Of a DNA stretch of 64,000 nucleotides, positions 1 through 64,000 are shown one piece after another; the first letter of the stretch is position 1; each line of letters opens with the position of its first letter. The translations under genes were made by a program, and so were the position numbers. Below the pieces are notes generated by a model. It did not search any database. It had not been told where the DNA came from and worked only from the letters and a program-made list of their open reading frames with translations. This DNA comes from an uncultured Planctomycetales bacterium (GTDB taxonomy: Bacteria; Omnitrophota; Gorgyraeia; Gygaellales; Profunditerraquicolaceae), in the NCBI GenBank assembly GCA_964545575.1, contig CAZJFL010000007.1, positions 31,848 through 95,847 of the forward strand. The letters run 5' to 3'.

Positions 1-336
1 CTGGGTAGTCTTTTCAAAAGGATAAAGGTTTACCACCACCATATCTATCAGGCCGATGTCATGCTCTTTTAAGGTATGCATATGCTCGGGGTTATTTCTT
101 AATGCCAGAAGCCCGCCGTGTATTTTAGGGTGCAGGGTCTTTACCCTGCCGTCGAGCATCTCCGGGAAGCCGGTGTATCCAGAGACCTCCTTAACCGGTA
201 TATTATTTTCTCTGAATAACTTTGCCGTGCCTCCGGTGGAAAGGATCTCCACGCCGAATTTATTTAATTCCCTGGCTAAATCCAGGATCCCGGTTTTATC
301 CGAAACGCTGATCAAGGCGCGCTTAATCTTAACCAT
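1..336 (-). CDS. purH: Bifunctional AICAR transformylase/IMP cyclohydrolase PurH, N-terminal part (gene runs off the left window edge)
   Basis: Manual minus-strand translation from the ATG at 334-336: [41 protein letters not shown]...[28 protein letters not shown], which matches the PurH MGS-like domain. A GGAGG Shine-Dalgarno (SD) sequence lies about 9 nt upstream (plus 345-350). The ORF track misses it because there is no stop inside the window. Confidence 0.7.
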
Positions 337-355
337 CCCCTGTTCCTCCTTAATA

Positions 356-1057
356 TTATTTATTGAATCTAAAGTTCACCAAATCTGCGTCCTGCATGAG
401 GTAATCTTTTTGTTCTAAACGCAGTTTACCCGCCTGCTTAGCCGGCGTTTCTCCGCCTGCCTGGATAAAATCATTGAAGCCGATGATTTCGGCGCGGATA
501 AAACCGTGCTGAATATCGGAATGGACCGCGCCCGCTGCCTCCCAGGCAATAGTTCCTTTTTTAATCAGCCAGGCGCGCGTTTCTTTTTCTCCGGTGGTAA
601 AGAAACTGAGGAATCCTGATGCGCTTAGAACCTTAGCTAATAAACCATCCAAATCTTCTAATTCCTGTTTTTCTGCCGCAATTACCGGTTTATTCGTTAA
701 TAAGCCGTACCCAGAGATCAGCTGCTTTTCGCTATCGGTTAAGCCGGCATTAAAAATAAACTCTTCTTTCTCTAAAATTCCTTTTAATTTATTTAATAGC
801 GATTTTTCCGCTTCCTCTTCGCTGCGCCCTAAGCGCGTTTCTATAAACTCCAGGTCTTTTAAAATCAGGTCGGCGCGGGCATCTTTTAAGGTAAGGATTG
901 CGTCGCAATCCAGGAGAGCATCTTCGCCAACCAACTCTACCTGCAGATAGGTCTTCTTCTTGGCTTTAGTGATTTTATCGACCTCATCCAGCCGGGGGTC
1001 TTTGATGTTATGTTTACCGGGGGAGATTTCCGGGATAGACAATATGCCTATTTTCAT
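356..1057 (-). CDS. YchF/Obg-family-like protein with TGS domain but degenerate/absent P-loop (pseudo-GTPase)
   Basis: C-terminal [41 protein letters not shown]...[16 protein letters not shown] matches the YchF TGS domain. The N-terminus ([24 protein letters not shown]) retains only a vestigial G1 (PGK instead of GxxxxGKS). The DxxG and NKxD motifs are missing. The start ATG directly abuts the TAA of the upstream EF-G paralog (TAAATG). Confidence 0.6.
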
Positions 1058-3016
1058 TTACGCTTCCTCTTCCTGTTTCTTGGTGGCCTGGTATTGCGTG
1101 ATGATGCCGGAGGCGATCTTATGCGGGACCTGTTCGTAATGCGAGAAACGCATGGTATACATACCTCTTCCGCCGGTAAGCGAACGCAGGTCATTGGCAT
1201 AGGTAAACATCTCCGCCAGCGGCACATTCGCCTTGACTACCTGAGACCTTCCTTTAATATCCATGCCCATGATGCGGCCGCGCCGGGAGTTTATATCACC
1301 GGAGATAGCGCCGAGGAAATCTTCCGGTATCAGAATGTCTACCGACATGATCGGTTCTAAGAGAACCGGGCCGGCTGCCTGAACCGCTTTTCTTAAAGCC
1401 ATGGCCCCGGCAATCTGAAAAGCCATATCCGAGGAGTCCACTTCATGATAAGAGCCGTCAACAAGCCTAACCTGTAAATCTACTATCGGATATCCGGCTA
1501 CTGCTCCTTCGCTGGCGGCCTGCCGGATACCTTTTTCTGCAGAGGGGATAAAATTTCTCGGTATTGCCCCGCCGAAAATCTTATCCACGAACTCAACGCC
1601 TTTTCCGCTTTCTAAGGGCTCTACCTCAATCCAGACGTCTCCGTATTGCCCGCGGCCGCCTGACTGGCGCTTAAACTTACCCTGGACTTTGGTGCCCTTG
1701 GTAATCGTCTCCTTGTAGGAAACTTTCGGGGTGCCTAATTCTACTTCCACGTTGAACCTTTTTTTCATCCGCTCTATCATCACCGAAAGATGCAAGTCTC
1801 CTAAACCGGAAACAATCAGCTCTTTGGTCTGGGGGTCATGGGTCACGGTAAAAGTAGGGTCCTCCGTCGCAAGTTTGCTCAAGGCTCCGGAGATCTTATC
1901 TTCGTCCTGGCGGGATTTGGGCTTTACCGAAGCGGATATTGCCGGCTCCGGGAAAACGAGCGGCTCAAATAAAACCTGATTTTTTTCGTCGGTAAGCGAA
2001 TCCGAAGTTGCTGTTTCTTTCAATTTAGCTATGGCGGCTATATCTCCGCAGGAAACCTCATCCACCGGCCTTTGCTCTTTACCCTGTAAAATATAGATTT
2101 GGCCGATTCTCTCCCTGTTTCTTTTGTTGGCGTTATAAAAACCGGTATTGGAAGCCAGGGAGCCGGAGAAGATGCGCAAAAGCGAAAGTTGGCCGACATA
2201 AGGGTCGGATATCGACTTAAAGACAAAGGCAGCAAAAGAGCCGTCTGCTCCAAGGATGAGCTCCTTTTTATTTTGCGGATCCACCGGCAGAGATACTTCT
2301 ACTTTTTCCCGCTCCGCAGGATTAGGCAGGCACTGGATAACCGCATCCAATAATTCAGCTATTCCTTTTTCATTTAAGCCTGAACCGGACAACACCGGAA
2401 ATACCTTACGCTTAATTACTGCCTGATGCAAACCAATTTTTAATTCTTCGGGGGATAGCTGGGTGCCTTCCAGATACTTCTCTATTAATTTGTCGTCACT
2501 CTCTGCGATAGACTCGACTAATTCCGGATTATCCAGGGAGTTTACGGGCAGGGCTTTTTTGGAAAGCCGGGATTGGATATCGGCTAAAACCTTCTCGGGG
2601 TCCGCTCCTTCTTTATCAAGCTTATTGATGAATATTAAGCAGGGTAGGTTGTTTTCTTCTAATACCTGCCAGGCGCGCTCGGTGCCTACTTCTACTCCGG
2701 AGATAGCGTCTACCACAATAACCGCCGCGTCTATCGCGCGGATCCCCGATATTACTTCACCGAAAAAATCCGCATATCCGGGGGCATCGATAATTTGAAT
2801 CCTGATATCCTTATAATCACAGAATAATAAACTTGAGCTGATGGAGCTTTTTCTTTCTATTTCATCAAAGCTATAATCGCTGACAGTAGTGCCGTCGGCA
2901 ACCGTTCCTTTGCGGTTTGTGGCCTTAGAGAAATAGAGCATGGCCTCGGCAAGGGTGGTTTTACCGGATTGGGCGTGCCCCAGAAGGATGAAATTGCGTT
3001 TATTCCTGGGATCCAT
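1058..3016 (-). CDS. Elongation factor G family GTPase (EF-G paralog, 652 aa)
   Basis: G1 GHAQSGKTTL, G3 IIDAPGYADF and G4 NKLD are present, with EF-G domain order through domains III-V. It is shorter than canonical FusA. Confidence 0.75.
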   Translation of the reverse strand: MDPRNKRNFILLGHAQSGKTTLAEAMLYFSKATNRKGTVADGTTVSDYSFDEIERKSSISSSLLFCDYKDIRIQIIDAPGYADFFGEVISGIRAIDAAVIVVDAISGVEVGTERAWQVLEENNLPCLIFINKLDKEGADPEKVLADIQSRLSKKALPVNSLDNPELVESIAESDDKLIEKYLEGTQLSPEELKIGLHQAVIKRKVFPVLSGSGLNEKGIAELLDAVIQCLPNPAEREKVEVSLPVDPQNKKELILGADGSFAAFVFKSISDPYVGQLSLLRIFSGSLASNTGFYNANKRNRERIGQIYILQGKEQRPVDEVSCGDIAAIAKLKETATSDSLTDEKNQVLFEPLVFPEPAISASVKPKSRQDEDKISGALSKLATEDPTFTVTHDPQTKELIVSGLGDLHLSVMIERMKKRFNVEVELGTPKVSYKETITKGTKVQGKFKRQSGGRGQYGDVWIEVEPLESGKGVEFVDKIFGGAIPRNFIPSAEKGIRQAASEGAVAGYPIVDLQVRLVDGSYHEVDSSDMAFQIAGAMALRKAVQAAGPVLLEPIMSVDILIPEDFLGAISGDINSRRGRIMGMDIKGRSQVVKANVPLAEMFTYANDLRSLTGGRGMYTMRFSHYEQVPHKIASGIITQYQATKKQEEEA

Positions 3017-3063
3017 AATATTTTACTCCTTATATAAATAGTAAGCTAACGGAAGGAAGTGCC

Positions 3064-3092
3064 ATTATATAATAGTAAAAAGGAAGGGTCAA
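3064..3092 (-). promoter_or_regulatory. Sigma70-like promoter for the EF-G paralog (-35 TTGACC, 17-nt spacer, -10 TATAAT)
   Basis: On the minus strand: TTGACC cttcctttttactatta TATAAT. The -35 is the reverse complement of plus 3087-3092 and the -10 of plus 3064-3069. A GGAG SD sits at 3021-3024. Confidence 0.4.
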
Positions 3093-3133
3093 GAATAAAA
3101 ATACTTAATCCGCTCTCGGCTGAGGAAAAAGAG

Positions 3134-4315
3134 TTATTCCAGGTAAGTGTAGATTTTCCCGCGGTAATTGCGTAAGACGTATTTTCCTTTGGCCTGCGAA
3201 AGGATGTAGTTAGGCCCCACGGGTATTTTACCGCCGCCGCCCGGGCCGTCGATAACATACGTCGGCACCGCATATCCTGAAGTGTGGCCTCTTAGTTTCT
3301 CCATGATATTGATCCCGACGGCAACCGGGGTGCGGAAATGCTGTGTGCCCCTCACCGGGTCGCACTGATAGATGTAATAAGGCCTGACCCGGATCTGCAG
3401 TAATTCATGCACGAGTTTTTTCATGATGTAAGGCCTGTCGTTTATGCCTTTTAAAAGCACGCTCTGGCTGCCTAAAGGAATCCCGCTATCCGCCAGCATA
3501 TCGCAGGCGGTTTTACAGCGCCTGGTAATTTCTTTGGGATGATTGAAGTGGATGCTCACCCAGATAGGGGCATATTTTTTTAGCATGGCCACCAGATTCT
3601 CGGTGATGCGCTGGGGCAGGGTTACCGGCACACGCGTGCCGATCCTTAAAAACTCCACGTGCGAGATAGAACGGATCTTCTGAATCAAGCTTTCAATTTC
3701 TTCGTCCTCTAAGATAAAGGGGTCTCCTCCGGAAATCAGCACATCCCTGATTTTACGGTTTGATTTTATGTATTCGACGGCGGCATCAAATCTCGACGCG
3801 GAATTATCTTCTTTATGGTCTCCGACTAACCTGCGCCGGGTGCAATGCCGGCAGTACATCGCGCACTGCTCGGTGGCTAATAACAGGACTCTGTCCGGAT
3901 AGCGATGCACCAGATGCGGTGCCGGAGAATCCCTGTCTTCCGCGCAAGGATCGACCATTTCGTGCGGGGCAACCACAAACTCCGAAGCCACGGGAACTGC
4001 CTGGCGCCTTAAGGGGCAAGTAGGGTCTTCCGGGTCGAGCAGGTTCGCCCAATAAGGAGTAATCGCCAGAGATAGCCGGCCGCTAGCCTTCTTTATCCCC
4101 TCTTCTTCTTCGGGGGTCAATTTTATGATCTCCGCCAGTTCTTCGCGGGCACGTATCCGGTGTTTTATCTGCCAATGCCAATCCTCCCAATCCAGGGGAT
4201 TGACATCCTTATAAAGGCTAATTTGCTGATAATCAAGCGACCTCCTGCCGGGGCGAGGCGGCGCTTGGGGCTCCTGTAATAATTTTTGGTTCTCCGTTAC
4301 CGCGGTATGATTCAA
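3134..4315 (-). CDS. kamA: L-lysine 2,3-aminomutase (radical SAM, KamA/AblA family)
   Basis: Near-collinear match to Clostridium KamA, including the CAMYCRHCTRRR radical-SAM/PLP motif, YPDRVLLL and HFNHPKEIT. Confidence 0.85.
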   Translation of the reverse strand: MNHTAVTENQKLLQEPQAPPRPGRRSLDYQQISLYKDVNPLDWEDWHWQIKHRIRAREELAEIIKLTPEEEEGIKKASGRLSLAITPYWANLLDPEDPTCPLRRQAVPVASEFVVAPHEMVDPCAEDRDSPAPHLVHRYPDRVLLLATEQCAMYCRHCTRRRLVGDHKEDNSASRFDAAVEYIKSNRKIRDVLISGGDPFILEDEEIESLIQKIRSISHVEFLRIGTRVPVTLPQRITENLVAMLKKYAPIWVSIHFNHPKEITRRCKTACDMLADSGIPLGSQSVLLKGINDRPYIMKKLVHELLQIRVRPYYIYQCDPVRGTQHFRTPVAVGINIMEKLRGHTSGYAVPTYVIDGPGGGGKIPVGPNYILSQAKGKYVLRNYRGKIYTYLE

Positions 4316-5313
4316 TTTAGCCTTGTCCTTTCCGAGGCGCTGGTCAATATCGCCTCAATCAGCTCTTCGTATTTCATGCCCGCAGCATAAGCCATCATCG
4401 GAAAATTAGATTCCTTAGGGTCTAGCCCGGGCAGAGGATTTATCTCCAAGACGTAAGGCGTGTTATCTTTGCTTAAACGGATATCGGTGCGGGAAATATC
4501 AAAGCAACCTACTGCGCGGTGCGTCCGCAAAGCGGCTTCCTTGACGCGCTCTTCGGTTTCTCTATCCAGGCGCGCAGGGCAATGGAACGTCGGCACCAAC
4601 CCTAAATCCGCATTGCCCTGGTATTCCTTCATCCTCCAGGAATAAAAATATTCACCGCTTTTTGCGCAAGCCGAAAAATCTATCTCCAAAATAGGCAAGA
4701 TCATCGTCTTTCCGTTCTCCAGGACCCCCACGGTCAGCTCTTTCCCGTCGATAAACTCTTCCACGATTACTTCGTGTTTATAGGCATTAATGATTTCTCT
4801 GATTTTAGCAAAAAGCATCTCTTTAGTATGCACTACGTTTGAGGCGTTGATGCCCTTGGCCGAGCCTTCACGGTTAGGTTTGACAATGAGCGGGAATCTT
4901 AAATCCGGGATCAGCTCTTCACTGCCCTTGGCAAATACCTGGAAGCGCGGGGTAGGTATATTTTCTGCTTTTAGGATTTTTTTGGTGAGCGCTTTGTTTA
5001 AGGCCATGGCCAGCGATAAAGTATTGGAGCCGGTGTAAGGTATGTTTAAATAATCCAGTATCGCCGGAATCTCCGACTCTCGGAACTTTCCGGACGAGCC
5101 CTCGGCGATATTAAAGACCATGTCCACGGGGTTCTTCCTAAAATATGAAAAGAGGTTTTCCCTGCCGGCATTGACCGCATCCACGCTATGGCCGTTTTTC
5201 TGGATTGCCGAGACGATTGCCGAGACGGTCTCTTCGGAATCAAACTCGGAAAAATAATCCGCCGGCTTGCTGGAATCTTTTTCTTTTAAATTATAAGTTA
5301 AGGCGATCTTCAT
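4312..5313 (-). CDS. D-alanine--D-alanine ligase family ATP-grasp enzyme (paralog 1)
   Basis: 333 aa with a Ddl-like ATP-grasp layout (FPLIVKPNREGSAKGI, VEEFIDGKELTVGVL, EINPLPGL). Overlaps kamA by 4 nt. Confidence 0.7.
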   Translation of the reverse strand: MKIALTYNLKEKDSSKPADYFSEFDSEETVSAIVSAIQKNGHSVDAVNAGRENLFSYFRKNPVDMVFNIAEGSSGKFRESEIPAILDYLNIPYTGSNTLSLAMALNKALTKKILKAENIPTPRFQVFAKGSEELIPDLRFPLIVKPNREGSAKGINASNVVHTKEMLFAKIREIINAYKHEVIVEEFIDGKELTVGVLENGKTMILPILEIDFSACAKSGEYFYSWRMKEYQGNADLGLVPTFHCPARLDRETEERVKEAALRTHRAVGCFDISRTDIRLSKDNTPYVLEINPLPGLDPKESNFPMMAYAAGMKYEELIEAILTSASERTRLN

Positions 5314-6303
5314 CTAATTCAAATCGTACCTTTTAAGCGCGCTGTCTAAAATCTTTCCGATCATCTGCTCGTAAGAAATACCGGTCTCTTTGGCCACCAA
5401 TAAAAATACGTCCTCCGTCGAGAGAGACGGCAAAGGATTTATCTCTAAGACATAAACGCGGCCTTTGTTATCCACCCGGAAATCCACCCTGCCGAAATCG
5501 CGGCACTCTACCGCGTTATATGCCTTAAGCGCTAAATCGCAAAGTTTCCTCTTTAGATCGACGCTAATGTGCGCGGGGCAGATATATTCTAACCTATCCG
5601 AGGTGATCCGCGCGAAAGTATAGAACTTATCGTTGAGCTTGAAACGGCCGTCTATCTTTATCTGCACCACCGGCATCGCTTCCGGGGGGTCGTTACCGAC
5701 TACGGCGACGGTAAATTCCTGGCCGGAAATAAACTCTTCCACCAGCGCCGGCTGTTTGTAGGTATTGATTACGAATTCAGCCTGCCTTTTTAATCCTTCC
5801 ATGTTTTCCACCCGGGAATCTTCGCTTAAACCTTTGGAGGAGCCTTCGAAACGCGGCTTGACGATCAGGGGAAATTTCAGATGGTCCATATCCACTAAGG
5901 AATCCGTATTTTTTACTTCAAAAAATTTCGGGGTGGGTATCCCTTCGCTGATAAAGATTCTTTTGGCCATAATCTTATCCAGCGTCATGCCTAAGGTAAG
6001 GGCATCTGCGCCCACAAAAGGAATCCCCCTCATCTCTAATAATACCGGGACTTGCGATTCCCGGTTTCTGCCGGATACGCCTTCGGAGATGTTAAAAACA
6101 ATATCTACGCCCAGATTATCTATTTTTTCCAGGAGATTGGAGACGTTGCCGATTTTTTTTACCGGGAAACCACAGGCTTTAATGGCGTCGGCAATGACGT
6201 CAATGGTAGAGGGATGGTCGAATTCCGCGTTGGCATCCGGGGGATCGCCCTCTTTAAACTCGTAATCTGTCTTTAAATCGTATGTTAACCCTACGGTTTT
6301 CAT
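5314..6303 (-). CDS. D-alanine--D-alanine ligase family ATP-grasp enzyme (paralog 2)
   Basis: 329 aa, paralogous to the neighbouring gene (FPLIVKPRFEGSSKGL, VEEFISGQEFTVAVV, EINPLPSL). Directly abuts paralog 1. Confidence 0.7.
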   Translation of the reverse strand: MKTVGLTYDLKTDYEFKEGDPPDANAEFDHPSTIDVIADAIKACGFPVKKIGNVSNLLEKIDNLGVDIVFNISEGVSGRNRESQVPVLLEMRGIPFVGADALTLGMTLDKIMAKRIFISEGIPTPKFFEVKNTDSLVDMDHLKFPLIVKPRFEGSSKGLSEDSRVENMEGLKRQAEFVINTYKQPALVEEFISGQEFTVAVVGNDPPEAMPVVQIKIDGRFKLNDKFYTFARITSDRLEYICPAHISVDLKRKLCDLALKAYNAVECRDFGRVDFRVDNKGRVYVLEINPLPSLSTEDVFLLVAKETGISYEQMIGKILDSALKRYDLN

Positions 6304-6322
6304 AAAGTTATGGCCTCATTTA

Positions 6323-6358
6323 AAAAATAAGGGCCCTCTTACTTCTTGAGCCCTTTAA
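6323..6358 (-). terminator. Hairpin plus U-tract between the UPF0280 gene and the ATP-grasp/kamA genes (possible terminator or attenuator)
   Basis: Minus-strand RNA: AAGGGC-UCAAGAAGUAAGAGG-GCCCUU followed by AUUUUUU, lying 20 nt upstream of the ATP-grasp start codon. Confidence 0.3.
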
Positions 6359-6504
6359 TTTACCCCTTTATTTTTCCAACTTAATTTATTTAACCTCCCT
6401 AAAATTCTCTCAACTCATTCATACATATTGTATTAACAACTATTTTTAACATAATATCTTGTCGTTGTCAAGTAATTTTTGAATTTCAGGGGGCTAAGCG
6501 GAGG

Positions 6505-7266
6505 TTATTTTATCGACGGAGGAATTGAAAAATGGCTGAGAGAGACCTTGCCCCAGCCGATAAGATTATTTTTAATGATGACCACGACACCGATAACGCC
6601 CTTTATGGACCTGGCAAAATCCAGCGCCTTCTCTAAATCCGCCTTGGACTGGACCCGGTTACAGATAGCAGTGGCTGCGGCATCGGCCAAAGAGGCGTTC
6701 TTGGCCAGAATCACCACGCTATCCGCACAACCAAAACTTAAAGAATGCCCTATTGTCCCCGAAGAAGTACAAATACCCAGGGGAGTATCTTGCGGGCGTA
6801 TCTTAAGCACCAATCCTTTCCATAGCTTGGACTTTCCTGCGTATATGGCGATGTTGCGTGTTTTTTTTGTGACTAAAAATACATCTCCTCCGTTTTCAAT
6901 AATCACTTCTTTGTAACCTCCAGCTAATAAATCTTTGCCTAAAAAAGAGGCTATGGCTCCCGCCACGGTTGCCATCGGCCCGACGCCGGCTTTCTTGGCC
7001 TGCCTGCTCATTTCTTTTACGATTGCGGCTGCGTTTATCTCAACCTCCAAAGGCTTAAGGCTGGTCAGGAATTTTGCGTCTTTACTAATATAGTTTTCTA
7101 TCTGTCTGCGGTAAAGCCGCACTCTTTTTTTAGCGAAATCTTGGTCTAACGGCTTATCGGCGAGGATTACTAAATCCGTTTCTCTCTCGACAATATGCGC
7201 CGAATGCAGATCCTTGTGCCCAGCCCAATCGCGATAAAATCTTCTTCGATATTTATTGCTTTTCAT
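6505..7266 (-). CDS. UPF0280/ApbE-like family protein
   Basis: GVGPMATVAGAIASFLG...GICTSSGTIGHSLSFGCADSVVIL resembles the UPF0280 (COG2122) signature. Confidence 0.5.
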   Translation of the reverse strand: MKSNKYRRRFYRDWAGHKDLHSAHIVERETDLVILADKPLDQDFAKKRVRLYRRQIENYISKDAKFLTSLKPLEVEINAAAIVKEMSRQAKKAGVGPMATVAGAIASFLGKDLLAGGYKEVIIENGGDVFLVTKKTRNIAIYAGKSKLWKGLVLKIRPQDTPLGICTSSGTIGHSLSFGCADSVVILAKNASLADAAATAICNRVQSKADLEKALDFARSIKGVIGVVVIIKNNLIGWGKVSLSHFSIPPSIK

Positions 7267-7268
7267 CT

Positions 7269-8276
7269 TTAACAGATGCGCGGCAGCGGGTCGCCGATAA
7301 GCATATCAAGGATACGCCGTGTGCCTAAAACAGTATTCAGTATTACGCGGCCTTTAGGCTCTTTAATTACGGTACCGATCTCCCGGGCCCGGCGGCCTAA
7401 GGGATGCTTTCTTAAAAAATTTAAGACCTTTTTGCTCTCTTGCTGCTTTACCACCAAGACCGCCTTTCCTTCATTAGCCACATACAAGGGGTCTATGCCC
7501 AGCAGCTCGCCAGCAGCCCTGACCTGGCTGGAGATAGGTATATTTTTCTCGTCGATAATAATTCCTAATTTGGAAGCTTCGGCAATTTCATTTAAGGTGG
7601 TAGCTACGCCACCCCTGGTCGGATCGCGCATAAACTTTATGGCGGAGGTTTGTTGAAGCAGGCCGATCAGCATTTTATTTAAGGCCGCGCAGTCGCTTTT
7701 TATATTAAAGCCGAAATCCAGCTCTTTTCTTTTGGCTAAAACCGCCAGGCCATGCTGGCCGATATTTCCGGTAAGAATGATTTTATCCCCTGCTCTGATA
7801 TTGGCGATAGCAAGCTTCCTGTTTTTAAGAATCCTGCCGATGCCGGAAGTATTAATGAATAGTTTATCGCAGGCACCCTTCTCCACTACCTTCAGGTCTC
7901 CGGTAACAAAAAGTATGCCTGCGGCCCTGGCATTCATGGCGATAGAATCAACGACCTGCTCCAGTATCTTGTAATCCAGGCCCTCTTCGATGATCAGCGC
8001 TAAAGAAAGGTATTCCGGGACGGCGCCCAGCATTACTAAATCGTTTACCGTGCCGCAGACTGCCAGCTTCCCGATGTCTCCTCCGGGAAATCTTAAAGGG
8101 CTGACCACAAACGAATCTGTGGAAAAAGCGAGCTTCTCTTTATAGCCGATGTAAGCGCTGTCGCTAAGCTCCCTTAAGACCGGATTATTTAATTTCTCTA
8201 GCAGAAGCCCTTTGATTAAACCGTGCATCAGCCTGCCTCCGCTACCATGACTAAGTAATATCTGTTTATTAAACAT
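7269..8276 (-). CDS. hypE: Hydrogenase maturation carbamoyl dehydratase HypE (PurM-like)
   Basis: N-terminal HGSGG, PurM-like fold and the diagnostic C-terminal PRIC motif. Confidence 0.8.
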   Translation of the reverse strand: MFNKQILLSHGSGGRLMHGLIKGLLLEKLNNPVLRELSDSAYIGYKEKLAFSTDSFVVSPLRFPGGDIGKLAVCGTVNDLVMLGAVPEYLSLALIIEEGLDYKILEQVVDSIAMNARAAGILFVTGDLKVVEKGACDKLFINTSGIGRILKNRKLAIANIRAGDKIILTGNIGQHGLAVLAKRKELDFGFNIKSDCAALNKMLIGLLQQTSAIKFMRDPTRGGVATTLNEIAEASKLGIIIDEKNIPISSQVRAAGELLGIDPLYVANEGKAVLVVKQQESKKVLNFLRKHPLGRRAREIGTVIKEPKGRVILNTVLGTRRILDMLIGDPLPRIC

Positions 8277-8294
8277 ATTTTGTTTGGAACATTA

Positions 8295-8348
8295 GAATTT
8301 AAACTTTAGGATTTGTTTAGGATTTCGGATTTAGAATTTAGGATTTCT
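8295..8348. repeat. GGATTT/TTAGGATTT short-repeat tract (dispersed family, copy A)
   Basis: The plus strand reads tttaggatttgtttaggatttcggatttagaatttaggatttc. The same unit recurs near 11722-11770 and 14780-14940. Confidence 0.5.
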
Positions 8349-8968
8349 ATATCAATACCTGCATCAACAAGGTCCTTTTTGAGTTGTTCTATTCCTGTAA
8401 AAACAGCGCCCTTGATGCCTAATCCGGCGGCAATCTCTACGAGCTCCGGCCTGTCGTCGGTGTAAAAGACTTTTTCCGGCGCCTCTACCCCTAAAGCTTC
8501 CAGCGCCCGGCTATAAATTAGGGGGTGGGGTTTACGCATCCCCAACTCAAAAGAAGTAAGCACGCAATCAAAAGCGTCGAAAAGGGGAAAAATCTGCTTC
8601 AGGTAATTAAAGTGCAAAACGTTGATATTGGAAAGCAGCGCTGTTTTATACCTGCCTTTAAGCGTCTTAGCCAACTTATAGACGCCGCTGTTCTCCCTGG
8701 TTAAAAAGAAAATCTCATTCCAGATAGGCAGAAAATCTTTGTAATCCAGTTTTAAATTGAGCATCTCCCTTACCCTGGAGAAAAAATCCTGGGATGAAAT
8801 TTTGCCTTCTTCGAAGAGCCCGGTAATTCCGGAATCAAAAAAAAGACCGAATATTTCCTGCTCGGTTTTATCGGTAAACCCGGATATTCTCCTGGCGGCG
8901 ATATTATGATCAAAGCTGATCAGGACGTTGCCTAAATCAAAAATAACCGCTTCTATTTTATTTTCCAT
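8306..8968 (-). CDS. HAD-superfamily hydrolase
   Basis: Motif I VIFDLGNVL and the HAD core. The C-terminal KSEILNKS is encoded by an AAATCC/GGATTT repeat tract. Confidence 0.6.
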   Translation of the reverse strand: MENKIEAVIFDLGNVLISFDHNIAARRISGFTDKTEQEIFGLFFDSGITGLFEEGKISSQDFFSRVREMLNLKLDYKDFLPIWNEIFFLTRENSGVYKLAKTLKGRYKTALLSNINVLHFNYLKQIFPLFDAFDCVLTSFELGMRKPHPLIYSRALEALGVEAPEKVFYTDDRPELVEIAAGLGIKGAVFTGIEQLKKDLVDAGIDIEILNSKSEILNKS

Positions 8969-9960
8969 TAATTACCCTTAGGCTTGCCCTGTTTTTTCTT
9001 AAATAAATCCAGGAACCTGTCTTCGTATTCTTTATACACATTCCATTTATCTAGCTCTGTCTTTAATTCGCCGGCCTTGGCAATATCGGTCTTAGCTTGC
9101 ACAAAAAGCCTTTCGATATTTTCCTTCACCGAAACCGGCAGTTTGGTAAGCTGGCTGAGATATTTTTTTATCTTCTCTATCTCCTCTTCTCCGATGGGAG
9201 CGGCGGCCTGGCCGAGCTTTAAATAATCCAGTAGTTTATTGATTTCTCCTTCGGTGGCATGTATCTGTTCAACTAGCCCTGTAAAATCTATTTTTATCTC
9301 TAGCATCCTGCCTAAGGCCTCTAAAACCGCCAGGGACGCCTTGGGATTTTCAACCTGGATAGTGTAAAGCGGTATTTCTCCGAGCAGGCAGAAGCCTTCC
9401 AGGCCCGCTCTTTTCGCTATCCCTAAAAATAAACCGTTCATGCCGCTGATCTGGCCTTCGGATAAAAGATTCAAATTATATGCTTTAAAATTATCTTTGA
9501 CCTGCGCGGAGGTTGCGGCAAACCAGACTCCAGCCTGCTGGGTATGGTCAATGGCCTGGGGCATCGCGGCAAAGCTGATTACCGTCTTTACTTTGAAAGT
9601 AGCGGCAAGCTCCAGTATCCGCTTGCAGTAATCGCCGGCTTTGGCTAAATCCGGCTGGGCATTGCTAATAAAAATAATCAGGTCGCGCCCGCCTTGGGGG
9701 TTACTCCAAAAATAAAACTTGCTGTAAGGAAGCTCCGGCGCCGATAATAAGCCTTCCCGGACAACGCTGCCGGTAAGATAAAAAAACTCTTCGGGCGCAA
9801 TCCGGGTAAACTCTTCGGCTTTCAGTTTTTCCACTAAATAGCTTGCTGCTTTAAAAGCCACCTCGCCCATACCCGGCCAGGCAACAATTAAATAGGGGTC
9901 TTTAAGTTTGGGTTTTTTATCCATCTTTAGTTCCTTTCTCATCTGCCGGCGCTTAATCAA
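8968..9960 (-). CDS. PAC2-family (proteasome-assembly-chaperone-like / ATP-grasp superfamily) protein
   Basis: Its size and the N-terminal YLIVAWPGMGEVA...segment are reminiscent of the PAC2/COG1938 family. This is a weak, memory-based assignment. Confidence 0.35.
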   Translation of the reverse strand: MIKRRQMRKELKMDKKPKLKDPYLIVAWPGMGEVAFKAASYLVEKLKAEEFTRIAPEEFFYLTGSVVREGLLSAPELPYSKFYFWSNPQGGRDLIIFISNAQPDLAKAGDYCKRILELAATFKVKTVISFAAMPQAIDHTQQAGVWFAATSAQVKDNFKAYNLNLLSEGQISGMNGLFLGIAKRAGLEGFCLLGEIPLYTIQVENPKASLAVLEALGRMLEIKIDFTGLVEQIHATEGEINKLLDYLKLGQAAAPIGEEEIEKIKKYLSQLTKLPVSVKENIERLFVQAKTDIAKAGELKTELDKWNVYKEYEDRFLDLFKKKQGKPKGN

Positions 9961-11087
9961 GCTTTAAACCTATATTGCTTTAAAAACTCTTCTAATACCA
10001 GTGCCCCTTTATAGAGGCTGTTTATCTTGGCGTATTCATCCGCGGTATGCGCTAGACCTTCCGAGCCAAAACCTGTAGCTACTGCTGGGATAAATTTATC
10101 CTGGAAGAAAGTAATCACGGTTGCCCCCTCCGAACCCTTAATTTGCGGCTTAAGAGAAACTTTTCTCATCGCAGAAGTTAAACACTTTACCAGGGGATGA
10201 TTTGTCTGTATCGCATAAGGTTTTTGAATATCCTCTATCTCTATTTTAAACCTCTTTGCATGTTTGCCGACTACCGTCCTAATATATTTTAATAACTCTT
10301 CTGCTTCCGTGCCCGGTAAAAACCGAAAGTCCGCCTCAAACTCGCACCAATCAGCCACGACATTTACTTTATCCCCGCCTTTGATGGTCCCGATATTCAT
10401 GGTCGGCGGCCGAAGATACGGATTCCCGGCATAAGCGAATCTGTGATTTTTTAGTTCTTGAATGATACCCACCGCTGCCTCAATCGCGTTTACCCCCAGC
10501 CACGGATAGGCGCCGTGTGCCCTCCTGCCCTGGATTTTTACTTTAAGATGTATCAAGCCTTTCTGGGTAATAACGACGGAAAAATCATCGGAATCTAAAA
10601 CTACCGCTGCATCCGGCTTTAATATGCCTAATTCTAGTAAAGGAATTAACCCGAGAGATGAACCGCTCTCCTCATCCGCGGTAGCAGCAAAGATTAGATT
10701 ATAATCTAAAACCGCGCCATCTTCAACTAAACTATTTATCGCCTCCAGGCCGCAGGCCAGATTTCCTTTACAATCAGTAGCGCCTAGGCCGTAAATTTTA
10801 TTTTTATGGATTTTAGCGGCAAAAGGAGGAAAACACCAGCTTTTTCCGGCAGGCACGGTATCTAAATGCGGAGTGAGTAAAAGCGAATGTTTACCCCCGG
10901 CTCCTTTTAATACCGCTATTACATTAGAGCGTTCTTTTTTAAAATCGTAAATACGGACTTTTAGCCCTAAATTATCCAGGTATTTTTTTACCCAGCAGGC
11001 TATCCTGGATTCGTTGCCGCCGGGATTCTCGGAATTAATCCTGATTAATTGCCGCGTAATTTTTATTAACCTTTTTTTATTAACCAT
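9957..11087 (-). CDS. M20-family metallopeptidase/deacylase (ArgE/DapE-like)
   Basis: LLLTPHLDTVPAG, GATDCKGNLA and ATADEESGS are typical M20 metal-binding motifs. Confidence 0.7.
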   Translation of the reverse strand: MVNKKRLIKITRQLIRINSENPGGNESRIACWVKKYLDNLGLKVRIYDFKKERSNVIAVLKGAGGKHSLLLTPHLDTVPAGKSWCFPPFAAKIHKNKIYGLGATDCKGNLACGLEAINSLVEDGAVLDYNLIFAATADEESGSSLGLIPLLELGILKPDAAVVLDSDDFSVVITQKGLIHLKVKIQGRRAHGAYPWLGVNAIEAAVGIIQELKNHRFAYAGNPYLRPPTMNIGTIKGGDKVNVVADWCEFEADFRFLPGTEAEELLKYIRTVVGKHAKRFKIEIEDIQKPYAIQTNHPLVKCLTSAMRKVSLKPQIKGSEGATVITFFQDKFIPAVATGFGSEGLAHTADEYAKINSLYKGALVLEEFLKQYRFKA

Positions 11088-11089
11088 CT

Positions 11090-11839
11090 CTAAAACTTAA
11101 AGTTCACGCTGGCGGCCAGGGCGTCGCTATCAAAAAACGAGCCTTCCAGGTTGATCCAGATTTTCTGCGCCAGCGGTAGATCAAAACCAAAAATCAGGCC
11201 CCAGCTCTTTCCTAAGTCTGACATTTTGCGTTTACGCCGCTCTCCCTGCCAGTGGATATAATCGATTCTAGACCATCTGGTTCCTAGATAGGGCCTTATA
11301 AACCTGAAGTCATAAGACACCAGCGCCGAAGTCTGCCAATCATCTAAAACTGCCCGCTGCTTTACTCCTAAGACATAAGTATGCTTCGGATGCACGCTGA
11401 TATGCTGAAATCCAAATACAGCCTTAATCTTGTGCGCATCGTAAAGCCTTAAACGCAGGCCGTAACCTCCGTCAAAACTATAGGCATAATCTATTTCGCT
11501 GGCTCCGGGCGGGCGCTGTTTTATATCCCCGGCCCCGCCCTTTAAATCTATGGCGAACCAATCAAAGACTCCGTAGGACAGGGTAAAGAAGTTCTGGATA
11601 CTGCGCACTTTTCCATAAGCATCCTCTAAATACCTTTTAAAGATAGAGTGGGTCTGGAAACCGCCGAAGAACTCGCCCCTCTCGGGCATCTTTGTGCCGT
11701 AACAGGGAGCAGCGTAGCAATTAAAATCCAAAATGCAAAATTCAAAAATCAAAATTACAATCCAAAATTTTCCCGCTAAAGCGGGATCCCGCCATATATT
11801 GAATATTAAGGAGCGGGAAAAATTTATTTTAGCGGACAT
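11090..11839 (-). CDS. Putative outer-membrane beta-barrel protein (start uncertain)
   Basis: Shows an alternating aromatic/hydrophilic pattern and a C-terminal ...SVNFKF. The N-terminal about 50 codons are encoded by an AAAATCC repeat tract plus hairpin, so the true start may be the internal Met near 11689. Confidence 0.35.
   Translation of the reverse strand: MSAKINFSRSLIFNIWRDPALAGKFWIVILIFEFCILDFNCYAAPCYGTKMPERGEFFGGFQTHSIFKRYLEDAYGKVRSIQNFFTLSYGVFDWFAIDLKGGAGDIKQRPPGASEIDYAYSFDGGYGLRLRLYDAHKIKAVFGFQHISVHPKHTYVLGVKQRAVLDDWQTSALVSYDFRFIRPYLGTRWSRIDYIHWQGERRKRKMSDLGKSWGLIFGFDLPLAQKIWINLEGSFFDSDALAASVNFKF
11722..11790. repeat. AAAATCC repeat tract plus CCCGC-taaa-GCGGG hairpin (dispersed family, copy B)
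   Basis: aaaatccaaaatgcaaaattcaaaaatcaaaattacaatccaaaatttt followed by cccgctaaagcgggatcccgcc. Confidence 0.45.
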
Positions 11840-12456
11840 ATATTACACTTCGGCTTACTCTTCAGGCAAAAGTCTTTACCTAACTTTACTAATAGTGCAT
11901 GGTATTCGTTAAATAATTTTAGGTTTGGCTTTAAATTACACATGAATAAGTCCTGTACTTGGGTATATGAACCGTTATCTTTAATCAGCTTATGCCGCAA
12001 GAATATCCTTCTGGTATAGGCGTCGACTACGAAAACCGGTTTATTCAGGGCGTAAAGCAATATGGAATCCGCTGTCTCCGGGCCGATACCGTTTACGGAA
12101 AGTAATTGCCGGCGTAAAACTTTACTTGTCTTCTGTGATATTTTTTTTAGGCTGCCCCGGTAATGATTGATATAAAACTTTAGAAAATTATTCAGGCGTT
12201 TTGCTTTAATATTATAATATCCGGCCGGACGGATAAGTAAAGCTAGCTTCTTAGGATGCAGCCGGTAAAGTTTAAGCGGGCTAAGCAGTTTATTATTTTT
12301 GAGGTTCTTGATCGCCTTTTCTACGTTTGCCCAGCTGGTATTCTGGGTCAGGATTGCCCCCACCATCACCTCAAAAGGCGAATCCCCCGGCCACCAGGCT
12401 TGCGGCCCGAAATGCGAATATAATTTTTTGTAAATACTCTTTAACCGGCGCTTCAT
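11824..12456 (-). CDS. HhH-GPD base-excision DNA glycosylase (endonuclease III-related)
   Basis: LLSVNGIGPETADSILLYAL...VVDAYTRRIF matches the HhH-GPD motif. Confidence 0.6.
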   Translation of the reverse strand: MKRRLKSIYKKLYSHFGPQAWWPGDSPFEVMVGAILTQNTSWANVEKAIKNLKNNKLLSPLKLYRLHPKKLALLIRPAGYYNIKAKRLNNFLKFYINHYRGSLKKISQKTSKVLRRQLLSVNGIGPETADSILLYALNKPVFVVDAYTRRIFLRHKLIKDNGSYTQVQDLFMCNLKPNLKLFNEYHALLVKLGKDFCLKSKPKCNICPLK

Positions 12457-15029
12457 TTGCGAAGTTCCAAGATTATCCTTTGCTTTACCTTTTTAGCCAG
12501 GACCTCCAGGAATTTCTTAAAATCCCGGTATTCGCTTTCGGTTATTCTGTTTTTCTTTAATTCCGTGCTCTGTTTAACATATATTTTGTTTGCCTTACGG
12601 ATATACTCAAGGTTAAAGCTTAACCAGGGGGAGTCGCTGGCGATATTTTCGGGCATATATTTTAGGGTGAAATTATCGGGGATAGTAATCTCTAAAATAG
12701 ATTCTTTGCTATCCATGACTCCAAAATCAAGCGGGTATTTGCGTACGGCTTTGGCTACGAAAGAAGTATCCAGGGAAGCAAACCCCGGGGCTATCCTTAA
12801 GTTTCCCGCCAGAGTAAAGTACTCCGGGCCGCTAAAGGCATAATCCAGGCTTACCGGGGTATTTAAATCTTCTAAGTTTTTAATCTGGTACTGCCTGAGC
12901 TCCGCGCCGATAGAAACCTCCTGTATTTTTTCCTTCAATGCCTCTGCAATCAGTTCCGGCGGAGTGTGCAACAGCCAATACCTTTGCGCCTGATCATAAA
13001 TACCGTAGGTAAAAATGGATTTCTGGGCAGCAATAGATTCATTACCCTGCACCTCAATTTTAAGATATTGCCGGGTCAGGTTATGCTGCGCCGGGTAAAA
13101 AGGTATGTCTTGTATCTGGCATTTATCTTCTTTAATCACTAATACCGACCTGCCCTGGTCCATCGCGGGAAGATCTCTGAAAGAACAAGTCTCTGCCGTG
13201 GGGTCAAGAAATACGGTTTCGCCGTCCAGCGCCACCGCGGCGATAGCGTGGTTAAAAAGCATGGCGGGAAATCCCGGATCTAAGTTATAATATTCTTTGG
13301 TGGGGATCAGCACCGGCCAGGCCTTTATCCCCGCTTCCGTTAGCATCGTAACTAAAAGTATAGCCTGGTCTTTACAGTCGCCGTATTTATTCCTGAAAAT
13401 ATCCTCGGCCTTGTGCGGCTCGTAACCGGCCTGCCCGTATTCCACCGCCACATAACGGATTTCTTTGGCGCAGAAATTATAAACCGCCCTTGCCTTCGCT
13501 TCCAAGGATTCGGCGCCGGAAATCAACTCTCTGACTTTATCTTTGATGGGAGCATCGGCTTTTATTTTATCTTTGGCTAGCCGCCACCACCAGCTGTATA
13601 TATCCTCCCAGGGCTGAAACGTAGAGACCAGGATAGTGGGATTTATTTCTATATTGGGCGGCATGCTGGGTTCCGGGAGTATCTGCGGGATATTATTGAA
13701 CTGCCAGCTATAAATTAAGCTGCCGTTCTGTTTCTCTATCCGGGGCTTTAATTCAGCGGTGAAATTATTGTATTTTTCATTCAAATCTTTAAGGTGCAGG
13801 GTTTTATTTTCGGGCAGAAAAAGCCTAAAATCAGCCCTGATAATCGGCTCTGACGCTTGCACCGGATAGCTGAAAGCAAAATCTTTTTTATTGATCAGCT
13901 GGTTGCGATAAATTTTTACTTTGTATTCTATTACCGAACCTTCTGCGATTTCGGGAAAAGAAATAATATAAACCCGGGCATTGCTGTAGAGCGGAAAATT
14001 AAGGTACTTGGAGACATCGCGGATATGGCGGGAGCCGACCTCCACCACTTTGCCGTCCGGCCGGATGGTACGGGCATACTCCAACTCCACTTTTTCGTAA
14101 GTAGAATCGTAATCTATATGGCTCTCCGAAAAACCTTCCTTACCGCGCTCATTAAGGATCTTCACCAGGTAATATAAAGAAGAAACCAGCGAATTCTGCG
14201 GCGTAACTTCTATTTTTTCGTCGCAATATAAAACCAGCGCACCGGCCTGCGGGTAATCTTCTGCCTTTGGCGCGCCTTTGATCATTTCGGCGACCTTAGG
14301 GTCTAGCTCGGATATATCCCTTAGATTGACCTGCCTTTCAATGATATTGGCCCGCCCTAAGGCAAAGGAGGTGAATTCTTTTGCTTTTATTTTTTTATAG
14401 GTATCCAGCGCCTTGTCAAAAAGGTTTAATTTTTCGCAGGTTAATCCCTGATAATAGAGGTATTCGTCGTCGGGAATCTCGTTTTTATTAAAGACCTCCA
14501 TGGCGTCGGTGAAATTACCGATGCGGTAATAGGAGATAGCGAGTAATTTCCTGGCGGGTAGAGTGTCTATATTTTCCAGCGCTTCTGTTGCTTTTTCAAA
14601 TTCGCCGTGCTCATAATATAGTTTCCCCAATTCAAAACGCAGATTACCTTGTTCAGCGCCTTTGGCGATTAAATCCCGCTGTATCTTTAAGGCACGCTGA
14701 TAACTGGCCTCTGATTGACGGGCGTACTTTTGGACCCGCTCCATCTCACTTTTTTGGGTACACCCCGTTAATAGGAAGGCGAGACATGCAACAATCAAAA
14801 TCCTAAACTCTAAACTCGAAATTCTAAACAAATCCCAAATTCTAAATTCAAATGTTCTAAACGAACTCTGTTTTGAGTTTTGAACATTGGGATTTTGATA
14901 TTGTTTAGGATTTAGGATTTCGGATTTCGGATTTACCGTTTTAGCGGTATTTATAATATGCATTACAGGCTCCTTCGCTAGAAACCATACACGGGCCAAT
15001 GGGATTATCCGGCTTACATATTTTAGCAA
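12453..15029 (-). CDS. Transglutaminase-like lipoprotein with TPR region (DUF3857-like N-domain; start probably downstream of ORF start)
   Basis: Carries the TGase core YGDCKDQAILLVTMLTEAGIKAW, TPR-like repeats, and a lipobox LLTGC after a hydrophobic segment. The ORF-track start overlaps the 3' end of hypD by 88 nt, and the N-terminus is encoded by a palindromic repeat tract. The real start is therefore likely near 14800. Confidence 0.5.
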   Translation of the reverse strand: MLKYVSRIIPLARVWFLAKEPVMHIINTAKTVNPKSEILNPKQYQNPNVQNSKQSSFRTFEFRIWDLFRISSLEFRILIVACLAFLLTGCTQKSEMERVQKYARQSEASYQRALKIQRDLIAKGAEQGNLRFELGKLYYEHGEFEKATEALENIDTLPARKLLAISYYRIGNFTDAMEVFNKNEIPDDEYLYYQGLTCEKLNLFDKALDTYKKIKAKEFTSFALGRANIIERQVNLRDISELDPKVAEMIKGAPKAEDYPQAGALVLYCDEKIEVTPQNSLVSSLYYLVKILNERGKEGFSESHIDYDSTYEKVELEYARTIRPDGKVVEVGSRHIRDVSKYLNFPLYSNARVYIISFPEIAEGSVIEYKVKIYRNQLINKKDFAFSYPVQASEPIIRADFRLFLPENKTLHLKDLNEKYNNFTAELKPRIEKQNGSLIYSWQFNNIPQILPEPSMPPNIEINPTILVSTFQPWEDIYSWWWRLAKDKIKADAPIKDKVRELISGAESLEAKARAVYNFCAKEIRYVAVEYGQAGYEPHKAEDIFRNKYGDCKDQAILLVTMLTEAGIKAWPVLIPTKEYYNLDPGFPAMLFNHAIAAVALDGETVFLDPTAETCSFRDLPAMDQGRSVLVIKEDKCQIQDIPFYPAQHNLTRQYLKIEVQGNESIAAQKSIFTYGIYDQAQRYWLLHTPPELIAEALKEKIQEVSIGAELRQYQIKNLEDLNTPVSLDYAFSGPEYFTLAGNLRIAPGFASLDTSFVAKAVRKYPLDFGVMDSKESILEITIPDNFTLKYMPENIASDSPWLSFNLEYIRKANKIYVKQSTELKKNRITESEYRDFKKFLEVLAKKVKQRIILELRK
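14780..14940. repeat. Large imperfect palindrome built from AATCCTAAA / TTTAGGATT repeats (dispersed family, copy C)
   Basis: The left arm reads aatcctaaactctaaactcgaaattctaaac...; the right arm reads gtttaggatttaggatttcggatttcggattt. The arms are reverse complements of each other. Confidence 0.5.
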
Positions 15030-16032
15030 ATAAAGGGCATCCCTTAGGATTAATCAGGCCTTTTAAGACGTCGCCGCACCTGCACCTGGTTGCCGGTCGA
15101 CCTGTTGGCCTGTTGGCCTGTTTAAGCGAAAAAACTTTTCCGGCGTCAAATTCAGAAAAAGCATCTTTTATCTTCAGCCCGCTTTCCGGGATCCTGCCCA
15201 AACCTCGCCAATCGGCATCGGCGGTTTTGAAAACCCGGCGGATAAACTTTTGCGCTTCTTTATTGCCGCTTTTGGTTACCGCGCGCAGATATTGATTCGC
15301 TACTCTTGCTTTAGCTTGCGCTAACTGCTCAAGAAGCATATATATCCCTTCCAGAATATCCAGCGGCTCAAAACCTGCCACACAACAGGCTATGCCGTAG
15401 TTTTTGGCGATGAACTGATAAGGCCTGGTGCCGATAATCGTGGAAACATGCCCGGGGCATAAAAAAGCGTCGATCGCCAGCCTTTCATCCTGAAGCAAGT
15501 AACCCATTGCCGGAGGAATCAGCTTTAGGGAAGAAAAGAAAAATAAATTCTTAATCTTTTCCTTCTTTGCCGAAAGAATACTTAAGGCAATGGTAGGGGC
15601 GGTGGTTTCAAATCCCACCGCTAAAAACACTACTTTTTTAGCGGGGTTTTTTTGCGCCACCCTTAAGCTATCCAGGGCAGAATAAACTACCGCGACATTA
15701 GCGTTTTTTGCCCTCTCCTTCTCCAGCGTAGACTTAGCGCCAGGCACCTGAAGCATATCGCCGAAAGTAGCGATAATGATATTTTTGTCTGCGGATAATT
15801 TTATGGCGCAATCGATGTAGTCCGCAGAGCTGACGCAAACCGGGCAACCCGGCCCGGCAATCAATTTTATATTAGAAGCCAACAGTTTATCCAGCCCGAA
15901 CCTGAAAAACGACTGGGTATGCGTGCCGCAGACTTCCATAATATTAATCCTGCGCGCCGGGCTTATTTCATTGATGCGCGCTAAGATTTTCAGGCTCAGC
16001 TTTTTATTACGGAATTCGTCAACGTATCTCAT
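14941..16032 (-). CDS. hypD: Hydrogenase maturation factor HypD
   Basis: EVCGTHT, GPGCPVC and the C-terminal CPVC-type cysteine motifs. Confidence 0.85.
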   Translation of the reverse strand: MRYVDEFRNKKLSLKILARINEISPARRINIMEVCGTHTQSFFRFGLDKLLASNIKLIAGPGCPVCVSSADYIDCAIKLSADKNIIIATFGDMLQVPGAKSTLEKERAKNANVAVVYSALDSLRVAQKNPAKKVVFLAVGFETTAPTIALSILSAKKEKIKNLFFFSSLKLIPPAMGYLLQDERLAIDAFLCPGHVSTIIGTRPYQFIAKNYGIACCVAGFEPLDILEGIYMLLEQLAQAKARVANQYLRAVTKSGNKEAQKFIRRVFKTADADWRGLGRIPESGLKIKDAFSEFDAGKVFSLKQANRPTGRPATRCRCGDVLKGLINPKGCPLFAKICKPDNPIGPCMVSSEGACNAYYKYR

Positions 16033-16228
16033 CGATTAACCTTAAGGTCTCTCTTGCTTCCTGCGTGTCGACTTTCTGGATGGCAAAACCGGCGTGCACC
16101 AATACATAATCGCCTGCCTTTGCCTGCGGCAACATCTGAATATTTATCGTCCGGATAAGCCTGCCGGATGAGACTTCGGCGAAATCACCCTTAATCGCCT
16201 TTATTTTCATCGGTATAGCTAAGCACAT
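16019..16228 (-). CDS. hypC: Hydrogenase maturation factor HypC
   Basis: Internal start MCLAIP... is the HypC hallmark, so the likely start is the Met at 16228 rather than 16249. Confidence 0.8.
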   Translation of the reverse strand: MCLAIPMKIKAIKGDFAEVSSGRLIRTINIQMLPQAKAGDYVLVHAGFAIQKVDTQEARETLRLIDEIR

Positions 16229-16229
16229 G

Positions 16230-17351
16230 TCAGTTTCTGTATCCGGCAATAACTGCTTGTCCTAAAGAAATACCACTGTCATCGGGAGAAAGGATCCGGT
16301 GGATAAAAATCCGGAACCCTTCTTTACATAATAAATCTAAAATCAGCCGAAGTAAAAGTTTATTTTGAAAGACCCCTCCGGATAAAACTATTCTTTTTAT
16401 CCCCGTTTCCTTTTTTAGCGCCAAACAGGTTTTCCTAACCATCTCTGCTACGGTTAAATGAAACCTGTAAGCTATTTCCCTTTTAGGCGCCTTACCTTTT
16501 AAATCCGAAACTATTTGTTTAAACATCGGGGCGGGATCGATTATATACTGATCGGAGGTTTTGGTTATTTTGAAGCCGTAACCGGAAGCCTGAGGCCGGG
16601 AACTTAAAGCCAGCTTCTCCAAGGTAATCGCCAGTTCCGCCTCGTAAACGGTGTTTTTCTTTTCTAATACCAAAGCTCCCGCCGCATCAAATAACCTGCC
16701 CATGCTACTGGCTAGGGGAGAATTCAGGCTGATTTTATATATTTTTTCCAAAATCCGCCACTTCTGCTTATCCAAATTTTTCACAAAGTTTATTTTTAAA
16801 CTTAAAAATTTATCTTTATAGGTTAAATACAGCCAGGCTGCGGCCACCCGCCAGGGCTCTAATATCGCCCTCTCGCCTCCCAAAAGCGGGATTTCTTTTA
16901 AATGCGCCAGGCGGGTAAAACTTTTATAATCGCAAACTAAAAACTCCGCCCCCAAAAGCCTATTATCCACGCCCAGGCCTGTGCCGTCAAAAGCCACACC
17001 GATTACTTTTTGGTTCGCCAGGCCGTTTTCTACCATGCAGGAGGCGATGTGAGCATGGTGATGCTGAATAACTTGAAACTTGTAATTTGAAACTTGTAAC
17101 CCATGTATATATTTACTAGACTGATATTCCGGATGTAAGTCAGAGGCGATAATCTTGGGTTTCTTTTTTAAAAAATATTTTACCGTCTTGGCAAAATTTA
17201 AAAAGTCTATTGGGTTATTCAGGTCCGGATGCACCGGGCTAAGATAGGCAAAGTTGCCTTTGGCAAAACAGACGGTATTCTTGCCTTGAGGCCCCAATGC
17301 CAGGACTGATTTTTTTAATTTAAAAGGCAGCTTTATTTTTACCAACCTCAT
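16230..17351 (-). CDS. hypF: HypF-like carbamoyltransferase, Kae1-like C-terminal domain only (no acylphosphatase, Zn-finger or YrdC domains)
   Basis: VLALGPQGKNTVCFAKGN, QHHHAHIASC and the Kae1/HypF C-domain. It is 373 aa, against about 750 aa for full-length HypF. Confidence 0.65.
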   Translation of the reverse strand: MRLVKIKLPFKLKKSVLALGPQGKNTVCFAKGNFAYLSPVHPDLNNPIDFLNFAKTVKYFLKKKPKIIASDLHPEYQSSKYIHGLQVSNYKFQVIQHHHAHIASCMVENGLANQKVIGVAFDGTGLGVDNRLLGAEFLVCDYKSFTRLAHLKEIPLLGGERAILEPWRVAAAWLYLTYKDKFLSLKINFVKNLDKQKWRILEKIYKISLNSPLASSMGRLFDAAGALVLEKKNTVYEAELAITLEKLALSSRPQASGYGFKITKTSDQYIIDPAPMFKQIVSDLKGKAPKREIAYRFHLTVAEMVRKTCLALKKETGIKRIVLSGGVFQNKLLLRLILDLLCKEGFRIFIHRILSPDDSGISLGQAVIAGYRN

Positions 17352-18175
17352 CTGTCCATCTCCAGTTGCAAGATATTATCTACCCTGAAAGTACGTTCAT
17401 CCTGCCTTAAAGAACAGAAGCCTACCAGATAATTTTTCTTGTTCTCCTGCCTGATTTCTTTGGGGATAACCTGCCGCTCGGTAACTTCGGCGCTGGAACT
17501 GGAGAGGTATTTAATCTTTAGGCCTACCCCCAGATTAATCGCCTCCTGGATCAGGGCAAGCCTATGATTATTGACATCCTCTAAAAACCCGGAATTAATC
17601 CCGAAGAGCTGGGAAAAATTGGTAAAATCTTCGACTCCTTTTGCCCCCAGTATCCTCTTTAGCTTATCGAATACGCTTAAGGTTAATTCTACGTCGGAAA
17701 AGGCACGGTGCTGCTGTTGTTTTTCTATGCCCAATCCTTCGGCTACAAACCAAAGCGCGTAACGCTCTAATCCCGGCAGAAGCCTTTTGGCCATTTTCAG
17801 TATATCTATCACCACTATCCCCTCTTCCAGACTTTTTCTTCCCAGCAGCCTTAATTCGTTATTTAAAAAGTCCAGGTCAAAGCCGGCGTTATAGGAACAG
17901 AGGCAGCTATTGCGGATAAAATCCAGAAATTTAGGCATCACCTCCTGCGGCTGGGGCGCGCCTTTAAGCATTCCCGCATCAATATGGTTGACAGCAAAAG
18001 CCGCTTCTGAAATTTCTCTCCCCGGATTGACCAGGCTTTCAAAAAACGAGATTTTTTCCCTGCCTTTGATGCGGACAGCCGCGATCTCTACTATCCTATC
18101 TCCGGAATCCGGGTCTAAACCAGTGGTCTCGGTATCAAAAATAGTGAATTCTACCTCATCTATATTCTGCGACAT
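17348..18175 (-). CDS. DnaQ-like 3'-5' exonuclease (DEDDh) with C-terminal extension
   Basis: FTIFDTETTGLDPDSGDRIVEIAAV (Exo I), a HRAFSDVELT-like Exo III, and an extra C-terminal domain of about 100 aa. Confidence 0.65.
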   Translation of the reverse strand: MSQNIDEVEFTIFDTETTGLDPDSGDRIVEIAAVRIKGREKISFFESLVNPGREISEAAFAVNHIDAGMLKGAPQPQEVMPKFLDFIRNSCLCSYNAGFDLDFLNNELRLLGRKSLEEGIVVIDILKMAKRLLPGLERYALWFVAEGLGIEKQQQHRAFSDVELTLSVFDKLKRILGAKGVEDFTNFSQLFGINSGFLEDVNNHRLALIQEAINLGVGLKIKYLSSSSAEVTERQVIPKEIRQENKKNYLVGFCSLRQDERTFRVDNILQLEMDR

Positions 18176-19067
18176 TTTTTCTGGTAATCACGTAATTGGA
18201 GATTAATTTTACCGGCCGATAAGAAAGCTTAACTTTTCTTAGATTTGCCAGCCCCGAATCATCCATAATATTTATATATTTGTAATCCTTTAATTCTAGG
18301 CAAAACTTACGGAAGATAAATTGGGATAAGCCTTTCAGGGAGAGGTCGGTTATTTCATATAAGATGCAAAAAGTATCTTTATTCAGCCTGAAACCGAAAG
18401 TAAAGGCTTTGATTTCGCCTTTTATTTTCACCACCCTGCCGACGACGTTTAATCCGGGGTACCCTGCAAGCAACGCCTCCAGGGCAGCGCGGCTGTCCAG
18501 AAGCATCCCCCGATATACAGGGTCGGTTCTTTTACCCTCCCTCTCCTGCATCCACTCCAGATAGAGCTTAAGGCAATCTTTCTTCTGCCGCCAAGAAAAA
18601 GGCAGGTATTCGTATTTATAATGCTTGATAAAATAATTAAAGAGCGCCCGCTGTGATTTAAACTTATTGCCCTTTAGCCCTGCCAGCTCGTCCCTGGAAC
18701 AGAGGTAGTCTCTAAACTTATCGCGGCAGATATACCCGGCGTCCCGATAAAAAGCCAGATCTTTTTCCTCTATATTTTCTATGCGCGAGATCTCTTTATT
18801 GCGGTTAAAGCGGTCCATAATGTTAAAAACCTTCACCATAAACGCAAGATTTATTTTTTTGCCCAACGGCGCAAGGTATAAGAAACAGCCCGTATTATCC
18901 CGGAAGAATACGCAAAGATTTCCTTCTATCAGCTGCCACTTAATCTGGAAGAGCTTTTTCCAGATATAGATATTGGCAAAGTTGTAGACGGACAGCTCAT
19001 GGCCGGATAGATTTAGGAACCTCTCAAATAACCGCTTGTCTTTGAGGGCGAGAGTATTCAGTTTCAT
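18156..19067 (-). CDS. DUF2156 / MprF-C-terminal-domain-like protein (aminoacyl-phosphatidylglycerol-synthase-like fold)
   Basis: About 300 aa. The assignment rests on overall pattern and is weak. Confidence 0.3.
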   Translation of the reverse strand: MKLNTLALKDKRLFERFLNLSGHELSVYNFANIYIWKKLFQIKWQLIEGNLCVFFRDNTGCFLYLAPLGKKINLAFMVKVFNIMDRFNRNKEISRIENIEEKDLAFYRDAGYICRDKFRDYLCSRDELAGLKGNKFKSQRALFNYFIKHYKYEYLPFSWRQKKDCLKLYLEWMQEREGKRTDPVYRGMLLDSRAALEALLAGYPGLNVVGRVVKIKGEIKAFTFGFRLNKDTFCILYEITDLSLKGLSQFIFRKFCLELKDYKYINIMDDSGLANLRKVKLSYRPVKLISNYVITRKNVAEYR

Positions 19068-19070
19068 GGT

Positions 19071-19526
19071 TTAAATATTTAATTCTATTAAATCCTGGGC
19101 TTCCTTGTAGGCTTGGATTATCTGGGGGTTGTCCTTTAAGATGTTCCTCTGTTCCGGGCGGTTGAAGAAATCCGCCAGCTTCTGGACATATTCTCCAAAG
19201 CCCTGGGTTCCCGCATTCTCCTGTACAAAAGGGCAATTTAAATCTACGGCCAAGAAAACTTTATTTGCCTTAAAGTTGATCAGGAAAGGGTAAAGCTGGC
19301 ATTCAAAAGGGCGCAGAGGATATATGGTGCACTTATTCTGGGCAGGATTAAAAGAAGCGCAGATAAAACTATCCTCTTTGGCGCCGGGTACCAGTTTGAT
19401 TTTTTCTCTTAAAGATTCTTCCTCCTGGCGCAAAAGACAGGGCGACCAGACCGTGCCCTGGTTGCTGAACCGGCAACAGCCGGGGCACTTTAAACAGACC
19501 TCTTCTGGCACGAATTGTGCGATCAT
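19071..19526 (-). CDS. YkgJ-family cysteine-cluster protein (UPF0153)
   Basis: CLKCPGCCRF...CTIYPLRPFECQLYPF. Confidence 0.6.
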   Translation of the reverse strand: MIAQFVPEEVCLKCPGCCRFSNQGTVWSPCLLRQEEESLREKIKLVPGAKEDSFICASFNPAQNKCTIYPLRPFECQLYPFLINFKANKVFLAVDLNCPFVQENAGTQGFGEYVQKLADFFNRPEQRNILKDNPQIIQAYKEAQDLIELNI

Positions 19527-19843
19527 TTGACCGTGCTACCCAGCTTAATTTTTCGCTCCGGCGCCACAATAGCCATGCCGGTTTCATCCGCAGCCGCCAG
19601 AATCATCCCCTGGCTTTCTACTCCGCGTAATATCGCCGGCTCTAAATTATCCACCACCACCACTTGCTTGCCTACCAACTCTTCTTTTGAATATGCGCTC
19701 TTTATCCCGGCGACCACCTGTTTGGTCTTATCCCCTAAATCAACGGTGATCACATAAAGCCTGTCGGCATTAGGATGGTCGCTAACCTCTTTGATTTCTG
19801 CTACTTTTAGCTCTAATTTTTTAAATTCCTCAAAGGTAATCAT
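19523..19843 (-). CDS. csaA: tRNA-binding protein (CsaA/Trbp111, EMAP-like fold)
   Basis: EEFKKLELKVAEIKEVSDHPNADRLYVITVDLG...QVVAGI. Confidence 0.7.
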   Translation of the reverse strand: MITFEEFKKLELKVAEIKEVSDHPNADRLYVITVDLGDKTKQVVAGIKSAYSKEELVGKQVVVVDNLEPAILRGVESQGMILAAADETGMAIVAPERKIKLGSTVK

Positions 19844-19860
19844 TTTATCTCCTTTAGCCT

Positions 19861-20113
19861 AAGGAAATATTTTGTAAATAAATTAGCGAGTTATTTGCTT
19901 GTCGGATTTATCTGGACATGCACTTAGCTCGCTATTTTGCTTGTTAATTCGCCCGCTATTACTTGTCGGCGAATTATCCCGAGTCCGCCGAAGACGGACG
20001 AGGGACTGCAAAAAATCAAACATGCACTCCGCTCGCTAAACCGCTTGTCGCGGTTTGCCTTTGAGGCCGCTCGCTTGAGTGCCGTTTCAATTTTGCTTGT
20101 CGCAAAATTGAAA
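19861..20113 (-). repeat. Repeat-dense, hairpin-rich region 3' of tRNA-Asp (candidate structured RNA / repeat array)
   Basis: A perfect 15-bp hairpin (20082-20116, loop ttgtc) overlaps the tRNA 3' end. A second hairpin, aaaccgc-ttgtc-gcggttt, sits at 20038-20056. A 31-nt direct repeat CGACAAGC..UAGCGAGC..AGUGCAUGU occurs twice, and the CTTGTCG heptamer occurs five times. Confidence 0.5.
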
Positions 20114-20189
20114 CGGGGTCGACGAGATTTGAACTCGCGATCTTCGCCGTGACAGGGCGACGTGTTAGACCAGGCTACACCACGACCCC
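20114..20189 (-). tRNA. tRNA-Asp (anticodon GTC)
   Basis: The reverse complement folds as GGGGTCGTGGTGTAGCCTGGTCTAACAC...CCCTGTCACGG...GTTCAAATC...CGACCCCG. No CCA is encoded. Confidence 0.85.
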
Positions 20190-20249
20190 AAAATAAGGAA
20201 TAAATTCTAACTTAAAATACTGCTTTAGGCAATGCCTTTTTATAAAAAT

Positions 20250-20325
20250 GGTGGGCGCTAGAGGACTTGAACCCCCGACCTGTTGAATGTAAGTCAACCG
20301 CTCTAACCAACTGAGCTAAGCGCCC
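20250..20325 (-). tRNA. tRNA-Val (anticodon TAC)
   Basis: The reverse complement reads GGGCGCTTAGCTCAGTTGGTTAGAGCGGTTGACTTACATTCAAC...GGTTCAAGTCC...GCGCCCACCA. CCA is encoded. Confidence 0.85.
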
Positions 20326-20353
20326 GTTTTAATTCCAAGGAACAATACTTTTT

Positions 20354-20812
20354 TTACCCTCCGGCTAAACGACCTAAAAAGACGATGGTAAAAACCATGA
20401 CTAAGAGCGCAACGGTCTCGGTCATGCCTAAGACCACCATGTAATTGCCGAACCCTTTGCCGGTCTCACCCATGGCGTCGCAGGCTACTGCCGCGCACTT
20501 GCCCTGCCAGTAGGCAGATAAGCCAATTGCCGCTCCGGCAAAAAGCCCAGCACTCCAGAGATACTGGCCGCTTAAAGTCAGGGAAAGCATGCGGTTCATT
20601 ACAATAAAACCGTAAATTGTCTGGGTTAAAGGCGCAGCAGTCAGAGCCACCAGCAAAAAAGAAGCGGTTTTGTTCTGGATAAAGCTCTTTTTCCAGGCGC
20701 CGATAGCGCTCATCCCGGCAATTCCAGTCCCTGCCGCCGAGCCAAACGCTGCCAATGCCAAAACCATTACCGCTCCCAAATCCTTAAATTGTGCCAAGAT
20801 ATTCTGTTCCAT
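20354..20812 (-). CDS. ntpK: V-type ATP synthase proteolipid subunit K (double-hairpin c subunit)
   Basis: 152 aa, four TM helices, GxGxGxG-rich. Confidence 0.8.
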   Translation of the reverse strand: MEQNILAQFKDLGAVMVLALAAFGSAAGTGIAGMSAIGAWKKSFIQNKTASFLLVALTAAPLTQTIYGFIVMNRMLSLTLSGQYLWSAGLFAGAAIGLSAYWQGKCAAVACDAMGETGKGFGNYMVVLGMTETVALLVMVFTIVFLGRLAGG

Positions 20813-22591
20813 CTAAAGACTCCTTTCTTCATTTAAGTCTTCTAGCGGCTTATAAGATACGCCACTCCAGGATAAACCTGCGTGGCCCGAAAACTCCAAA
20901 ACATTCAGGCGCACGCCGTGCACCAAAACCGACATCGGGCCCAAAACCATATTAATACTATGGCCCAAAAATAAAATCAAGGCCTTAAGCAGAAAATTAT
21001 CGCCGAAACCCGCAGCCAGAGCATTCACCGTATTGGAAATGGTCACTCCTGCCAGGCCCACGGCAAAAATACGCACGTAGGAGACCACGTCGGTAAAATT
21101 ATTCATTAAACTTAAAGCCAGAGTCCCTAATCCCTTCGCGAGCATCTTCAAAATATTTTTTTGTGGGCTGCTAAAAATAACCACCAGAGCGATACCGGAT
21201 ATAATCATTTTGTTTACGAAAGCCGGATACGTAGCATCTAAAATCAGAGTCCGGGCGATAAAAAACCCCGACCAGAGCAGTATAATCCAACCCAAATCTG
21301 TCAACGCGGCCAGGGAAGGCATCTTACGTATCCCCTGCATTGCGTGGGCTAAAGTAAGATGCAATGCCCCTAAAAAGAAACAAAAGGCCTGCAAGAATTT
21401 AAGGTCATTTAATATGGGTATAATCGGCTTAAAGCCGGCTGCTAAGTACCAATCCTGGCCGAATACGGTTCCGGTAATCAGGCCCCAGAAAATCGCGCAG
21501 GCGCTGAAAAGATAAAAAAGGAAAAATACCCTTTGATCCTTTGCTCGCCTGGAAAACTTCTTCTGCAGCAGGAAGGTAAGCAGAAAATACAGCGCCCCGT
21601 ATCCGGCGTCACCGATAATCATACCGAAAAACAAACTTAAGAAAAGAAGAAACACCGGGCTGATATCCAGTTCGCGGTAACCCGGGATAATCTCCAACAG
21701 CCTGAATACCGGCCTGATCAAAGCCACCCAACGCGGATTGCGGATTAAAGTAGGTACGACGTCTTCTGCGCTTGGCTCTTCAATGAGAAAGCCCCAATTT
21801 TCTCTAGCGGCGGTTTTTTCTAAGAGTATTGCTTTATCAAAAGGAATGAAACCCCTTAAATAAACAAAGCTTTCTATCTGACCCATGCCTCTAAGTGCTT
21901 CGGAAAATTCTATTTTTTTCACTAACTGCGCCTTTATTGCTTTGAAGCCGCCTAGATATGCCAGATATTTACAGATATCATCCCGGATAATCGCCATCAT
22001 CCGGCCGTCTTCATATAAGCGCTTGCGTATATCTTCCAGGCCCATTTTAGGCAGGGGGATTTCTCCAAAAGAGACCTTTATTTCCTGCCGCGCAATTAAC
22101 AGGTAATACCCAACGCCTGCACTGGCATATATTTGCCTGGCGATTAACCCTGCGGGAAGAGTTTTTATTTCTTTAAGCGGCACTTCGTACAGGCCGATAT
22201 AAATACCCTTCTGGCGCAATGCTTCGATTTGCGCCGGATCAAAATCGCCCCAAGGCTGCCATTGCGCAACCTGAGCCCTTAAGGTAAGGGCATATTCTTC
22301 TAGGTGGATAAGCCGTTTATATAAATCCATAAGGTGTTTGGCGATAAACTGCCAGTCTATGGGGGCCTGTTTTTGCTGCGTTTGCTTTTGTTTTAAAAAT
22401 TCCGGTGCCGAGAGTATTTCTATGGCACGGTTTGCCAAAGCTAAATCTTCCTTAAGGACAGCGATATCCTCGCCCCTAGGCTGCTTTTGGTGCTCCACGT
22501 GCATGATACCTAGAGAGCGCAATTTAACCAATGCGTCTGGCGCATCTTTTGCTTGCGCTATCACCGTAGCTTTTTTCATCGGCACAATCAT
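20813..22591 (-). CDS. ntpI: V-type ATP synthase subunit I (a subunit)
   Basis: A hydrophilic N-half plus a multi-TM C-half. The start is probably the MIVPMKK Met at 22591, overlapping the stop of subunit D. Confidence 0.8.
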   Translation of the reverse strand: MIVPMKKATVIAQAKDAPDALVKLRSLGIMHVEHQKQPRGEDIAVLKEDLALANRAIEILSAPEFLKQKQTQQKQAPIDWQFIAKHLMDLYKRLIHLEEYALTLRAQVAQWQPWGDFDPAQIEALRQKGIYIGLYEVPLKEIKTLPAGLIARQIYASAGVGYYLLIARQEIKVSFGEIPLPKMGLEDIRKRLYEDGRMMAIIRDDICKYLAYLGGFKAIKAQLVKKIEFSEALRGMGQIESFVYLRGFIPFDKAILLEKTAARENWGFLIEEPSAEDVVPTLIRNPRWVALIRPVFRLLEIIPGYRELDISPVFLLFLSLFFGMIIGDAGYGALYFLLTFLLQKKFSRRAKDQRVFFLFYLFSACAIFWGLITGTVFGQDWYLAAGFKPIIPILNDLKFLQAFCFFLGALHLTLAHAMQGIRKMPSLAALTDLGWIILLWSGFFIARTLILDATYPAFVNKMIISGIALVVIFSSPQKNILKMLAKGLGTLALSLMNNFTDVVSYVRIFAVGLAGVTISNTVNALAAGFGDNFLLKALILFLGHSINMVLGPMSVLVHGVRLNVLEFSGHAGLSWSGVSYKPLEDLNEERSL

Positions 22592-23202
22592 GCGAGTACC
22601 TCTTTTAGTTCTACCGCCTCTATTTTTCTCTTGGCCATCTTGCATCTGCCTACGGCATTAGCCATCTGGTCACCGATATAAATTTTAATTAGGCGGATGG
22701 CTTCTTCTGCCTCCGGAATTTTCACTTTTTCAAAAAGATTGACCCGCTGGGTAGTGATGCGCAGCTCCTGGCGCAAGATTTCTATGCCTCTTTCGATAAC
22801 GCCTGTTTCTACGCGTAAAACATTGACCGCCCTTAAAGCATCTATTGCCCCGTCCACCCACAGCGGCGTGGTAAATAAGTCGTAACCAGGCTGATTAAAT
22901 TCTGCGCGCGTAAAAACAACTAAGTCTGTGCCCGCAATATTGCGGACAGCGGTAATAATCTTCTCGGCGATAATAAAAGGTTTTATCTCTACCGGGTCGC
23001 TAAGTAAGCCCGCCCACGCTTCTATGGCTTTTCTCTTTGCCTCTTCGGCGCGCTTTTTCTCATCCCGCAGATTCAGCTGATGCAGTATCTCCATCTGCAG
23101 CTGTTGTTTTTTTAGCTGCAGGGTAGGCAGATAGCGCTGGTATTGCCTCAAGGAATCGCGCTGCCGCTTTAATTCTCCTTTGGTAAGCTTTATCTTCGCC
23201 AT
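22588..23202 (-). CDS. ntpD: V-type ATP synthase subunit D
   Basis: MAKIKLTKGELKRQRDSLRQYQRYLPTLQLKKQQL... Confidence 0.8.
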   Translation of the reverse strand: MAKIKLTKGELKRQRDSLRQYQRYLPTLQLKKQQLQMEILHQLNLRDEKKRAEEAKRKAIEAWAGLLSDPVEIKPFIIAEKIITAVRNIAGTDLVVFTRAEFNQPGYDLFTTPLWVDGAIDALRAVNVLRVETGVIERGIEILRQELRITTQRVNLFEKVKIPEAEEAIRLIKIYIGDQMANAVGRCKMAKRKIEAVELKEVLA

Positions 23203-23249
23203 AAAAATTACTAGTTACGAGTTACTAGTTTACTAGTTACTGAATTTTA

Positions 23250-23321
23250 GGCCAGTCCCCGCAGAAGGCGGGACACCAAACCATCCGATAGGTTTGGGTG
23301 CTTAACCTGTTTTTGGCCAGT
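23250..23321. repeat. Two-hairpin ~50-nt repeat element, copy 1 (between the ntpB stop and the ntpD start), flanked by ggccagt direct repeats
   Basis: ggccagt-CCCCGCAGAAGGCGGGACACCAAACCATCCGATAGGTTTGGGTGCTTAACC-tgttttt-ggccagt. The 3' end of the core overlaps the ntpB stop codon. A tandem ttactagt repeat lies at 23207-23240. Confidence 0.55.
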
Positions 23322-24600
23322 ATTTCTCTATCAGCGACATCTTTATCCCGGTTTCTTCTGGGGTAAAATTTTCTGCCATCAGCCGCCAGCCCAAATCCAG
23401 CGCTTCTTCCAGCGGGATATTCACTTCCAAAGACATCATCTCTTTTTCAAATAACACGCCGTATTTAAGCAGTTTTTTATCCCAGGAGTTCATCTGAAAC
23501 CCCATTGCCCGCTTCTCTAATGTAGAACGGTATTGGGCAAACAATTGAATCATTGTATCCATCACCGTGCGGTGGTCGGCCCTAGTCTTACCATTGACCT
23601 GCTGCTTCAGGCGGGAGAGCGACCCAAAAGGCTCAATCACCGAACTTTTAAGGTAAAATTGGCCTTCGGTAATGTAGCCGGTATTATCCGGAACCGGATG
23701 CGTCACATCGTCTCCGGGCATGGTTGTTGCCGCCAGAATGGTGATCGAGCCGGCAGTATCAAAATCAACCGCCTTTTCATAACGGCTGGCTAATTGGCTG
23801 TATAGATCTCCGGGATAACCGCGGTTAGAAGGAACCTGCTCCATAGTAATTGAGATTTCCTTCAGGGCATCGCAGAAATTAGTCATATCCGTCAGGAGGA
23901 CCAGGACGCGCTTACCACCAAGAGCAAAATTTTCCGCCACCGCCAAGCTGATATCCGGTACAAGTAGGCATTCCACTGTCGGGTCGGCGGCAGTATGGAT
24001 AAAAAATACGCACTTAGACAAAGCGCCGTGTGTCTCTAAAGTATCGCGGAAGAAAAGATAATCGTCGTATTTTAAGCCCATCCCGCCTAAAATAATAATA
24101 TCTACCTCTGCCTGAATGGCAATCCTGGCTAATAATTCATTGTAAGGCTCTCCGGCAATGGAAAAAATCGGCAATTTCTGCGACTCAACCAGAGAATTAA
24201 AGACATCGATCATGGGAATACCGGTACGGATCATCTTGTTAGGAATAATCCTTTTTACCGGATTTACCGGCGGCCCGGCAATATCGGTCAGGTTGTCAGA
24301 AAGTATCGGGCCTAAATCCCGCGGCAGGCCGCTGCCGTTAAAAATGCGGCCCAGGAGGTCTCTTCCCGTAGCAATGCGCATGGGATGCCCCAAGAAGCGC
24401 ACTTTATCCTCGGTAGAAATCCCTTTGCTTCCTGCAAAGACCTGTAAATCCACACGCCTGCCGCTTAACCTGATCACCTGGGCCAGTGATTTACCGCGCT
24501 GCGTAGCTACTTCGGCAATATCCGAGTAGCCCACGCCTTCGGCCTCTACCGTAATCACGTCTCCGGCAATCTGAATAATATCAGTATAAACCTTATGCAT
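23302..24600 (-). CDS. ntpB: V-type ATP synthase subunit B
   Basis: Strong match to V/A-ATPase B (regulatory) subunits. Confidence 0.9.
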
Positions 24601-24603
24601 AAA

Positions 24604-26346
24604 TTAACCTTTGCCCTGGATAACTTTTTCCTTCAATATGGCGGAGATCTTGTTCTCCCGACTTTTGAAATCCTGGCTCTGCCATTCCAGGGAATTCCAT
24701 TCGCGGAACTGCTGCCTTAATACCTGAAAGAAATGCAGGGCTTCTTCTTTATTGCTAAAAGTAAATTCCGCCTCCAGGATTTCGTAAATAAAATGGAAAA
24801 TATATTTTTGCCGCTCTCGGGAGGTGGCTTCATCTACTTTATCAAAGGCATTCTGCTGTAAATAAACAAAATCCAGGAATTCTCCCTTAAGATAATCGAC
24901 GTAGTCATTTAAAGAAGTCCCTTCTTCACCGACGACTTTCATCATCTGGGCTACATCATTGGCTTTGCGCAAGATACGGCGGCCGACCTCTGCCTCTTTT
25001 GCGTCGATAAAGCTTTGATATTTGCTCCAGCTGATCAACGGGTCGATTGCCGGGTAACGCCGGGCATCCGAACGCTCGCGGGAAAGCCCGTGAAAAGCGC
25101 CCACCACTTTCAGGGTGGCCTGGGTCACCGGTTCTTCAAAATTTCCTCCGGCAGGGCTGACCGTGCCTCCGATGGTGACTGAGCCGGTTTTACCGTCGTG
25201 TAGTTTCACCAGGCCCGCCCGCTCATAGAAAGAGGCGATGCGCGACTCCAGATACGCCGGGAATGCTTCCTCTCCCGGGATCTCTTCCAGCCGACCAGAC
25301 ATCTCCCGCATCGCCTGGGCCCAGCGGGAAGTGGAATCCGCCAAGAGCAAAACCTGCAGGCCCATCTGGCGGTAATACTCGGCAATCGTTACTGCGGTAT
25401 AAACGCTGGACTCTCTGGCTGCCACCGGCATAGAGCTAGTGTTACAAATAATTACGGTACGGTCGCTTAAAGGCCGGCCGGTGCGCGGGTCAGTGATTTC
25501 AGGAAAAGTCTTTAATGTCTCCACCACTTCTCCGGCGCGCTCTCCGCAGGCAGCAATTACCACCACATCCGCCTCGGCATGCCGGCTGGTGAGTTGCTGT
25601 AAAACAGTTTTTCCTGCGCCAAAAGGCCCAGGGATACAATAAGTCCCCCCCTTAGCCACGGGAAACAAAGAATCGATGGTGCGCATTTTGGTAATCAAGG
25701 GCTCAGTCGGCATTAATTTCTCGGCATAAGCGCGGATAGGAATCTTAACCGGCCATTTCTGCTGCAGAAAGCACTCTTGGATTTTTCCGTTTGCATCTTT
25801 AAGTTTAACGATGCATTGCTTTAGATTATATCTGCCGGCCTTGGCAACACTTACTACCTCAAACGCCCCCTTAAGGCCAAAGGGGACCATGATATAATGC
25901 TTAAGAATTTTTTCGGGGACAAAACCTAAATTTTGTCCGGCGATTACAGCCTCTCCCTCTTTTACCAAAGGAGTAAAATCCCAAACTGATTCATCCGGCA
26001 GGGGGTCAACATAGATTCCGCGTTTCAGGAAGAAGCCACACTTTTCGGCTAAAATAGGCAGGGGATTTTGTAGGCCGTCAAAAATCTGGCCTAAAAGGCC
26101 GGGGCCTAATTCCGCCGATAAAAGCTCGCCGCTAAACTCCACTTCCAGGCCGATTTTCAGGCCTTTGGTATTTTCGTAAACCTGCAATTCCACGGATTTG
26201 GCGCGCACGCGGATGACCTCGCTTTTCAAGCGCTCATCGCCGCATAAAATATAGGCCACTTCGTTCTGGATCACGAAAGTTTCCAGGGAGGCGCTGACCA
26301 TGTTGCCGCTAATGCTATTGATGTAACCTGTTCTTTTTTCTGGCAT
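24604..26346 (-). CDS. ntpA: V-type ATP synthase catalytic subunit A
   Basis: Walker A GPFGAGKT, 580 aa. Confidence 0.9.
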   Translation of the reverse strand: MPEKRTGYINSISGNMVSASLETFVIQNEVAYILCGDERLKSEVIRVRAKSVELQVYENTKGLKIGLEVEFSGELLSAELGPGLLGQIFDGLQNPLPILAEKCGFFLKRGIYVDPLPDESVWDFTPLVKEGEAVIAGQNLGFVPEKILKHYIMVPFGLKGAFEVVSVAKAGRYNLKQCIVKLKDANGKIQECFLQQKWPVKIPIRAYAEKLMPTEPLITKMRTIDSLFPVAKGGTYCIPGPFGAGKTVLQQLTSRHAEADVVVIAACGERAGEVVETLKTFPEITDPRTGRPLSDRTVIICNTSSMPVAARESSVYTAVTIAEYYRQMGLQVLLLADSTSRWAQAMREMSGRLEEIPGEEAFPAYLESRIASFYERAGLVKLHDGKTGSVTIGGTVSPAGGNFEEPVTQATLKVVGAFHGLSRERSDARRYPAIDPLISWSKYQSFIDAKEAEVGRRILRKANDVAQMMKVVGEEGTSLNDYVDYLKGEFLDFVYLQQNAFDKVDEATSRERQKYIFHFIYEILEAEFTFSNKEEALHFFQVLRQQFREWNSLEWQSQDFKSRENKISAILKEKVIQGKG

Positions 26347-26355
26347 CTTGAGAAC

Positions 26356-26880
26356 CTATACTAAGACTGTCTGGAGTAATTCCTGCCTATCCGCGGCATT
26401 GATCCTTTGCCAGCGTTCCAGGATTAGTAATTTTTGTAAATAGATTAATAAAAGTTCCAAATCAAAATAGTGGCCTGCTGCCAGTTCATCCAGATAATGC
26501 CAGCGCGCCTCATCCAGCGCTAGCTCTGCTTCTAGCAAAGATGGATTCCTGCAGGCAGTGCCGGCGATATGCAAGACGTCCGCACTAAAATATCCGTCGG
26601 GGCGCAGGAATTTTGCCGGGTCAAGATGTTTACGGCCAGCCCTGATTTTAGCGATTTCATTGTTCAGGGCAATATTAAAAGCGCACCATTTCTTTAAGGC
26701 CTGCGATGATCCGGCATAAGAAAAATCGCTGCCGATAGCGACGGACTGTCTTAAAATAATCGCGTCCTTTTCATCTATCAGTTCGCCGCACATCCGGATA
26801 AATTTTTCCGCAAGAAATGGAGGCGCTGCCCCAAAATGTAATGCCGGAAGGCTGGAGACAATATAAACGTAAAATGACAT
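26356..26880 (-). CDS. Hypothetical protein conserved between E and A in Chlamydia/spirochaete-type V-ATPase operons
   Basis: Its position mirrors the hypothetical gene between atpE and atpA in chlamydial operons. It has no recognisable motif. Confidence 0.4.
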   Translation of the reverse strand: MSFYVYIVSSLPALHFGAAPPFLAEKFIRMCGELIDEKDAIILRQSVAIGSDFSYAGSSQALKKWCAFNIALNNEIAKIRAGRKHLDPAKFLRPDGYFSADVLHIAGTACRNPSLLEAELALDEARWHYLDELAAGHYFDLELLLIYLQKLLILERWQRINAADRQELLQTVLV

Positions 26881-26881
26881 C

Positions 26882-27490
26882 TTAATCTTCTACCGGGGCT
26901 TTAAGTATTTCGTTTAGGCCGGGCTTAAGGTAAAGGCTGATATATTCGCCTAAGGCCTGGTCGCTAAAATCAAACTCGGATTTACCGCCGTCGAAACTGA
27001 TCACAAAGCCTGCCTGGATATCTTCGGTGGGCCGGATTACTATTTTCTGCTTCGCCGCATCTTTCAAGGTTGCCAAAAAGCCGGTTAATTCTTTAACCTC
27101 TTTTTTAGCCAAAGAGATGACGATATCTTCTTTGGCCTCGCCGCCGTATTCTTTTATAAAGCCAAGAATGATCCTGGCCAGCTCATCGGGTTTTAAGGCC
27201 TGCCGCACTTCGGCAGTAATTAATCTCTGGAGCATGGCATTGATTTCCCGACGCAAAGAAATCAGCATATCCCGGCCGGCCTGCTCAAGAAGGGCCTGCG
27301 TGCTCTCGCCGGTCCTTTTGGCTTCCTGCCGGCCTTGAGCAATAATTTTTTCTGCTTCTAGCCTCGCTTGCCTTAAAACAGATTCTGCCCTCTCTTTTGC
27401 CTCTGCCTCAATCTGTTTGGCCTTAACATCGGCGGCCTGAATGCCTTCTTTTTGAATCTTTTCAATTAAATTCTTTATATCTTCGGGCAT
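26882..27490 (-). CDS. ntpE: V-type ATP synthase subunit E
   Basis: Lys/Glu/Ala-rich N-terminal coiled coil with a globular C-terminus, typical of the E subunit. Confidence 0.7.
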   Translation of the reverse strand: MPEDIKNLIEKIQKEGIQAADVKAKQIEAEAKERAESVLRQARLEAEKIIAQGRQEAKRTGESTQALLEQAGRDMLISLRREINAMLQRLITAEVRQALKPDELARIILGFIKEYGGEAKEDIVISLAKKEVKELTGFLATLKDAAKQKIVIRPTEDIQAGFVISFDGGKSEFDFSDQALGEYISLYLKPGLNEILKAPVED

Positions 27491-28173
27491 AATTCTCTCC
27501 TGATTTCTTGCGCGGCTAAGAGCGGATTTGGCGCTCCCAGTATCGGCCGGCCGACTACGATATAATCTACCCCGGCTCCCGCTGCTGCCGCAGGGGTGGC
27601 GATCCTCTGCTGATCGCCTTTTGCTGCTGCCTTAGGCCTGATACCGGGGGTGACGATAAGAAAATTTTTTCCCAGATGCTTTCGCAATATCACTGCCTCC
27701 TGCACGGAACAGACTACCCCGTCTAAGCCGCATCTTTTAGCCATTTTCGCCAGGTAAAGAACCTCTAGAGCCAACGTCCTTTTAATTTTTAAATCTTTTA
27801 AGAAGTTTGCAGAGATGCTGGTCAAGATAGTCACGCCCAGCGCTTTGGTTTTGCTGCCGCGGCAGGCACTCGCTACTTCTTTTAAAGCCGCCGGCCCGGA
27901 TAAAGTATGCACGGTAAACATCGCCACCTTATGCCTGGCTGCTTCCCTGGCTGCCCCGGCCATAGTATTGGGGATATCATTAAATTTTAAATCCAGGAAA
28001 ACCCCTGAGCCGATTTTACGGATGTCCTGAATGATTTTTGGCCCGCAGGCAGTATAAAGTTGTAGCCCTACTTTAAATATTTTTACCTCCGGGTAGAGTA
28101 ATTTAACCCAGCGCATTGCCTGTTTGTAGTTATCTACGTCTAAAGCCACGATTAATTTAGGATTTTTACTCAT
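27475..28173 (-). CDS. pyrF: Orotidine 5'-phosphate decarboxylase
   Basis: LIVALDV...K...DLKFNDIPNT... Confidence 0.8.
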   Translation of the reverse strand: MSKNPKLIVALDVDNYKQAMRWVKLLYPEVKIFKVGLQLYTACGPKIIQDIRKIGSGVFLDLKFNDIPNTMAGAAREAARHKVAMFTVHTLSGPAALKEVASACRGSKTKALGVTILTSISANFLKDLKIKRTLALEVLYLAKMAKRCGLDGVVCSVQEAVILRKHLGKNFLIVTPGIRPKAAAKGDQQRIATPAAAAGAGVDYIVVGRPILGAPNPLLAAQEIRRELCPKI

Positions 28174-29084
28174 ATTTTTAACGCGCCGATAAGCGCACTG
28201 ATATCTTTGATTTTATTTTGTGCGAGGTATTTTTTTATCCCAATAATAATTTCTACGCTCACTTTAGGATTAATAAAGTTTGCCGTGCCTACGCTGACTG
28301 CGGTTGCTCCGGCGAGGATAAATTCCAGGGCGCTGGAGGCATCCATTATACCACCCATTCCGATAATCGGAATTTTAATTTTCTGCGCTGCCTCCCAGAC
28401 CATGCGCACGGCAACCGGCCGGATAGCCGGGCCGCTTAAGCCGGCGACCCCAAGAGCGATTTTTGGCCTTTTCTTCTCTACATCTATGCTTATGGCAGTG
28501 AAAGTATTAATCAGGGAAACTGCGTCGCTTCCGGCGTTTTGCGCTGCCAAGGCAATATGAGCGATAGAGGTGACATTGGGCGAAAGTTTAGTGATCAAAG
28601 TTTTACGGGTTGCTTTGCGCACTGCGCGCACCAAATTATAAGTCTCCTTTGCATCCTGGGAAATCAACTTGGTGTGCGCAAGGTTAGGGCAAGAGATGTT
28701 CAACTCTATCGCCGCCACTGCTTTGATTTTATCCAAACGCCGGGTGAGAGCAATGAATTCCCGCGGATCCGATTCCGAAGCAATGCTGACGATTACCGGA
28801 ACGCCTGTTTTCTTTAAAACAGGCAGCTTCTCTTTGATAAAAACCTCTAGCCCCGGATTCTCCAGGCCGATGGAATTCAACATCCCGGCCGGCGTCTCGC
28901 AGGTGCGCGGAGGCGGATTACCCTTACGCGGTTTCAAAGTGATGGTTTTAGTGACAATGGCGCCTAATTTTCTTAAGTCCATAAAATCGCGGAACTCTTC
29001 GGCGTAACCAAAAGTCCCGGAGGCCACCATCACCGGATTCTTTAATTTCAGTTTGCCAATATTTACAGAAAGTTTTGACTGCAT
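28170..29084 (-). CDS. pyrD: Dihydroorotate dehydrogenase, catalytic subunit (class 1B)
   Basis: NPVMVASGTFGYAEE... TIM-barrel DHOD, with pyrK nearby. Confidence 0.8.
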   Translation of the reverse strand: MQSKLSVNIGKLKLKNPVMVASGTFGYAEEFRDFMDLRKLGAIVTKTITLKPRKGNPPPRTCETPAGMLNSIGLENPGLEVFIKEKLPVLKKTGVPVIVSIASESDPREFIALTRRLDKIKAVAAIELNISCPNLAHTKLISQDAKETYNLVRAVRKATRKTLITKLSPNVTSIAHIALAAQNAGSDAVSLINTFTAISIDVEKKRPKIALGVAGLSGPAIRPVAVRMVWEAAQKIKIPIIGMGGIMDASSALEFILAGATAVSVGTANFINPKVSVEIIIGIKKYLAQNKIKDISALIGALKI

Positions 29085-29085
29085 A

Positions 29086-29472
29086 TTATTTAGTTAAAAT
29101 CATCCTCAGGGAAATGAAAAGCAAAAATATACCGAACAATCTTTTTAACAGCGCATCCGGTAGCCCCTGAATAAGGTTGGCGCCCAATAGGCCTCCGATA
29201 AAAAACCCCAAGCAGATAAAACCAGCCATGCCTATTTTTACATTACCGCTATAGTAATAGCGCAGCGCCGCTAATAACCCGATGGGCGGGACCATAATCG
29301 CCAAAGTCGTGCCCTGCGCCTGATGCTGGGTTAAGCCAAAGATGAACACCAGCGCCGGAATCAAGATCGTCCCTCCTCCGATGCCAAAGATACCGCTGAA
29401 TATTCCGGCCACTATTCCTAAAACAACATATAACACTACGTTCATTTCTTCCTCCCTAAAAGCTCGGTTCAA
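29086..29472 (-). CDS. Half-size TauE/SafE (TSUP)-like membrane protein
   Basis: A 128-aa, 4-TM unit with GIGGGTILIPALVF. Confidence 0.45.
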   Translation of the reverse strand: MNRAFREEEMNVVLYVVLGIVAGIFSGIFGIGGGTILIPALVFIFGLTQHQAQGTTLAIMVPPIGLLAALRYYYSGNVKIGMAGFICLGFFIGGLLGANLIQGLPDALLKRLFGIFLLFISLRMILTK

Positions 29473-30607
29473 TACAGAGTATTTTATATTTTGCGAAATC
29501 CTTTAATCCGCCCTTGATAAAACTTAAGTTAGTCAAATACTTCATCTTCGCCCAGGTCCAAAACTCACTCTTGGGCTCCATCCCAAAGTTCCACTTTACG
29601 TATTGGTAAGCAAAATAGGCGGTCAGCAATAAAGCGGCGGCGCTCAAAACCAACCAGAATAACCCCGGCCAGATAAAACTAAATATTGCCCCTAAGATAA
29701 ACAAAAGGCCGAATAGATGCATCAAGTGAAAATTCCCTAAATAGATAAAGCCCCTGACGGGAAACGGCATCACAAAGGATGGGCCACCTTTTAAAAATTG
29801 TAAGACTATCTCTAATCCCTTTTTCTTGACATATTTATCGATCAGAGGCAGGTGCGCCTGGCCATAGGTAACCCAGACTTTCAGCAGCGCTTTTAAGTCT
29901 GCCCGGTGCATATGGTCAACTTTGGCTTTGGGCGCAAAGTAAAACTTATAGCCGCGACTTCTCATCTCATAACTTAAATTCATATCTTCGCCTGTAGGCC
30001 TATCCCAGAACTTTACTCCGGTTTCATCCAGCACCTTTTTTCGATATGCCACATTACAGGTGCCGAAAAAATAAGCCCGGTGCCCTCCGATATCCACCGG
30101 ATTAGGGCTCTTAGGGAACTCCGGGTAATAACCTTCTTTAATAAATCCGTAGCGCGGTGAAACCATATTAAACCTAAAATGCTGGCACCAAGCCTCGACT
30201 AAATTATTAGGATCGACTTTTAAAGTATAAATTTCCCCGCCGACGGTAGAGATCTTTTCATCACGCTGGAAGTGCCCAAGCATCTCATTGATCCAATCGG
30301 GGCAGGGCGCGCAATCGGCGTCGGTAAAGAATAAAAAGTCCCCCTTCACCACTTCCAGGGCTTTGTTGCGGGCAAACCCGGGAGAAGGGCAATTGGGAAC
30401 TTCTACTAATTTAATAAAGGGGTATTTTTGCTGCCAGTTCTTGATGATTTCGATGGTCTTGTCGGTTGAGCCGCCGTCGGCAATTACCCATTCCCATCTT
30501 TCATGCGGATAATCTACTTTAAGCAGGTATTGGAAAGTCTTCTCGATAGTGCGCTCAAAGTTCTTGACCGGGATGATAATCGAAACAAAAGGCTTCTCGG
30601 ACATCAC
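29456..30607 (-). CDS. Family 2 glycosyltransferase with C-terminal TM segments
   Basis: VSIIIPVKN...ADGGSTDKT...FFTDADC. Confidence 0.65.
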   Translation of the reverse strand: MMSEKPFVSIIIPVKNFERTIEKTFQYLLKVDYPHERWEWVIADGGSTDKTIEIIKNWQQKYPFIKLVEVPNCPSPGFARNKALEVVKGDFLFFTDADCAPCPDWINEMLGHFQRDEKISTVGGEIYTLKVDPNNLVEAWCQHFRFNMVSPRYGFIKEGYYPEFPKSPNPVDIGGHRAYFFGTCNVAYRKKVLDETGVKFWDRPTGEDMNLSYEMRSRGYKFYFAPKAKVDHMHRADLKALLKVWVTYGQAHLPLIDKYVKKKGLEIVLQFLKGGPSFVMPFPVRGFIYLGNFHLMHLFGLLFILGAIFSFIWPGLFWLVLSAAALLLTAYFAYQYVKWNFGMEPKSEFWTWAKMKYLTNLSFIKGGLKDFAKYKILCIEPSF

Positions 30608-30655
30608 AATCCTCCTTCACAATGTAAACGCCAATCTATCCGATAAGATTGGGCG

Positions 30656-31441
30656 TTAACGCCAAATTATCTCATCCGCACAAAATACCGGGCCTTCTTT
30701 ACAGACCCGCTGGAAACCCGCTTTGGTATTTACGACGCAGCCAAGGCATGCCCCGATACCGCAACTCATATGTTCTTCAAGAGAAACCTGGGCCGGGATT
30801 CTATAATTTTTAGAGATTTTTGAAATCTCTTTTAGCATCGGGCGCGGGCCGCAGGCATAGATTGCTAATCGCTTATTGCTAATCGCTAATCGCAAAAAAC
30901 TGTTTAATAAATCTGCGGCTTTGCCCTTAAAACCCCGGGAGCCGTCATCGGTAGCTATTTTAACACTACAGCCCAATTTCTTAAACTCTTTTTCGCATAA
31001 GACCTGCTCCTTTGACCTAGCCCCGATTAAAACTTGTGACTTATTGAGCCTCTCAGCGAGGAATAATAAAGGCGCTACCCCCATGCCGCCTGCCACCAAA
31101 ATCGGTGTTCGGTGTTCGGTGTTCGCTGCTCGGTAATCAAAGCCATTGCCCAACGGTCCTAATATATCCAGGAACTCCCCGGATTTTCTCTGAGATAAAA
31201 TCTTGGTAGCCGGGCCCAGCACTTCATAAAGAAGAAAGATATTCGCGCCGCTTACCCGGTGTATGCCTAGCGGCCTTCTTAAAAGCGGCTGGCAGCTATC
31301 CGATACTTTTACCTGCACAAACTGTCCGGGATAAGCTGCCCGGCTGATGCCGCCGGCGGCTAAAATCATTTCAAAATAGGCAGAGCCTACTTTTTTATTG
31401 GCGACAATCTTAGCCTTTTGCTGCAGTATCTTTTTTCTCAT
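30656..31441 (-). CDS. pyrK: Dihydroorotate dehydrogenase electron-transfer subunit
   Basis: FAD/NAD-binding fold with a C-terminal 2Fe-2S Cys cluster (CGIGACLGC). Contains in-frame short tandem DNA repeats at 30862-30900 and 31095-31135. Confidence 0.75.
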   Translation of the reverse strand: MRKKILQQKAKIVANKKVGSAYFEMILAAGGISRAAYPGQFVQVKVSDSCQPLLRRPLGIHRVSGANIFLLYEVLGPATKILSQRKSGEFLDILGPLGNGFDYRAANTEHRTPILVAGGMGVAPLLFLAERLNKSQVLIGARSKEQVLCEKEFKKLGCSVKIATDDGSRGFKGKAADLLNSFLRLAISNKRLAIYACGPRPMLKEISKISKNYRIPAQVSLEEHMSCGIGACLGCVVNTKAGFQRVCKEGPVFCADEIIWR

Positions 31442-32084
31442 GGAATACCGTATAAATAATGGCTGCTAAAACTACTATCACCAAAAACACTCTGAACGCC
31501 CCGCTTCCTTGCCAAATTTTAATTGCCATAATAAATGCGACGGCGGCGGCCAAAGAACCAATCTCTTTCTTGAGCCATATTTTTTTAAAAGCCAGACTTT
31601 CGCGTAAGTCTGTCTTAAACCAAGCCGGGACAGTGGGAAATAATCTCGGGGTTTTTTTGCAGTATGCTTGATAATCCTGGCCAAAGCGCTGGGATAAAAT
31701 TTGCTCTTCATGCCTTATCTGAGGCATGTATATCCATAAAAATACGGCGAGGAAAATAAAATTTATCCACCAGGCAAAAAGCGCCAGAATAATACCCAAG
31801 CCGATTAATAAGGTGCCCAAATACATCGGGTTACGGATCAACCGATAAGGCCCGCTGATCACCAGCCTTTTACTTTCCAGAGACATCTCTGCTTTATAGC
31901 CTCTGGCTGCAATACGCAATAAAAATCCCAATAAGAATAAACCCGCGCCAAATCCGTCTATAAATCTAGAGAGTATGCTATTTTGGGGCTGGCGGAATAA
32001 AAACTTAGAGAATAAAAAAGAGAGCGCTATGGCTACAAAAATCAGAAATCCCTGTATTTTTATTCTCTTTTTCATTTCTGGCAC
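31410..32084 (-). CDS. Isoprenylcysteine carboxyl methyltransferase (ICMT/PEMT) family membrane protein
   Basis: GPYRLIRNPMYLG... Confidence 0.55.
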   Translation of the reverse strand: MPEMKKRIKIQGFLIFVAIALSFLFSKFLFRQPQNSILSRFIDGFGAGLFLLGFLLRIAARGYKAEMSLESKRLVISGPYRLIRNPMYLGTLLIGLGIILALFAWWINFIFLAVFLWIYMPQIRHEEQILSQRFGQDYQAYCKKTPRLFPTVPAWFKTDLRESLAFKKIWLKKEIGSLAAAVAFIMAIKIWQGSGAFRVFLVIVVLAAIIYTVFHEKKDTAAKG

Positions 32085-32872
32085 TTAGGGCAGAAATACG
32101 TACCCCTGCCCCCTAAGGCTGTCCTCTTAATCGGGGTTTTACAGACTAAACAGGGTTTACCTTGGCGATCGTAAACCTTATGAAACTTTACATAAGCCCC
32201 CGGCTCACCGGTTAATTGCACGTATTGGTCAACCGAAGAACCTTTATATTTTATCGCCTCAAGCAGTGTATCCTTTATTTCCTTAAAAAGCCGCTCTTTT
32301 TCTTTCTTGGAAAGAGAGTTGGCCCGCCTTTCCGGATTAATTTTGGCGCGGAAGAGCGCTTCTGCGGCATAGAGATTACCGATGCCGGAAATAAAGGTCT
32401 GGTCCATTAAAAGCGGCTTAATTTTGCTTTTCTTGGTACTGAGCATCTCTTTAAAGGCATCTGTGCTGATATCAAACGGCTCCGGGCCTAACCCTTGAAT
32501 AAACTTTAAAGAGCGCCAATCATCCATCAGGCGTAGTTCCGCAAATAAACGCTGGTCGTTAAAATCTAGGGTTTTACCGTCGGATAAATGAAAAATTACC
32601 CTCGCCTGTTTACCATTTCCCGGATAGACGAGCTGGCCGGTCATTTTTAAATGTATCACCAGAGACTTGCCATTGGATAACTCAAAGATTAAGACCTTGG
32701 CCTTACGCAGAATATTCTTTATAGTTACCCCGGCTAGACCTTGCTTGAATTTATCTGCCGAGGGCTGACGGATCACCTTGGGGTTCTTTACCGAGACTGC
32801 GGTAATTTTTTTACCCAAGACCGCTTTTTCTAATTCGCGCTTGACGGTTTCAACTTCCGGCAGTTCGGGCAT
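32072..32872 (-). CDS. mutM: Formamidopyrimidine-DNA glycosylase
   Basis: N-terminal MPELPEVE and a C-terminal zinc finger CxxC...CxxC. Confidence 0.85.
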   Translation of the reverse strand: MPELPEVETVKRELEKAVLGKKITAVSVKNPKVIRQPSADKFKQGLAGVTIKNILRKAKVLIFELSNGKSLVIHLKMTGQLVYPGNGKQARVIFHLSDGKTLDFNDQRLFAELRLMDDWRSLKFIQGLGPEPFDISTDAFKEMLSTKKSKIKPLLMDQTFISGIGNLYAAEALFRAKINPERRANSLSKKEKERLFKEIKDTLLEAIKYKGSSVDQYVQLTGEPGAYVKFHKVYDRQGKPCLVCKTPIKRTALGGRGTYFCPKCQK

Positions 32873-32875
32873 AAT

Positions 32876-33271
32876 TTAACCTTCTAAGACTTTAATCCAG
32901 ACCTCTCTTGTTCGGGGGCCGTCGCCCTCGCAGAAATATATCCCCTGCCAGGTGCCCAGCGCCAATTGCCCATCCTCGATAAAAATAGTCAGCGCTGAAC
33001 CAAAAAGAGAAGATTTTATATGGCTGTCGGCATTGCCTTCGCTGTGCGCATAACCGGCGCCGGCGGGAATAATTTTACTTAATGTATTGATAATATCGCG
33101 CCTAACCGAGGGGTCGGCATTCTCATTGATGGTCAGGCCGGCGGTGGTGTGCGGGCAAAATATAAAACAGACGCCGTCTTTGATTTTGCTTTTGGAAACT
33201 ACCGCCTGAACTTTATCAGTAATATCGATTAAATCAACCCGGCTATTTGTTTTTAGGCTTATTCTTTCCAC
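32876..33271 (-). CDS. YjbQ-family secondary thiamine-phosphate synthase-like protein (UPF0047)
   Basis: [14 protein letters not shown]. Confidence 0.7.
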
Positions 33272-36200
33272 GTTTTAATCCTTCTTTATGATATTTTTGT
33301 AACGATTTTACCTCCAGGCCTTTTTTCGCCAGCGCCTCTATACCGTTGGTGGTTGCCTGCGCTCCGGAAATCGTAGTGGTATAAGGGATATTGTATAAAA
33401 TAACCGCGGAGCGGATTTTTACTTCGTCTTCGCGCGGAATCCTTCCCGAAGGAGTATTAATCACTAACTGAATCTTTCCGTCCTTCATCAGGTCGATGAT
33501 ATTAGGCCTGCCTTCGGCGATCTTATTCAGCACTTTTACGTCAATACCGTTTTTCCCCAGGGCAGAAGCGGTCCCGACAGTCGCATAAATATGGAACCCT
33601 AAATCCTCTAATTTTTTAGCGATAAAGGCTACCGGCCGCTTATCTCTATCGCGTACTGAGATAAAGACGTTCCCTTTAACGGGAACTTTTTGGCCGGCGG
33701 CAATCTGGCTTTTGATGTAAGCGTGGGCAAAATCTTTATCAATGCCCATTACCTCTCCGGTAGATTTCATCTCCGGCCCCAAAATCACATCTACTCCCGG
33801 GAAGCGGTTAAAAGGAAATACCGACTCTTTCACTGCTACGTGCGCAGGAATAATCTCTTTGGTAAAACCTAAATCCTTTAATTTCTTGCCCAGCATCACT
33901 TTGGTGGCTAAATTTGCCAGAGGCACTCCGATGACCTTAGAGACCAGGGGCACGGTCCGAGAAGCGCGCGGGTTGACCTCTAAAACATAAACTTTTTCGT
34001 CCTTCACCGCATATTGCACATTCATTAACCCCACCACATTTAATTCTTTCCCCATCTTAACAGTAGAATCTCTGATTTCATCCAGGATTTTTTGCGATAA
34101 AGTATAGGTGGGCAGCGCCATCGCCGAATCTCCGGAGTGGATCCCCGCCTCTTCAATATGCTCCATGATCCCGCCGATGACATAAGTTTGGCCGTCTCCG
34201 ATCATATCCACATCCACCTCAATGGCATCCTCTAAGAACTTATCAATCAAGACCGGATGCTCGCCGGAAACCGCCACCGCCTCCTTGATGAATTTTTCCA
34301 AATTACTTTCATCATAGACTATTTCCATCGCCCGGCCGCCTAAAACATAGGAAGGCCGCACCAATACCGGATAGCCGATTTTACGCGCTACCTCTTTTGC
34401 CTCTTGGAAGGTAAAGGCAGTGCCGTTATCCGGCTGCAGCAGATTCAGCTTATGCAGCATCTGCTTAAAGCGTTTGCGGTCTTCGGCAATATCGATACTA
34501 TCCGCGCTAGTCCCGAGCAAATTCACCCCGGCTTTTCTTAAAGGGATGGCTAAGTTCAACGGGGTCTGGCCTCCGAATTGCACAATCACCCCCATGGGTT
34601 TTTCTACTTCAATAATATTCAATACGTCCTCCACCGTAACCGGCTCAAAGTATAACCTGTCCGAAGTATCGTAGTCGGTAGAGACTGTCTCGGGGTTACA
34701 GTTAACCATGATACTATCAATGCCTTCCTCTTTTAAGGCGTATGCCGCATGGCAGCAGCAATAATCAAATTCAATACCCTGCCCGATCCTGTTCGGGCCG
34801 CCGCCTAAAATCACCACTTTTTTATTTTTACTCGGCCGGGCCTCCTGCTGGGTCTCGCGGGTAGAGTAAAAATAAGGCTGCTTGGCGGCGAACTCTCCGG
34901 CACAGGTATCCACTAATTTGTAAACCGGATTTTTATTCTGCTTTTTAGCGAATTTACGCACCACCTCCTCTTTGGAGTTCAGTAAAAATGCCAGCTGCCG
35001 GTCGGAAAAACCGTCTGCCTTGGCTTGTGCGTATAATTCAGGCGGCATATCGATATCCTGGTCTATTTTCGCGTTGCGGAATCTCTTGACCTGTTCTTCC
35101 ATTTCGGTCAACTGTTTCATATTATCCAGAAACCACTTGTCAATTTTGGAAAGCTGGTATATCTCATCCAGCGACAAGCCAGCCTTCAGGCCGTAGCGGA
35201 TATAAAATAATCTTTCATCGTTGGGGATGCGGATTTTGTCTTTGATCGCCTTAAGCAGCCCGTTCTCGGGGTTTTTCAGCATCTCGTCTGTGATTTTATC
35301 CTTACCGTCGGCGCCGAAACCGAAGCGGGAAATTTCAATCGAACGGATGCCTTTCTGAAAGGCCTCCTTGAAATTCCTGCCGATAGACATCGCCTCGCCC
35401 ACTGCCTTCATCGAAGTATTCAGCACCCGCTCTGTGCGGGGAAATTTTTCAAAGGTAAACCTGCAGATCTTAAAGACACAGTAATCTACGGTCGGCTCAA
35501 AAAAAGAAGTGGTCTTGCCGGTGATCTGGTTCATCACTTCCGGAAGGGTGAGCCCCACGGCTAATTTTGTCGCTACTCTGGCAATGGGAAAACCGGTGGC
35601 TTTGGAGGCCAAAGCAGAAGAACGTGAAAGCCGCGGGTTAACTTCAATAATCACGATGCGACCGTTTTCCGGGTTTTGCGCAAACTGAATATTGGCCCCG
35701 CCGCCGTTGACCCCCACCCGGCGGATGATCCGCTTAGATAAGTTCACAAAATTAGTGTATTCTTCCGCAGTCAAAGTCTGCGCCGGGGCAACCACGATGC
35801 TGTCTCCGGTATGTACACCCATGGGATCAACATTTTCCATGGAAGTGATCATAATCACGTTATCGGCCGAATCACGCATCACTTCAAATTCGATTTCTTT
35901 CCAGCCTAAAACCGACTGTTCCACTAAAACCTGATGTACCGGGCTAGTCTCCAGGCCTTTAGCAAGAAATTTTTCCAGCTCTTCTTTGTTGTAGGCAGTA
36001 GCTCCGCCGCTCCCGCCAAGACAATAAGCCGGACGTAAAATCAGGGGGAAACCGATATTTAGGCCGATTTTTATACCTTCTTCGACCGTGGTAGCAATGC
36101 CGCTTTTGGGCACATCTACTCCGATCTCCTGCATCGCCTTTTTGAAAAGCTTGCGGTCTTCGGCGCAGGCTATCGCCTCTACGGGCGCGCCTATAGATTC

Positions 36201-36539
36201 TACGCCGTATTTTTTTAGCACTCCCTGCTTCATTAGAAAGAAAGCTAAATTAAGCCCGGTCTGACCTCCCAGGGTGGGTAAGATAGCGTCCGGCCTTTCT
36301 TTGGCGATGATTTTAGTGACCATCTCTACGGTCAGCGGCTCTATATAGGTCACATCTGCCATCCCCGGATCGGTCATAATCGTGGCCGGGTTAGAATTAA
36401 CCAGAATGGTAAAATATCCTTCTTCTCTTAAGGCCTTGCAAGCCTGGGAGCCGGAATAATCAAATTCACAGGCCTGTCCAATAATAATCGGGCCTGAGCC
36501 AATCATTAAAACTTTTTTGATGTCTTTGCGTCTGGGCAT
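33243..36539 (-). CDS. carB: Carbamoyl-phosphate synthase large subunit
   Basis: 1098 aa with duplicated ATP-grasp halves and an MGS domain. Confidence 0.95.
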
Positions 36540-36550
36540 GGTTATTCTCC

Positions 36551-37639
36551 TTATAACATTTTAGTGAATTTTTTTAAGGCGCTGTTTACCTCATTGAACC
36601 CGGGCGAGGCCGGACAATACTGTAGCCCCATAATTTTAAGTTTTTTGCTCTCTATTTCCTCAACGCTACGGTCATTCAGATTATAGCCGGTAATTTTTAC
36701 TGCTTTAATTTTGTTGAGCGAATCTCTGTCCACCACAAAGGCATGGTTCTGCACCGTGATTTCGCCCTTGTAGGACGCAGGATGCGCCATAGGATAATTT
36801 ACTCCGCGGTGCCCCAGCCTCATCTTGACGATTTTTGCCCCTAAGGCACGCGCTAAAACCTGATGCCCGGTAGAAATTCCCAGTATCGGCAGCCGCCCAA
36901 TCAGCGGTTTAAGGTTATCTGCCACCTCTTCCAAAGCAACATCTTCCTCTGGTCCGCCAGATATAATCAGGCCATCCGGCTTCAGGCGCGCTATCTCTTG
37001 CGCTTTGGTATTATAAGGCAACAGCACCAGGCCCAAGCCCAGCGTTTCCAGCTGGTTAATAGTGCTTTGCGTTACTCCCAAATCCAAAACCGCGATTTTG
37101 CGTCTGGCTTTTTTTGCGCCCAGATGTTCGGGCTTAGCCACGGAAATTTCCGGCAATAAACTTTTTTGTTTTTCTTTACGGAAATTACTTATTTTGGCGA
37201 AAAGGCTTTTTGCTTCCAAGTCGCGCACGGAAATAATCCCGAGCATCTCTCCCTTTTGTCTTAAGTGTACGGCTAAGGTCCGGGTGTCTATTCCGGCCAA
37301 GACAGGAAGTTTATTTTCCTTAATAAAATCGTCGAAGCTCTGTTTAGCCTGCCAGTTAGAGTAGATGCGGGATTTCTCCTTGATCACCAGACCTGCCAAC
37401 CATACGCGTTTTGACTGGTTAAATTTAGGCGCGCAGCCGTAATTTCCGATTAAAGGATAAGTAAGCACCAGAATTTTCCCCGCGTTTGCCGGATCAGTCA
37501 TCATCTCCTGATAACCCACCACCGCGGTATTTAAAATCACTGCCCCGATAGCCTCGGCAGTTGCTCCCAGGCTTTCGCCGCTAAAAATCTTACCGTCTTC
37601 CAACATTAAGACTGCTTTCATTTCTTCTCCTTTGCCCAT
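36551..37639 (-). CDS. carA: Carbamoyl-phosphate synthase small (glutaminase) subunit
   Basis: A class-I glutamine amidotransferase (GATase) domain preceded by the CPSase small-subunit N-terminal domain. Confidence 0.9.
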
Positions 37640-38129
37640 ACCATAAAGCGCGGTCTTGATCCAGATTTAACTTCTCTTTCTTTAATGCCTCTTTTACCTT
37701 TTTTACCGCTTGATCCACTGTCTTGACTTTGATCACTCCCTTAATATCCCAGGAGCCTAAACTGATTACCGGGATGCCAAATTGCAGGCAGTAAGCCACT
37801 TCGGAAAGCGTTCCTGCTTCTCCCGGAAGCGCCACTACCGCATCCGCTGCCTTCACTACCAACACGTTTCTCGCTAAACCCAAGCCCGTAGGAAGGGGAA
37901 TATCCACAAAATCATTAGCATCGCTTTTGCTGTAACTCGGTATAATACCTATAGTTAGACCACCGGCGACCTTAAAACCCTGACAAACTGCCTCCATGGT
38001 ACCACTTAAGCCCCCTGAAACCAGCACATCCGCCACTTTAGCCAGTTTTTTGCCTAAATCGTGGGCTAATCGCTCCACCTCTTCCGTACATTCCCTACCG
38101 CCAATGACGCTGACAATCTTTTTACGCAT
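37590..38129 (-). CDS. TIGR00725 / LOG-like Rossmann-fold nucleotide-binding protein
   Basis: IVSVIGG...VVSGGLSGTMEAV...PGEAGTLSE. The start was moved to the MRKKIV Met at 38129, because the longer ORF would run through the repeat element and into tRNA-Arg. Confidence 0.6.
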   Translation of the reverse strand: MRKKIVSVIGGRECTEEVERLAHDLGKKLAKVADVLVSGGLSGTMEAVCQGFKVAGGLTIGIIPSYSKSDANDFVDIPLPTGLGLARNVLVVKAADAVVALPGEAGTLSEVAYCLQFGIPVISLGSWDIKGVIKVKTVDQAVKKVKEALKKEKLNLDQDRALWYGQRRRNESSLNVGRR

Positions 38130-38155
38130 CTCCCGCACAACCCTTATCTTGTCGC

Positions 38156-38230
38156 GGGACAGTCCCCGCAGGAGGCGGGGCACCAAACCATCCGATAGGT
38201 TTGGGTGCCTAACCCTTCGGGGACAGTCCC
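38156..38230. repeat. Two-hairpin ~50-nt repeat element, copy 2, flanked by palindromic GGGACAGTCCC direct repeats
   Basis: gggacagtCCCCGCAGGAGGCGGGGCACCAAACCATCCGATAGGTTTGGGTGCCTAACCcttcggggacagtccc. Confidence 0.55.
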
Positions 38231-38251
38231 TAGCTGCAGTACGTATTATAA

Positions 38252-38326
38252 TGGTGCGCCTGGTGGGAATCGAACCCACACACCCAGCTCCGGAGGCTGG
38301 TGCCCTATCCATTGGGCCACAGGCGC
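38252..38326 (-). tRNA. tRNA-Arg (anticodon CCG)
   Basis: The reverse complement reads GCGCCTGTGGCCCAATGGATAGGGCACCAGCCTCCGGAGCTGG...GGTTCGATTCCCACCAGGCGCACCA. CCA is encoded. Confidence 0.85.
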
Positions 38327-38796
38327 GTCAATTCCTTGATCTTAGAGAAAACGAATTCCTTATTTTTAACTTTGCCGGCCGGCACAGAAAAGCGCTTAAA
38401 ACTGACGGCTCCTTTTGGGGCTAAAATCTCCTGCATGGCATCCGCGCAACGCTTATCTCCTGACCCGCCGGAGGTAGTAAACAGAATTACCTCTTTACCT
38501 CCCAAGCCACTGCATTTATCCAGGCATGCCCACATTGCCGGGGTCGGGCCAAAAGCCCAGACCGGTGTACCGAAACAAACTAAATCATAAGCGGAAAAAT
38601 CCAAACTTGTTTCTTCCAGAACCGCCCTTATTTTTTTCAGCGCCCGACGTCCCTGCAGAAAGAAGTTTTTAGGCTCATCTGTAGGTTTCAATTCCTTAAG
38701 CTCTACCTCGCCTTTTTCTGTCAAGATGTCCATTAAAAACCTGGCTATTCTTCTGGTATTTCCGCTATAAGAATAATAAATAATTACGCTTTTCAT
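38305..38796 (-). CDS. Flavodoxin-family protein
   Basis: MKSVIIYYSYSGNTRRIA. The 3' end overlaps the tRNA-Arg 5' end by about 20 nt. Confidence 0.6.
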   Translation of the reverse strand: MKSVIIYYSYSGNTRRIARFLMDILTEKGEVELKELKPTDEPKNFFLQGRRALKKIRAVLEETSLDFSAYDLVCFGTPVWAFGPTPAMWACLDKCSGLGGKEVILFTTSGGSGDKRCADAMQEILAPKGAVSFKRFSVPAGKVKNKEFVFSKIKELTRLWPNG

Positions 38797-38797
38797 T

Positions 38798-41347
38798 TTA
38801 AAATAAACTTAACTGCTCCTCGTCTTTATGCTCTTTTTCTTCGTCGCCGAAGATGGAAATTATCCCGTATTCTCCGTCGAAACCGGCCTTGATATTGACT
38901 TGTGCCTGGCGCACCCTGAAAACTCCCTCTGCCACGCGCGCAGGCAACCCTTTTAACAAATCCTCCTTAGAAGCACGCAGCAGGATTTCAAATTCCGTGC
39001 CGAACCTGGCTACTACGTTGCGATACTCTCTTTCTACGGCCAGCGAATTTTTGCCCACCCCTCTTGCCTCGGCAATAATCTCATCCAGCGGAATCAGGTG
39101 TTTAAAGGGGATTACTCCTGAAGGGGCATAGCCTTCGGGACGATCCGCTAGCTGCTCTACGCGGTTCATTACCCCGACAGTCACGGGCTTACCGCACTTC
39201 GGGCATCTGCCATTGTGAGCTTTGGTTTCCTTTGGCGACCAGCGCACTCCGCATAAGCGGTGGCCGTCGAAATGGTATTTGCCCTCTTCAGGAAAAAATT
39301 CGATGGTATATAAAAATCTGGATTTATCCTTGGTCCTGAGCACCTCTCTGATAGTTTTATAATTTAACTCACAATTAAATACATTTGCCTCCCGCCCGAT
39401 TTTAGAAGGAGAGTGGGCATCGCTATTAGATATCAGACTAAATCTATCTAACGCGCTGAGCCTCCAATTCATGGCAGGATCCGACGATAAACCTGTTTCC
39501 CCCGCAAATATTTTTGGGGTTTGCTTCTCAAAACAATCCTCTATTCTATCAAACCCGGACATTGAACCAAATAAAGAAAACCACGGTGTCCAGCAATTAT
39601 GAACAGCTGCAAATTCACAGACATAAGAATTATCATCTTCTACCTCTAAATTATATACGATGCCTTTATATTCTTTCTTTGTAATTGTCCGGACTGGCAA
39701 GTATGCATAATTATTATCTATCCAGCCGTGCCTAGCGGTCAATTTGGTTTTAAATTTTTTAAATAAGCCTTTTTTTAACAAATTAAATTTGTCTTCGAAA
39801 AAAGAAAGATTACTAAATTGAAAAAGATTATACTTTGCCGATATTCTCCTAGTTCCTATAAAATGCTTTCCGCGATTGTTATACTTCTCTATAGAATCTA
39901 CGCCTATCGATGGAATAATGCCTAGTTTTAAAAATATGATTTTCATTTGATTCATTAAATTCCTTGAAACAGTATAACCTTTATCACCAGCCCACCAACT
40001 TTTGATAATCTCTACCTGTTTTTGAAGTGGCAGGTTTAACATCCAATCCGGCAAAGACTTGGAATGCGCCTTTTTTGCTTTAACACTTGTATAGAATAAC
40101 CGGCTAAATAATTCATATAAAACTTTGGAATAGAAAATTAATTCTATTCCTTTTATATCTTTTTTAACCTGTTTTTTTGATAATCCGACGCCAAAGATTT
40201 TTTTCATTAAATCTATAACATCTTTTATGTATTCGCCCTCACTTTCCAAGAAACAAAACGCAACGCAATCTCTACCGTTTGTATACCCTTCAGAAACGAA
40301 ATATCCTGCAAGTCTACAGAAATTTTTATCAATATCGATATGGTTATTTATAAAATTAACCTTCGTCCCATGATAAGCTATTTTGTCTTTCTTTAAAATA
40401 AAATTTCCCAGTATCAATTTATTGATTTGTATCTCCTTTTTGTCTATGATTTGGCCATTAAACCTTGGAAAAATCATAATATCGCCTATTTCTATATCTT
40501 TAGCTTGGACCCATTGGGGATAATATTTATTAAAGAATTTACGCTTACAACCTTTATATTTTAACTGGGAGCAGTTTGGCATACAAAAACTGCCTCGTGA
40601 TGCACAATTTTTATAGGTTTTTATTAAATAAAAAGGGTGCTCCGGAGTGACTTTTATACCTTCTCGAAAATAATAAGGTTTTACATGAAATATGGGCCCC
40701 TCGTATTTTCTTTGTAATGATTGGGTTATCTTCTTAAATCTCATTTTATGAGTGTATGCATAATCTCTGACCGCGATATCTTTTATTGGTTTTAATCCTT
40801 TGCTGGTGTGTACCATTGTATCCGGCAAAAGACAATGGGCCGGGATGACCATGCAATTCTCGTCAATATCAAAAACTATCCGCGCCAGTTCTGATGCGTC
40901 CATCCCCAGTATCGGCCGGCCGTCTGAGGCTAAATTGCCGTGCCTGGCGAGCACTTCATTGATTTTGTCGGTGGTCTTAAAAGAAGGGCTGATCACCATG
41001 TTGTGGATACGGTAGCCCTTGCCGCCTTTGGAATAAATGCTGCTGATCTCAGAGGTTAAAATAAAATAAACCTCTTTGTACTTAAATAACCCGCTGCCTA
41101 AATCCTCCAAATTGTTTTTGAGCTCCTCCAGCCATAAATGATGGGTAAAATCGCCGGTGCCCATCAAGGTAATGCCTTTTAGCTTTGCCCACTCGGCAAT
41201 ATGCTGAATATCCATATCGCGCGATGTGGCGCGCGAATATTTGGAATGAATGTGGAAATCAGCGATAAATTCCATTACTTCATTATCTCCTCTAAAGTTT
41301 TCTCGACATTTCCCCAATGCGTGCCCTGCCAATAAATCCGGTTGCAT
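38798..41347 (-). CDS. PHP-domain nuclease (endonuclease-Q-like) interrupted by an intein; extein about 436 aa
   Basis: PHP-like FHIHSKYS at the N-terminus and a zinc ribbon CPKCGKPV in the C-extein. The extein length matches EndoQ-type proteins. Total length 849 aa. Confidence 0.5.
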   Translation of the reverse strand: MQPDLLAGHALGKCRENFRGDNEVMEFIADFHIHSKYSRATSRDMDIQHIAEWAKLKGITLMGTGDFTHHLWLEELKNNLEDLGSGLFKYKEVYFILTSEISSIYSKGGKGYRIHNMVISPSFKTTDKINEVLARHGNLASDGRPILGMDASELARIVFDIDENCMVIPAHCLLPDTMVHTSKGLKPIKDIAVRDYAYTHKMRFKKITQSLQRKYEGPIFHVKPYYFREGIKVTPEHPFYLIKTYKNCASRGSFCMPNCSQLKYKGCKRKFFNKYYPQWVQAKDIEIGDIMIFPRFNGQIIDKKEIQINKLILGNFILKKDKIAYHGTKVNFINNHIDIDKNFCRLAGYFVSEGYTNGRDCVAFCFLESEGEYIKDVIDLMKKIFGVGLSKKQVKKDIKGIELIFYSKVLYELFSRLFYTSVKAKKAHSKSLPDWMLNLPLQKQVEIIKSWWAGDKGYTVSRNLMNQMKIIFLKLGIIPSIGVDSIEKYNNRGKHFIGTRRISAKYNLFQFSNLSFFEDKFNLLKKGLFKKFKTKLTARHGWIDNNYAYLPVRTITKKEYKGIVYNLEVEDDNSYVCEFAAVHNCWTPWFSLFGSMSGFDRIEDCFEKQTPKIFAGETGLSSDPAMNWRLSALDRFSLISNSDAHSPSKIGREANVFNCELNYKTIREVLRTKDKSRFLYTIEFFPEEGKYHFDGHRLCGVRWSPKETKAHNGRCPKCGKPVTVGVMNRVEQLADRPEGYAPSGVIPFKHLIPLDEIIAEARGVGKNSLAVEREYRNVVARFGTEFEILLRASKEDLLKGLPARVAEGVFRVRQAQVNIKAGFDGEYGIISIFGDEEKEHKDEEQLSLF
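39596..40834 (-). mobile_element. Intein (413 aa) with LAGLIDADG-type homing endonuclease
   Basis: Splice-junction signature ...VIPAH|CLLPDTMV...AAVHN|CWTPW (Cys1, terminal HN, +1 Cys) and a LAGYFVSEGY DOD motif. Confidence 0.7.
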
Positions 41348-41733
41348 TTGGGGCAGGTGATAAAATCTTTTTGGGTCTTGAAAACATATTCCGGAACTTT
41401 ATCCTTTATTTTCTCTTTCTCAACGGCAACCAGCCCTACATTACACAGCAGGCAACGCGTAAACATCATGCTTTTGTCCGGGATAATCTCCAATTTTTTT
41501 ATTACCTCCGCTACCTGCTCCTTGATTTTCTCCGCCTCCAGCAGCACTATTTTTAAACCCCTGGATTTGGGCAAATGCGAATTACGGCTTAAAATGATGC
41601 GCTCATCTCTTAAGGCCTGGATGATCAAAGAGCCGGGATTATTTTCGGGAAAATACTCAGCATCAAACCCGAGCAGTCTTAGCCATTTCACTAGCCTGCC
41701 TAATTCCTGAGTCAGGATAAAGCGCATGGACAA
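41275..41733 (-). CDS. Mut7-C RNase-domain protein (DUF82; PIN-like plus zinc ribbon)
   Basis: RFILTQELGRLVKWLRLLGFDA... and CPKCNRIYW. Confidence 0.6.
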   Translation of the reverse strand: MSMRFILTQELGRLVKWLRLLGFDAEYFPENNPGSLIIQALRDERIILSRNSHLPKSRGLKIVLLEAEKIKEQVAEVIKKLEIIPDKSMMFTRCLLCNVGLVAVEKEKIKDKVPEYVFKTQKDFITCPKCNRIYWQGTHWGNVEKTLEEIMK

Positions 41734-42994
41734 CTCTCCCGCCGCAAAGCGTATATTCCACTAAGCCTTTTAAGACTTTACCTAAAAAGGCGGAATTTTT
41801 TGACTTGGAAACCAGTCCTGTCTTCTGAACCACCCATTCTTTATCCGGATCAACCACGATGATATCAGCATCCGCACCAAGGCTTAAGGTACCTTTAGCA
41901 ATGCCTAAAATTTGTGCCGGATTAAGGGACAGCTTTTTTACCAACTCAGGCCAGCTCAATAATTTCGGCGCGATTAACTCGGTAATGCTGACGGCTAAAA
42001 TAGTTTCTAATCCTCCGGTGCCGAATTCCGCGCGCTCAAATTCAATATCCTTTTCGTTCTCGGTGTGCGGGGCGTGGTCCGAGGCAATAGCATCAATGGT
42101 CCCGTTTTTTAGCCCCTCTTTAATCGCCTGCACATCTTCTTTGCTGCGTAGCGGCGGGTTAACTTTCATATTGGTATCGTACTCCAAAACCGCCTCTTCG
42201 TTTAAGGCAAAGTGGTGGGGAGCGGCTTCTGCCGTGACCTTGATTCCTTTAATCTTCGCTTTGGCGATGATTTCTACCGATTCTTTACAACTGACATGCG
42301 CGATATGCACCGGGGCGCCGGCTTTTTCTGCCAGCTCTATGTCTCTGGCTACTCTTTTATATTCCGACTCTTTAGGAATCCCTCTCAGGCCCAAGCGCGT
42401 AGAGGTAAAACCTAAATTCACTACCCCATTTCCGGAAAGAGCCTTGTCTTCGCTATGGCAGGTGACTAAAACTTTCTCTTGTTTTGCCTTTTTTAAAGCT
42501 TCTAACATTAGCGTATCGTCATCTACAGAAGCGCCGTCATCAGAAATAGCAATCGCGCTTTCTTTCTTAAGGCCGGCGATATCAGTTAATTCCTTGCCTA
42601 AGCGACCTTTAGTGATTGCTGCGCAAATAAAGACATTTACGCAGGCAGTTTTCTTAATAATCCCTTTTAATAACACAACATTCTCTACGCAATCTATCGG
42701 TGTCGAGGTATTCGGCATAGCTAAGACGGATGTGGCCCCGCCTTTGGCTGCGGCTTTGCTGCCGCTGGCGATAGTCTCTTTGTCTTCGCGCCCCGGCTCC
42801 CTTAAATGCACGTGCATATCTACGATGCCCGGCAGTACAATCTTACCGGCTGCCTCAATAACCGTATCCGCGTCGGCTTTGATATTTTTTGCGACCTTGG
42901 CAATACGGGAGTTTTCGACCAGAATATCCGCGATGCCGTCTAAGTTGTTTGCCGGGTCAATTACCCGGCCGTTTTTAATCAGTATCTTGGCCAT
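41663..42994 (-). CDS. pyrC: Dihydroorotase
   Basis: DMHVHLREPG and the cyclic-amidohydrolase fold. The start was moved to MAKILIKNGRV. Confidence 0.8.
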   Translation of the reverse strand: MAKILIKNGRVIDPANNLDGIADILVENSRIAKVAKNIKADADTVIEAAGKIVLPGIVDMHVHLREPGREDKETIASGSKAAAKGGATSVLAMPNTSTPIDCVENVVLLKGIIKKTACVNVFICAAITKGRLGKELTDIAGLKKESAIAISDDGASVDDDTLMLEALKKAKQEKVLVTCHSEDKALSGNGVVNLGFTSTRLGLRGIPKESEYKRVARDIELAEKAGAPVHIAHVSCKESVEIIAKAKIKGIKVTAEAAPHHFALNEEAVLEYDTNMKVNPPLRSKEDVQAIKEGLKNGTIDAIASDHAPHTENEKDIEFERAEFGTGGLETILAVSITELIAPKLLSWPELVKKLSLNPAQILGIAKGTLSLGADADIIVVDPDKEWVVQKTGLVSKSKNSAFLGKVLKGLVEYTLCGGRVVHALYPDSGIRQASEMAKTARV

Positions 42995-43918
42995 TTTTGT
43001 CGTGCCCCTGTGCCACCAAAAACAACACTGCCATGCGCACGGCAATGCCGTTGGTGACCTGCTCTAAAATTACGGAATTTACGCCGTCGGCGACTTCACT
43101 GGACATCTCAATGCCGCGGTTAATCGGCCCGGGATGCATCACCACAATATTCTTTTTGGCTTTTTTCAGGCGCTCTTCGGTAATCCCGAAGGTCTTAAAA
43201 TATTCTAACGCTTGAGGAAAGGCCGCCTTTTCATCGCGCTCAAATTGCATCCTGAGTACATTAATCGCGTCGGCGCCTTTTAGCGCTTCATCTATATTAT
43301 CGGTAATCCCCACCCCCATCTTTTCTATTTCCGGGGGAATAAGCATTTTGGGCGCGCAAACTTTGACCTTTGCCCCCAGCTTTGTCAGCCCCCAGATATT
43401 GGAACGCGCCACCCGCGAATGCGCGATATCCCCGGCAATGCTGACATTTAAACCTTCAATGTGGCCTAATTTTTCCTTTAAGGTAAAAATATCTAAGAGC
43501 GCCTGCGTCGGGTGTTCGTGCCAGCCGTCCCCGGCATTAACCACGCTAATATTTAAGTGCCGGGCAAGCATGGTCGCTGCGCCAGAGCAATTATGGCGCA
43601 TGACAATAATATCTGCTTTCAGGGCTTCGATATTCCTACCAGTATCTACTAAGGTCTCGCCTTTCTTGACGCTGGAAGTCTCCACCGCGATATTAATCAC
43701 ATCCGCGGATAATCTTTTGGCAGCTACCTCAAAGGAAACTCTGGTGCGGGTGGAGGGTTCGTAGAATAAATTGACTACGGTTTTTCCGCGCAGAGCCGGA
43801 ACTTTCTTGATATTTCTGCCGGAAACCTCTTTAAAGGATTCAGCCGTAGAAAGAATCAGCTCGATTTCTTCTTTAGTCAGATATTCCAGTCCTAATAAAT
43901 CTTTCTTAGCCCAGTTCA

Positions 43919-43919
<1 letters not shown>
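42975..43919 (-). CDS. pyrB: Aspartate carbamoyltransferase catalytic subunit
   Basis: STRTRVSFE, HPTQ and HPGP. Confidence 0.9.
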
Positions 43920-44503
<584 letters not shown>

Positions 44504-44590
44504 TTAAAATGTGTTAAAACTCTGGTTTCCATTTTTACTTTACCTTGCCGGCTTCTCAAGAGCCGGGCTTAAAGGTCCTTTCTATTGTGA
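44504..44590 (-). promoter_or_regulatory. pyr leader with PyrR-box-like anti-antiterminator hairpin
   Basis: The leader RNA contains UUUAAGCCCGGCUCUUGAGAAGCCGGC, a hairpin built on GCCGGCU/AGCCGGC, and CCAGAG...UUUAA elements. These resemble the UUUAA/GAGAAG/CCAGAGAGG features of Bacillus PyrR binding loops. Confidence 0.4.
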
Positions 44591-44593
44591 GTA

Positions 44594-44622
44594 AATATAA
44601 CATCCAAATAGCTACTTGTCAA
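44594..44622 (-). promoter_or_regulatory. Sigma70-like promoter of the pyrR operon (-35 TTGACA, 17 nt, -10 TATATT)
   Basis: Minus strand: cTTGACAagtagctatttggatgtTATATTtactc. Confidence 0.45.
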
Positions 44623-44642
44623 GAGGAAATTTTAAGGCGGTC

Positions 44643-45071
44643 TTAATCTCGCTCTAGGGGTATGATATAAGTTTTTATAAACTTTTGGATATATTTCACA
44701 ACCTCTTCTTTGGCGCCAGGCGGGCTCTCTGCTACCCACTTAGCAAAGTTGTAGAGCGTCTGGGTATCAACTTTTAACCATTTTTTCTCTTCATATAACA
44801 CATAAAATAAGGTTGTCATGGCAACCCTTTTATTCCCATTTTGAAAAGGATGGTTTTTAGTCATCAAATAGAAAAGAATAGCCGCTTTGGTAATAAAAGT
44901 GGGGTAGAGCTCTCTCGCCCCGAATGTCTGGAAAGGAGTCTCTAAGCAACTTTCCAAAATATTGGGGAAGCGCGTTGCGAATTCGGGTATTGGTTCGTCA
45001 AAAGAAAATTTTTGTTGCGCAATAAGAAAAGCTATGTGCTCTACTTCGGCAACGGTAAGTCTGTACATCAC
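44643..45071 (-). CDS. doc: Doc (death-on-curing) / Fic-family toxin
   Basis: Fic/Doc motif HPFQNGNKR. Confidence 0.75.
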   Translation of the reverse strand: MMYRLTVAEVEHIAFLIAQQKFSFDEPIPEFATRFPNILESCLETPFQTFGARELYPTFITKAAILFYLMTKNHPFQNGNKRVAMTTLFYVLYEEKKWLKVDTQTLYNFAKWVAESPPGAKEEVVKYIQKFIKTYIIPLERD

Positions 45072-45337
45072 CCCGCCCCCAGCTTCTTTAAAACTTCGCC
45101 GTATTCATTCATTGTCTTGGTTACCGCTTTTTGAATCTGGCTTTTTTCTCCTTCGCTTAAACTATGGCCTTTAACTTTGCGGATCTTCTTTATAATGTTA
45201 TTTCTGGGAATAGCAAAAATTTTCCCGATTCTTATCGCCTCAATTTCCCCTTTTTTAACCTTTTTATAGACCGCTATCCTGGTTATTCTTAAGATTTTCG
45301 CTACCTGGGCTATGGTTAGATATTCACTATTTTTCAT
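45068..45337 (-). CDS. HTH DNA-binding antitoxin (excisionase/MerR-like) paired with Doc
   Basis: LTIAQVAKILRITRIAVYKKVKKGEI helix-turn-helix. Overlaps the doc gene by 4 nt. Confidence 0.55.
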   Translation of the reverse strand: MKNSEYLTIAQVAKILRITRIAVYKKVKKGEIEAIRIGKIFAIPRNNIIKKIRKVKGHSLSEGEKSQIQKAVTKTMNEYGEVLKKLGAG

Positions 45338-45376
45338 TCTTGCACCTCTTTTATTTTATTGGGGTTACAGAGATAG

Positions 45377-45410
45377 TGTTAACTTATGTTAACTCGATTT
45401 TAATGGTTAA
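45377..45410. promoter_or_regulatory. Three GTTAAC palindromes (putative operator of the HTH-Doc module)
   Basis: gtGTTAACttatGTTAACtcgattttaatgGTTAACaa, lying 40-70 nt upstream of the antitoxin start. Confidence 0.35.
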
Positions 45411-45539
45411 CAAAAGATAACCAAGCATAATTTACCACGCTATTTTTGGTTAGTCAAGGGGTTTTTATACGGCAGGATAAATAAAAAGGGCGCCTGATTT
45501 TTTCTTCGGCAGGGTTTATGGCTGATAAACCTGGAAGGC

Positions 45540-48500
45540 TCAGACGCCCTTTTGTAAAGCCACTTTAATTTCCTGCGCCGGCTTTCCGGATTCAAGTAGA
45601 ACTAACAATTCCCTTAAAGCCGAATCCGTAGCGCAGCAACTCTCTTCTTCTAATCTTAAAATATCGGCAATACAGCTTAAGACTTTATCTATCTGCTGAT
45701 TAAAATCGCTCTTTTCGCAGTAGGCGGCCAAATATTCCTTGATTCTTTGAACAGATGGCGTAATCCCGGCGTTGAGCATATTCTCTATTTGCTGCCATTC
45801 TTTATCATTGCTTGCTACAGGCATCATTCCCGGAATAGGCCGTAACGCAGGAATTGCCCCGGGCATTCCCGCAGAAGGCGGGACACCCGCCAATCCGATA
45901 TGGCGGGGTGCTGGCTGGGTAATAATCGGCAGCGCGCGGAAATCGATACCGCCGGTACCGCCATCAGCCTTAGCTGATGCTGGGATAGGCTGACCAGCTG
46001 GCCCTCTCGAATTATCGCTGCCACCCGCTGGACGGTTAAGGTCGCCTGTGGCATTCGGCTGCTCTAATAATAGATAAGCGCATTTCCTACCCGGTACATT
46101 TCGTTTTAATGTCACCCTGCCGTATATCTGTTCTATTGCAGCAACAAGATTAAATTTATCTAACATATCATCTATTCTATCGCCATTACAAACAATGAAA
46201 CCGCCGTCAGAAAGCAACCGAGCTAAATCGGCAAGATGATTTAAGAATCTGCTGTAAGAAAGCCCTGGTTGATTTGATTGGGAAACTTCTGGCCGTAATA
46301 AGAATTGTATTGCTTCGTAACTATAGATAATATCTATCTTCGCGCCAGGAAATCTTCGCTCTATAGCCTTCGGTAAATTTTCAGCGACATCTACAATGAA
46401 TGTAACATTGTCGGGGATGCCTCCTTGTTCCGTTTCCGGAAAATAGGTATCGCCGAAAGCAATAATTTGAACATTATTACTTCTCGATTCTTTTAATTTA
46501 CGGGATAGGTCCTTTACTTCTTTTAAATTACCTGCGCCCCAAGCCAAAATATACAATGTCTCGTCTTTACTGCTCTTGGCTTTTGCCTTAGCAACAATCT
46601 GCTCGAATAGGGATCTATTCAAGAAACGAAATCTTTCCTTAAAAATAACCGCTAGGTCGGAGTCTACTGTGTCAAAAGAACTATCGGAAACAATCCAATA
46701 GTGATCCGTATGCATCCCCATGCTGCCATCTTCGTTAAGAAAAATCCTGCCTCCAGTTGGGCTTTCTTTAAGTTTTCTTTTTTGATCCGGGGTTAACTGT
46801 TCACTAAACACGATTTGTTCGTTATTATCCTCGGCGGCGGGCGCGGCGGTGGATGGCTGCGGAACACCGCTATAACCTGTAGTCGGCACATTAATATTTG
46901 CTCTTAAGGCGCGCTCTCTGCGTCCGAGAAAATAATCTACCACCTCTTTTTGAATCAACAGGGCAGCTAAGGGGTTAACAACAGAATCGTTTATCCCTCT
47001 AGCCTGGTCGATATCGTCCCGGGTCTCTGTTAAGCTGGCAGAAACTGCGCTGATTCGACCGTCAGCAGCGTGGGATAACTCGCTTATCGGCCCGTAATAA
47101 CGCGGCATCAATTGCATGGCCACGGCTAAAACGCTATTGGTGGTCATCGCTTTTTCTGAGCGTTCCACTAGCGGAGCTGTTTTAGGAAAGGCTTGCCTTA
47201 GCGCTGCCGAAGTGCCTACAGGAAAATCCATCAATCTGCGCGACTCGTTGGCGGTATAAACAAGCTTAATATCGATTTGCCTAAATATTGACGGGCGGCT
47301 GTAAACCCGGCCGATAATTTCTGTAGCCAAGTCTCTGGTGCTCCCATCGAATGCGGTATCAATGACAATGAATCTTTCCCCTTTATTCACTGCCTCTTCT
47401 GTAATACCAAAGCCGGCAAAAAGATTTTTTATTTCCTGCTGGAAAGCATAGTCTTTACGTCCTGCTGGAGAGATCAAGCGGCCCCGTAGCTTCAATAGCA
47501 GCGGCATGCTGACGTTAAAAAGCACTATCCGCTCAGCCTCTGGGCTGCCTTTCAGCACTGCTTGTAAAGCATCATAAATCATTTCGGCGTCCCTGCCGGC
47601 GATTAAAATCCTGCTGTGGGTGGATAAATATTTCTGTACTTCTTTTATTATTTGCTCTAGATACCCGCCCTCTAGCAGATGCCTGACTTCCTGAAAAGTC
47701 AAAGAATTCTCAATCGTTGCAATATTAACTTTGGCTTCTTCCTTGTTACCGGCTACCCTGGTAGCCGCAGCTAAGATATCATCCCGCGTAAAACTGGCTA
47801 CTTCATATGGGTGCGGACGAAGACTAGGCCGAAAAAGATATTTTTGAATACGCTCGGCGGTGGGCGCGGCGGCACTTTCTTTTTCCTTGGCTGATGGCGA
47901 CGCTGGTTGCGCTGGCGCAGGAGGAACTATTCCTAGCGGTAGCTCAATAAAGAAAGTCGTGCCTTTTCCGATTTCGCTTTTATACCAAATGTCGCCGCCG
48001 TAATCCTTAACCACCATCCTGGCTTCAGCCAGGCCTACGCCGCCTCCGGTACTAGATACCCAAAGGCTGAAGATATCCTGCTTCTGCATTGCTTCAGGTA
48101 TCCCCGGGCCTTTATCATTAATACTGATAATTACGCGGCGGCGAGCAGCATCACCTGTTATCTGTGTCCGAATAACTATCGGCTTTTCTCTTTCCTTTAT
48201 ATCTACCGGCCCTTGTCTTTCCTTTGTGTGGCGCCTGGCATTATCGATGATATTGGTAAGGATTACTCGCAATCTCAGATTATTACCCATAATAGGCAAA
48301 GGACTTGATTTAACAAAACTCACCTCCTCGACGTGCGGAGCAACAACGCTATCAATCAGATCCCCTAAATCGAACAACTTTGCCTTCCCTATATTTCCTT
48401 CAAAAAACATAATCCGATCCTGCAAAATAGTTAAAAGGCCATTAAACTCCTTTCTTATCCCGTCTTTGTCTTCATCTACGTGCGGATCATCAGACAAATT

Positions 48501-51500
48501 CTTATGCAACCCAGCGATCAATTCTTCAAATTGGCCTTGGTATTGCTTAAACAATCCGGTGATCGCCCTCATCTCTTCTTGCCATTTCTGCGCCTGTTGA
48601 GTATCTGATCTTATCCCTAATTTACATTTCTCGACAACATCACTACGAAGACTAGACACCCTACTACAGAGCTTCTTCACAATTTCTTTAAAACCTATGA
48701 GATTATTAACAATTACTTTGCTCTCTCCCTTTGTATCTATAGCTCCAACATCATCGGCTAACATCTGTAAATATCCGGGCAAAGCGGCCACATTTGCAAC
48801 AACATTTAATACAGGTCCGTGGTACATACTGCGTATAATAAGGGCGATGCGCTCAAATTCATCTTCTTGGCTACGACTGAGCAAAGAGGAGGTGGCGGAC
48901 CCTTCGACTGCGCTCGGGGTAAACGGCTCCGGCGCAGCGGGCGCGGCGGTGGGCGTAACATCTATAGGCTCATTAAAAATACCAAGCCTACGGATGGCGC
49001 GTTCTATCCTCGCTAGTAAATTACCTGTACCAGCCGCCAGAGGATTAAATCCTTTGATAGCGCCCGAACGCGTATCTAGTGCAAAATCGCCCTCTAAAAC
49101 AGTTTCCTCTATTATCTCGTCGCCTGATCGAAGCATCTGCTCCTTGAGTTTGTCTTTGAGTTCCGGGTCCAAATTACGCGTATAACCGAAAACAAGTTGA
49201 AGATTACCACCTCCTGCCAATCTCCTTAATTTAAACAGCATCAATTTTATAAAGTTTTCTTCTGCCGCTGGGCTGTCTATGTGCGCAATCGCGCCAACGC
49301 GCTGCTGCCTGTCATATAATAATAGGCCTCTGCAGGCCTGAGGTTTTCCGGTGGCAAATGTCGCCACTACCGGATAAGGGCTGTTTGCGGAAGTCACGGC
49401 ATATTCGCCTTGAACCACGACAATATGTTTTGCTCCGTTTATCTCTATGGGTTCGGCTTTCAGGGCGGCCTTATCCGTTAAAATTCCGCCCCGGCCGGTA
49501 ATCTGGATAATTTGAGGAGCGAGGAAATCTTCAACGTCTGGAGAAAAATATACTGCGAACCCCCGGCCGCGCAATATATTAAGTAAGTGGATGAACATCT
49601 GATCATCAAGGCCGCGGCAATGTATAGACCCGTCCTTGCCTAACTGCACAAGCTCTCTGCCATCAATATTCTTAAAGATTATGCCCGAATCCCCTTGCGC
49701 AGGTTCTGCTTTTGCGATTACTTTCAGGGATAAGATTGTTTCTTCTAAATCCCGTATATCTGCGGCGGCCAACGGCAACCTTGTGCCGACAGGTAGCCTC
49801 TCCCCGGCTGTGCTCGGCGCGGGCTTGGCGGCGGACGCGTCAGCGCTCGTTTCAGCGGGCGGCGCGGATTGGCTCGGGGGAAGTTGCTCTTCTATCTTAA
49901 GCGCCTCTTCAACCGTAATGATCTTCACTGCTTTACCGCCGCGCACCACATAACGATGCTTGGCAAAATCAGCGCTTCCGGCTAAGATAATCGTGCCTTC
50001 CTTGCAACTATCCAGTATGTCCTTCCAGGCCTTTTCCCGTCCGCCTCCATAGCCAGGAGAAAAATGCATATCCACGTTGGTAAAGACGATGATATCCGGC
50101 CGCTGCCCAAAGGGCAGGGGGCTTTCTAAGATATCGTGCTGCCGGAATTCTTCGGGAGATAAAACTAAATCCTTTGAACTAAAAATATCGGTGCCCGCAT
50201 AGCGAAACGGCAGAGCGCGCTTCCTAAGCAAGTCAAGGTACAGTTGCGCGCTGCGTCCTCCGGCAGAACCTATTTCAACGATAAAAGGCGCGCCTTCTCC
50301 AAACTTGCCGGCACGAACCCCTGCTTCGACTAGGGCGACTACAAAATCAGCTACCTCCCTCTGGTAAATATCTACGACTTTCCCGATATTCTGCCGGCTC
50401 TCGGCTAAAGTGCGTTCTATGTCGGAAGTGAATACGGGGAAAAGCTCTAACAACATATTTCTTAGGTTTGGTTCGGCAAAAATTCTGGCAATCTGTTCTT
50501 GCTGTTCCTGAAGGGGCGCCTGGCTTAAATCCTTGCCGATAATCTGCTTTAGCAATAGACCCAGGCGCGGCAAATCGCGTAAGCCCCGTTGATCGCGCTT
50601 TCCGGCTAACTCCAAAATTGTTCCGTAGATACTTGACTCTTTAGCCTGCCTTAAAAATACAGCCCATAAGGAATCTTGTTTCACCGGAAGGCGCCGTAGA
50701 GTTTCTTGGCAGGAGAATTCGCTGCCTAATAATCCGCCATCGATAGACACAACAGCCCGCCCATCCAAATATATAGAATTAAAGCGGATTTCCTCCTGGG
50801 GCAGGCGGGGATCTACTTTTAGCGGGCTATTCTGGTTAATAAATTCCCGCAACTTTATAGTTAGCTTGCCGGTTAAATTTTCTGTTCCGGACTGCCGCAA
50901 CCATTGCTCCGGGGTTAAATTATCGTAATTATCCACAAAGAGCGCCTTCTGGATTAACCGGGCGACCTGATGCCCCAAGGGATCCCCTAATATTGCGGTA
51001 AGGCGATAGCAAAGAGGTTCGTGTAAAAGATATTCTGTTCTTAATTCGACAGGCAATGACTCTAAAAGCTCCCGGCTATAAGCTAAGTAAGTTTCCCCGG
51101 CCAGGCCAAGAGCATAATGATCAGGGCTTCTGACGATAGCGGAAAACTGCTTAAGGGATTTAGCCCCCTTTACTAAGTCATCGCGCGCCTGTACAATCGC
51201 CTTAAATATTGTTTCCTTTGATATAACCTGAGTGGCGCTTAAATTATCTAAAATAGCCTGCAAAATTACATTTTCTTTCAAGGCGCGTATGTCGGGGATA
51301 GCGGCGTTGATCCGGGAAAAATCTTGACTCAATAAAGCACTGTCTAAGCCCGCCAGCCGGCTCTCTACTTCACTTGGAGCGACGCCTCTGATGATCGCCC
51401 CGTGGCCTTCCTGGTCAATTCCGGCATCGGCAGGTGCGGCGGCGGCGGGCGGCGCGGGCTTGGCAGCGGACTGCCGAGCACCTTTTGTCTGCCGTATGCT

Positions 51501-54500
51501 GGCAATAGCCAAAAATGTAGCTCCTGACAACATTAAAACAGGAATACCGTAGGTAAGGCCTATTACCAACAATATGCCCCCAAAGGCAGCGCGAGCAAAA
51601 ATAGGAGGAACCCGTATCTTTGGCCTGTCGAATTCTCCTCCTTCTCCCCGCTTAGTCATCTGATTAACAGATCTTAATTCTTTTGCCGCAAGAGAATTAT
51701 CCTGTAATAGTATTCTCATCTTACCGATAAACCCGGCTATTCGATCCTTCAAATACTTCTCTACCCTTGTCGTTAATATAGACGTCTGGATCAGCGGCTT
51801 ATTTAACCCTATGGCATACCGATGTTTCAAGGCCATGACCAGATCTGCAAATTTCTTGCCTTCCTGCAACTTCTTAATCATAACAAAAACAGAATTCAGG
51901 AAATCCCGCTGGGTAGGAATAGCTTCTTTCAGCCCACGCAGCGCCAGATGATCGAAAAACTTGCGGAACTCTTCTATGATTGCGAATGCAGCTTGGTGTT
52001 CGCTATCAGTAAGCCTATTTTGTTGATGCAAGGATTTGCGCAGCTTGTCATATTCCTTCCGACGCCAGGCGATAGTATCAGACCAACCCATCTCTTCCAG
52101 AAATAAAAGAGCTATTTCCTCGGCAACGAATTCCTTTAGCGCCCGTATTTGTGTATCTACTACTTTTTCTGACGTTAACTCCTCACCTGCATAAGCGGAT
52201 AAGATGTTGTGTCCGATTTCATGGGCTATAAAACTAAAACAATTGTCTGCGGTACCAATACGGACTATAGTAGGATAACTAATAGAATAGGCGGCATTCA
52301 TCGCGTAGTTCTGTTCTTCAGCTTTTAACAACGTATTGCCCATGATGTTACGCGCCCACTCTGCAAAGTCTTTTTTGCTTATTGCAGCCCTGGTCCGCTG
52401 CAAGCTTTCTTGCAGCACAAGCAATACCGCCAATATATAAACCTTAGCCATCTCATTAGACAGGCTGTCGCTACCCGGCAAGATTGTTTTGACTGTTACA
52501 TTACGCTTCTCTTTTAACAAAGTTTTTGCCAGACGCAGCGCTAATGCCTGATCATCTTGGCTTATGTTTTCCTGCGCTAACAAGCCAAAGGCGTAAAGAC
52601 GTAATTCTGTAGGGATCACTTCTCCCGCTAACGTTTCTTGATTAAAGAGCTGGCGCAGGGTTTCTTCATAAGAGCCTGATTTTAATGCCCCGATGTCTAG
52701 TTTACGGCTATATTTCTGATTTATCCGCTGTATCAGGCCGCCTAACATCTCCCGCAGATAATCTACATTCTTGCTTTCTATGCATAACGCATTGTAAGTA
52801 TTAAAAGCCCCGTTCCTTGCCGCCTCGCCGGACTCACTACCCAATGTCCCTGTTATCTGGCTGTGTACCTCCTTTACGCAAGACTGATCCGACAATGATA
52901 ATAATGCCTTGAGCGCATTAAATTTACCTTTAGAGTTTCCCGACGCCACTTCTTTTAGAATGCGCTGCGCTGTTTTATCGCCTTGCCCTGCACGCCATAT
53001 AGTCTCGTAGGTTACCGGCCAGGCCTCATTTTCAACCCCTATTACGGTTCTCTGATAATCGCTAAGCTCTGCCCAGGCCTCAAGCTCTTCCAGAAGTTCT
53101 CTGACTGCGTTAACGTTAGCGATATCTTTCCTTAAACGCCCATCGCCGTTGCTTAAAAATCTTTTGGCTAGAGAAGCTACTTGCGGATGTATCTCGTATG
53201 CCCTATTTATCAGCACTTCTAATTCTTCCTGGCTCGGCTCCCGGTCAACAAAAATACCGTTATACAGCTGCCTGCCAAGCCGCATACTATCCGGGGAAGC
53301 CGCTAGGCTAGCCTGCGGACTACGTCCTATCAAAAGCTCCCGTAACTCCTTAAGCGCCGCCGCCGATGGCAATTCGTCTAGGTATATGGTAAAAGGATAC
53401 GCTTTATTTTTGCCGTCCCAATTATCAAATGATTGCGCTTGAGTGTAGTGGACATTACTAAGATTATGTTTTTGGGCCCAACTTTCTATTTTATCTATGA
53501 CCTCTGCTTCGTTTTGGACGCCATAAAAATATACCCTGTACTTGGAAGGCGCATTGAGCAAACTGCTGATATCGTTGGACACATGTGCGCTCTGTATTTC
53601 AGCAAAGATAAATCCTCCCAGACTAATACATGCGGCTAAGGCAGGCGCGAAAATCAAAAGCGTGCTTGGCATTAATCCCAGAGTAGTAAGCGCCAAAGCT
53701 ACCCAACCAACGAAGCTTAATCCGCTTGCTACTCCTAACCCGGCTGTGATATATTTAAACGCCTTAGCTACTCTATTTAATCTTTGCTCTTTACCTCGCA
53801 GTAAATCAATATTTTTTGATTTACCGCGGTCGATCAGTGGCTCGCGATATTTCACATAAAGCGTGGTCAGCCAAGGCTGTAATATTACGTGCAGAGATGG
53901 GCCTGCCCGTTGACGCTGCATGGCGCGGATAACCCGGGCGAACTCTATAGCGGATTGCCTACTTTCTGCTTTTAATTTTGTAAGCTTATCCTTCTGGTAC
54001 TTAAGATCGCCTGGAATCGATAGCATATACACTCCTATAATGACTACTACGGCGATAATTCCCTGAATTATTTGTGCTTCCGCGCTGCCGTAAGGATTTG
54101 CCATTTGCTTCAAGAGCAACGAGTCTGACGGCGAAGCTAATACTCTTGTGAAAGAGTCCAGCACTACTGCCGCGGCGATGCCCTGCAGCAGGCGCGTGAA
54201 AAATCCGGTCCTTGGCTGTGGAGTTACTTCGGTTGCGGGCGCCTCTTCGTTTTCGGCGGGACGCGGCGCTACTTTCTCTTCGGCGGCTGACGGTTCTACC
54301 TGAGGAAGTTCCAAAAGAGGCACCCCAAATACCTGTTGGCATGCCCTATCGCCAACTACGAATTCTCTGCCCTGCGGGCCTGCCTTATCTCTTATCTTAA
54401 CCAGTACAGCAAAAAGCTGGCTACGCGCCTGCTCTTTCTGCGCGTCAGACGCAGCGGTTACTGCGACCCAAACATCCAATAAATACCCCAACAAGGATGA

Positions 54501-57500
54501 GTCAGTATAATCATCAATGGTTTCATCCCGAATATAATCCCGGATACGCGCCATCGTCACTCTTCCGCCCTTACGGAGGAGGTCGTATTCTTTAAGGGTA
54601 ATGCCATATAAGCTAATAAAGTAAGATTCTGCGCCCCGAAATTCCCCTATGACCGCATAACTTTTTTCCAAGCCGGCTATTTTTTTATCTCCCTGCTCAG
54701 CCTTCTCGGTAATCCTGGCAAATATTTTGGCCAACTGATCAAGGTCCACCTCAGCAACTGTCCCAAGCTTTGTCGTAAACTTCTTCTCATAAATTTGATA
54801 AATACGTAGGAGTTCTTGCTGTACAACCGAGTTACTTTCCTTCTTTATCCTGGCTAGTAAATCTTGCCTATTCAAGACAAACTGGCGGAAGAACTCTGCC
54901 CGGAACTGGCTTGCAGAATAATCTATCTTGGTATATCCTCTTATGGCGCGCACTGCTCCCGGAAATAAAATTTCGTTGTCTCTTTCCAAAAACATACTAA
55001 AGCCGTTTTCCTCAGCCTTGAAGTAAGCGTCTTCGGTATCCTTCTTTTCCTGCGCAGTCAGCGTTTCTTCAAAGGCATGCCCTATTTCATGCAGGAAAAT
55101 CCGCGCCAAGCCGTATAAATCCCAATACCCTACTGCGCCAGGGCCGATGGAAACTTTTTTCTCCCCTATATCATAGTATCCGATATCATCTTTAAATAGA
55201 TAGCCTAAGGATTCGCCCAGCGCAAAAGACCGCACTGCTTTCTGCAATACATCCTCTGGCACATAAGAAATAAGAAAAGCGAATAATTCGCTGAAATGCG
55301 CTAGGATGTATCCACTAGATCTGGGCGTCTCCAGGTCTATACCGTAACGCGTCTTTAATAACTTCCGTAAAGCAATGTTTGCATCTTTCTTATTTTTCTG
55401 CTGAAGAACTCTCCATTGTTCATAAAAGCCGCTTGGTGTCTGCATCTCTGTTTTCTTAGTGGCGGGCGGCGGCGTTTTTTCTGGCTTGGCGGCGGGCGGC
55501 TGGGTACGAACCTCCCCCCCAAGAAGGATATAATCAATGTTTCCTAAAAGCGCTTCGCCACGCTTAATCTTCCAGAGCACATAATTCAACCCCGGTAAAT
55601 ACGCATCCTTGGACCTGATGATTTCGCCTTTCTCATCAGTTAATATCACAGTCATGAAATTGATACCGTTAATTCGGCTTGCGGTGGCCACGCCTATCGG
55701 AATCGGATTAAATGCTATTGTGTAATATGGCTGGCTGCCGTTGATTACGAACGTTTCTGCGACGTCGACTTTATAAGAATAACGCTTGATGATTTCAATA
55801 ATATCACCGATCAGGAATCGTTTGGCCAGGGCGGAGGGTAACCAATCATAACGATAGGCGCGCACATAGGGGACAAAACCATATTTCTGGGCAATCTTAA
55901 TCATAGGAACACTTACTGCGTGACCGCCTGCTGCTCCACTTGCTTGTTCTATGAAAATATCTTTGGCGCCCAAGGACCTTAATTCCGCGATCGCCTTTCC
56001 TACCACCATTTCTCCAATGCCTAAACCTTGTTTTATTTCGCCCATGTAGTACTTGGTACTGCCCGCAGCCGGATCATTAATAATAACATCCGTAATAATG
56101 CCACGCCGCTCCTTAGGATCGTAATGCGCTTGCACGAAGGCTTGATTTAACCCGTATAGCAAGTCGGTTCCGTGCCTCTCTGTAACCTTTCCTATAACCT
56201 CAGGCGTGTCCTCCAGCTTAATAGATAAATATTGCCGGCCTATCAAGTGATGAAAGATGCCGCCTACAAAACCAGATACGGAGATAGTCAACTTCGCTTC
56301 TTTCCCGTTTGGCAAAGTTATCGTAGATCCGGATTTTGTTGTCTGAAGGGTAGGTTTAGGTATTCGAATGAACCGATCTTTAAAAATAATCTTACATTTA
56401 TCCACTGCGATCTTGGCGCCGGCGGCAATATCTCTAAAGATCCGGCCGATAGCAGCCCAATTAAAGCTGGTGCTACTACGCTGGCCGGTAGGCAGCGCGG
56501 GCTGGATTTTTTCTGCTTGGGTTACTGTTGGCGTTGAATAAGTTGGGGTGGGAGTCGTGGTTGGCTCGGAAAATTTTTGTATATCTGTTACCGTTGTGAC
56601 TATTCGGCCATTCTCATATACGGCAATAGCAGGCACGGTAAAACCAGGCGTAGGAGTATGATTTACTACATCAAAATTTACCGAACCAGTGATTGCTCCT
56701 GGTGTCCAGTATGTCTCTAGGCCAAGGTCCGCTCCTCCCGAAAAATAGCTCCTGATGGTCTGACCATAGGGAGTATAGGCTGGCTCTTTGAGATTGTACT
56801 CGCCGTCTTTGAATGATTTCTGATAGGCTTGGAAGTAGGTAGTCTTAGACCAAGACTGCTTAGAAGTGATGCCAGTAAGGTCTTTCTTGTTAATACGCCA
56901 GCTATAAAGCCCTCCCTTACCATAGAACCTTTGCTTGAACCACTGGGCGATGATTAGAGAATAGTAAACTTGGCGCAGGGGAGCATATCTCTTGGCGGAG
57001 TTGATTTCTTTGGTCAGTTTAGGGATAATCAGCTCACGGATAAGCTGGGAGGAATATTCGTTCAGAGCCTTCAGGCGCGGGTCTTTGAAGCTGTAAAGAG
57101 CGGAGTTTTTCAGGTAATCCTGCTCCAGCATCACCTTAAGGCTGGCTTTGTAGATATAGGCTGAGGTGCCGGTTTCGCGGATGATGATCTCGCCCGGCAC
57201 AATCCAGGGCCGGGTTAAGGTGGGGATAGTGATGTTTTCGTTCCCGAAAAGCTCTTCTGCCTTCTGATAGAGCTTATCCCAGTAAGTTTTGCCTTCCAGC
57301 GTTTCCGGAGAAGTAAACTTAGCAGTGTCTTTTTTCAGCTGCAGGTCAGCTTCCAACAGGATTTTACCTACATCCGTCTTAGCTAAAGATTCATCAATAA
57401 TATTATCTTCGCCGTCCGGCCGCAGGTTAACCCAGAAAGAATCGTTGGAAAGAGCGATACCTACGAAGACGTAATTCAATAAATCTTTGGTGGAACTCTC

Positions 57501-57752
57501 GAGTTCTTGAGTGCGCGGGTTGTTGAGGTCGCCTTTGTCTAAAAGTAATTTAAAATTATTCTTGAGGTTGTCGTAGGAAAGATAACGCAGGTGCAGGGGC
57601 CTGAACTTTTCCGAGAAGATATTCTGATGCAGGCTGGCAAGATGGCCGGCAAGATTTAGCTCCACTGCAGCTGCTTGAGCAAAACCAGATTGCTCAAAGC
57701 AAAGCAGGAAGCAGAGAACAAACGCGATTATTTTGCTTACCTTCCGTGGCAT
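45540..57752 (-). CDS. Giant (4070 aa) multidomain secreted/membrane protein: signal peptide, GNAT-like region, two HEIGH zincin-like motifs, three TM clusters, two class-I-SAM-methyltransferase-like regions, histidine-kinase-type ATPase domain, Pro/Ala-rich linkers
   Basis: A single uninterrupted 12.2-kb ORF. The N-terminal signal-peptide-like hydrophobic segment (IIAFVLCFLLCFEQSGFAQAAAV) is followed by a GNAT-like motif QGLGIGEMVVGKAIAELRSLG (around aa 575). HEIGH motifs lie at about aa 888 and 1844. TM clusters lie at about aa 1190-1245, 1335-1385 and 2055-2090. MTase motif I VEIGSAGGRS is at about aa 2490, and ILAWGAGN...IIAFGD...GGFIV at about aa 3735-3855. The HATPase_c N/G1/G2 boxes (NIIDNARRHT, DKGPGIP, GGGVGLAE) lie at about aa 3168-3245. 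Confidence 0.7.
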   Translation of the reverse strand: MPRKVSKIIAFVLCFLLCFEQSGFAQAAAVELNLAGHLASLHQNIFSEKFRPLHLRYLSYDNLKNNFKLLLDKGDLNNPRTQELESSTKDLLNYVFVGIALSNDSFWVNLRPDGEDNIIDESLAKTDVGKILLEADLQLKKDTAKFTSPETLEGKTYWDKLYQKAEELFGNENITIPTLTRPWIVPGEIIIRETGTSAYIYKASLKVMLEQDYLKNSALYSFKDPRLKALNEYSSQLIRELIIPKLTKEINSAKRYAPLRQVYYSLIIAQWFKQRFYGKGGLYSWRINKKDLTGITSKQSWSKTTYFQAYQKSFKDGEYNLKEPAYTPYGQTIRSYFSGGADLGLETYWTPGAITGSVNFDVVNHTPTPGFTVPAIAVYENGRIVTTVTDIQKFSEPTTTPTPTYSTPTVTQAEKIQPALPTGQRSSTSFNWAAIGRIFRDIAAGAKIAVDKCKIIFKDRFIRIPKPTLQTTKSGSTITLPNGKEAKLTISVSGFVGGIFHHLIGRQYLSIKLEDTPEVIGKVTERHGTDLLYGLNQAFVQAHYDPKERRGIITDVIINDPAAGSTKYYMGEIKQGLGIGEMVVGKAIAELRSLGAKDIFIEQASGAAGGHAVSVPMIKIAQKYGFVPYVRAYRYDWLPSALAKRFLIGDIIEIIKRYSYKVDVAETFVINGSQPYYTIAFNPIPIGVATASRINGINFMTVILTDEKGEIIRSKDAYLPGLNYVLWKIKRGEALLGNIDYILLGGEVRTQPPAAKPEKTPPPATKKTEMQTPSGFYEQWRVLQQKNKKDANIALRKLLKTRYGIDLETPRSSGYILAHFSELFAFLISYVPEDVLQKAVRSFALGESLGYLFKDDIGYYDIGEKKVSIGPGAVGYWDLYGLARIFLHEIGHAFEETLTAQEKKDTEDAYFKAEENGFSMFLERDNEILFPGAVRAIRGYTKIDYSASQFRAEFFRQFVLNRQDLLARIKKESNSVVQQELLRIYQIYEKKFTTKLGTVAEVDLDQLAKIFARITEKAEQGDKKIAGLEKSYAVIGEFRGAESYFISLYGITLKEYDLLRKGGRVTMARIRDYIRDETIDDYTDSSLLGYLLDVWVAVTAASDAQKEQARSQLFAVLVKIRDKAGPQGREFVVGDRACQQVFGVPLLELPQVEPSAAEEKVAPRPAENEEAPATEVTPQPRTGFFTRLLQGIAAAVVLDSFTRVLASPSDSLLLKQMANPYGSAEAQIIQGIIAVVVIIGVYMLSIPGDLKYQKDKLTKLKAESRQSAIEFARVIRAMQRQRAGPSLHVILQPWLTTLYVKYREPLIDRGKSKNIDLLRGKEQRLNRVAKAFKYITAGLGVASGLSFVGWVALALTTLGLMPSTLLIFAPALAACISLGGFIFAEIQSAHVSNDISSLLNAPSKYRVYFYGVQNEAEVIDKIESWAQKHNLSNVHYTQAQSFDNWDGKNKAYPFTIYLDELPSAAALKELRELLIGRSPQASLAASPDSMRLGRQLYNGIFVDREPSQEELEVLINRAYEIHPQVASLAKRFLSNGDGRLRKDIANVNAVRELLEELEAWAELSDYQRTVIGVENEAWPVTYETIWRAGQGDKTAQRILKEVASGNSKGKFNALKALLSLSDQSCVKEVHSQITGTLGSESGEAARNGAFNTYNALCIESKNVDYLREMLGGLIQRINQKYSRKLDIGALKSGSYEETLRQLFNQETLAGEVIPTELRLYAFGLLAQENISQDDQALALRLAKTLLKEKRNVTVKTILPGSDSLSNEMAKVYILAVLLVLQESLQRTRAAISKKDFAEWARNIMGNTLLKAEEQNYAMNAAYSISYPTIVRIGTADNCFSFIAHEIGHNILSAYAGEELTSEKVVDTQIRALKEFVAEEIALLFLEEMGWSDTIAWRRKEYDKLRKSLHQQNRLTDSEHQAAFAIIEEFRKFFDHLALRGLKEAIPTQRDFLNSVFVMIKKLQEGKKFADLVMALKHRYAIGLNKPLIQTSILTTRVEKYLKDRIAGFIGKMRILLQDNSLAAKELRSVNQMTKRGEGGEFDRPKIRVPPIFARAAFGGILLVIGLTYGIPVLMLSGATFLAIASIRQTKGARQSAAKPAPPAAAAPADAGIDQEGHGAIIRGVAPSEVESRLAGLDSALLSQDFSRINAAIPDIRALKENVILQAILDNLSATQVISKETIFKAIVQARDDLVKGAKSLKQFSAIVRSPDHYALGLAGETYLAYSRELLESLPVELRTEYLLHEPLCYRLTAILGDPLGHQVARLIQKALFVDNYDNLTPEQWLRQSGTENLTGKLTIKLREFINQNSPLKVDPRLPQEEIRFNSIYLDGRAVVSIDGGLLGSEFSCQETLRRLPVKQDSLWAVFLRQAKESSIYGTILELAGKRDQRGLRDLPRLGLLLKQIIGKDLSQAPLQEQQEQIARIFAEPNLRNMLLELFPVFTSDIERTLAESRQNIGKVVDIYQREVADFVVALVEAGVRAGKFGEGAPFIVEIGSAGGRSAQLYLDLLRKRALPFRYAGTDIFSSKDLVLSPEEFRQHDILESPLPFGQRPDIIVFTNVDMHFSPGYGGGREKAWKDILDSCKEGTIILAGSADFAKHRYVVRGGKAVKIITVEEALKIEEQLPPSQSAPPAETSADASAAKPAPSTAGERLPVGTRLPLAAADIRDLEETILSLKVIAKAEPAQGDSGIIFKNIDGRELVQLGKDGSIHCRGLDDQMFIHLLNILRGRGFAVYFSPDVEDFLAPQIIQITGRGGILTDKAALKAEPIEINGAKHIVVVQGEYAVTSANSPYPVVATFATGKPQACRGLLLYDRQQRVGAIAHIDSPAAEENFIKLMLFKLRRLAGGGNLQLVFGYTRNLDPELKDKLKEQMLRSGDEIIEETVLEGDFALDTRSGAIKGFNPLAAGTGNLLARIERAIRRLGIFNEPIDVTPTAAPAAPEPFTPSAVEGSATSSLLSRSQEDEFERIALIIRSMYHGPVLNVVANVAALPGYLQMLADDVGAIDTKGESKVIVNNLIGFKEIVKKLCSRVSSLRSDVVEKCKLGIRSDTQQAQKWQEEMRAITGLFKQYQGQFEELIAGLHKNLSDDPHVDEDKDGIRKEFNGLLTILQDRIMFFEGNIGKAKLFDLGDLIDSVVAPHVEEVSFVKSSPLPIMGNNLRLRVILTNIIDNARRHTKERQGPVDIKEREKPIVIRTQITGDAARRRVIISINDKGPGIPEAMQKQDIFSLWVSSTGGGVGLAEARMVVKDYGGDIWYKSEIGKGTTFFIELPLGIVPPAPAQPASPSAKEKESAAAPTAERIQKYLFRPSLRPHPYEVASFTRDDILAAATRVAGNKEEAKVNIATIENSLTFQEVRHLLEGGYLEQIIKEVQKYLSTHSRILIAGRDAEMIYDALQAVLKGSPEAERIVLFNVSMPLLLKLRGRLISPAGRKDYAFQQEIKNLFAGFGITEEAVNKGERFIVIDTAFDGSTRDLATEIIGRVYSRPSIFRQIDIKLVYTANESRRLMDFPVGTSAALRQAFPKTAPLVERSEKAMTTNSVLAVAMQLMPRYYGPISELSHAADGRISAVSASLTETRDDIDQARGINDSVVNPLAALLIQKEVVDYFLGRRERALRANINVPTTGYSGVPQPSTAAPAAEDNNEQIVFSEQLTPDQKRKLKESPTGGRIFLNEDGSMGMHTDHYWIVSDSSFDTVDSDLAVIFKERFRFLNRSLFEQIVAKAKAKSSKDETLYILAWGAGNLKEVKDLSRKLKESRSNNVQIIAFGDTYFPETEQGGIPDNVTFIVDVAENLPKAIERRFPGAKIDIIYSYEAIQFLLRPEVSQSNQPGLSYSRFLNHLADLARLLSDGGFIVCNGDRIDDMLDKFNLVAAIEQIYGRVTLKRNVPGRKCAYLLLEQPNATGDLNRPAGGSDNSRGPAGQPIPASAKADGGTGGIDFRALPIITQPAPRHIGLAGVPPSAGMPGAIPALRPIPGMMPVASNDKEWQQIENMLNAGITPSVQRIKEYLAAYCEKSDFNQQIDKVLSCIADILRLEEESCCATDSALRELLVLLESGKPAQEIKVALQKGV
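45867..45911. repeat. Two-hairpin repeat element, copy 3, embedded in-frame in the giant gene (encodes PRHIGLAGVPPSAG)
   Basis: tCCCGCAGAAGGCGGGACACC-CGCCA-ATCCGATA-TGGCGG-GGTGC. There are 20/20 identities with copy 1 in hairpin 1. Hairpin 2 keeps the ATCCGATA loop with a compensatory change of the stem (CCAAACC/GGTTTGG to CGCCA/TGGCG). Confidence 0.5.
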
Positions 57753-57820
57753 TTTTTATAGGTGGTTTTTTGGTTTATCAGCCTTTATGTAGTAAATATA
57801 TACTATATAGGGGGGTGGTT

Positions 57821-57990
57821 CAAGGGTATTTGGGGGTGTTTGGGAAAGCGCTTCCTATAGGGACACTTCTTGTCCCAAAGCAGGGACGTTTCTTTAGTTA
57901 AAGCAAGGAGTGCCCCCGAATTTAGCGCTAGGGGACACTTTCCCGATTGGCTCGGGACCTGTCCCTAAGTTAGAATGGACATTTTAGACT
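57821..57990. promoter_or_regulatory. Array of GGGAC/GTCCC palindromes and hairpins upstream of the giant gene
   Basis: gggaca-cttct-tgtccc, gggac-ct-gtccc, agtgccccc...ggggacact and cagggacg: at least six GGGAC/GTCCC units within 170 nt. Confidence 0.3.
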
Positions 57991-58003
57991 GGACGTTTTA
58001 AGA

Positions 58004-58657
58004 TTAAATTATGACTACAAACTCCCCGCGGGGCTTATTTTGTTTAAAATAAGCGATGATTTGGCTGGTCTTTGCGCGCTTGATTTCTTCAAATTTCTTA
58101 GTCAGCTCCCGGGCTACGGCTATCTCTTTATCACCAAAAACCGCTAAAATATCCTCTAAAGTGGCTAAAATGCGGTGGCAGGACTCATAAATGATTATTG
58201 TCATCTTAGCCTTAGCCAGCGTTTTCAGCCGGTTTTTGCGGGCGCCGGAACGGTTAGGCAGGAATCCGGCAAAGATAAATTCATGCGCCGGCTTGCCTGA
58301 AAGCACTAAGGCATTGACAAAAGCGGTTGCTCCCGGGATTACCGTCATCTCAATATTATTTTTTATGGCTAGATTAATTAAATTATAGCCCGGATCTAAA
58401 ATCCCGGGCATCCCTGCGTCTGAAACTAAGGCGATGTTTCTGCCTTCCTGCAAAAGTTTTAACAAATACTCGCCTTTAATAAACCTATTGTGTTGATAGA
58501 AACTGGTGGTGGGAACGCGAATCCCGTAATGGTCAAGTAGAATTTTTGTATGGCGGGTATCTTCGCAGGCGATTAGATCGACGGATTTTAAAACCTCTAC
58601 GGCGCGAAAAGTTATGTCTTTGAGATTGCCTATGGGGGTAGCGACGATATAGAGCAT
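58004..58657 (-). CDS. rsmI: 16S rRNA (cytidine1402-2'-O)-methyltransferase
   Basis: MLYIVATPIGNLKDITFRAVEVL...IACEDTRHT. Confidence 0.8.
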   Translation of the reverse strand: MLYIVATPIGNLKDITFRAVEVLKSVDLIACEDTRHTKILLDHYGIRVPTTSFYQHNRFIKGEYLLKLLQEGRNIALVSDAGMPGILDPGYNLINLAIKNNIEMTVIPGATAFVNALVLSGKPAHEFIFAGFLPNRSGARKNRLKTLAKAKMTIIIYESCHRILATLEDILAVFGDKEIAVARELTKKFEEIKRAKTSQIIAYFKQNKPRGEFVVII

Positions 58658-60495
58658 TATTCGACGGTGACGGACTTGGCGAGGTTACGCGGCTGGTCGA
58701 CATCGCAGCCGCGTTTTAGCGCAATATGATACGCTAATAATTGCAGCGGCAGCGCTACGATTAACGGAGAAAGGGATTCGCCCACTTTGGGTATATAAAT
58801 TACTTCTCCGGTCAACTCTTGAATATTTTTGTTGCCTTGGGTGGCAATGGCGATGATTTTGCCATGGCGGCTGCGAATCTCCTGGATATTGGAGATCATC
58901 TTATCATAAACCTTAGACTCAACAGCAATACAAACTACGGCGCGGTATTCATCAATAAGGGCAATGGGGCCGTGTTTCATCTCGCCGGCAGCATAGCCTT
59001 CGGCGGGAATATAGGAAATCTCTTTCAGTTTTAATGCCCCCTCTAATGCGGAAGGGAAATTTATGTTTCTACCCAGATACAAAAACGACCCAAAATGCGA
59101 ATGGCGACGGGCGAGGCTGGCAATGGCATTTTGCTGCTTTAACACCGCTTCTTGCTGCTCGGGTATTTTCCTTAGCTCATTCAGATATTTATTAATCCTG
59201 GCCTGCGGTAGGGTTTTGCGGATACCCGCCAGATAAAACGCAAATAAATATAGGGCAACCAGCTGGGCGGTGTAGGCCTTGGTAGAAGCCACGCCTATTT
59301 CCGGGCCGGCGTGGGTATAGATAATGCCGTCGGATTCGCGGGTTATGGTTGAGCCTAAAACATTGCAAATAGAAAGTACGGGTGAGCCGCATTTCCTGGC
59401 CTGTCTTACTCCGGCTAAAGTATCCGCTGTCTCCCCGGACTGGCTCACCGCAATCACCAAAGTATCCGGGCCGATCAATAAATCGCGGTAGCGGAATTCG
59501 CTGGAGACATCCACTGCCGTCGGGATGCCGCATAAAGACTCTAAAATATACTTGCCTACAAAGCCGGCATGATACGCCGTGCCGCAGGCAACGATGGAGA
59601 TCCGCCGGATATTTTTAAGCTTGGCTTCGGGGATACGCTGTTCGGAAAAAATTATTCTGTTCGTGCCCTGCGCTATGCGCAGCTTTAAAAAATTATCGAT
59701 GATTGCGGGCTGTTCATTGATTTCTTTGAGCATAAAATGCTTATAGCCCTGCTTTTCTGCCTGCGTAATATCCCAATTGATACGGGTGGATTTTTTGGAG
59801 AGCTTTCTGCCGTTTAGGCCGGTCACCTGCACGCTGTCTTTGGTCAAGACCGCCACTTCGTTTTCATCTAAAAAGATGATCTCCTTGGTGTACTCTAAAA
59901 CCGCCGGCGCGTCCGAGGCCAGGAAATTCTCGTTTTTCCCTATGCCTAAAATGAGCGGGCTGCCGGAGCGGGCGCCCACCAGCTTATCCGGTTCTTTTTT
60001 GGAAATAACTCCTATAGCAAACGAACCGACGACCAGCTTCAGGGCTTTACGCACTGCTTCTTCCAGCGGCACGCCGCGATAAAACTTTTCAATCAGGTGC
60101 ACCATCACTTCGGTATCAGTCTGGCTTTTAAAACGGTGGCCTTCTTTAATCAGCTTTACCTTTAAGGTTTCGAAGTTTTCGATGATCCCGTTGTGGACAA
60201 CTACAATTTCTCCGCGGCAGTCATCATGCGGATGGGCATTGGCCTGATTCGGAGCGCCGTGCGTAGCCCAGCGGGTATGCGCAACACCGACGGTGCCGAC
60301 AAGGGGTTTATTTTTCAGGATTTTTTCTAGGACAGCGATTTTGCCGGGGGATTTTCTAATCGAAGGGGCATTTTTGCCTGAGAGGATCACTGCCATGCCG
60401 CTTGAGTCATAGCCGCGGTATTCCAGCCGCTTCAGGCCGTTCAATAAAATCGGCTGCGCCTGCCTAACCCCTACGTATCCGACTATTCCGCACAT
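58657..60495 (-). CDS. glmS: Glutamine--fructose-6-phosphate aminotransferase
   Basis: MCGIVGY... Ntn amidotransferase plus two SIS domains, ending in ...VTVE. Confidence 0.95.
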   Translation of the reverse strand: MCGIVGYVGVRQAQPILLNGLKRLEYRGYDSSGMAVILSGKNAPSIRKSPGKIAVLEKILKNKPLVGTVGVAHTRWATHGAPNQANAHPHDDCRGEIVVVHNGIIENFETLKVKLIKEGHRFKSQTDTEVMVHLIEKFYRGVPLEEAVRKALKLVVGSFAIGVISKKEPDKLVGARSGSPLILGIGKNENFLASDAPAVLEYTKEIIFLDENEVAVLTKDSVQVTGLNGRKLSKKSTRINWDITQAEKQGYKHFMLKEINEQPAIIDNFLKLRIAQGTNRIIFSEQRIPEAKLKNIRRISIVACGTAYHAGFVGKYILESLCGIPTAVDVSSEFRYRDLLIGPDTLVIAVSQSGETADTLAGVRQARKCGSPVLSICNVLGSTITRESDGIIYTHAGPEIGVASTKAYTAQLVALYLFAFYLAGIRKTLPQARINKYLNELRKIPEQQEAVLKQQNAIASLARRHSHFGSFLYLGRNINFPSALEGALKLKEISYIPAEGYAAGEMKHGPIALIDEYRAVVCIAVESKVYDKMISNIQEIRSRHGKIIAIATQGNKNIQELTGEVIYIPKVGESLSPLIVALPLQLLAYHIALKRGCDVDQPRNLAKSVTVE

Positions 60496-60570
60496 GGTTT
60501 AGCTTATCGCTTATGGCTAATCGCTTGTCGTACGATATGCGATAAGCGATATGCCATTTGTCAATTTAAA

Positions 60571-60645
60571 CGTCCCCAACCGGATTCGAACCGGTGTCGA
60601 GAGCTTGAAAAGCTCTTGTCCTAGGCCAGGCTAGACGATGGGGAC
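60571..60645 (-). tRNA. tRNA-Glu (anticodon TTC)
   Basis: The reverse complement reads GTCCCCATCGTCTAGCCTGGCCTAGGACAAGAGCTTTTCAAGCTCT...GGTTCGAATCC..GGGGACG. No CCA is encoded. Confidence 0.85.
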
Positions 60646-60652
60646 TTTAAGT

Positions 60653-63082
60653 TTACTCTTCTTCAGCAATCACCGGAGCAACGCAGGATACGCGGTCTTT
60701 ATCCTGCAGCTTAATCAGGCGCACGCCCTGCGCAGAGCGGCCGGTTTCGCGGATGTCTTTCACCGCGCAGCGCAGGAACATCCCGTTTTGGGTAATCACC
60801 ATCAACTCGTCTTTATCGCTGACCGCCTTCAAATTCACTGCCTCGCCGTTTTTATCCGTAACCTTGATATTAATCACGCCCTTGCCTCCGCGCGAGGTCA
60901 GGCGGTATTCCTCTACGGTAGTGCGCTTGGCAAAACCGAGCGAGGTAACCGTCAGGATATCAGAACCTTTTTGCGGGACCACCATATCAATGACTTCGTC
61001 CTTCTTGGCTAAAGATATACCGCGCACGCCGCGCGCGCCCCTGCCCATATCCCGCACTTTGGCCTCGGTAAATCTGACCGCTTTGCCCTGGCGGGTACCG
61101 ATTAATAATTCCTGTTCCCCGTCGGTTAATTCGACGCCGATCAGCGCATCGCCTTTATCCAGAGTAATCCCGATGATCCCGCCCTTGCGCGGATTGCTGT
61201 AAGCGTCGAGCTTAGTTTTTTTGATCTGCCCGTTTTTAGTGACCATCACCAGATATTTATCCGCGGAAAATTCCTTTACCGGTATGGTCGAGCTGATTTT
61301 ATAACCCGCCTCCATCTGCAAAAGATTGATCAGGGCTTTGCCCTTAGAAATCCTGCTTGCCTGTGGAATTTCGTAGACTTTTAACCAGTGCACCTGGCCT
61401 TTATCGGTAAAAATTAAAATGTAGTCTTTAGTGGAGGCGACAAAAAGATGCCCTATGAAATCCTCTTCTTTGACTTCTGCCCCTGTGGCCCCGGTGCCGC
61501 CGCGTTTCTGTTTGCGGTAGGCGCTCACCGGCAGGCGCTTGATATAACCGCCGTGGCTGATGGTAACTACCACATCTTCTTCGGCAATCAAGTCTTCTAC
61601 TTCTAATTCTTCCACTTCTCCCACTATCTCGGTCCTGCGCTCATCGCCGTATTTTTTCTTTAAATTTTCCAACTCCTCTTTAATAATGCCTTTGATCTTC
61701 TTCTCCGAGGCCAGTATCGCCCGGCAAAGCTCGATTTTTTTCAAGAGCTCCACGTATTCGGCGTCGATTTTATCGCGCTCCAAAGCCGTGAGGCGCTGCA
61801 GCTGCATCTCCAGTATCGCCTGCGACTGTATTTCGGATAAATCAAATTCCTTCATCAGGCGCTCTTTGGCGTTCTCGGTATTCTTGGAGGTCTTGATCGT
61901 CTTAATAATGCGGTCGATGAATTTCAGCGCAATTTTCAAGCCTTCCAGGATGTGCGCGCGCCTTAAGGCCTTGTCTAATTCAAACTGCGTCCTGCGCCGG
62001 ATGATGATTTTGCGGTGCTCGATATAATAACCCAACATCTGGTGTAAATTCAGCACCCGCGGCCGGTTTTCTACCAATGCCAGCATAATAACCCCGAAAG
62101 TGCCTTCTAACTGGGTATGCTTAAAAAGCTGATTTAAAATAATCTGCGGCTCGACATCGCGCTTTAATTCTACTACTATGCGCATCCCTTCTTTATCGGA
62201 TTCATCGCGGATGTCGGAAATGCCTTCGATCTTTTTTTCATCCACTAAATTGGCGATCGCTTCTATCAGCGCCGACTTCTGCACCTGATAGGGGATTTCG
62301 CTAACCACGATTAAGTCCTTACCGTTCTTCTGATGCTCGACGGTGGCACGGGCGCGCACGGTGAGCTTCCCGCGGCCAGTAGTATAGGCTTCTTTAATGC
62401 CCCCCTTGCCGCAAATCACGCCACCCGTCGGGAAATCCGGGCCCTTAACATAGCGCATCAGGTCCTTGATATCCGCCTCGGGGTGCTCCAGGAGATAAAT
62501 AATCGCATCGGCGATTTCGTTTAAGTTATGCGGCGGGATGTTGGTGGCCATGCCTACAGCAATACCGCTTGAGCCGTTGACTAATAAATTAGGCAGGGCT
62601 GCCGGCAGTAAAAGCGGCTCCTGCAAAGAAGCATCAAAATTCGGGCCGAAATTAACCGTATCCTTATCAATATCCCCGAGCATCTCATCGGCAATCGCAG
62701 CCAGACGGGCTTCTGTGTAACGCATCGCTGCGGCAGCATCTCCATCAACAGAGCCGAAGTTGCCCTGTCCGTCGACAAGGGGATAACGCAAAGAAAAATC
62801 CTGCGCCATTCTCACTAAGGTATCATAAATCGCCACATCCCCATGCGGATGGTACTTACCCATGGTTTCGCCCACAATACGTGCGCATTTCTTATAGGGC
62901 TTAGAATGCTCGAGCCCCAGATCCTGCATCGCGTAAAGTATGCGCCGGTGCACCGGCTTTAGCCCGTCGCGGATATCCGGGAGGGCGCGCCCGACGATTA
63001 CGCTCATGGCGTAATTCAGGTAGGAATCTTTTACCTCTTCTTCAATGTAAATGGGAATGATTTTTTCGTTACGCGTATACAT
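60653..63082 (-). CDS. gyrA: DNA gyrase subunit A
   Basis: The QRDR-type AMRYTE motif (active-site Tyr), 809 aa, and C-terminal beta-pinwheel repeats. Confidence 0.95.
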
Positions 63083-63232
63083 TTTTAATGAGCGCTAAAC
63101 TTATGCACGCGATAGCGTGAATAAGTTTATGCGCGAATTAATACCGCTACCTCGCTCCGTAAATGCCGGGTAGCGGTATAAGTCCGGGCTTATGATTTAT
63201 GTTCGCTTATGCTCCATAAATCATGCCCTCAC

Positions 63233-64000
63233 TTATATATCCAGGTTCTTCACCTGGTGTGCGTATTCCTCGATAAATTGCCGGCGCGGCTCAACCTGAT
63301 CCCCCATCAGCACGGTGAACATCTTGTCTGTGGCTACGGCGTCTTCTAAGGTGACTTTTAAAATAGTGCGCTTTTCAGGGTCCATGGTCGTCTCCCAGAG
63401 CTGCTGCGGATTCATCTCGCCTAAACCTTTATATCTTTGAATATGCATCCCCTTGGTAGCTGCCTCCTTGATATAAGCCAAAACCTCGGTGAGGCTAAAA
63501 AGATCGCGCTGCTCCTTTTCGTTAGTAATGCGGTAAGGCGCCTTGGGCTTCTTATCCGCTTCTTTGGCAGAAACCTCCTGCCGGGGCAGGGCTTCGGAAG
63601 CATAAGTAGTAATATCTAAGCCTAGTTTTTCTATTTTCGCCACTGCCTCTTCTACCTCCCGCGCTTCAAAGAGCTCCAAGATATCCGGTTCGTTCTCTTT
63701 ATCTTCCTTGCCAGTAATCGCGGCTAATTCCTTATCTGAAGCGATAAAACGCTCTTTTCCATCCACTTTTACCCTATAAATAGGTATTTTTTTGGTCTTT
63801 GGATGCCTGAAAGTGAGTAATTTTGCTAATTCTACTCCCTTTTTCTCTAACATCTTACCAACCTTCTCCAGCTCTACTAAGAGGTATAATAAGTCTTTAA
63901 ACTGGTTATCAGTAAAGGCCTTTTTATCTTTCAGGCGCAGCAGCTGATGCCCTTCCCGGCCTAAGTCTAAAAGCAGGTCGTCCATTTGTTGTTCGGTCTG
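63233..64000 (-). CDS. gyrB: DNA gyrase subunit B, C-terminal part (gene continues beyond the right window edge)
   Basis: The TOPRIM/C-terminal region ...[14 protein letters not shown]...[15 protein letters not shown]. Confidence 0.9.

Follow-up and report, generated by a model that had tools for sequence, protein, structure and literature searches.

Described relatives of the intein and its host

The closest described system is the Mja hyp1 intein of Methanocaldococcus jannaschii, which lies in MJ0043 (Swiss-Prot Q60348). It is 392 aa long, and its junctions read LIGPAH|CVPPDT...TLHN|CFTPW. Its archaeal host was 'hypothetical' when the intein was catalogued. The extein of MJ0043 is 52% identical to the endonuclease Q (EndoQ) of Pyrococcus furiosus (PfuEndoQ). 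We take this intein to be the one listed in InBase as Mja Hyp-1.

Thermococcales EndoQ proteins carry an intein at the same site (Thermococcus barophilus CH5 ALM74405.1 and Thermococcus litoralis DSM 5473 EHR78075.1). The T. litoralis protein is named 'Mja hyp1 intein'. These hosts are archaeal family-1 EndoQ, with an extein closely orthologous (73%) to PfuEndoQ, which is characterised both biochemically and structurally. The RefSeq models of the Thermococcales genes are truncated proteins that start inside the intein. Among the papers searched, none connects an intein with EndoQ, MJ0043 or TIGR00375, so that what was known before comes from database records (Swiss-Prot Q60348 and NCBI names).

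The metal-ligand roles of the PfuEndoQ residues used below are taken from PMC5961232. H139 is a Zn ligand, and the H139A substitution nearly abolishes activity (PMC5961232). T142 sits in the lesion pocket (PMC5961232).

We analysed a stretch of DNA of 64,000 nt (the window) from an Omnitrophota-type bacterium. It contains an intein at the same EndoQ site, with junctions VIPAH|C...HN|CWTPW. This intein is an allele of Mja hyp1, and so a bacterial member of a known element. Its full-length alignment with the MJ0043 intein has 422 columns at 38.6% identity (E 2e-82). The two exteins are 34% identical, so that the inteins are at least as similar as their hosts. The T. barophilus intein is 37% identical to the window intein (E 6e-89). 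The window intein shares with Mja hyp1 the block order, the acidic residues of the LAGLIDADG motifs, a cluster of four Cys, the +1 Cys and the insertion site. It differs in host and in length: it has 413 aa, with a longer segment before LAGLIDADG motif 1, and the Thermococcales intein has 398 aa. MJ0043 was reached via T. barophilus, and the best 80 loci of the genome-contig scan included neither M. jannaschii nor the genome of the window itself.

A sequence-only reading of this DNA had left the allele and the conservation of its insertion site to comparison with intein collections. These are now identified as Mja hyp1 and the identical site. The same reading had called an EndoQ host unusual, and this does not hold. 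Besides MJ0043 and Thermococcus, the same-site intein is carried by Methanocaldococcus spp., Palaeococcus and DPANN archaeal MAGs, and it occurs in >100 Omnitrophota and CPR protein clusters. The host also fits the known bias of inteins toward replication and repair genes, since EndoQ is itself a DNA-repair enzyme, defined by incision directly 5' of deaminated or abasic nucleotides. Some CPR homologs have an additional insertion site, behind the other catalytic His.

Overall, we read the gene as the EndoQ ortholog of a Candidatus Omnitrophota-type bacterium whose PHP domain is split by a 413-aa bifunctional class-1 intein, the Mja hyp1 allele. We put the probability of this reading at about 0.93.

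The host gene and its predicted spliced product

The features of the host gene are as follows.

38798..41275, minus strand: EndoQ::intein precursor gene, 825 aa, from M25 of the maximal ORF to the stop (ORF, start-site context, identical database protein and homolog starts)
41276..41347, minus strand: 5' extension of the maximal ORF, 24 codons, outside the gene (inside the upstream Mut7-C gene, in another frame)
40835..41275, minus strand: N-extein, 147 aa, first half of the PHP domain, ending at the Zn-ligand His in VIPAH (PfuEndoQ alignment and invariant columns)
38798..39595, minus strand: C-extein, 265 aa plus stop, beginning with the +1 Cys nucleophile of CWTPW (PfuEndoQ alignment)

The ORF listing of the window gives a maximal ORF of 849 aa at 38798..41347 on the minus strand. 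It contains an FHIHSKYS motif and a C-terminal CPKCG zinc ribbon, and its reading frame is intact. The sequence-only reading had described this ORF, its 413-aa insert, both splice junctions, the LAGYFVSEGY motif, FHIHSKYS and the zinc ribbon, and all are present as it gave them. The true start is M25, with the ATG at 41275, giving an 825-aa precursor. This ATG overlaps the stop codon of the upstream Mut7-C gene (TAATG), and a GAGGAG lies 11 nt upstream. M[EK]FIADFH is the start of all homologs and of P0001, the 825-aa database protein identical to this one. The gene thus excludes the first 24 codons of the ORF, and the extein has 412 aa. The earlier figure of about 436 aa follows from the 849-aa ORF, whose start lies 24 codons too far upstream. 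Contigs of four separate metagenome samples encode the identical protein. The closest intein-less ortholog (P0123, 92%) shares the gene order pyrC - Mut7-C - EndoQ - flavodoxin - LDcluster4 - carA - carB.

Over its full length and without a gap at the junction, the spliced extein of 412 aa can be aligned with PfuEndoQ (5ZB8; E 1.5e-54). The alignment spans the PHP domain, the Zn ribbon and the C-terminal helical domain, and it passes CPKCG to reach the C terminus (Pfu residue 383). This full architecture is that of PfuEndoQ (PDB 5ZB8 and 7K30) and of the bacterial EndoQ of Bacillus pumilus. The N-extein contains the counterparts of the Pfu metal ligands H8, H10, E76 and H84, and its terminal His is equivalent to Pfu H139. 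The C-extein contains SNSDAHS (Pfu D193 and H195), the Zn ribbon (H-C...CxxC) and the C-terminal helical domain. All seven Pfu metal ligands (H8, H10, E76, H84, H139, D193 and H195) are invariant in alignment A2, which includes the Pfu sequence. The equivalents of the lesion-pocket residues T142, E167, G169, N191 and D193 are conserved in the extein, and T142 corresponds to the Thr of CWTPW.

Among the differences from PfuEndoQ, the first Zn-ribbon ligand is His in the bacterial sequences (GHRLC) and Cys in PfuEndoQ (ACSRC). The +1 residue after splicing is Cys here, Ala in Pfu and Ile in most intein-less Omnitrophota alleles.

Intein-less matches to the spliced extein number >100 proteins, with 81-92% identity and 100% coverage, and nearly all have 412 aa. 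NCBI gives many of them the name 'endonuclease Q family protein [Ca. Omnitrophota]'. Close orthologs are labelled TIGR00375 / endonuclease Q family by both JGI and NCBI.

The extein could instead be a PHP-domain phosphoesterase other than EndoQ, for example a histidinol-phosphatase-like or Pol X-type PHP enzyme. We consider this very unlikely. It draws on the 33% identity to PfuEndoQ, on a Pfam result limited to a weak PHP_C match, and on TIGR00375 scores of 196 bits (spliced) and 236 bits (precursor), which miss the curated cut-off of 326.6. Against it stand the alignment of all three PfuEndoQ domains, the conserved metal-ligand and lesion-pocket residues and the NCBI names of the intein-less orthologs. 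The TIGR00375 miss is given little weight because the model appears to be contaminated by intein sequence. It also matches the C-terminal half of the intein (38.8 bits), and in Methanocaldococcus and Thermococcus the RefSeq proteins of the 'TIGR00375 family' begin within the intein. The model thus probably carries intein-derived columns. An internal duplication of the host gene was considered as the source of the match within the intein and was rejected on the evidence of these RefSeq members. The EndoQ identity of the host, which the sequence-only reading had proposed from the PHP-like motif and the zinc ribbon, is upheld by the full-length PfuEndoQ alignment. In the profile comparison that it suggested, TIGR00375 stays under its cut-off.

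The intein

The intein comprises the following features.

39596..40834, minus strand: intein, 413 aa, Cys1 to Asn413, a class-1 Hint domain split by a LAGLIDADG (DOD) endonuclease (junctions, profiles, alignment and fold)
40631..40651, minus strand: splicing block B, VTPEHPF, T63-x-x-H66 (invariant residues)
40547..40606, minus strand: Cys cluster C77-x6-C84-x3-C88-x7-C96, between block B and the endonuclease domain (conservation in 119 inteins)
40280..40318, minus strand: LAGLIDADG motif 1, FCRLAGYFVSEGY, catalytic E182 (E182 in 119/119; aligns to PI-PkoII block C)
39974..40009, minus strand: LAGLIDADG motif 2, IKSWWAGDKGYT, catalytic D284 (D284 in 119/119)
39596..39658, minus strand: splicing blocks F and G, VYNLEVEDDNSYVCEFAAVHN, ending His412-Asn413 (align to PI-PkoII)

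The junctions are VIPAH|C at residues 171/172 and VHN|CWTPW at residues 584/585 of the 849-aa ORF. The GC content of the insert is 31.5% (0.315), against 0.46 and 0.475 in the flanks. Removal of the insert restores a gap-free full-length alignment to PfuEndoQ and to the 412-aa intein-less orthologs. Together with the GC drop, this places the insert far beyond chance.

We compared 119 intein homologs from two domains of life, with 46-100% identity and lengths of 403-439 aa. C1, H66, E182, D284, H412 and N413 are each present in 119/119. Alignment A1 shows no variation at T63, E65, H66 and P67 of block B. The +1 Cys that follows blocks F and G (VYNLEVEDDNSYVCEFAAVHN) is found in all intein-bearing homologs. 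There are 111 columns conserved at >=90% among the 119 inteins, and the window copy deviates at 5 of them. This is within the family range, and decay of the window copy was rejected on this basis.

PF14890 (Intein_splicing) scores 35.3 bits at the expected place, against a cut-off of 35.8. TIGR01445 (19.9 against 24.5) and TIGR01443 (13.2 against 15.6) match at the expected intein ends. Because these models, like TIGR00375, fall below their curated cut-offs, the family assignment rests on profile, fold and pairwise evidence. A profile search matched the intein to PI-PkoII (E 7.6e-12) and to the Mja KlbA intein (5.8e-4). The AF2 model has a pLDDT of 89.7, and its best Foldseek matches are TliVMA (1e-19), PI-PkoII (1.3e-18), PI-SceI (1e-13) and PI-PfuI (1.5e-9). 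It also matches the Hint fold of the Prp8, gp41-1 and DnaB mini-inteins. PI-PkoII, TliVMA/PhoVMA, PI-SceI and PI-PfuI likewise combine a Hint splicing domain with a LAGLIDADG endonuclease, and the mechanism of splicing and homing is presumably of the same class-1 type (Foldseek 1e-19 to 1.5e-9). They differ in their hosts (DNA polymerase, V-ATPase and ribonucleotide reductase) and have just 9-18% identity. A tblastn search of the 64,000-nt window with the intein found its own copy alone.

The motif cores are LAGYFVSEG (E182) and SWWAGDKG (D284). W280, W281 and G283 of motif 2 do not vary. Next to the catalytic D284, where the 90% consensus is WWRGD, the window copy has R282A, and its endonuclease activity could be reduced through this change. 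Foldseek matched the endonuclease domain to I-DmoI (2.7e-4), I-Tsp061I (1.8e-4) and the endonuclease domains of PI-SceI and PI-PfuI. These matches and the secondary-structure pattern of the AF2 model agree with the pseudo-dimeric alpha-beta-beta-alpha-beta-beta-alpha fold. PF14528 (LAGLIDADG_3) scores 20.5 bits in the window copy, against a cut-off of 22.5, and many homologs have a precomputed PF14528 match.

The cluster has all four Cys in 93/119 inteins and is also kept in those of Mja and Tba. His replaces C88 in 10 sequences and C77 in 3; the segment is absent in 12. The cluster may form a structural metal site. It is not known to occur in PI-PkoII, TliVMA/PhoVMA, PI-SceI and PI-PfuI.

We identify the insert as a canonical class-1 intein that carries a LAGLIDADG endonuclease; a LAGLIDADG intein had been proposed from its junctions and motif. 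Among the 119 homologs, splicing blocks A, B, F and G are invariant, as are the two acidic residues of the LAGLIDADG motifs, and the predicted fold matches that of endonuclease-containing inteins. We find it scarcely credible that it is a non-splicing domain or a gene fusion, for example a free-standing LAGLIDADG ORF fused in frame, with the 825-aa protein as the mature product or as a pseudogene. Such a reading could point to the curated Pfam and NCBIfam intein models, which are just under their gathering cut-offs. It would leave unexplained the invariance of C1, T63xxH66, H412-N413 and the +1 Cys. The predicted Hint fold wraps the endonuclease domain, and the top structural matches are exclusively bona fide inteins. 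The insert parts a Zn ligand from the lesion pocket, which is irreconcilable with a functional unspliced enzyme. The reading is further opposed by the intact frame, the occurrence of the identical protein in four metagenome samples and the strong conservation of the extein, which is 84-85% identical to other intein-bearing alleles.

Predicted splicing, possible mobility and significance

The insertion point lies directly after the Zn-coordinating His (the Pfu H139 equivalent) and three residues before the lesion-pocket Thr. Because the active site is split in this way, the 825-aa precursor should be translated in an inactive form and stay so until splicing. The steps of splicing are predicted from the conserved residues and from homology. 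Splicing would start with an N-S acyl shift at Cys1, followed by trans-thioesterification by the +1 Cys and cyclisation of Asn413 with the assistance of His412. An S-N shift would then join the exteins, giving a 412-aa EndoQ with the sequence ...PAH-CWTPW... Once released, the intein would act as a LAGLIDADG homing endonuclease with catalytic E182 and D284. Its expected targets are intein-less EndoQ alleles, at the sequence coding for the conserved P-G/A-H|x-W-T-P-W. The empty-site sequence proposed for cleavage is ...CCCGGGCAT|ATCTGGACGCCGTGGTTT... The intein copy would then spread by double-strand-break repair, with co-conversion of flanking extein DNA. The empty-site sequence from locus L085 is ...ATGATTGTTCCCGGGCAT|ATCTGGACGCCGTGGTTTAGC..., and the spliced-allele sequence is ...GTCATCCCGGCCCAT|TGCTGGACACCGTGGTTT...

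Several observations bear on mobility. The closest extein relatives are intein-less (92% identity, against at most 85% for intein-bearing ones), and the intein is patchy among near-identical exteins and close relatives. Alleles with and without the intein are told apart only by the -2 Ala and the +1 Cys. Relative to its closest empty counterpart, the window allele diverges by 25.0% up to 180 nt from the junction and by 14.3% beyond this distance (p = 1.6e-5, a single locus pair). With synonymous changes alone, the same test on this pair gives p = 8.7e-6. The raised divergence near the junction resembles a co-conversion tract and may be one. Homologs whose extein is closer to that of the window also tend to have a closer intein (r = 0.88), so that vertical inheritance with loss, and not continued homing, could account for much of the distribution. 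The IMG/VR contigs yielded no EndoQ relative, and so no phage carrier can be proposed.

The intein may also be decaying or domesticated, with splicing kept for host function, an inactive endonuclease, and vertical inheritance as its only route. We think this unlikely. The covariation of extein and intein identities is what vertical descent would give, and R282A beside the catalytic Asp and the lack of a viral or plasmid vector among our finds fit with it as well. However, both LAGLIDADG acidic residues are kept, and the 111 columns conserved at >=90% extend across the endonuclease domain in the 119 sequences. Such conservation at 46-100% identity in two domains of life indicates purifying selection on the endonuclease. 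An immobile element also sits poorly with the empty alleles as closest relatives, the patchy occurrence, the raised synonymous divergence around the junction and the complete lack of mini-inteins (0/119, with lengths of 403-439 aa).

Beyond the bifunctional intein itself, a wider reading would have one allele, aimed at the invariant catalytic motif PxH|xxTPW of EndoQ, moving between Archaea (Methanococcales, Thermococcales and DPANN) and Bacteria that are ultra-small or uncultured (Omnitrophota and CPR), with the conserved CX6CX3CX7C module as a new Zn-dependent DNA-recognition or redox-sensing element. We regard this as speculative and unlikely. If it is true, splicing, and hence EndoQ activity, could be conditionally controlled, given the redox and metal sensitivity of Cys1, the +1 Cys and the four cluster Cys.

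The value of the finding is mostly for annotation, and it leaves the current understanding of inteins and of EndoQ unchanged. Through it, the 'hypothetical' protein once recorded as host of the Mja hyp1 intein is connected with endonuclease Q. The finding also shows that this allele is common in Omnitrophota and CPR bacteria, besides archaea. A recurring annotation error is exposed: archaeal RefSeq models start inside the intein, and TIGR00375 seems to have absorbed intein sequence, which lowers the scores of genuine EndoQ proteins. The gene is a textbook case of an intein at a catalytic residue, the Zn-ligand His. Empty alleles occur in the same gene order, and with the intein-linked substitutions at -2 (Ala) and +1 (Cys) they provide a ready system for the study of homing and co-conversion in uncultured bacteria.

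The gene and its host protein

The sequence-only reading had described an 849-aa ORF in which a 413-aa insert interrupts 436 aa of flanking sequence. These lengths, the coordinates and both junctions were reproduced exactly. A script placed the junctions at residues 171/172 (VIPAH|C) and 584/585 (VHN|CWTPW), leaving flanks of 171 and 265 aa. The GC content was 31.5% in the insert and 46.2% and 47.5% in the flanks, a sharp break in composition.

Features of the gene and its surroundings
38798..41347, minus strand: maximal ORF, 849 aa (ORF listing)
38798..41275, minus strand: EndoQ::intein precursor gene, 825 aa (Met25 start)
39596..40834, minus strand: intein insert, 413 aa (junctions placed by script)
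41275..41733, minus strand: upstream Mut7-C/DUF82 gene region (TAATG overlap with the EndoQ gene)
38252..38326, minus strand: tRNA-Arg(CCG) gene, downstream of EndoQ between the flavodoxin and TIGR00725/LDcluster4 genes

The extent of the gene did not stand. The true start is Met25 (ATG at 41275), so that the gene spans 38798..41275 and the extein is 412 aa, not 436 aa. This ATG overlaps the TAA stop of the Mut7-C gene (TAATG), and GAGGAG lies 11 nt 5' of it. The N terminus M[EK]FIADFH is common to all aligned homologs, and an identical database protein (P0001) is 825 aa long. The identical protein is already in public databases without a name. It is encoded on contigs of four separate metagenome samples.

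The host protein is an endonuclease Q (EndoQ), in line with the PHP-domain assignment already made, and that structural interpretation was correct. The extein, spliced in silico, aligned to Pyrococcus furiosus EndoQ (PfuEndoQ; 5ZB8, 7K30) with an E value of 1.5e-54 (residues 5-396 of 412). The junction region aligned without gaps (VIPAH|CWTPW versus IGPAH|AFTPW in Pfu). In the joint alignment including Pfu, the equivalents of Pfu H8, H10, E76, H84, H139, D193 and H195 were invariant. The extein also keeps the Zn ribbon and the C-terminal domain. The first Zn-ribbon ligand is His in the extein and Cys in Pfu. Precomputed Pfam annotation assigns the host to PF27218 (MJ0043_C). NCBIfam TIGR00375 reached 196 bits, which is under the cut-off of that model (326.6).

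Pfu H139 coordinates the catalytic Zn2+, and H139A nearly abolishes activity; T142 lines the lesion-recognition pocket (PMC5961232). The intein thus separates a metal ligand from the lesion pocket; the T142 equivalent is at +3. We infer that the unspliced precursor could not be active.

Translational coupling (TAATG) links the EndoQ gene to the upstream gene, which encodes a Mut7-C/DUF82 PIN-like RNase domain. The EndoQ gene lies in a pyrimidine-biosynthesis neighborhood, with pyrC upstream and carA and carB downstream, an order shared by intein-less relatives. A 240-aa ORF listed at 37590..38312 overruns the tRNA-Arg(CCG) gene; the TIGR00725/LDcluster4 gene therefore starts further in.

The insert

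The insert is a canonical bifunctional intein; the sequence-only reading had called it a LAGLIDADG intein. Four profiles were correctly placed on it at scores just below cut-off: Pfam Intein_splicing (35.3 versus 35.8), Pfam LAGLIDADG_3 (20.5 versus 22.5), TIGR01445 (19.9 versus 24.5) and TIGR01443 (13.2 versus 15.6). Against the PDB, the intein as a single sequence matched PI-PkoII at 6e-5, and a 24-sequence profile matched PI-PkoII at 7.6e-12 and the Mja KlbA intein at 5.8e-4. The AlphaFold2 model had a mean pLDDT of 89.7 and a pTM of 0.89. Its top structure matches were exclusively inteins containing a homing endonuclease (TliVMA, 1e-19; PI-PkoII, 1.3e-18; PhoVMA, 3e-17; PI-SceI, 1e-13; PI-PfuI, 1.5e-9), and free-standing LAGLIDADG enzymes and mini-inteins ranked below.

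Conservation was assessed in 119 aligned intein homologs (46-100% identical). C1, H66 (block T63xxH66), H412, N413 and the catalytic acidic residues E182 (LAGLIDADG 1) and D284 (LAGLIDADG 2) were present in 119/119. The +1 residue was Cys in every intein-bearing homolog. The window intein departs from consensus at 5 of the 111 columns conserved at ≥90%, through four conservative changes and R282A (family median 3, maximum 10). Splicing would be standard class-1, and the endonuclease is probably active or was recently so, judging from these residues.

40547..40606, minus strand: CX6CX3CX7C cluster, intein residues 77-96, located in the Hint-domain insertion that separates block B from the endonuclease domain

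All four Cys of this cluster were found in 93/119 homologous inteins and also in the Mja and Tba inteins. Substitutions were mainly Cys to His (C88H in 10, C77H in 3), and 12 CPR inteins had the entire segment replaced. The pattern suggests a putative structural metal site. Solved inteins are not known to contain an equivalent.

Empty alleles and signs of mobility

The spliced extein retrieved at least 120 intein-less proteins (81-92% identity, 100% coverage), of which almost all have a length of exactly 412 aa. A name that many of them carry is [quoted passage not shown]. The closest among the matches listed (P0123, 92%) comes from the orthologous locus with an unoccupied site; both loci have the order pyrC - Mut7-C - EndoQ - flavodoxin - LDcluster4/TIGR00725 - carA - carB. 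The window thus derives from a bacterium of Omnitrophota type. Among the matches listed for intein-bearing proteins, extein identity reached only 85%. Only two of the best 80 EndoQ loci in GTDB species representatives were intein-sized (L005, Omnitrophota; L006, Woesearchaeota).

39593..39595, minus strand: +1 Cys codon of the extein (occupied alleles, PAH|..|CWTPWF; empty alleles, PGH|IWTPWF)
40838..40840, minus strand: -2 Ala codon of the extein

In the Omnitrophota clade, these are the only two of 412 extein positions that separate intein-bearing from intein-less alleles. Ala at -2 was found in 86% versus 5% (empty alleles, Gly), and Cys at +1 in 100% versus 1% (empty alleles, Ile). A single intein-less protein has PAHCWTPWF; this may be a footprint left when an intein was lost precisely, or the protein may be a permissive recipient.

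Compared with the closest empty allele, DNA divergence was 25.0% at positions up to 180 nt from the junction, versus 14.3% in the remaining sequence (Fisher p = 1.6e-5; p = 8.7e-6 for synonymous changes only; one locus pair). The excess lies in the conserved catalytic core. In this single locus pair, a co-conversion tract derived from a more remote donor would give such a pattern. Sequence change is quicker in the intein than in the extein (72% versus 84% identity to the database protein P0002). Two observations speak against ongoing mobility: the identities of extein and intein are correlated (r = 0.88), and a search of IMG/VR contigs gave no viral carrier.

The Mja hyp1 allele and EndoQ annotation

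With the full-length protein as query, at least 120 homologs long enough to hold an intein (805-1340 aa, mostly 805-873 aa) were retrieved from Omnitrophota, CPR/Patescibacteria and a few archaeal MAGs. The site was identical in every one spanning a junction, and "Mja hyp1 intein" was the annotation of one. When only the intein was used in an exhaustive profile search, 12,726 cluster representatives had E values of 1e-3 or lower; EndoQ hosts made up 22 of the best 150, and the junction-spanning ones were all at this site. One EndoQ-host cluster contains Thermococcus barophilus CH5 ALM74405.1, with an extein 73% identical to PfuEndoQ and a 398-aa intein 37% identical to that of the window (E = 6e-89).

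A search with the T. barophilus protein reached MJ0043 (P0454; AAB98023.1; Swiss-Prot Q60348, "Uncharacterized protein MJ0043; Contains: Mja hyp1 intein"). Its junctions (LIGPAH|CVPPDT...GTLHN|CFTPW) mark the same site. Over the full length, its 392-aa intein shares 38.6% identity with that of the window (E = 2e-82), and the MJ0043 extein shares 52% identity with PfuEndoQ (E = 1.7e-139). The window element is therefore a bacterial representative of the Mja hyp1 allele, and the host of that allele can now be recognized as EndoQ. The EndoQ intein also occurs in T. litoralis, M. vulcanius, M. bathoardescens, Palaeococcus and MAGs of Aenigmatarchaeota, Woesearchaeota and Nanoarchaeota. No paper stating the EndoQ-intein link was found in the literature searched.

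The host had been considered unusual. This does not hold, since the same allele occupies the same site in MJ0043, Thermococcus and many Omnitrophota and CPR, and EndoQ, as a DNA-repair enzyme, fits the usual intein bias. Novelty is likewise lost, as allele and host family are known and the identical protein is public. The window element adds a further bacterial member to an intein allele that, like its host family, was already known.

Some CPR EndoQ proteins (P0097, 1340 aa; P0117, 1331 aa) carry a second intein of ~515 aa (SNSDAH|CVHP...ITHN|SP), immediately C-terminal to the other active-site His (equivalent to Pfu H195). The number of intein sites in EndoQ is therefore at least two, and both of these follow immediately on an active-site His. 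P0053 and P0110 (~1200 aa) have yet another insert.

Many bacterial proteins of ~1000-1100 aa (among hits P0431-P0453) fuse an MJ0043_C/EndoQ-type domain to a UvrD/PcrA-type helicase. Such fusions probably explain the older name "DNA helicase UvrD" on intein-less Omnitrophota EndoQ.

Current RefSeq "TIGR00375 family protein" models of these archaeal genes are truncated ORFs whose starts fall within the intein (MJ0043 residues 327 and 362; records P0456, P0462, P0392 and P0468 from MJ0043, T. barophilus and T. litoralis). With the TIGR00375 HMM, the window intein scored 38.8 bits in its C-terminal half (profile positions 2-134), and the model probably contains intein-derived columns. Such columns, if present, would depress genuine EndoQ scores (196 bits versus a cut-off of 326.6). 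The value of the finding is mainly in annotation.

What the first reader, a model, noticed from the sequence alone, without database searches (positions are those of the whole stretch)
45540..57752. 12.2-kb single ORF encoding a 4070-aa mosaic protein combining catalytic modules that normally occur in separate proteins
One uninterrupted reading frame strings together:
- a signal peptide;
- a GNAT-like acyltransferase motif;
- two similar zincin-like HEIGH sites (IFLHEIGHAFE and FIAHEIGHNIL, roughly 950 aa apart);
- three clusters of transmembrane helices;
- two Rossmann-type SAM-methyltransferase-like regions;
- a histidine-kinase-type ATPase (N, G1 and G2 boxes present) with no recognisable receiver or DHp partner in cis;
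- Pro/Ala-rich linkers.

I do not know of a characterised family with this architecture. It has the character of the giant, poorly understood surface/envelope proteins of uncultivated lineages. The gene has no Shine-Dalgarno sequence, unlike most neighbours, and is preceded by a GGGAC/GTCCC palindrome array. A terminator-like nested hairpin follows the stop. It also carries an in-frame copy of a structured repeat, reported as a separate finding.
Basis: partly seen in the sequence, partly recalled or inferred. Interest (0 to 1): 0.85.

Follow-up and report, generated by a model that had tools for sequence, protein, structure and literature searches.

The report
Capped modular giant protein of Omnitrophota
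The 12.2-kb gene is real and belongs to a large protein family found only in Omnitrophota, apparently undescribed, in which conserved head and tail domains frame an enzyme-carrying middle that is swapped wholesale between genes and genomes.

Summary
The ORF (window 45540-57752, minus strand, 4070 aa) is real. Its coding signal is native and in frame throughout. Pfam supports only a histidine-kinase-type ATPase and, marginally, a CheD/NTAN1-like deamidase. The two HEIGH sites lie in two different, very rare conserved modules, each with an invariant HExGH plus a downstream Glu. The GNAT and methyltransferase calls got no statistical support.

The main result is new. The first ~345 aa (signal peptide plus "N-cap") and the last ~135 aa (GGIDFRxLP motif plus five-helix "C-cap") define a large family seen almost only in Omnitrophota, with members of 0.6-7.4 kAA, often in tandem arrays. 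At least 25 loci share the window's chromosomal slot (gyrA-glmS-rsmI-[cap gene]-pyrR-pyrB). Their flanking genes are 70-88% identical and their N-caps 55-76%, yet their cargo is unrelated. The N-cap model is confident but matches no fold in the PDB or in viral structure libraries.

Best reading: this is a small relative of the known Omnitrophota multi-enzyme long proteins. It is exported and threaded through the membrane, with constant caps as targeting or assembly handles and exchangeable cargo. The caps' function is inferred, not shown.

The parts
45540..57752 (-). The whole ORF: 4070 codons plus stop, ATG start
   Evidence: In-frame codon-usage signal in 27/27 windows. Exactly one N-cap and one C-cap in the window, so it is not a fusion of tandem family genes.
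57672..57752 (-). Signal-peptide-like N-terminus (aa 1-27): MPRKVSK / IIAFVLCFLLCF / EQSGFA|QA
   Evidence: Hydropathy. Family logo: KK n-region, 13-residue h-region, Q at -3 in 103/117, G at -1 in 82/117, Q after FA in 116/117.
56718..57671 (-). N-cap, the family-defining alpha/beta domain (aa 28-345), ending in SYFSGG
55458..56480 (-). Cargo module S2 (aa 425-765), with the GNAT-like motif KQGLGIGEMVVGKAIAELRSLGA...IAQKYGF
   Evidence: Motif seen directly in the sequence. No Pfam or PDB-sequence support. Unverified.
54207..55382 (-). Zincin-like module 1 (aa 791-1182): HEIGH at 888-892, QFRAEFFRQ at 949-957
   Evidence: 8 homologues among 1.84 billion representatives. Invariant H888, E889, G891, H892, F950, E953. 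Weak profile hit to M3B oligoendopeptidase, E 0.04.
54000..54089 (-). Hydrophobic cluster 1 (aa 1222-1251, one TM helix), followed by a strongly basic 88-aa loop
   Evidence: Loop net charge +13.
53595..53744 (-). Hydrophobic cluster 2 (aa 1337-1386, probably a two-helix hairpin)
51813..52883 (-). Zincin-like module 2 (aa 1624-1980), within the 660-aa stretch between TM clusters 2 and 3: AHEIGH at 1843-1848, E1874, H1919
   Evidence: 8 homologues. Invariant E1767, K1770, A1843, H1844, E1845, G1847, H1848, E1874, H1919. Weak profile hits to CapP, ArdC, Ste24 and thermolysin, E 0.03-0.18.
51495..51611 (-). Hydrophobic cluster 3 (aa 2048-2086, probably a two-helix hairpin)
49878..51440 (-). Cargo module S6 (aa 2105-2625). 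Its C-terminal ~190 aa carry a Rossmann/methyltransferase-like motif pattern (FIVEIGSAGG, YAGTDI, DIIVFTNVDMHF).
   Evidence: Pattern read by eye only. No Pfam or PDB-sequence hit.
48948..49790 (-). CheD/NTAN1-like deamidase module (aa 2655-2935), with a Cys...His motif PQACRGLLLYDRQQRVGAIAHIDSP at about aa 2804-2828
   Evidence: Pfam N_Asn_amidohyd at aa 2774-2858: 25.1 bits against a cut-off of 24 on the isolated segment, 20.2 bits in the whole protein. Motif. No PDB-sequence hit.
47931..48284 (-). GHKL (histidine-kinase-type) ATPase domain (aa 3157-3274), with N, G1, F and G2 boxes
   Evidence: Pfam HATPase_c, E 4e-18 (whole protein) and 1.4e-19 (segment). NCBIfam best matches are all sensor kinases. 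PDB kinases E 3e-8. Boxes.
46818..47855 (-). Cargo module S9 (aa 3300-3645), no family assignment
   Evidence: No Pfam or PDB-sequence hit. A PRTase-like motif (ILIAGRDAEMIY ... FIVIDTAFDGST) is my reading only.
46038..46790 (-). Cargo module S10 (aa 3655-3905), Rossmann-like motif pattern (YILAWGAGN, IIAFGDTY). The only cargo module shared with other family members.
   Evidence: Homologues P0171, P0172, L030 and L080. No methyltransferase hit with profile A6. GC3 0.31 over aa 3751-3900, against 0.39-0.64 in the other windows of the gene.
45915..45953 (-). C-cap linear motif GGIDFRALPIITQ (aa 3934-3946)
   Evidence: Conserved family-wide. A related GG-x-[DNS]-[FLM] motif closes the N-cap in many members, this one included (aa 339).
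45860..45917 (.). In-frame copy of a 58-nt structured repeat, encoding the spacer of the C-cap (about aa 3946-3964)
   Evidence: the repeat finder family D1, with copies at 23250 and 38157
45543..45812 (-). C-cap five-helix domain (aa 3981-4070), with conserved IPSxxRIKEY and SCIADILRLEE
57860..57965 (.). Upstream GGGAC/GTCCC palindrome array in the 251-nt intergenic region
   Evidence: 6 of the window's 51 matches lie in 106 nt. Sequence. Similar clusters lie upstream of some paralogues (L007: 6, L009: 7) but not most.
57795..57823 (-). Sigma-70-like promoter candidate (TTGAAC, 17 nt, TATATT)
   Evidence: This is a consensus match only.
45455..45545 (-). Nested hairpin overlapping the stop codon, followed by a U-rich tract
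   Evidence: -15.4 kcal/mol, z = -1.95, 9/200 shuffles fold as well. Not called by the terminator scan.

Best explanation
The ORF is a genuine chromosomal gene of an Omnitrophota bacterium. It encodes one member of a multigene family seen almost only in that phylum, which I call the 'capped cargo' family here.

**Family layout (shown).**
- Every member starts with a Sec-type signal peptide and a ~310-aa N-cap that ends in SYFSGG.
- Every member ends with a GGIDFRxLP motif, a variable spacer and a ~90-aa five-helix C-cap.
- Between the caps lies cargo built from globular modules joined by Pro/Ala/Thr-rich linkers. Over evolutionary time this cargo is replaced wholesale or module by module.

**Cargo of this member.**
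- Two unrelated HExxH+Glu (zincin-like) modules
- A CheD/NTAN1-like deamidase
- A histidine-kinase-type ATPase
- Several alpha/beta modules of unconfirmed identity
- About five membrane-spanning helices in three clusters

**Topology (inferred from the signal peptide and the positive-inside rule).**
- The N-terminal third (N-cap, S2, zincin 1) is exported across the inner membrane.
- Zincin 2 and the whole C-terminal half stay on the cytoplasmic side. That half holds the enzymes that need ATP and possibly SAM, plus the C-cap.

**Most likely function (hypothesis).** The protein is an envelope-anchored multi-enzyme protein of the kind already described for predatory or episymbiotic Omnitrophota. 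The caps would be the constant handles for targeting, anchoring or assembly. The cargo would be an exchangeable set of mostly protein-modifying enzymes.

**Status of each step.**
- Shown: the gene, the family, the caps, and cargo replacement at a conserved chromosomal slot.
- Inferred: the topology.
- Hypothesis: what the caps do and what the enzymes act on.
For: **The gene is real.**
- ORF and translation.
- Native in-frame codon signal in 27/27 windows.
- GC like that of the neighbouring genes.
- Housekeeping context: gyrB-gyrA-tRNA-Glu-glmS-rsmI upstream, pyrR-pyrB-pyrC...carB downstream.

**The family.**
- N-cap: 439 homologues at 53-78% identity. All those that carry an informative organism name are called Omnitrophica/Omnitrophota, apart from one labelled Margulisiibacteriota.
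- C-cap: 34 plus 23 homologues.
- In 46 complete reading frames both caps occur together, at lengths of 613-4210 aa. P0159 carries the N-cap at 7391 aa.
- Family genes often lie in tandem arrays.

**Cargo replacement.**
- At least 25 loci share the slot gyrA-glmS-rsmI-[cap gene(s)]-pyrR-pyrB.
- Their flanking proteins are 70-88% identical, N-caps 55-76% and C-caps 31-54%. Cargo shows no match, except 33% over 251 aa in L030/L080.
- Neighbouring paralogues have caps 68-79% identical and unrelated cargo (L076). L083 shares only one 228-aa module. L014 and L077 share cargo at 99% identity except for one replaced stretch.
- N-cap and C-cap identities co-vary, r = 0.71.

**Cap structures.**
- N-cap model: pLDDT 84, pTM 0.79, no known fold.
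- C-cap: a five-helix bundle.

**Cargo modules.**
- HATPase_c.
- N_Asn_amidohyd.
- Invariant HExGH plus Glu in two rare module families, with weak zincin-only profile hits.

**Topology.**
- Basic N-terminus.
- Strongly basic loop after TM1, net +13 over 88 aa.
- Basic residues after cluster 3, seen directly in the sequence.

**Fit to published descriptions.** Omnitrophota long proteins are mostly SP+TM or TM-only, and methyltransferase, HATPase_c and GNAT domains co-occur in them.
Against: - No experiment or structural match says what either cap does.
- Five TM helices would put the C-cap in the cytoplasm and the N-cap outside. In the roughly 30 of 46 family members with no cargo TM helix, both caps must sit on the same side. 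Either the caps act independently, or my TM count (crude hydropathy) is off by one.
- Paralogue cargo includes cytoplasmic-type enzymes: PGM/PMM domains, and PGK and enolase_N annotations. These are hard to reconcile with full export behind a signal peptide.
- No dedicated secretion genes recur next to family genes.
- Most cargo modules here have no validated fold.
- No independent assembly carrying the same cargo was found, so continuity of the 12 kb rests on internal evidence only.
Confidence: 0.6

Rival explanations
1. It is a host- or prey-directed effector polyprotein. The caps would be a secretion or translocation device. The cargo would be an array of effectors (proteases, a deamidase, a kinase-type ATPase, transferases) delivered into the partner cell, where ATP and other cofactors are available. 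The protein's own zincin modules might cut it apart at the Pro/Ala-rich linkers. This would work like MARTX toxins or the polyvalent proteins of phages and conjugative elements.
For: - Conserved ends with a replaceable middle.
- Module types typical of toxins and effectors occur here and in paralogues: zincins with an LF/MtfA-like HExGH...AEFF motif (the resemblance is recalled from memory, not tested), a deamidase, ART-PolyVal/DUF3990, transglutaminase core, Metallophos and FHA.
- The family-wide signal peptide, combined with cofactor-dependent cargo, makes sense if the target is another cell's cytoplasm.
- Omnitrophota are reported as predatory or host-dependent (PMC10066038).
Against: - No RTX repeats, no cysteine protease domain, no Walker A motif.
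- No immunity-like gene or secretion system is consistently adjacent.
- Five TM helices in this member point to a resident membrane protein rather than a released one.
- Paralogue cargo such as PGM/PMM, PGK, enolase and HEAT repeats is not toxin-like.
- The gene sits at a fixed housekeeping locus, not on a mobile element. Only 2 hits were found in 2.9 million viral contigs.
Confidence: 0.17
2. It is an atypical inner-membrane signalling or regulatory scaffold. The exported N-terminal third would sense or process something in the periplasm. The cytoplasmic kinase-type ATPase, deamidase and possible methyltransferases would modify cytoplasmic targets. The caps would be oligomerisation domains.
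For: - An intact histidine-kinase-type ATP-binding domain.
- A helix upstream that faintly resembles an H-box (SMYHGPVLNV...GYLQML; my reading only).
- The topology puts all ATP-dependent parts in the cytoplasm.
- Sensor kinases and NtrC-type regulators lie next to some paralogues.
- The combination deamidase + methyltransferase-like + kinase ATPase recalls chemotaxis adaptation enzymes. This is inference only.
Against: - No HisKA, receiver, PAS, HAMP or other signalling domain by Pfam, even at E<=10.
- Cargo in the same chromosomal slot of related genomes is entirely different. That is not expected for a conserved regulatory circuit.
- Most family members have no TM helix in the cargo.
Confidence: 0.15
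3. The long ORF is an artefact: an assembly chimera, or neighbouring genes fused by sequencing errors.
For: - Family genes do occur in tandem, so a collapse or fusion is conceivable.
- No second assembly with the same cargo was found.
Against: - 4070 sense codons in 47% GC DNA cannot arise by chance.
- In-frame native codon usage in all 27 windows.
- Exactly one N-cap at the start and one C-cap at the end, with no internal cap remnants.
- Complete family members of similar size exist in independent assemblies: L037 at 4210-4224 aa, L058 at 3995 aa, P0159 at 7391 aa.
- No long internal repeats that could mislead an assembler.
Confidence: 0.03

Closest known systems
Very long multi-enzyme proteins of Omnitrophota ('Archaeovorins' of West-Roberts et al. 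2023, bioRxiv 10.1101/2023.11.21.568195; 'multi-enzyme metabolic cluster' class and Pfam 'Module 1' of Nielsen & Lui 2026, bioRxiv 10.64898/2026.06.07.730766)
   Same: - Same phylum.
- Signal peptide plus scattered TM helices.
- Many unrelated enzyme modules in one polypeptide.
- Mostly dark to Pfam.
- HATPase_c, which those authors report together with methyltransferase and GNAT domains.
   Different: - This protein has 4 kAA, far below their thresholds of 10 or 30 kAA.
- No SecA_DEAD, C39 or S8 peptidase, glycosyl transferase or hydrolase, NUDIX or dockerin domain by Pfam.
- Neither paper mentions a conserved N-terminal or C-terminal domain, nor cargo replacement at a fixed locus (text searches). 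West-Roberts et al. say the N-terminal regions 'generally lack identifiable domains'.
MARTX toxins (multifunctional autoprocessing RTX toxins); compared from my own knowledge
   Same: A large single polypeptide whose conserved N- and C-terminal regions flank an array of effector modules. The array differs between strains through recombination.
   Different: - No RTX repeats.
- No cysteine protease domain.
- A Sec-type signal peptide rather than a C-terminal type I secretion signal.
- TM helices within the cargo.
- The caps are globular domains, not repeat arms.
Polyvalent proteins of phages and conjugative elements (Iyer et al. 2017; from my own knowledge), including the ArdC-type metallopeptidase
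   Same: - Strings of unrelated enzymatic modules (zincin peptidase, methyltransferase, ADP-ribosyltransferase) in one giant protein.
- A paralogue carries ART-PolyVal/DUF3990.
- Zincin module 2 gives its weak profile hits to ArdC and CapP, among other zincins.
   Different: - A chromosomal housekeeping locus, not a mobile element.
- Almost absent from viral contigs.
- Signal peptide and membrane helices.
- Conserved caps.
Flagellins with hypervariable or enzymatic central domains (from my own knowledge)
   Same: Conserved N- and C-terminal regions with a central region that varies from almost nothing to a very large insert and can carry an HExxH protease.
   Different: - No sequence or fold similarity.
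- There is no evidence that the caps pack together or polymerise.
- Export would be through a Sec signal.
Two-component sensor histidine kinases
   Same: The ATP-binding (CA) domain, with N, G1, F and G2 boxes.
   Different: No HisKA/DHp, sensor or receiver domain was detected. The domain is one module among about ten.

Membership tests
'Capped cargo' family of Omnitrophota (unnamed; defined here) | N-terminal signal peptide ending in [EQ]Q[ST]GFAQ, followed by the ~310-aa N-cap | tested here: met
   aa 1-345 align end to end with 439 proteins at 53-78% identity. All 24 invariant columns are present. Logo.
'Capped cargo' family of Omnitrophota (unnamed; defined here) | C-terminal GGIDFRxLP motif plus a five-helix domain with IPSxxRIKEY and SCIADILRLEE | tested here: met
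   aa 3930-4068 match C-caps at 27-68% identity.
'Capped cargo' family of Omnitrophota (unnamed; defined here) | Both caps in one reading frame, with unrelated cargo between them | tested here: met
   One N-cap and one C-cap in the window.
Archaeovorin-type giant proteins (West-Roberts et al. 2023) | Giant size (the paper treats >30,000 aa) with SecA_DEAD-like domains and glycosyl transferase/hydrolase, NUDIX and peptidase content | tested here: not met
   4070 aa. Pfam finds none of these domains. Only the numerous-TM and multi-enzyme character is shared.
Omnitrophota long-protein catalogue, Pfam Module 1 (Nielsen & Lui 2026) | At least 10 kAA; co-occurrence of PF08241, PF02518, PF00583, HAD and HD | tested here: not met
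   Length is below the threshold. Only PF02518 is detected. It works like a small version but is not formally a catalogue member.
Sensor histidine kinase | HATPase_c catalytic domain | tested here: met
   PF02518, E 4e-18, 66 bits against a cut-off of 26.4.
Sensor histidine kinase | HisKA/DHp domain with a phospho-acceptor His | tested here: not met
   No HisKA-type Pfam hit on aa 2960-3280 at E<=10. Alignments to PDB kinases start after the DHp. A faint H-box-like string is my reading only.
Zincin (gluzincin-type) metallopeptidases | An HExxH motif conserved among homologues | tested here: met
   Invariant in 9/9 sequences for each of the two modules.
Zincin (gluzincin-type) metallopeptidases | A third zinc ligand (Glu) downstream of HExxH | tested here: inconclusive
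   Invariant E953 (61 residues after H892) and E1874 (26 residues after H1848) are candidates. Their role as ligands cannot be shown from sequence.
Zincin (gluzincin-type) metallopeptidases | Zincin fold or membership of a curated peptidase family | tested here: inconclusive
   No Pfam peptidase family passes (Reprolysin_3 E 0.18). Profile hits against PDB sequences are zincins but weak, E 0.03-0.18.
CheD / NTAN1-type deamidases | Match to the family profile, with the catalytic Cys | tested here: inconclusive
   PF14736 scores 25.1 bits (cut-off 24) on the isolated segment but 20.2 bits in the whole protein. It covers only profile positions 9-96 of 270. The Cys...His motif was read by eye. No PDB hit.
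GNAT acyltransferases | Match to a GNAT profile or fold | tested here: not met
   No Pfam hit at E<=10. No PDB-sequence hit. No similarity to the GNAT domain of P0179. Only a motif-A-like string.
Class I SAM-dependent methyltransferases | Match to a methyltransferase profile or fold | tested here: not met
   No Pfam hit for aa 2105-2625 or 3655-3905. No PDB-sequence hit with single sequences or profile A6. Motif pattern read by eye only.
MARTX toxins | RTX-type glycine-rich repeats and a cysteine protease domain | tested here: not met
   No GGxGxD motif. No such Pfam domains.
Polyvalent proteins of mobile elements | Encoded on a phage or conjugative element | tested here: not met
   Housekeeping flanks are conserved in at least 25 loci. 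2 hits in viral contigs. PHROGs match only the kinase domain.

The most novel reading that the evidence does not exclude
The two caps are the working parts of an undescribed Omnitrophota-wide system. The N-cap (a fold with no solved or viral relative) and the C-cap would dock to each other, within one protein or head-to-tail between paralogues. Interchangeable enzyme cassettes would then be displayed as a modular coat on the cell surface, or handed to a host cell. Very long Omnitrophota proteins would grow by adding cargo modules between constant caps. The related GG-x-D-F motifs that close the N-cap and open the C-cap would mark the junction where cargo is inserted.
Probability: 0.2. Interest if true: 0.85.

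Novelty: new variant of a known kind. Interest (0 to 1): 0.6.

Why it matters
Omnitrophota are widespread, ultra-small, host-dependent or predatory bacteria. Their very long, mostly unannotatable proteins are an open puzzle.

This gene shows that at least one large class of these proteins has a simple grammar. A head domain as conserved as housekeeping enzymes and a conserved tail domain frame cargo that is exchanged like a cassette, even at a fixed chromosomal position.

That gives three practical handles:
- two short domains to search with, which recover the family from fragmented metagenomes;
- a defined pair of domains to test for export, anchoring or docking;
- a natural series, from 0.6-kAA 'empty' members to 7-kAA loaded ones, to study how giant proteins are built.

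If the caps prove to be a targeting or assembly device, that would be a new bacterial way of deploying enzymes at the cell surface or against a host.

Tried and rejected
- **Full-length homologue search.** It timed out. The exact-sequence look-up found nothing.
- **Hit-length limit.** Listed hits never exceeded about 1.75x the query length (maximum 690 aa for a 394-aa query, 268 aa for a 154-aa query). Long relatives had to be found through DNA loci instead.
- **Joint alignment A1.** It combined N-cap, both-cap and C-cap sequences, but placed the C-cap fragments on the N-cap. I dropped it. As a result I could not model a short N+C member to test whether the caps dock.
- **afdb50 fold library.** It was unavailable.
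- **C-cap fold search.** Only generic helical bundles.
- **Other libraries on the whole protein.** PADLOC gave nothing. PHROGs and NCBIfam matched only the kinase domain.
- **PDB-sequence searches.** S2, S6b, S7, S9, S10 and the S10 profile gave nothing relevant.
- **The two HEIGH modules as duplicates.** Rejected: E 0.35, motif only. There are no internal protein repeats.
- **Orthologues with the same cargo.** None in GTDB species genomes or JGI metagenomes. Those scans need exact 8-residue seeds, so only close relatives could have been found.
- **A secretion system next to family genes.** Not found. Neighbours are housekeeping genes, regulators, an ABC exporter in a few loci, and toxin-antitoxin pairs.
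- **A phage or mobile-element origin.** Rejected.
- **GGGAC arrays as a family-wide upstream signal.** Present upstream of only a few paralogues.

Full report
**1. The observation**

The window holds one uninterrupted ORF at 45540..57752 on the minus strand, with an ATG start and 4070 codons. It is not a chance ORF and shows no sign of a hidden frameshift. I learned codon frequencies from 20 housekeeping genes of the same window. With these, all 27 consecutive windows of 150 codons favour the annotated frame by at least 38 log units. GC content (0.469) matches the neighbours.

The start codon is right. Homologues align from residue 1.

The quoted strings are present: HEIGH at aa 888-892 and at aa 1844-1848. 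Hydropathy gives an N-terminal hydrophobic helix and three internal clusters, at aa 1222-1251, 1337-1386 and 2048-2086. Pro/Ala/Thr-rich linkers divide the protein into about eleven globular stretches.

**2. Where the gene sits**

The context is chromosomal and housekeeping:
- upstream: gyrB, gyrA, tRNA-Glu, glmS and a 217-aa TP_methylase (RsmI-like);
- downstream: a small HTH gene overlapping a Fic/Doc gene, then pyrR, pyrB, pyrC and, further on, carB.

The organism is an Omnitrophota bacterium. Homologues that carry an informative organism name are called Omnitrophica/Omnitrophota, apart from one labelled Margulisiibacteriota. Syntenic MAG loci have GyrA at 76-88% identity.

**3. What the cargo modules are**

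*Supported by curated profiles.* Pfam and NCBIfam support only two things:
- HATPase_c at aa 3157-3274 (E 4e-18 in the whole protein, 1.4e-19 in the isolated segment). Its best NCBIfam and PDB matches are all sensor kinases, and its N, G1, F and G2 boxes are intact.
- Marginally, N_Asn_amidohyd at aa 2774-2858. It scores 25.1 bits against a cut-off of 24 on the isolated segment and 20.2 bits in the whole protein. A nearby string, PQACRGLLLYDRQQRVGAIAHIDSP, resembles the Cys/His motif of CheD/NTAN1 deamidases. That resemblance is my reading.

No HisKA, receiver or other signalling domain appears, even at E<=10.

*The two HEIGH sites.* I searched aa 790-1989 exhaustively against 1.84 billion representative proteins. 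It found only 16 relatives, in two separate groups.
- Group A covers aa 791-1182. It keeps H888, E889, G891, H892, F950 and E953 invariant in 9/9 sequences, within the pattern LHExGH ... QFxAEFFRQ.
- Group B covers aa ~1624-1980. It keeps A1843, H1844, E1845, G1847, H1848, E1874 and H1919 invariant.

Profiles of both groups hit only zincin peptidases among solved structures, but weakly. Group A hits M3B at E 0.04. Group B hits CapP, ArdC, Ste24 and thermolysin at E 0.03-0.18. The two modules are not related to each other beyond the motif. So 'two zincin-like sites' is supported by conservation, and 'two similar sites' is not.

*GNAT and methyltransferase calls.* These got no support. There is no Pfam hit at E<=10 and no PDB-sequence hit with single sequences or a small profile. 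There is also no similarity to a bona fide GNAT domain from a family member. The motif patterns are suggestive by eye and nothing more.

**4. The main finding: conserved caps**

*N-cap.* Searching the first 394 aa returned 439 proteins at 53-78% identity. That is far more conserved than anything else in the gene.

*C-cap.* BLAST of those hits back onto the giant showed that many ~600-aa proteins match aa 1-340 and also aa ~3900-4066, with nothing in between. Searches with the C-terminus confirmed a second conserved unit. It has three parts:
- a GGIDFRxLPIxTQ motif;
- a variable spacer;
- a ~90-aa domain with IPSxxRIKEY and SCIADILRLEE.

*Range and arrangement.* DNA scans of GTDB species genomes and JGI metagenomes gave about 100 loci.
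- 46 complete reading frames of 613-4210 aa carry both caps.
- P0159 carries the N-cap at 7391 aa.
- Family genes often lie in tandem arrays, for example four in a row in L032.
- One MAG (E14_concoct.bin.43) shows at least eight N-cap matches on five contigs.

*Boundary motif.* The motif GG-[IVLMA]-[DNS]-[FLM] occurs essentially only at two places: the end of the N-cap (SYFSGGxxL) and the start of the C-cap (GGIDF). One further occurrence was seen in the 31 proteins checked.

*Signal peptide.* It is conserved family-wide, including an unusual [EQ]Q[ST]GFA|Q end.

**5. Cargo is replaced, not merely divergent**

At least 25 loci share the window's slot, gyrA-glmS-rsmI-[cap gene(s)]-pyrR-pyrB:

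| Compared with the window | Identity |
|---|---|
| Flanking housekeeping proteins | 70-88% |
| N-cap | 55-76% |
| C-cap | 31-54% |
| Cargo | no detectable match, except 33% over 251 aa (module S10) in L030/L080 |

The slot holds one to four family genes, of about 850 to more than 4200 aa. Across about 1.3 Mb of fetched Omnitrophota DNA, nothing between aa 400 and 3900 of the giant finds a relative, apart from the generic kinase ATPase.

Paralogue pairs make the same point:
- L076_6310 and L076_11670 have caps 79% and 68% identical and unrelated cargo.
- The L083 pair shares one 228-aa module.
- L014 and L077 share 99%-identical cargo, except for one replaced stretch.

N-cap and C-cap identities co-vary (r = 0.71), so the caps travel together while the middle changes. 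Paralogue cargo is mostly dark to Pfam. Sporadic hits are PGM/PMM, transglutaminase core, ART-PolyVal/DUF3990, Metallophos, FHA, HEAT and acylphosphatase.

**6. Cap structures**

- **Docking.** Whether the caps touch each other could not be tested.

**7. Topology (inferred)**

- The N-terminus is basic.
- The loop after the first TM helix is strongly basic, with net charge +13 over 88 aa.
- Basic residues follow the third cluster.

With one helix in cluster 1 and two each in clusters 2 and 3, aa 28-1221 would be exported. Zincin 2 and everything from aa 2087 on would be cytoplasmic, which suits an ATP-dependent kinase module.

One caveat remains. About 30 of 46 family members have no cargo TM helix, so there both caps share one compartment. 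Here they would not.

**8. How it most likely works, and the rivals**

*Best reading (about 0.6).* This is a small member of the known class of Omnitrophota membrane-associated multi-enzyme proteins, built on a constant two-cap frame with exchangeable cargo. The caps serve targeting, anchoring or assembly. The cargo here is mostly protein-modifying.

*Rivals.*
- **Host-directed effector polyprotein, MARTX-like or polyvalent-like (about 0.17).** It explains cofactor-dependent cargo behind a signal peptide. Against it: the protein lacks RTX repeats and a cysteine protease domain, has no secretion neighbours, and carries five TM helices.
- **Atypical signalling scaffold (about 0.15).** Non-conserved cargo at an orthologous slot contradicts it.
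- **Assembly artefact (about 0.03).**

**9. Comparison with what is known**

Three papers describe Omnitrophota giant proteins as SP+TM or TM-only, multi-enzyme and poorly annotated. One of them reports HATPase_c, methyltransferase and GNAT domains as co-occurring. This protein works like a small version of those. It does not meet their size criteria and lacks their hallmark domains.

None of the three papers mentions conserved terminal domains, a tandem multigene family, or cargo replacement at the glmS-rsmI/pyrR slot. I therefore rate the gene a new variant of a known kind.

**10. Side features**

- The upstream GGGAC/GTCCC array is real and seems to belong to a small palindromic repeat family.
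- A 58-nt structured repeat occurs at 23250 and 38157. A 67%-identical copy lies in frame at 45860-45917, inside the C-cap spacer.
- The 'GTVP' strings in other members' spacers are what GGGACAGTCCC encodes. That link is my inference.
- The lack of a Shine-Dalgarno sequence is not distinctive.
- The 3' nested hairpin with a U-tract is present but modest.

Noticed in passing
window 23250-23307, 38157-38214, 45860-45917; also 57860-57965 and 38156-38230: A 58-nt repeat made of two hairpins occurs twice at 93% identity. The copy at 38157 lies just downstream of tRNA-Arg, in a stretch that overlapping ORF calls cover. A third, 67%-identical copy lies in frame inside the giant gene's C-cap spacer. 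GGGAC-N-GTCCC palindromes of the same flavour cluster upstream of the giant gene and near tRNA-Arg. It looks like a small REP/MITE-like element that is tolerated in linker-coding DNA. 'GTVP' strings in other family members' spacers are what GGGACAGTCCC encodes.
   Followed up: partly
window 45068-45337 (-) and 44643-45071 (-): An 89-aa HTH_17 (excisionase-type) protein has its stop codon overlapping the GTG start of a 142-aa Fic/Doc protein. This looks like a toxin-antitoxin-type pair, directly downstream of the giant gene. In other genomes the same slot holds other such pairs: NTase+HEPN in L037 (8612-9611), and AAA_14/DUF4143 in L032 (6630-7775).
   Followed up: partly
window 38798-41347 (-): An 849-aa ORF has the lowest GC in the window (0.395). 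Its only Pfam hit is a sub-threshold Intein_splicing match spread over aa 278-584. It may be a Hint/intein-containing protein of unknown host function.
   Followed up: no
window 46038-46790 (giant aa 3655-3905): Module S10 has a much lower GC3 (0.31 over aa 3751-3900) than the rest of the gene (0.39-0.64 in the other windows). It is also the only cargo module shared with other family members (L030/L080, P0171, P0172). This is consistent with a recently acquired cassette.
   Followed up: partly
L032 8091-24010; L014 1-16926; L018 10001-27241; L074, L077, L083: Family genes form tandem arrays of two to four genes, sometimes on both strands. Neighbouring copies have N-caps anywhere from 54% to 87% identical, so old and recent duplications (or gene conversion) coexist.
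   Followed up: partly
P0064, P0117, P0009/P0026; L020 cargo aa 443-768: Some family members carry glycolytic or sugar-phosphate enzymes as cargo behind the signal peptide and N-cap: phosphoglycerate kinase, the enolase N-terminal domain and PGM/PMM domains. Others carry HEAT repeats. Cytoplasmic-type enzymes behind an export signal are unexplained.
   Followed up: no
several family members, about aa 390-540 (L032_10986, L077_10001, L075_10001, L086_959, L043_5152, P0110): A two-helix hydrophobic hairpin directly after the N-cap recurs in a subset of members, as if it were a module type of its own.
   Followed up: no
L007 and L009 (both from MAG E14_maxbin.165), 350 nt upstream of the N-cap: Six and seven GGGAC/GTCCC sites lie upstream of two paralogues in one genome. 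This resembles the array upstream of the window's gene. Most other paralogues have none.
   Followed up: partly
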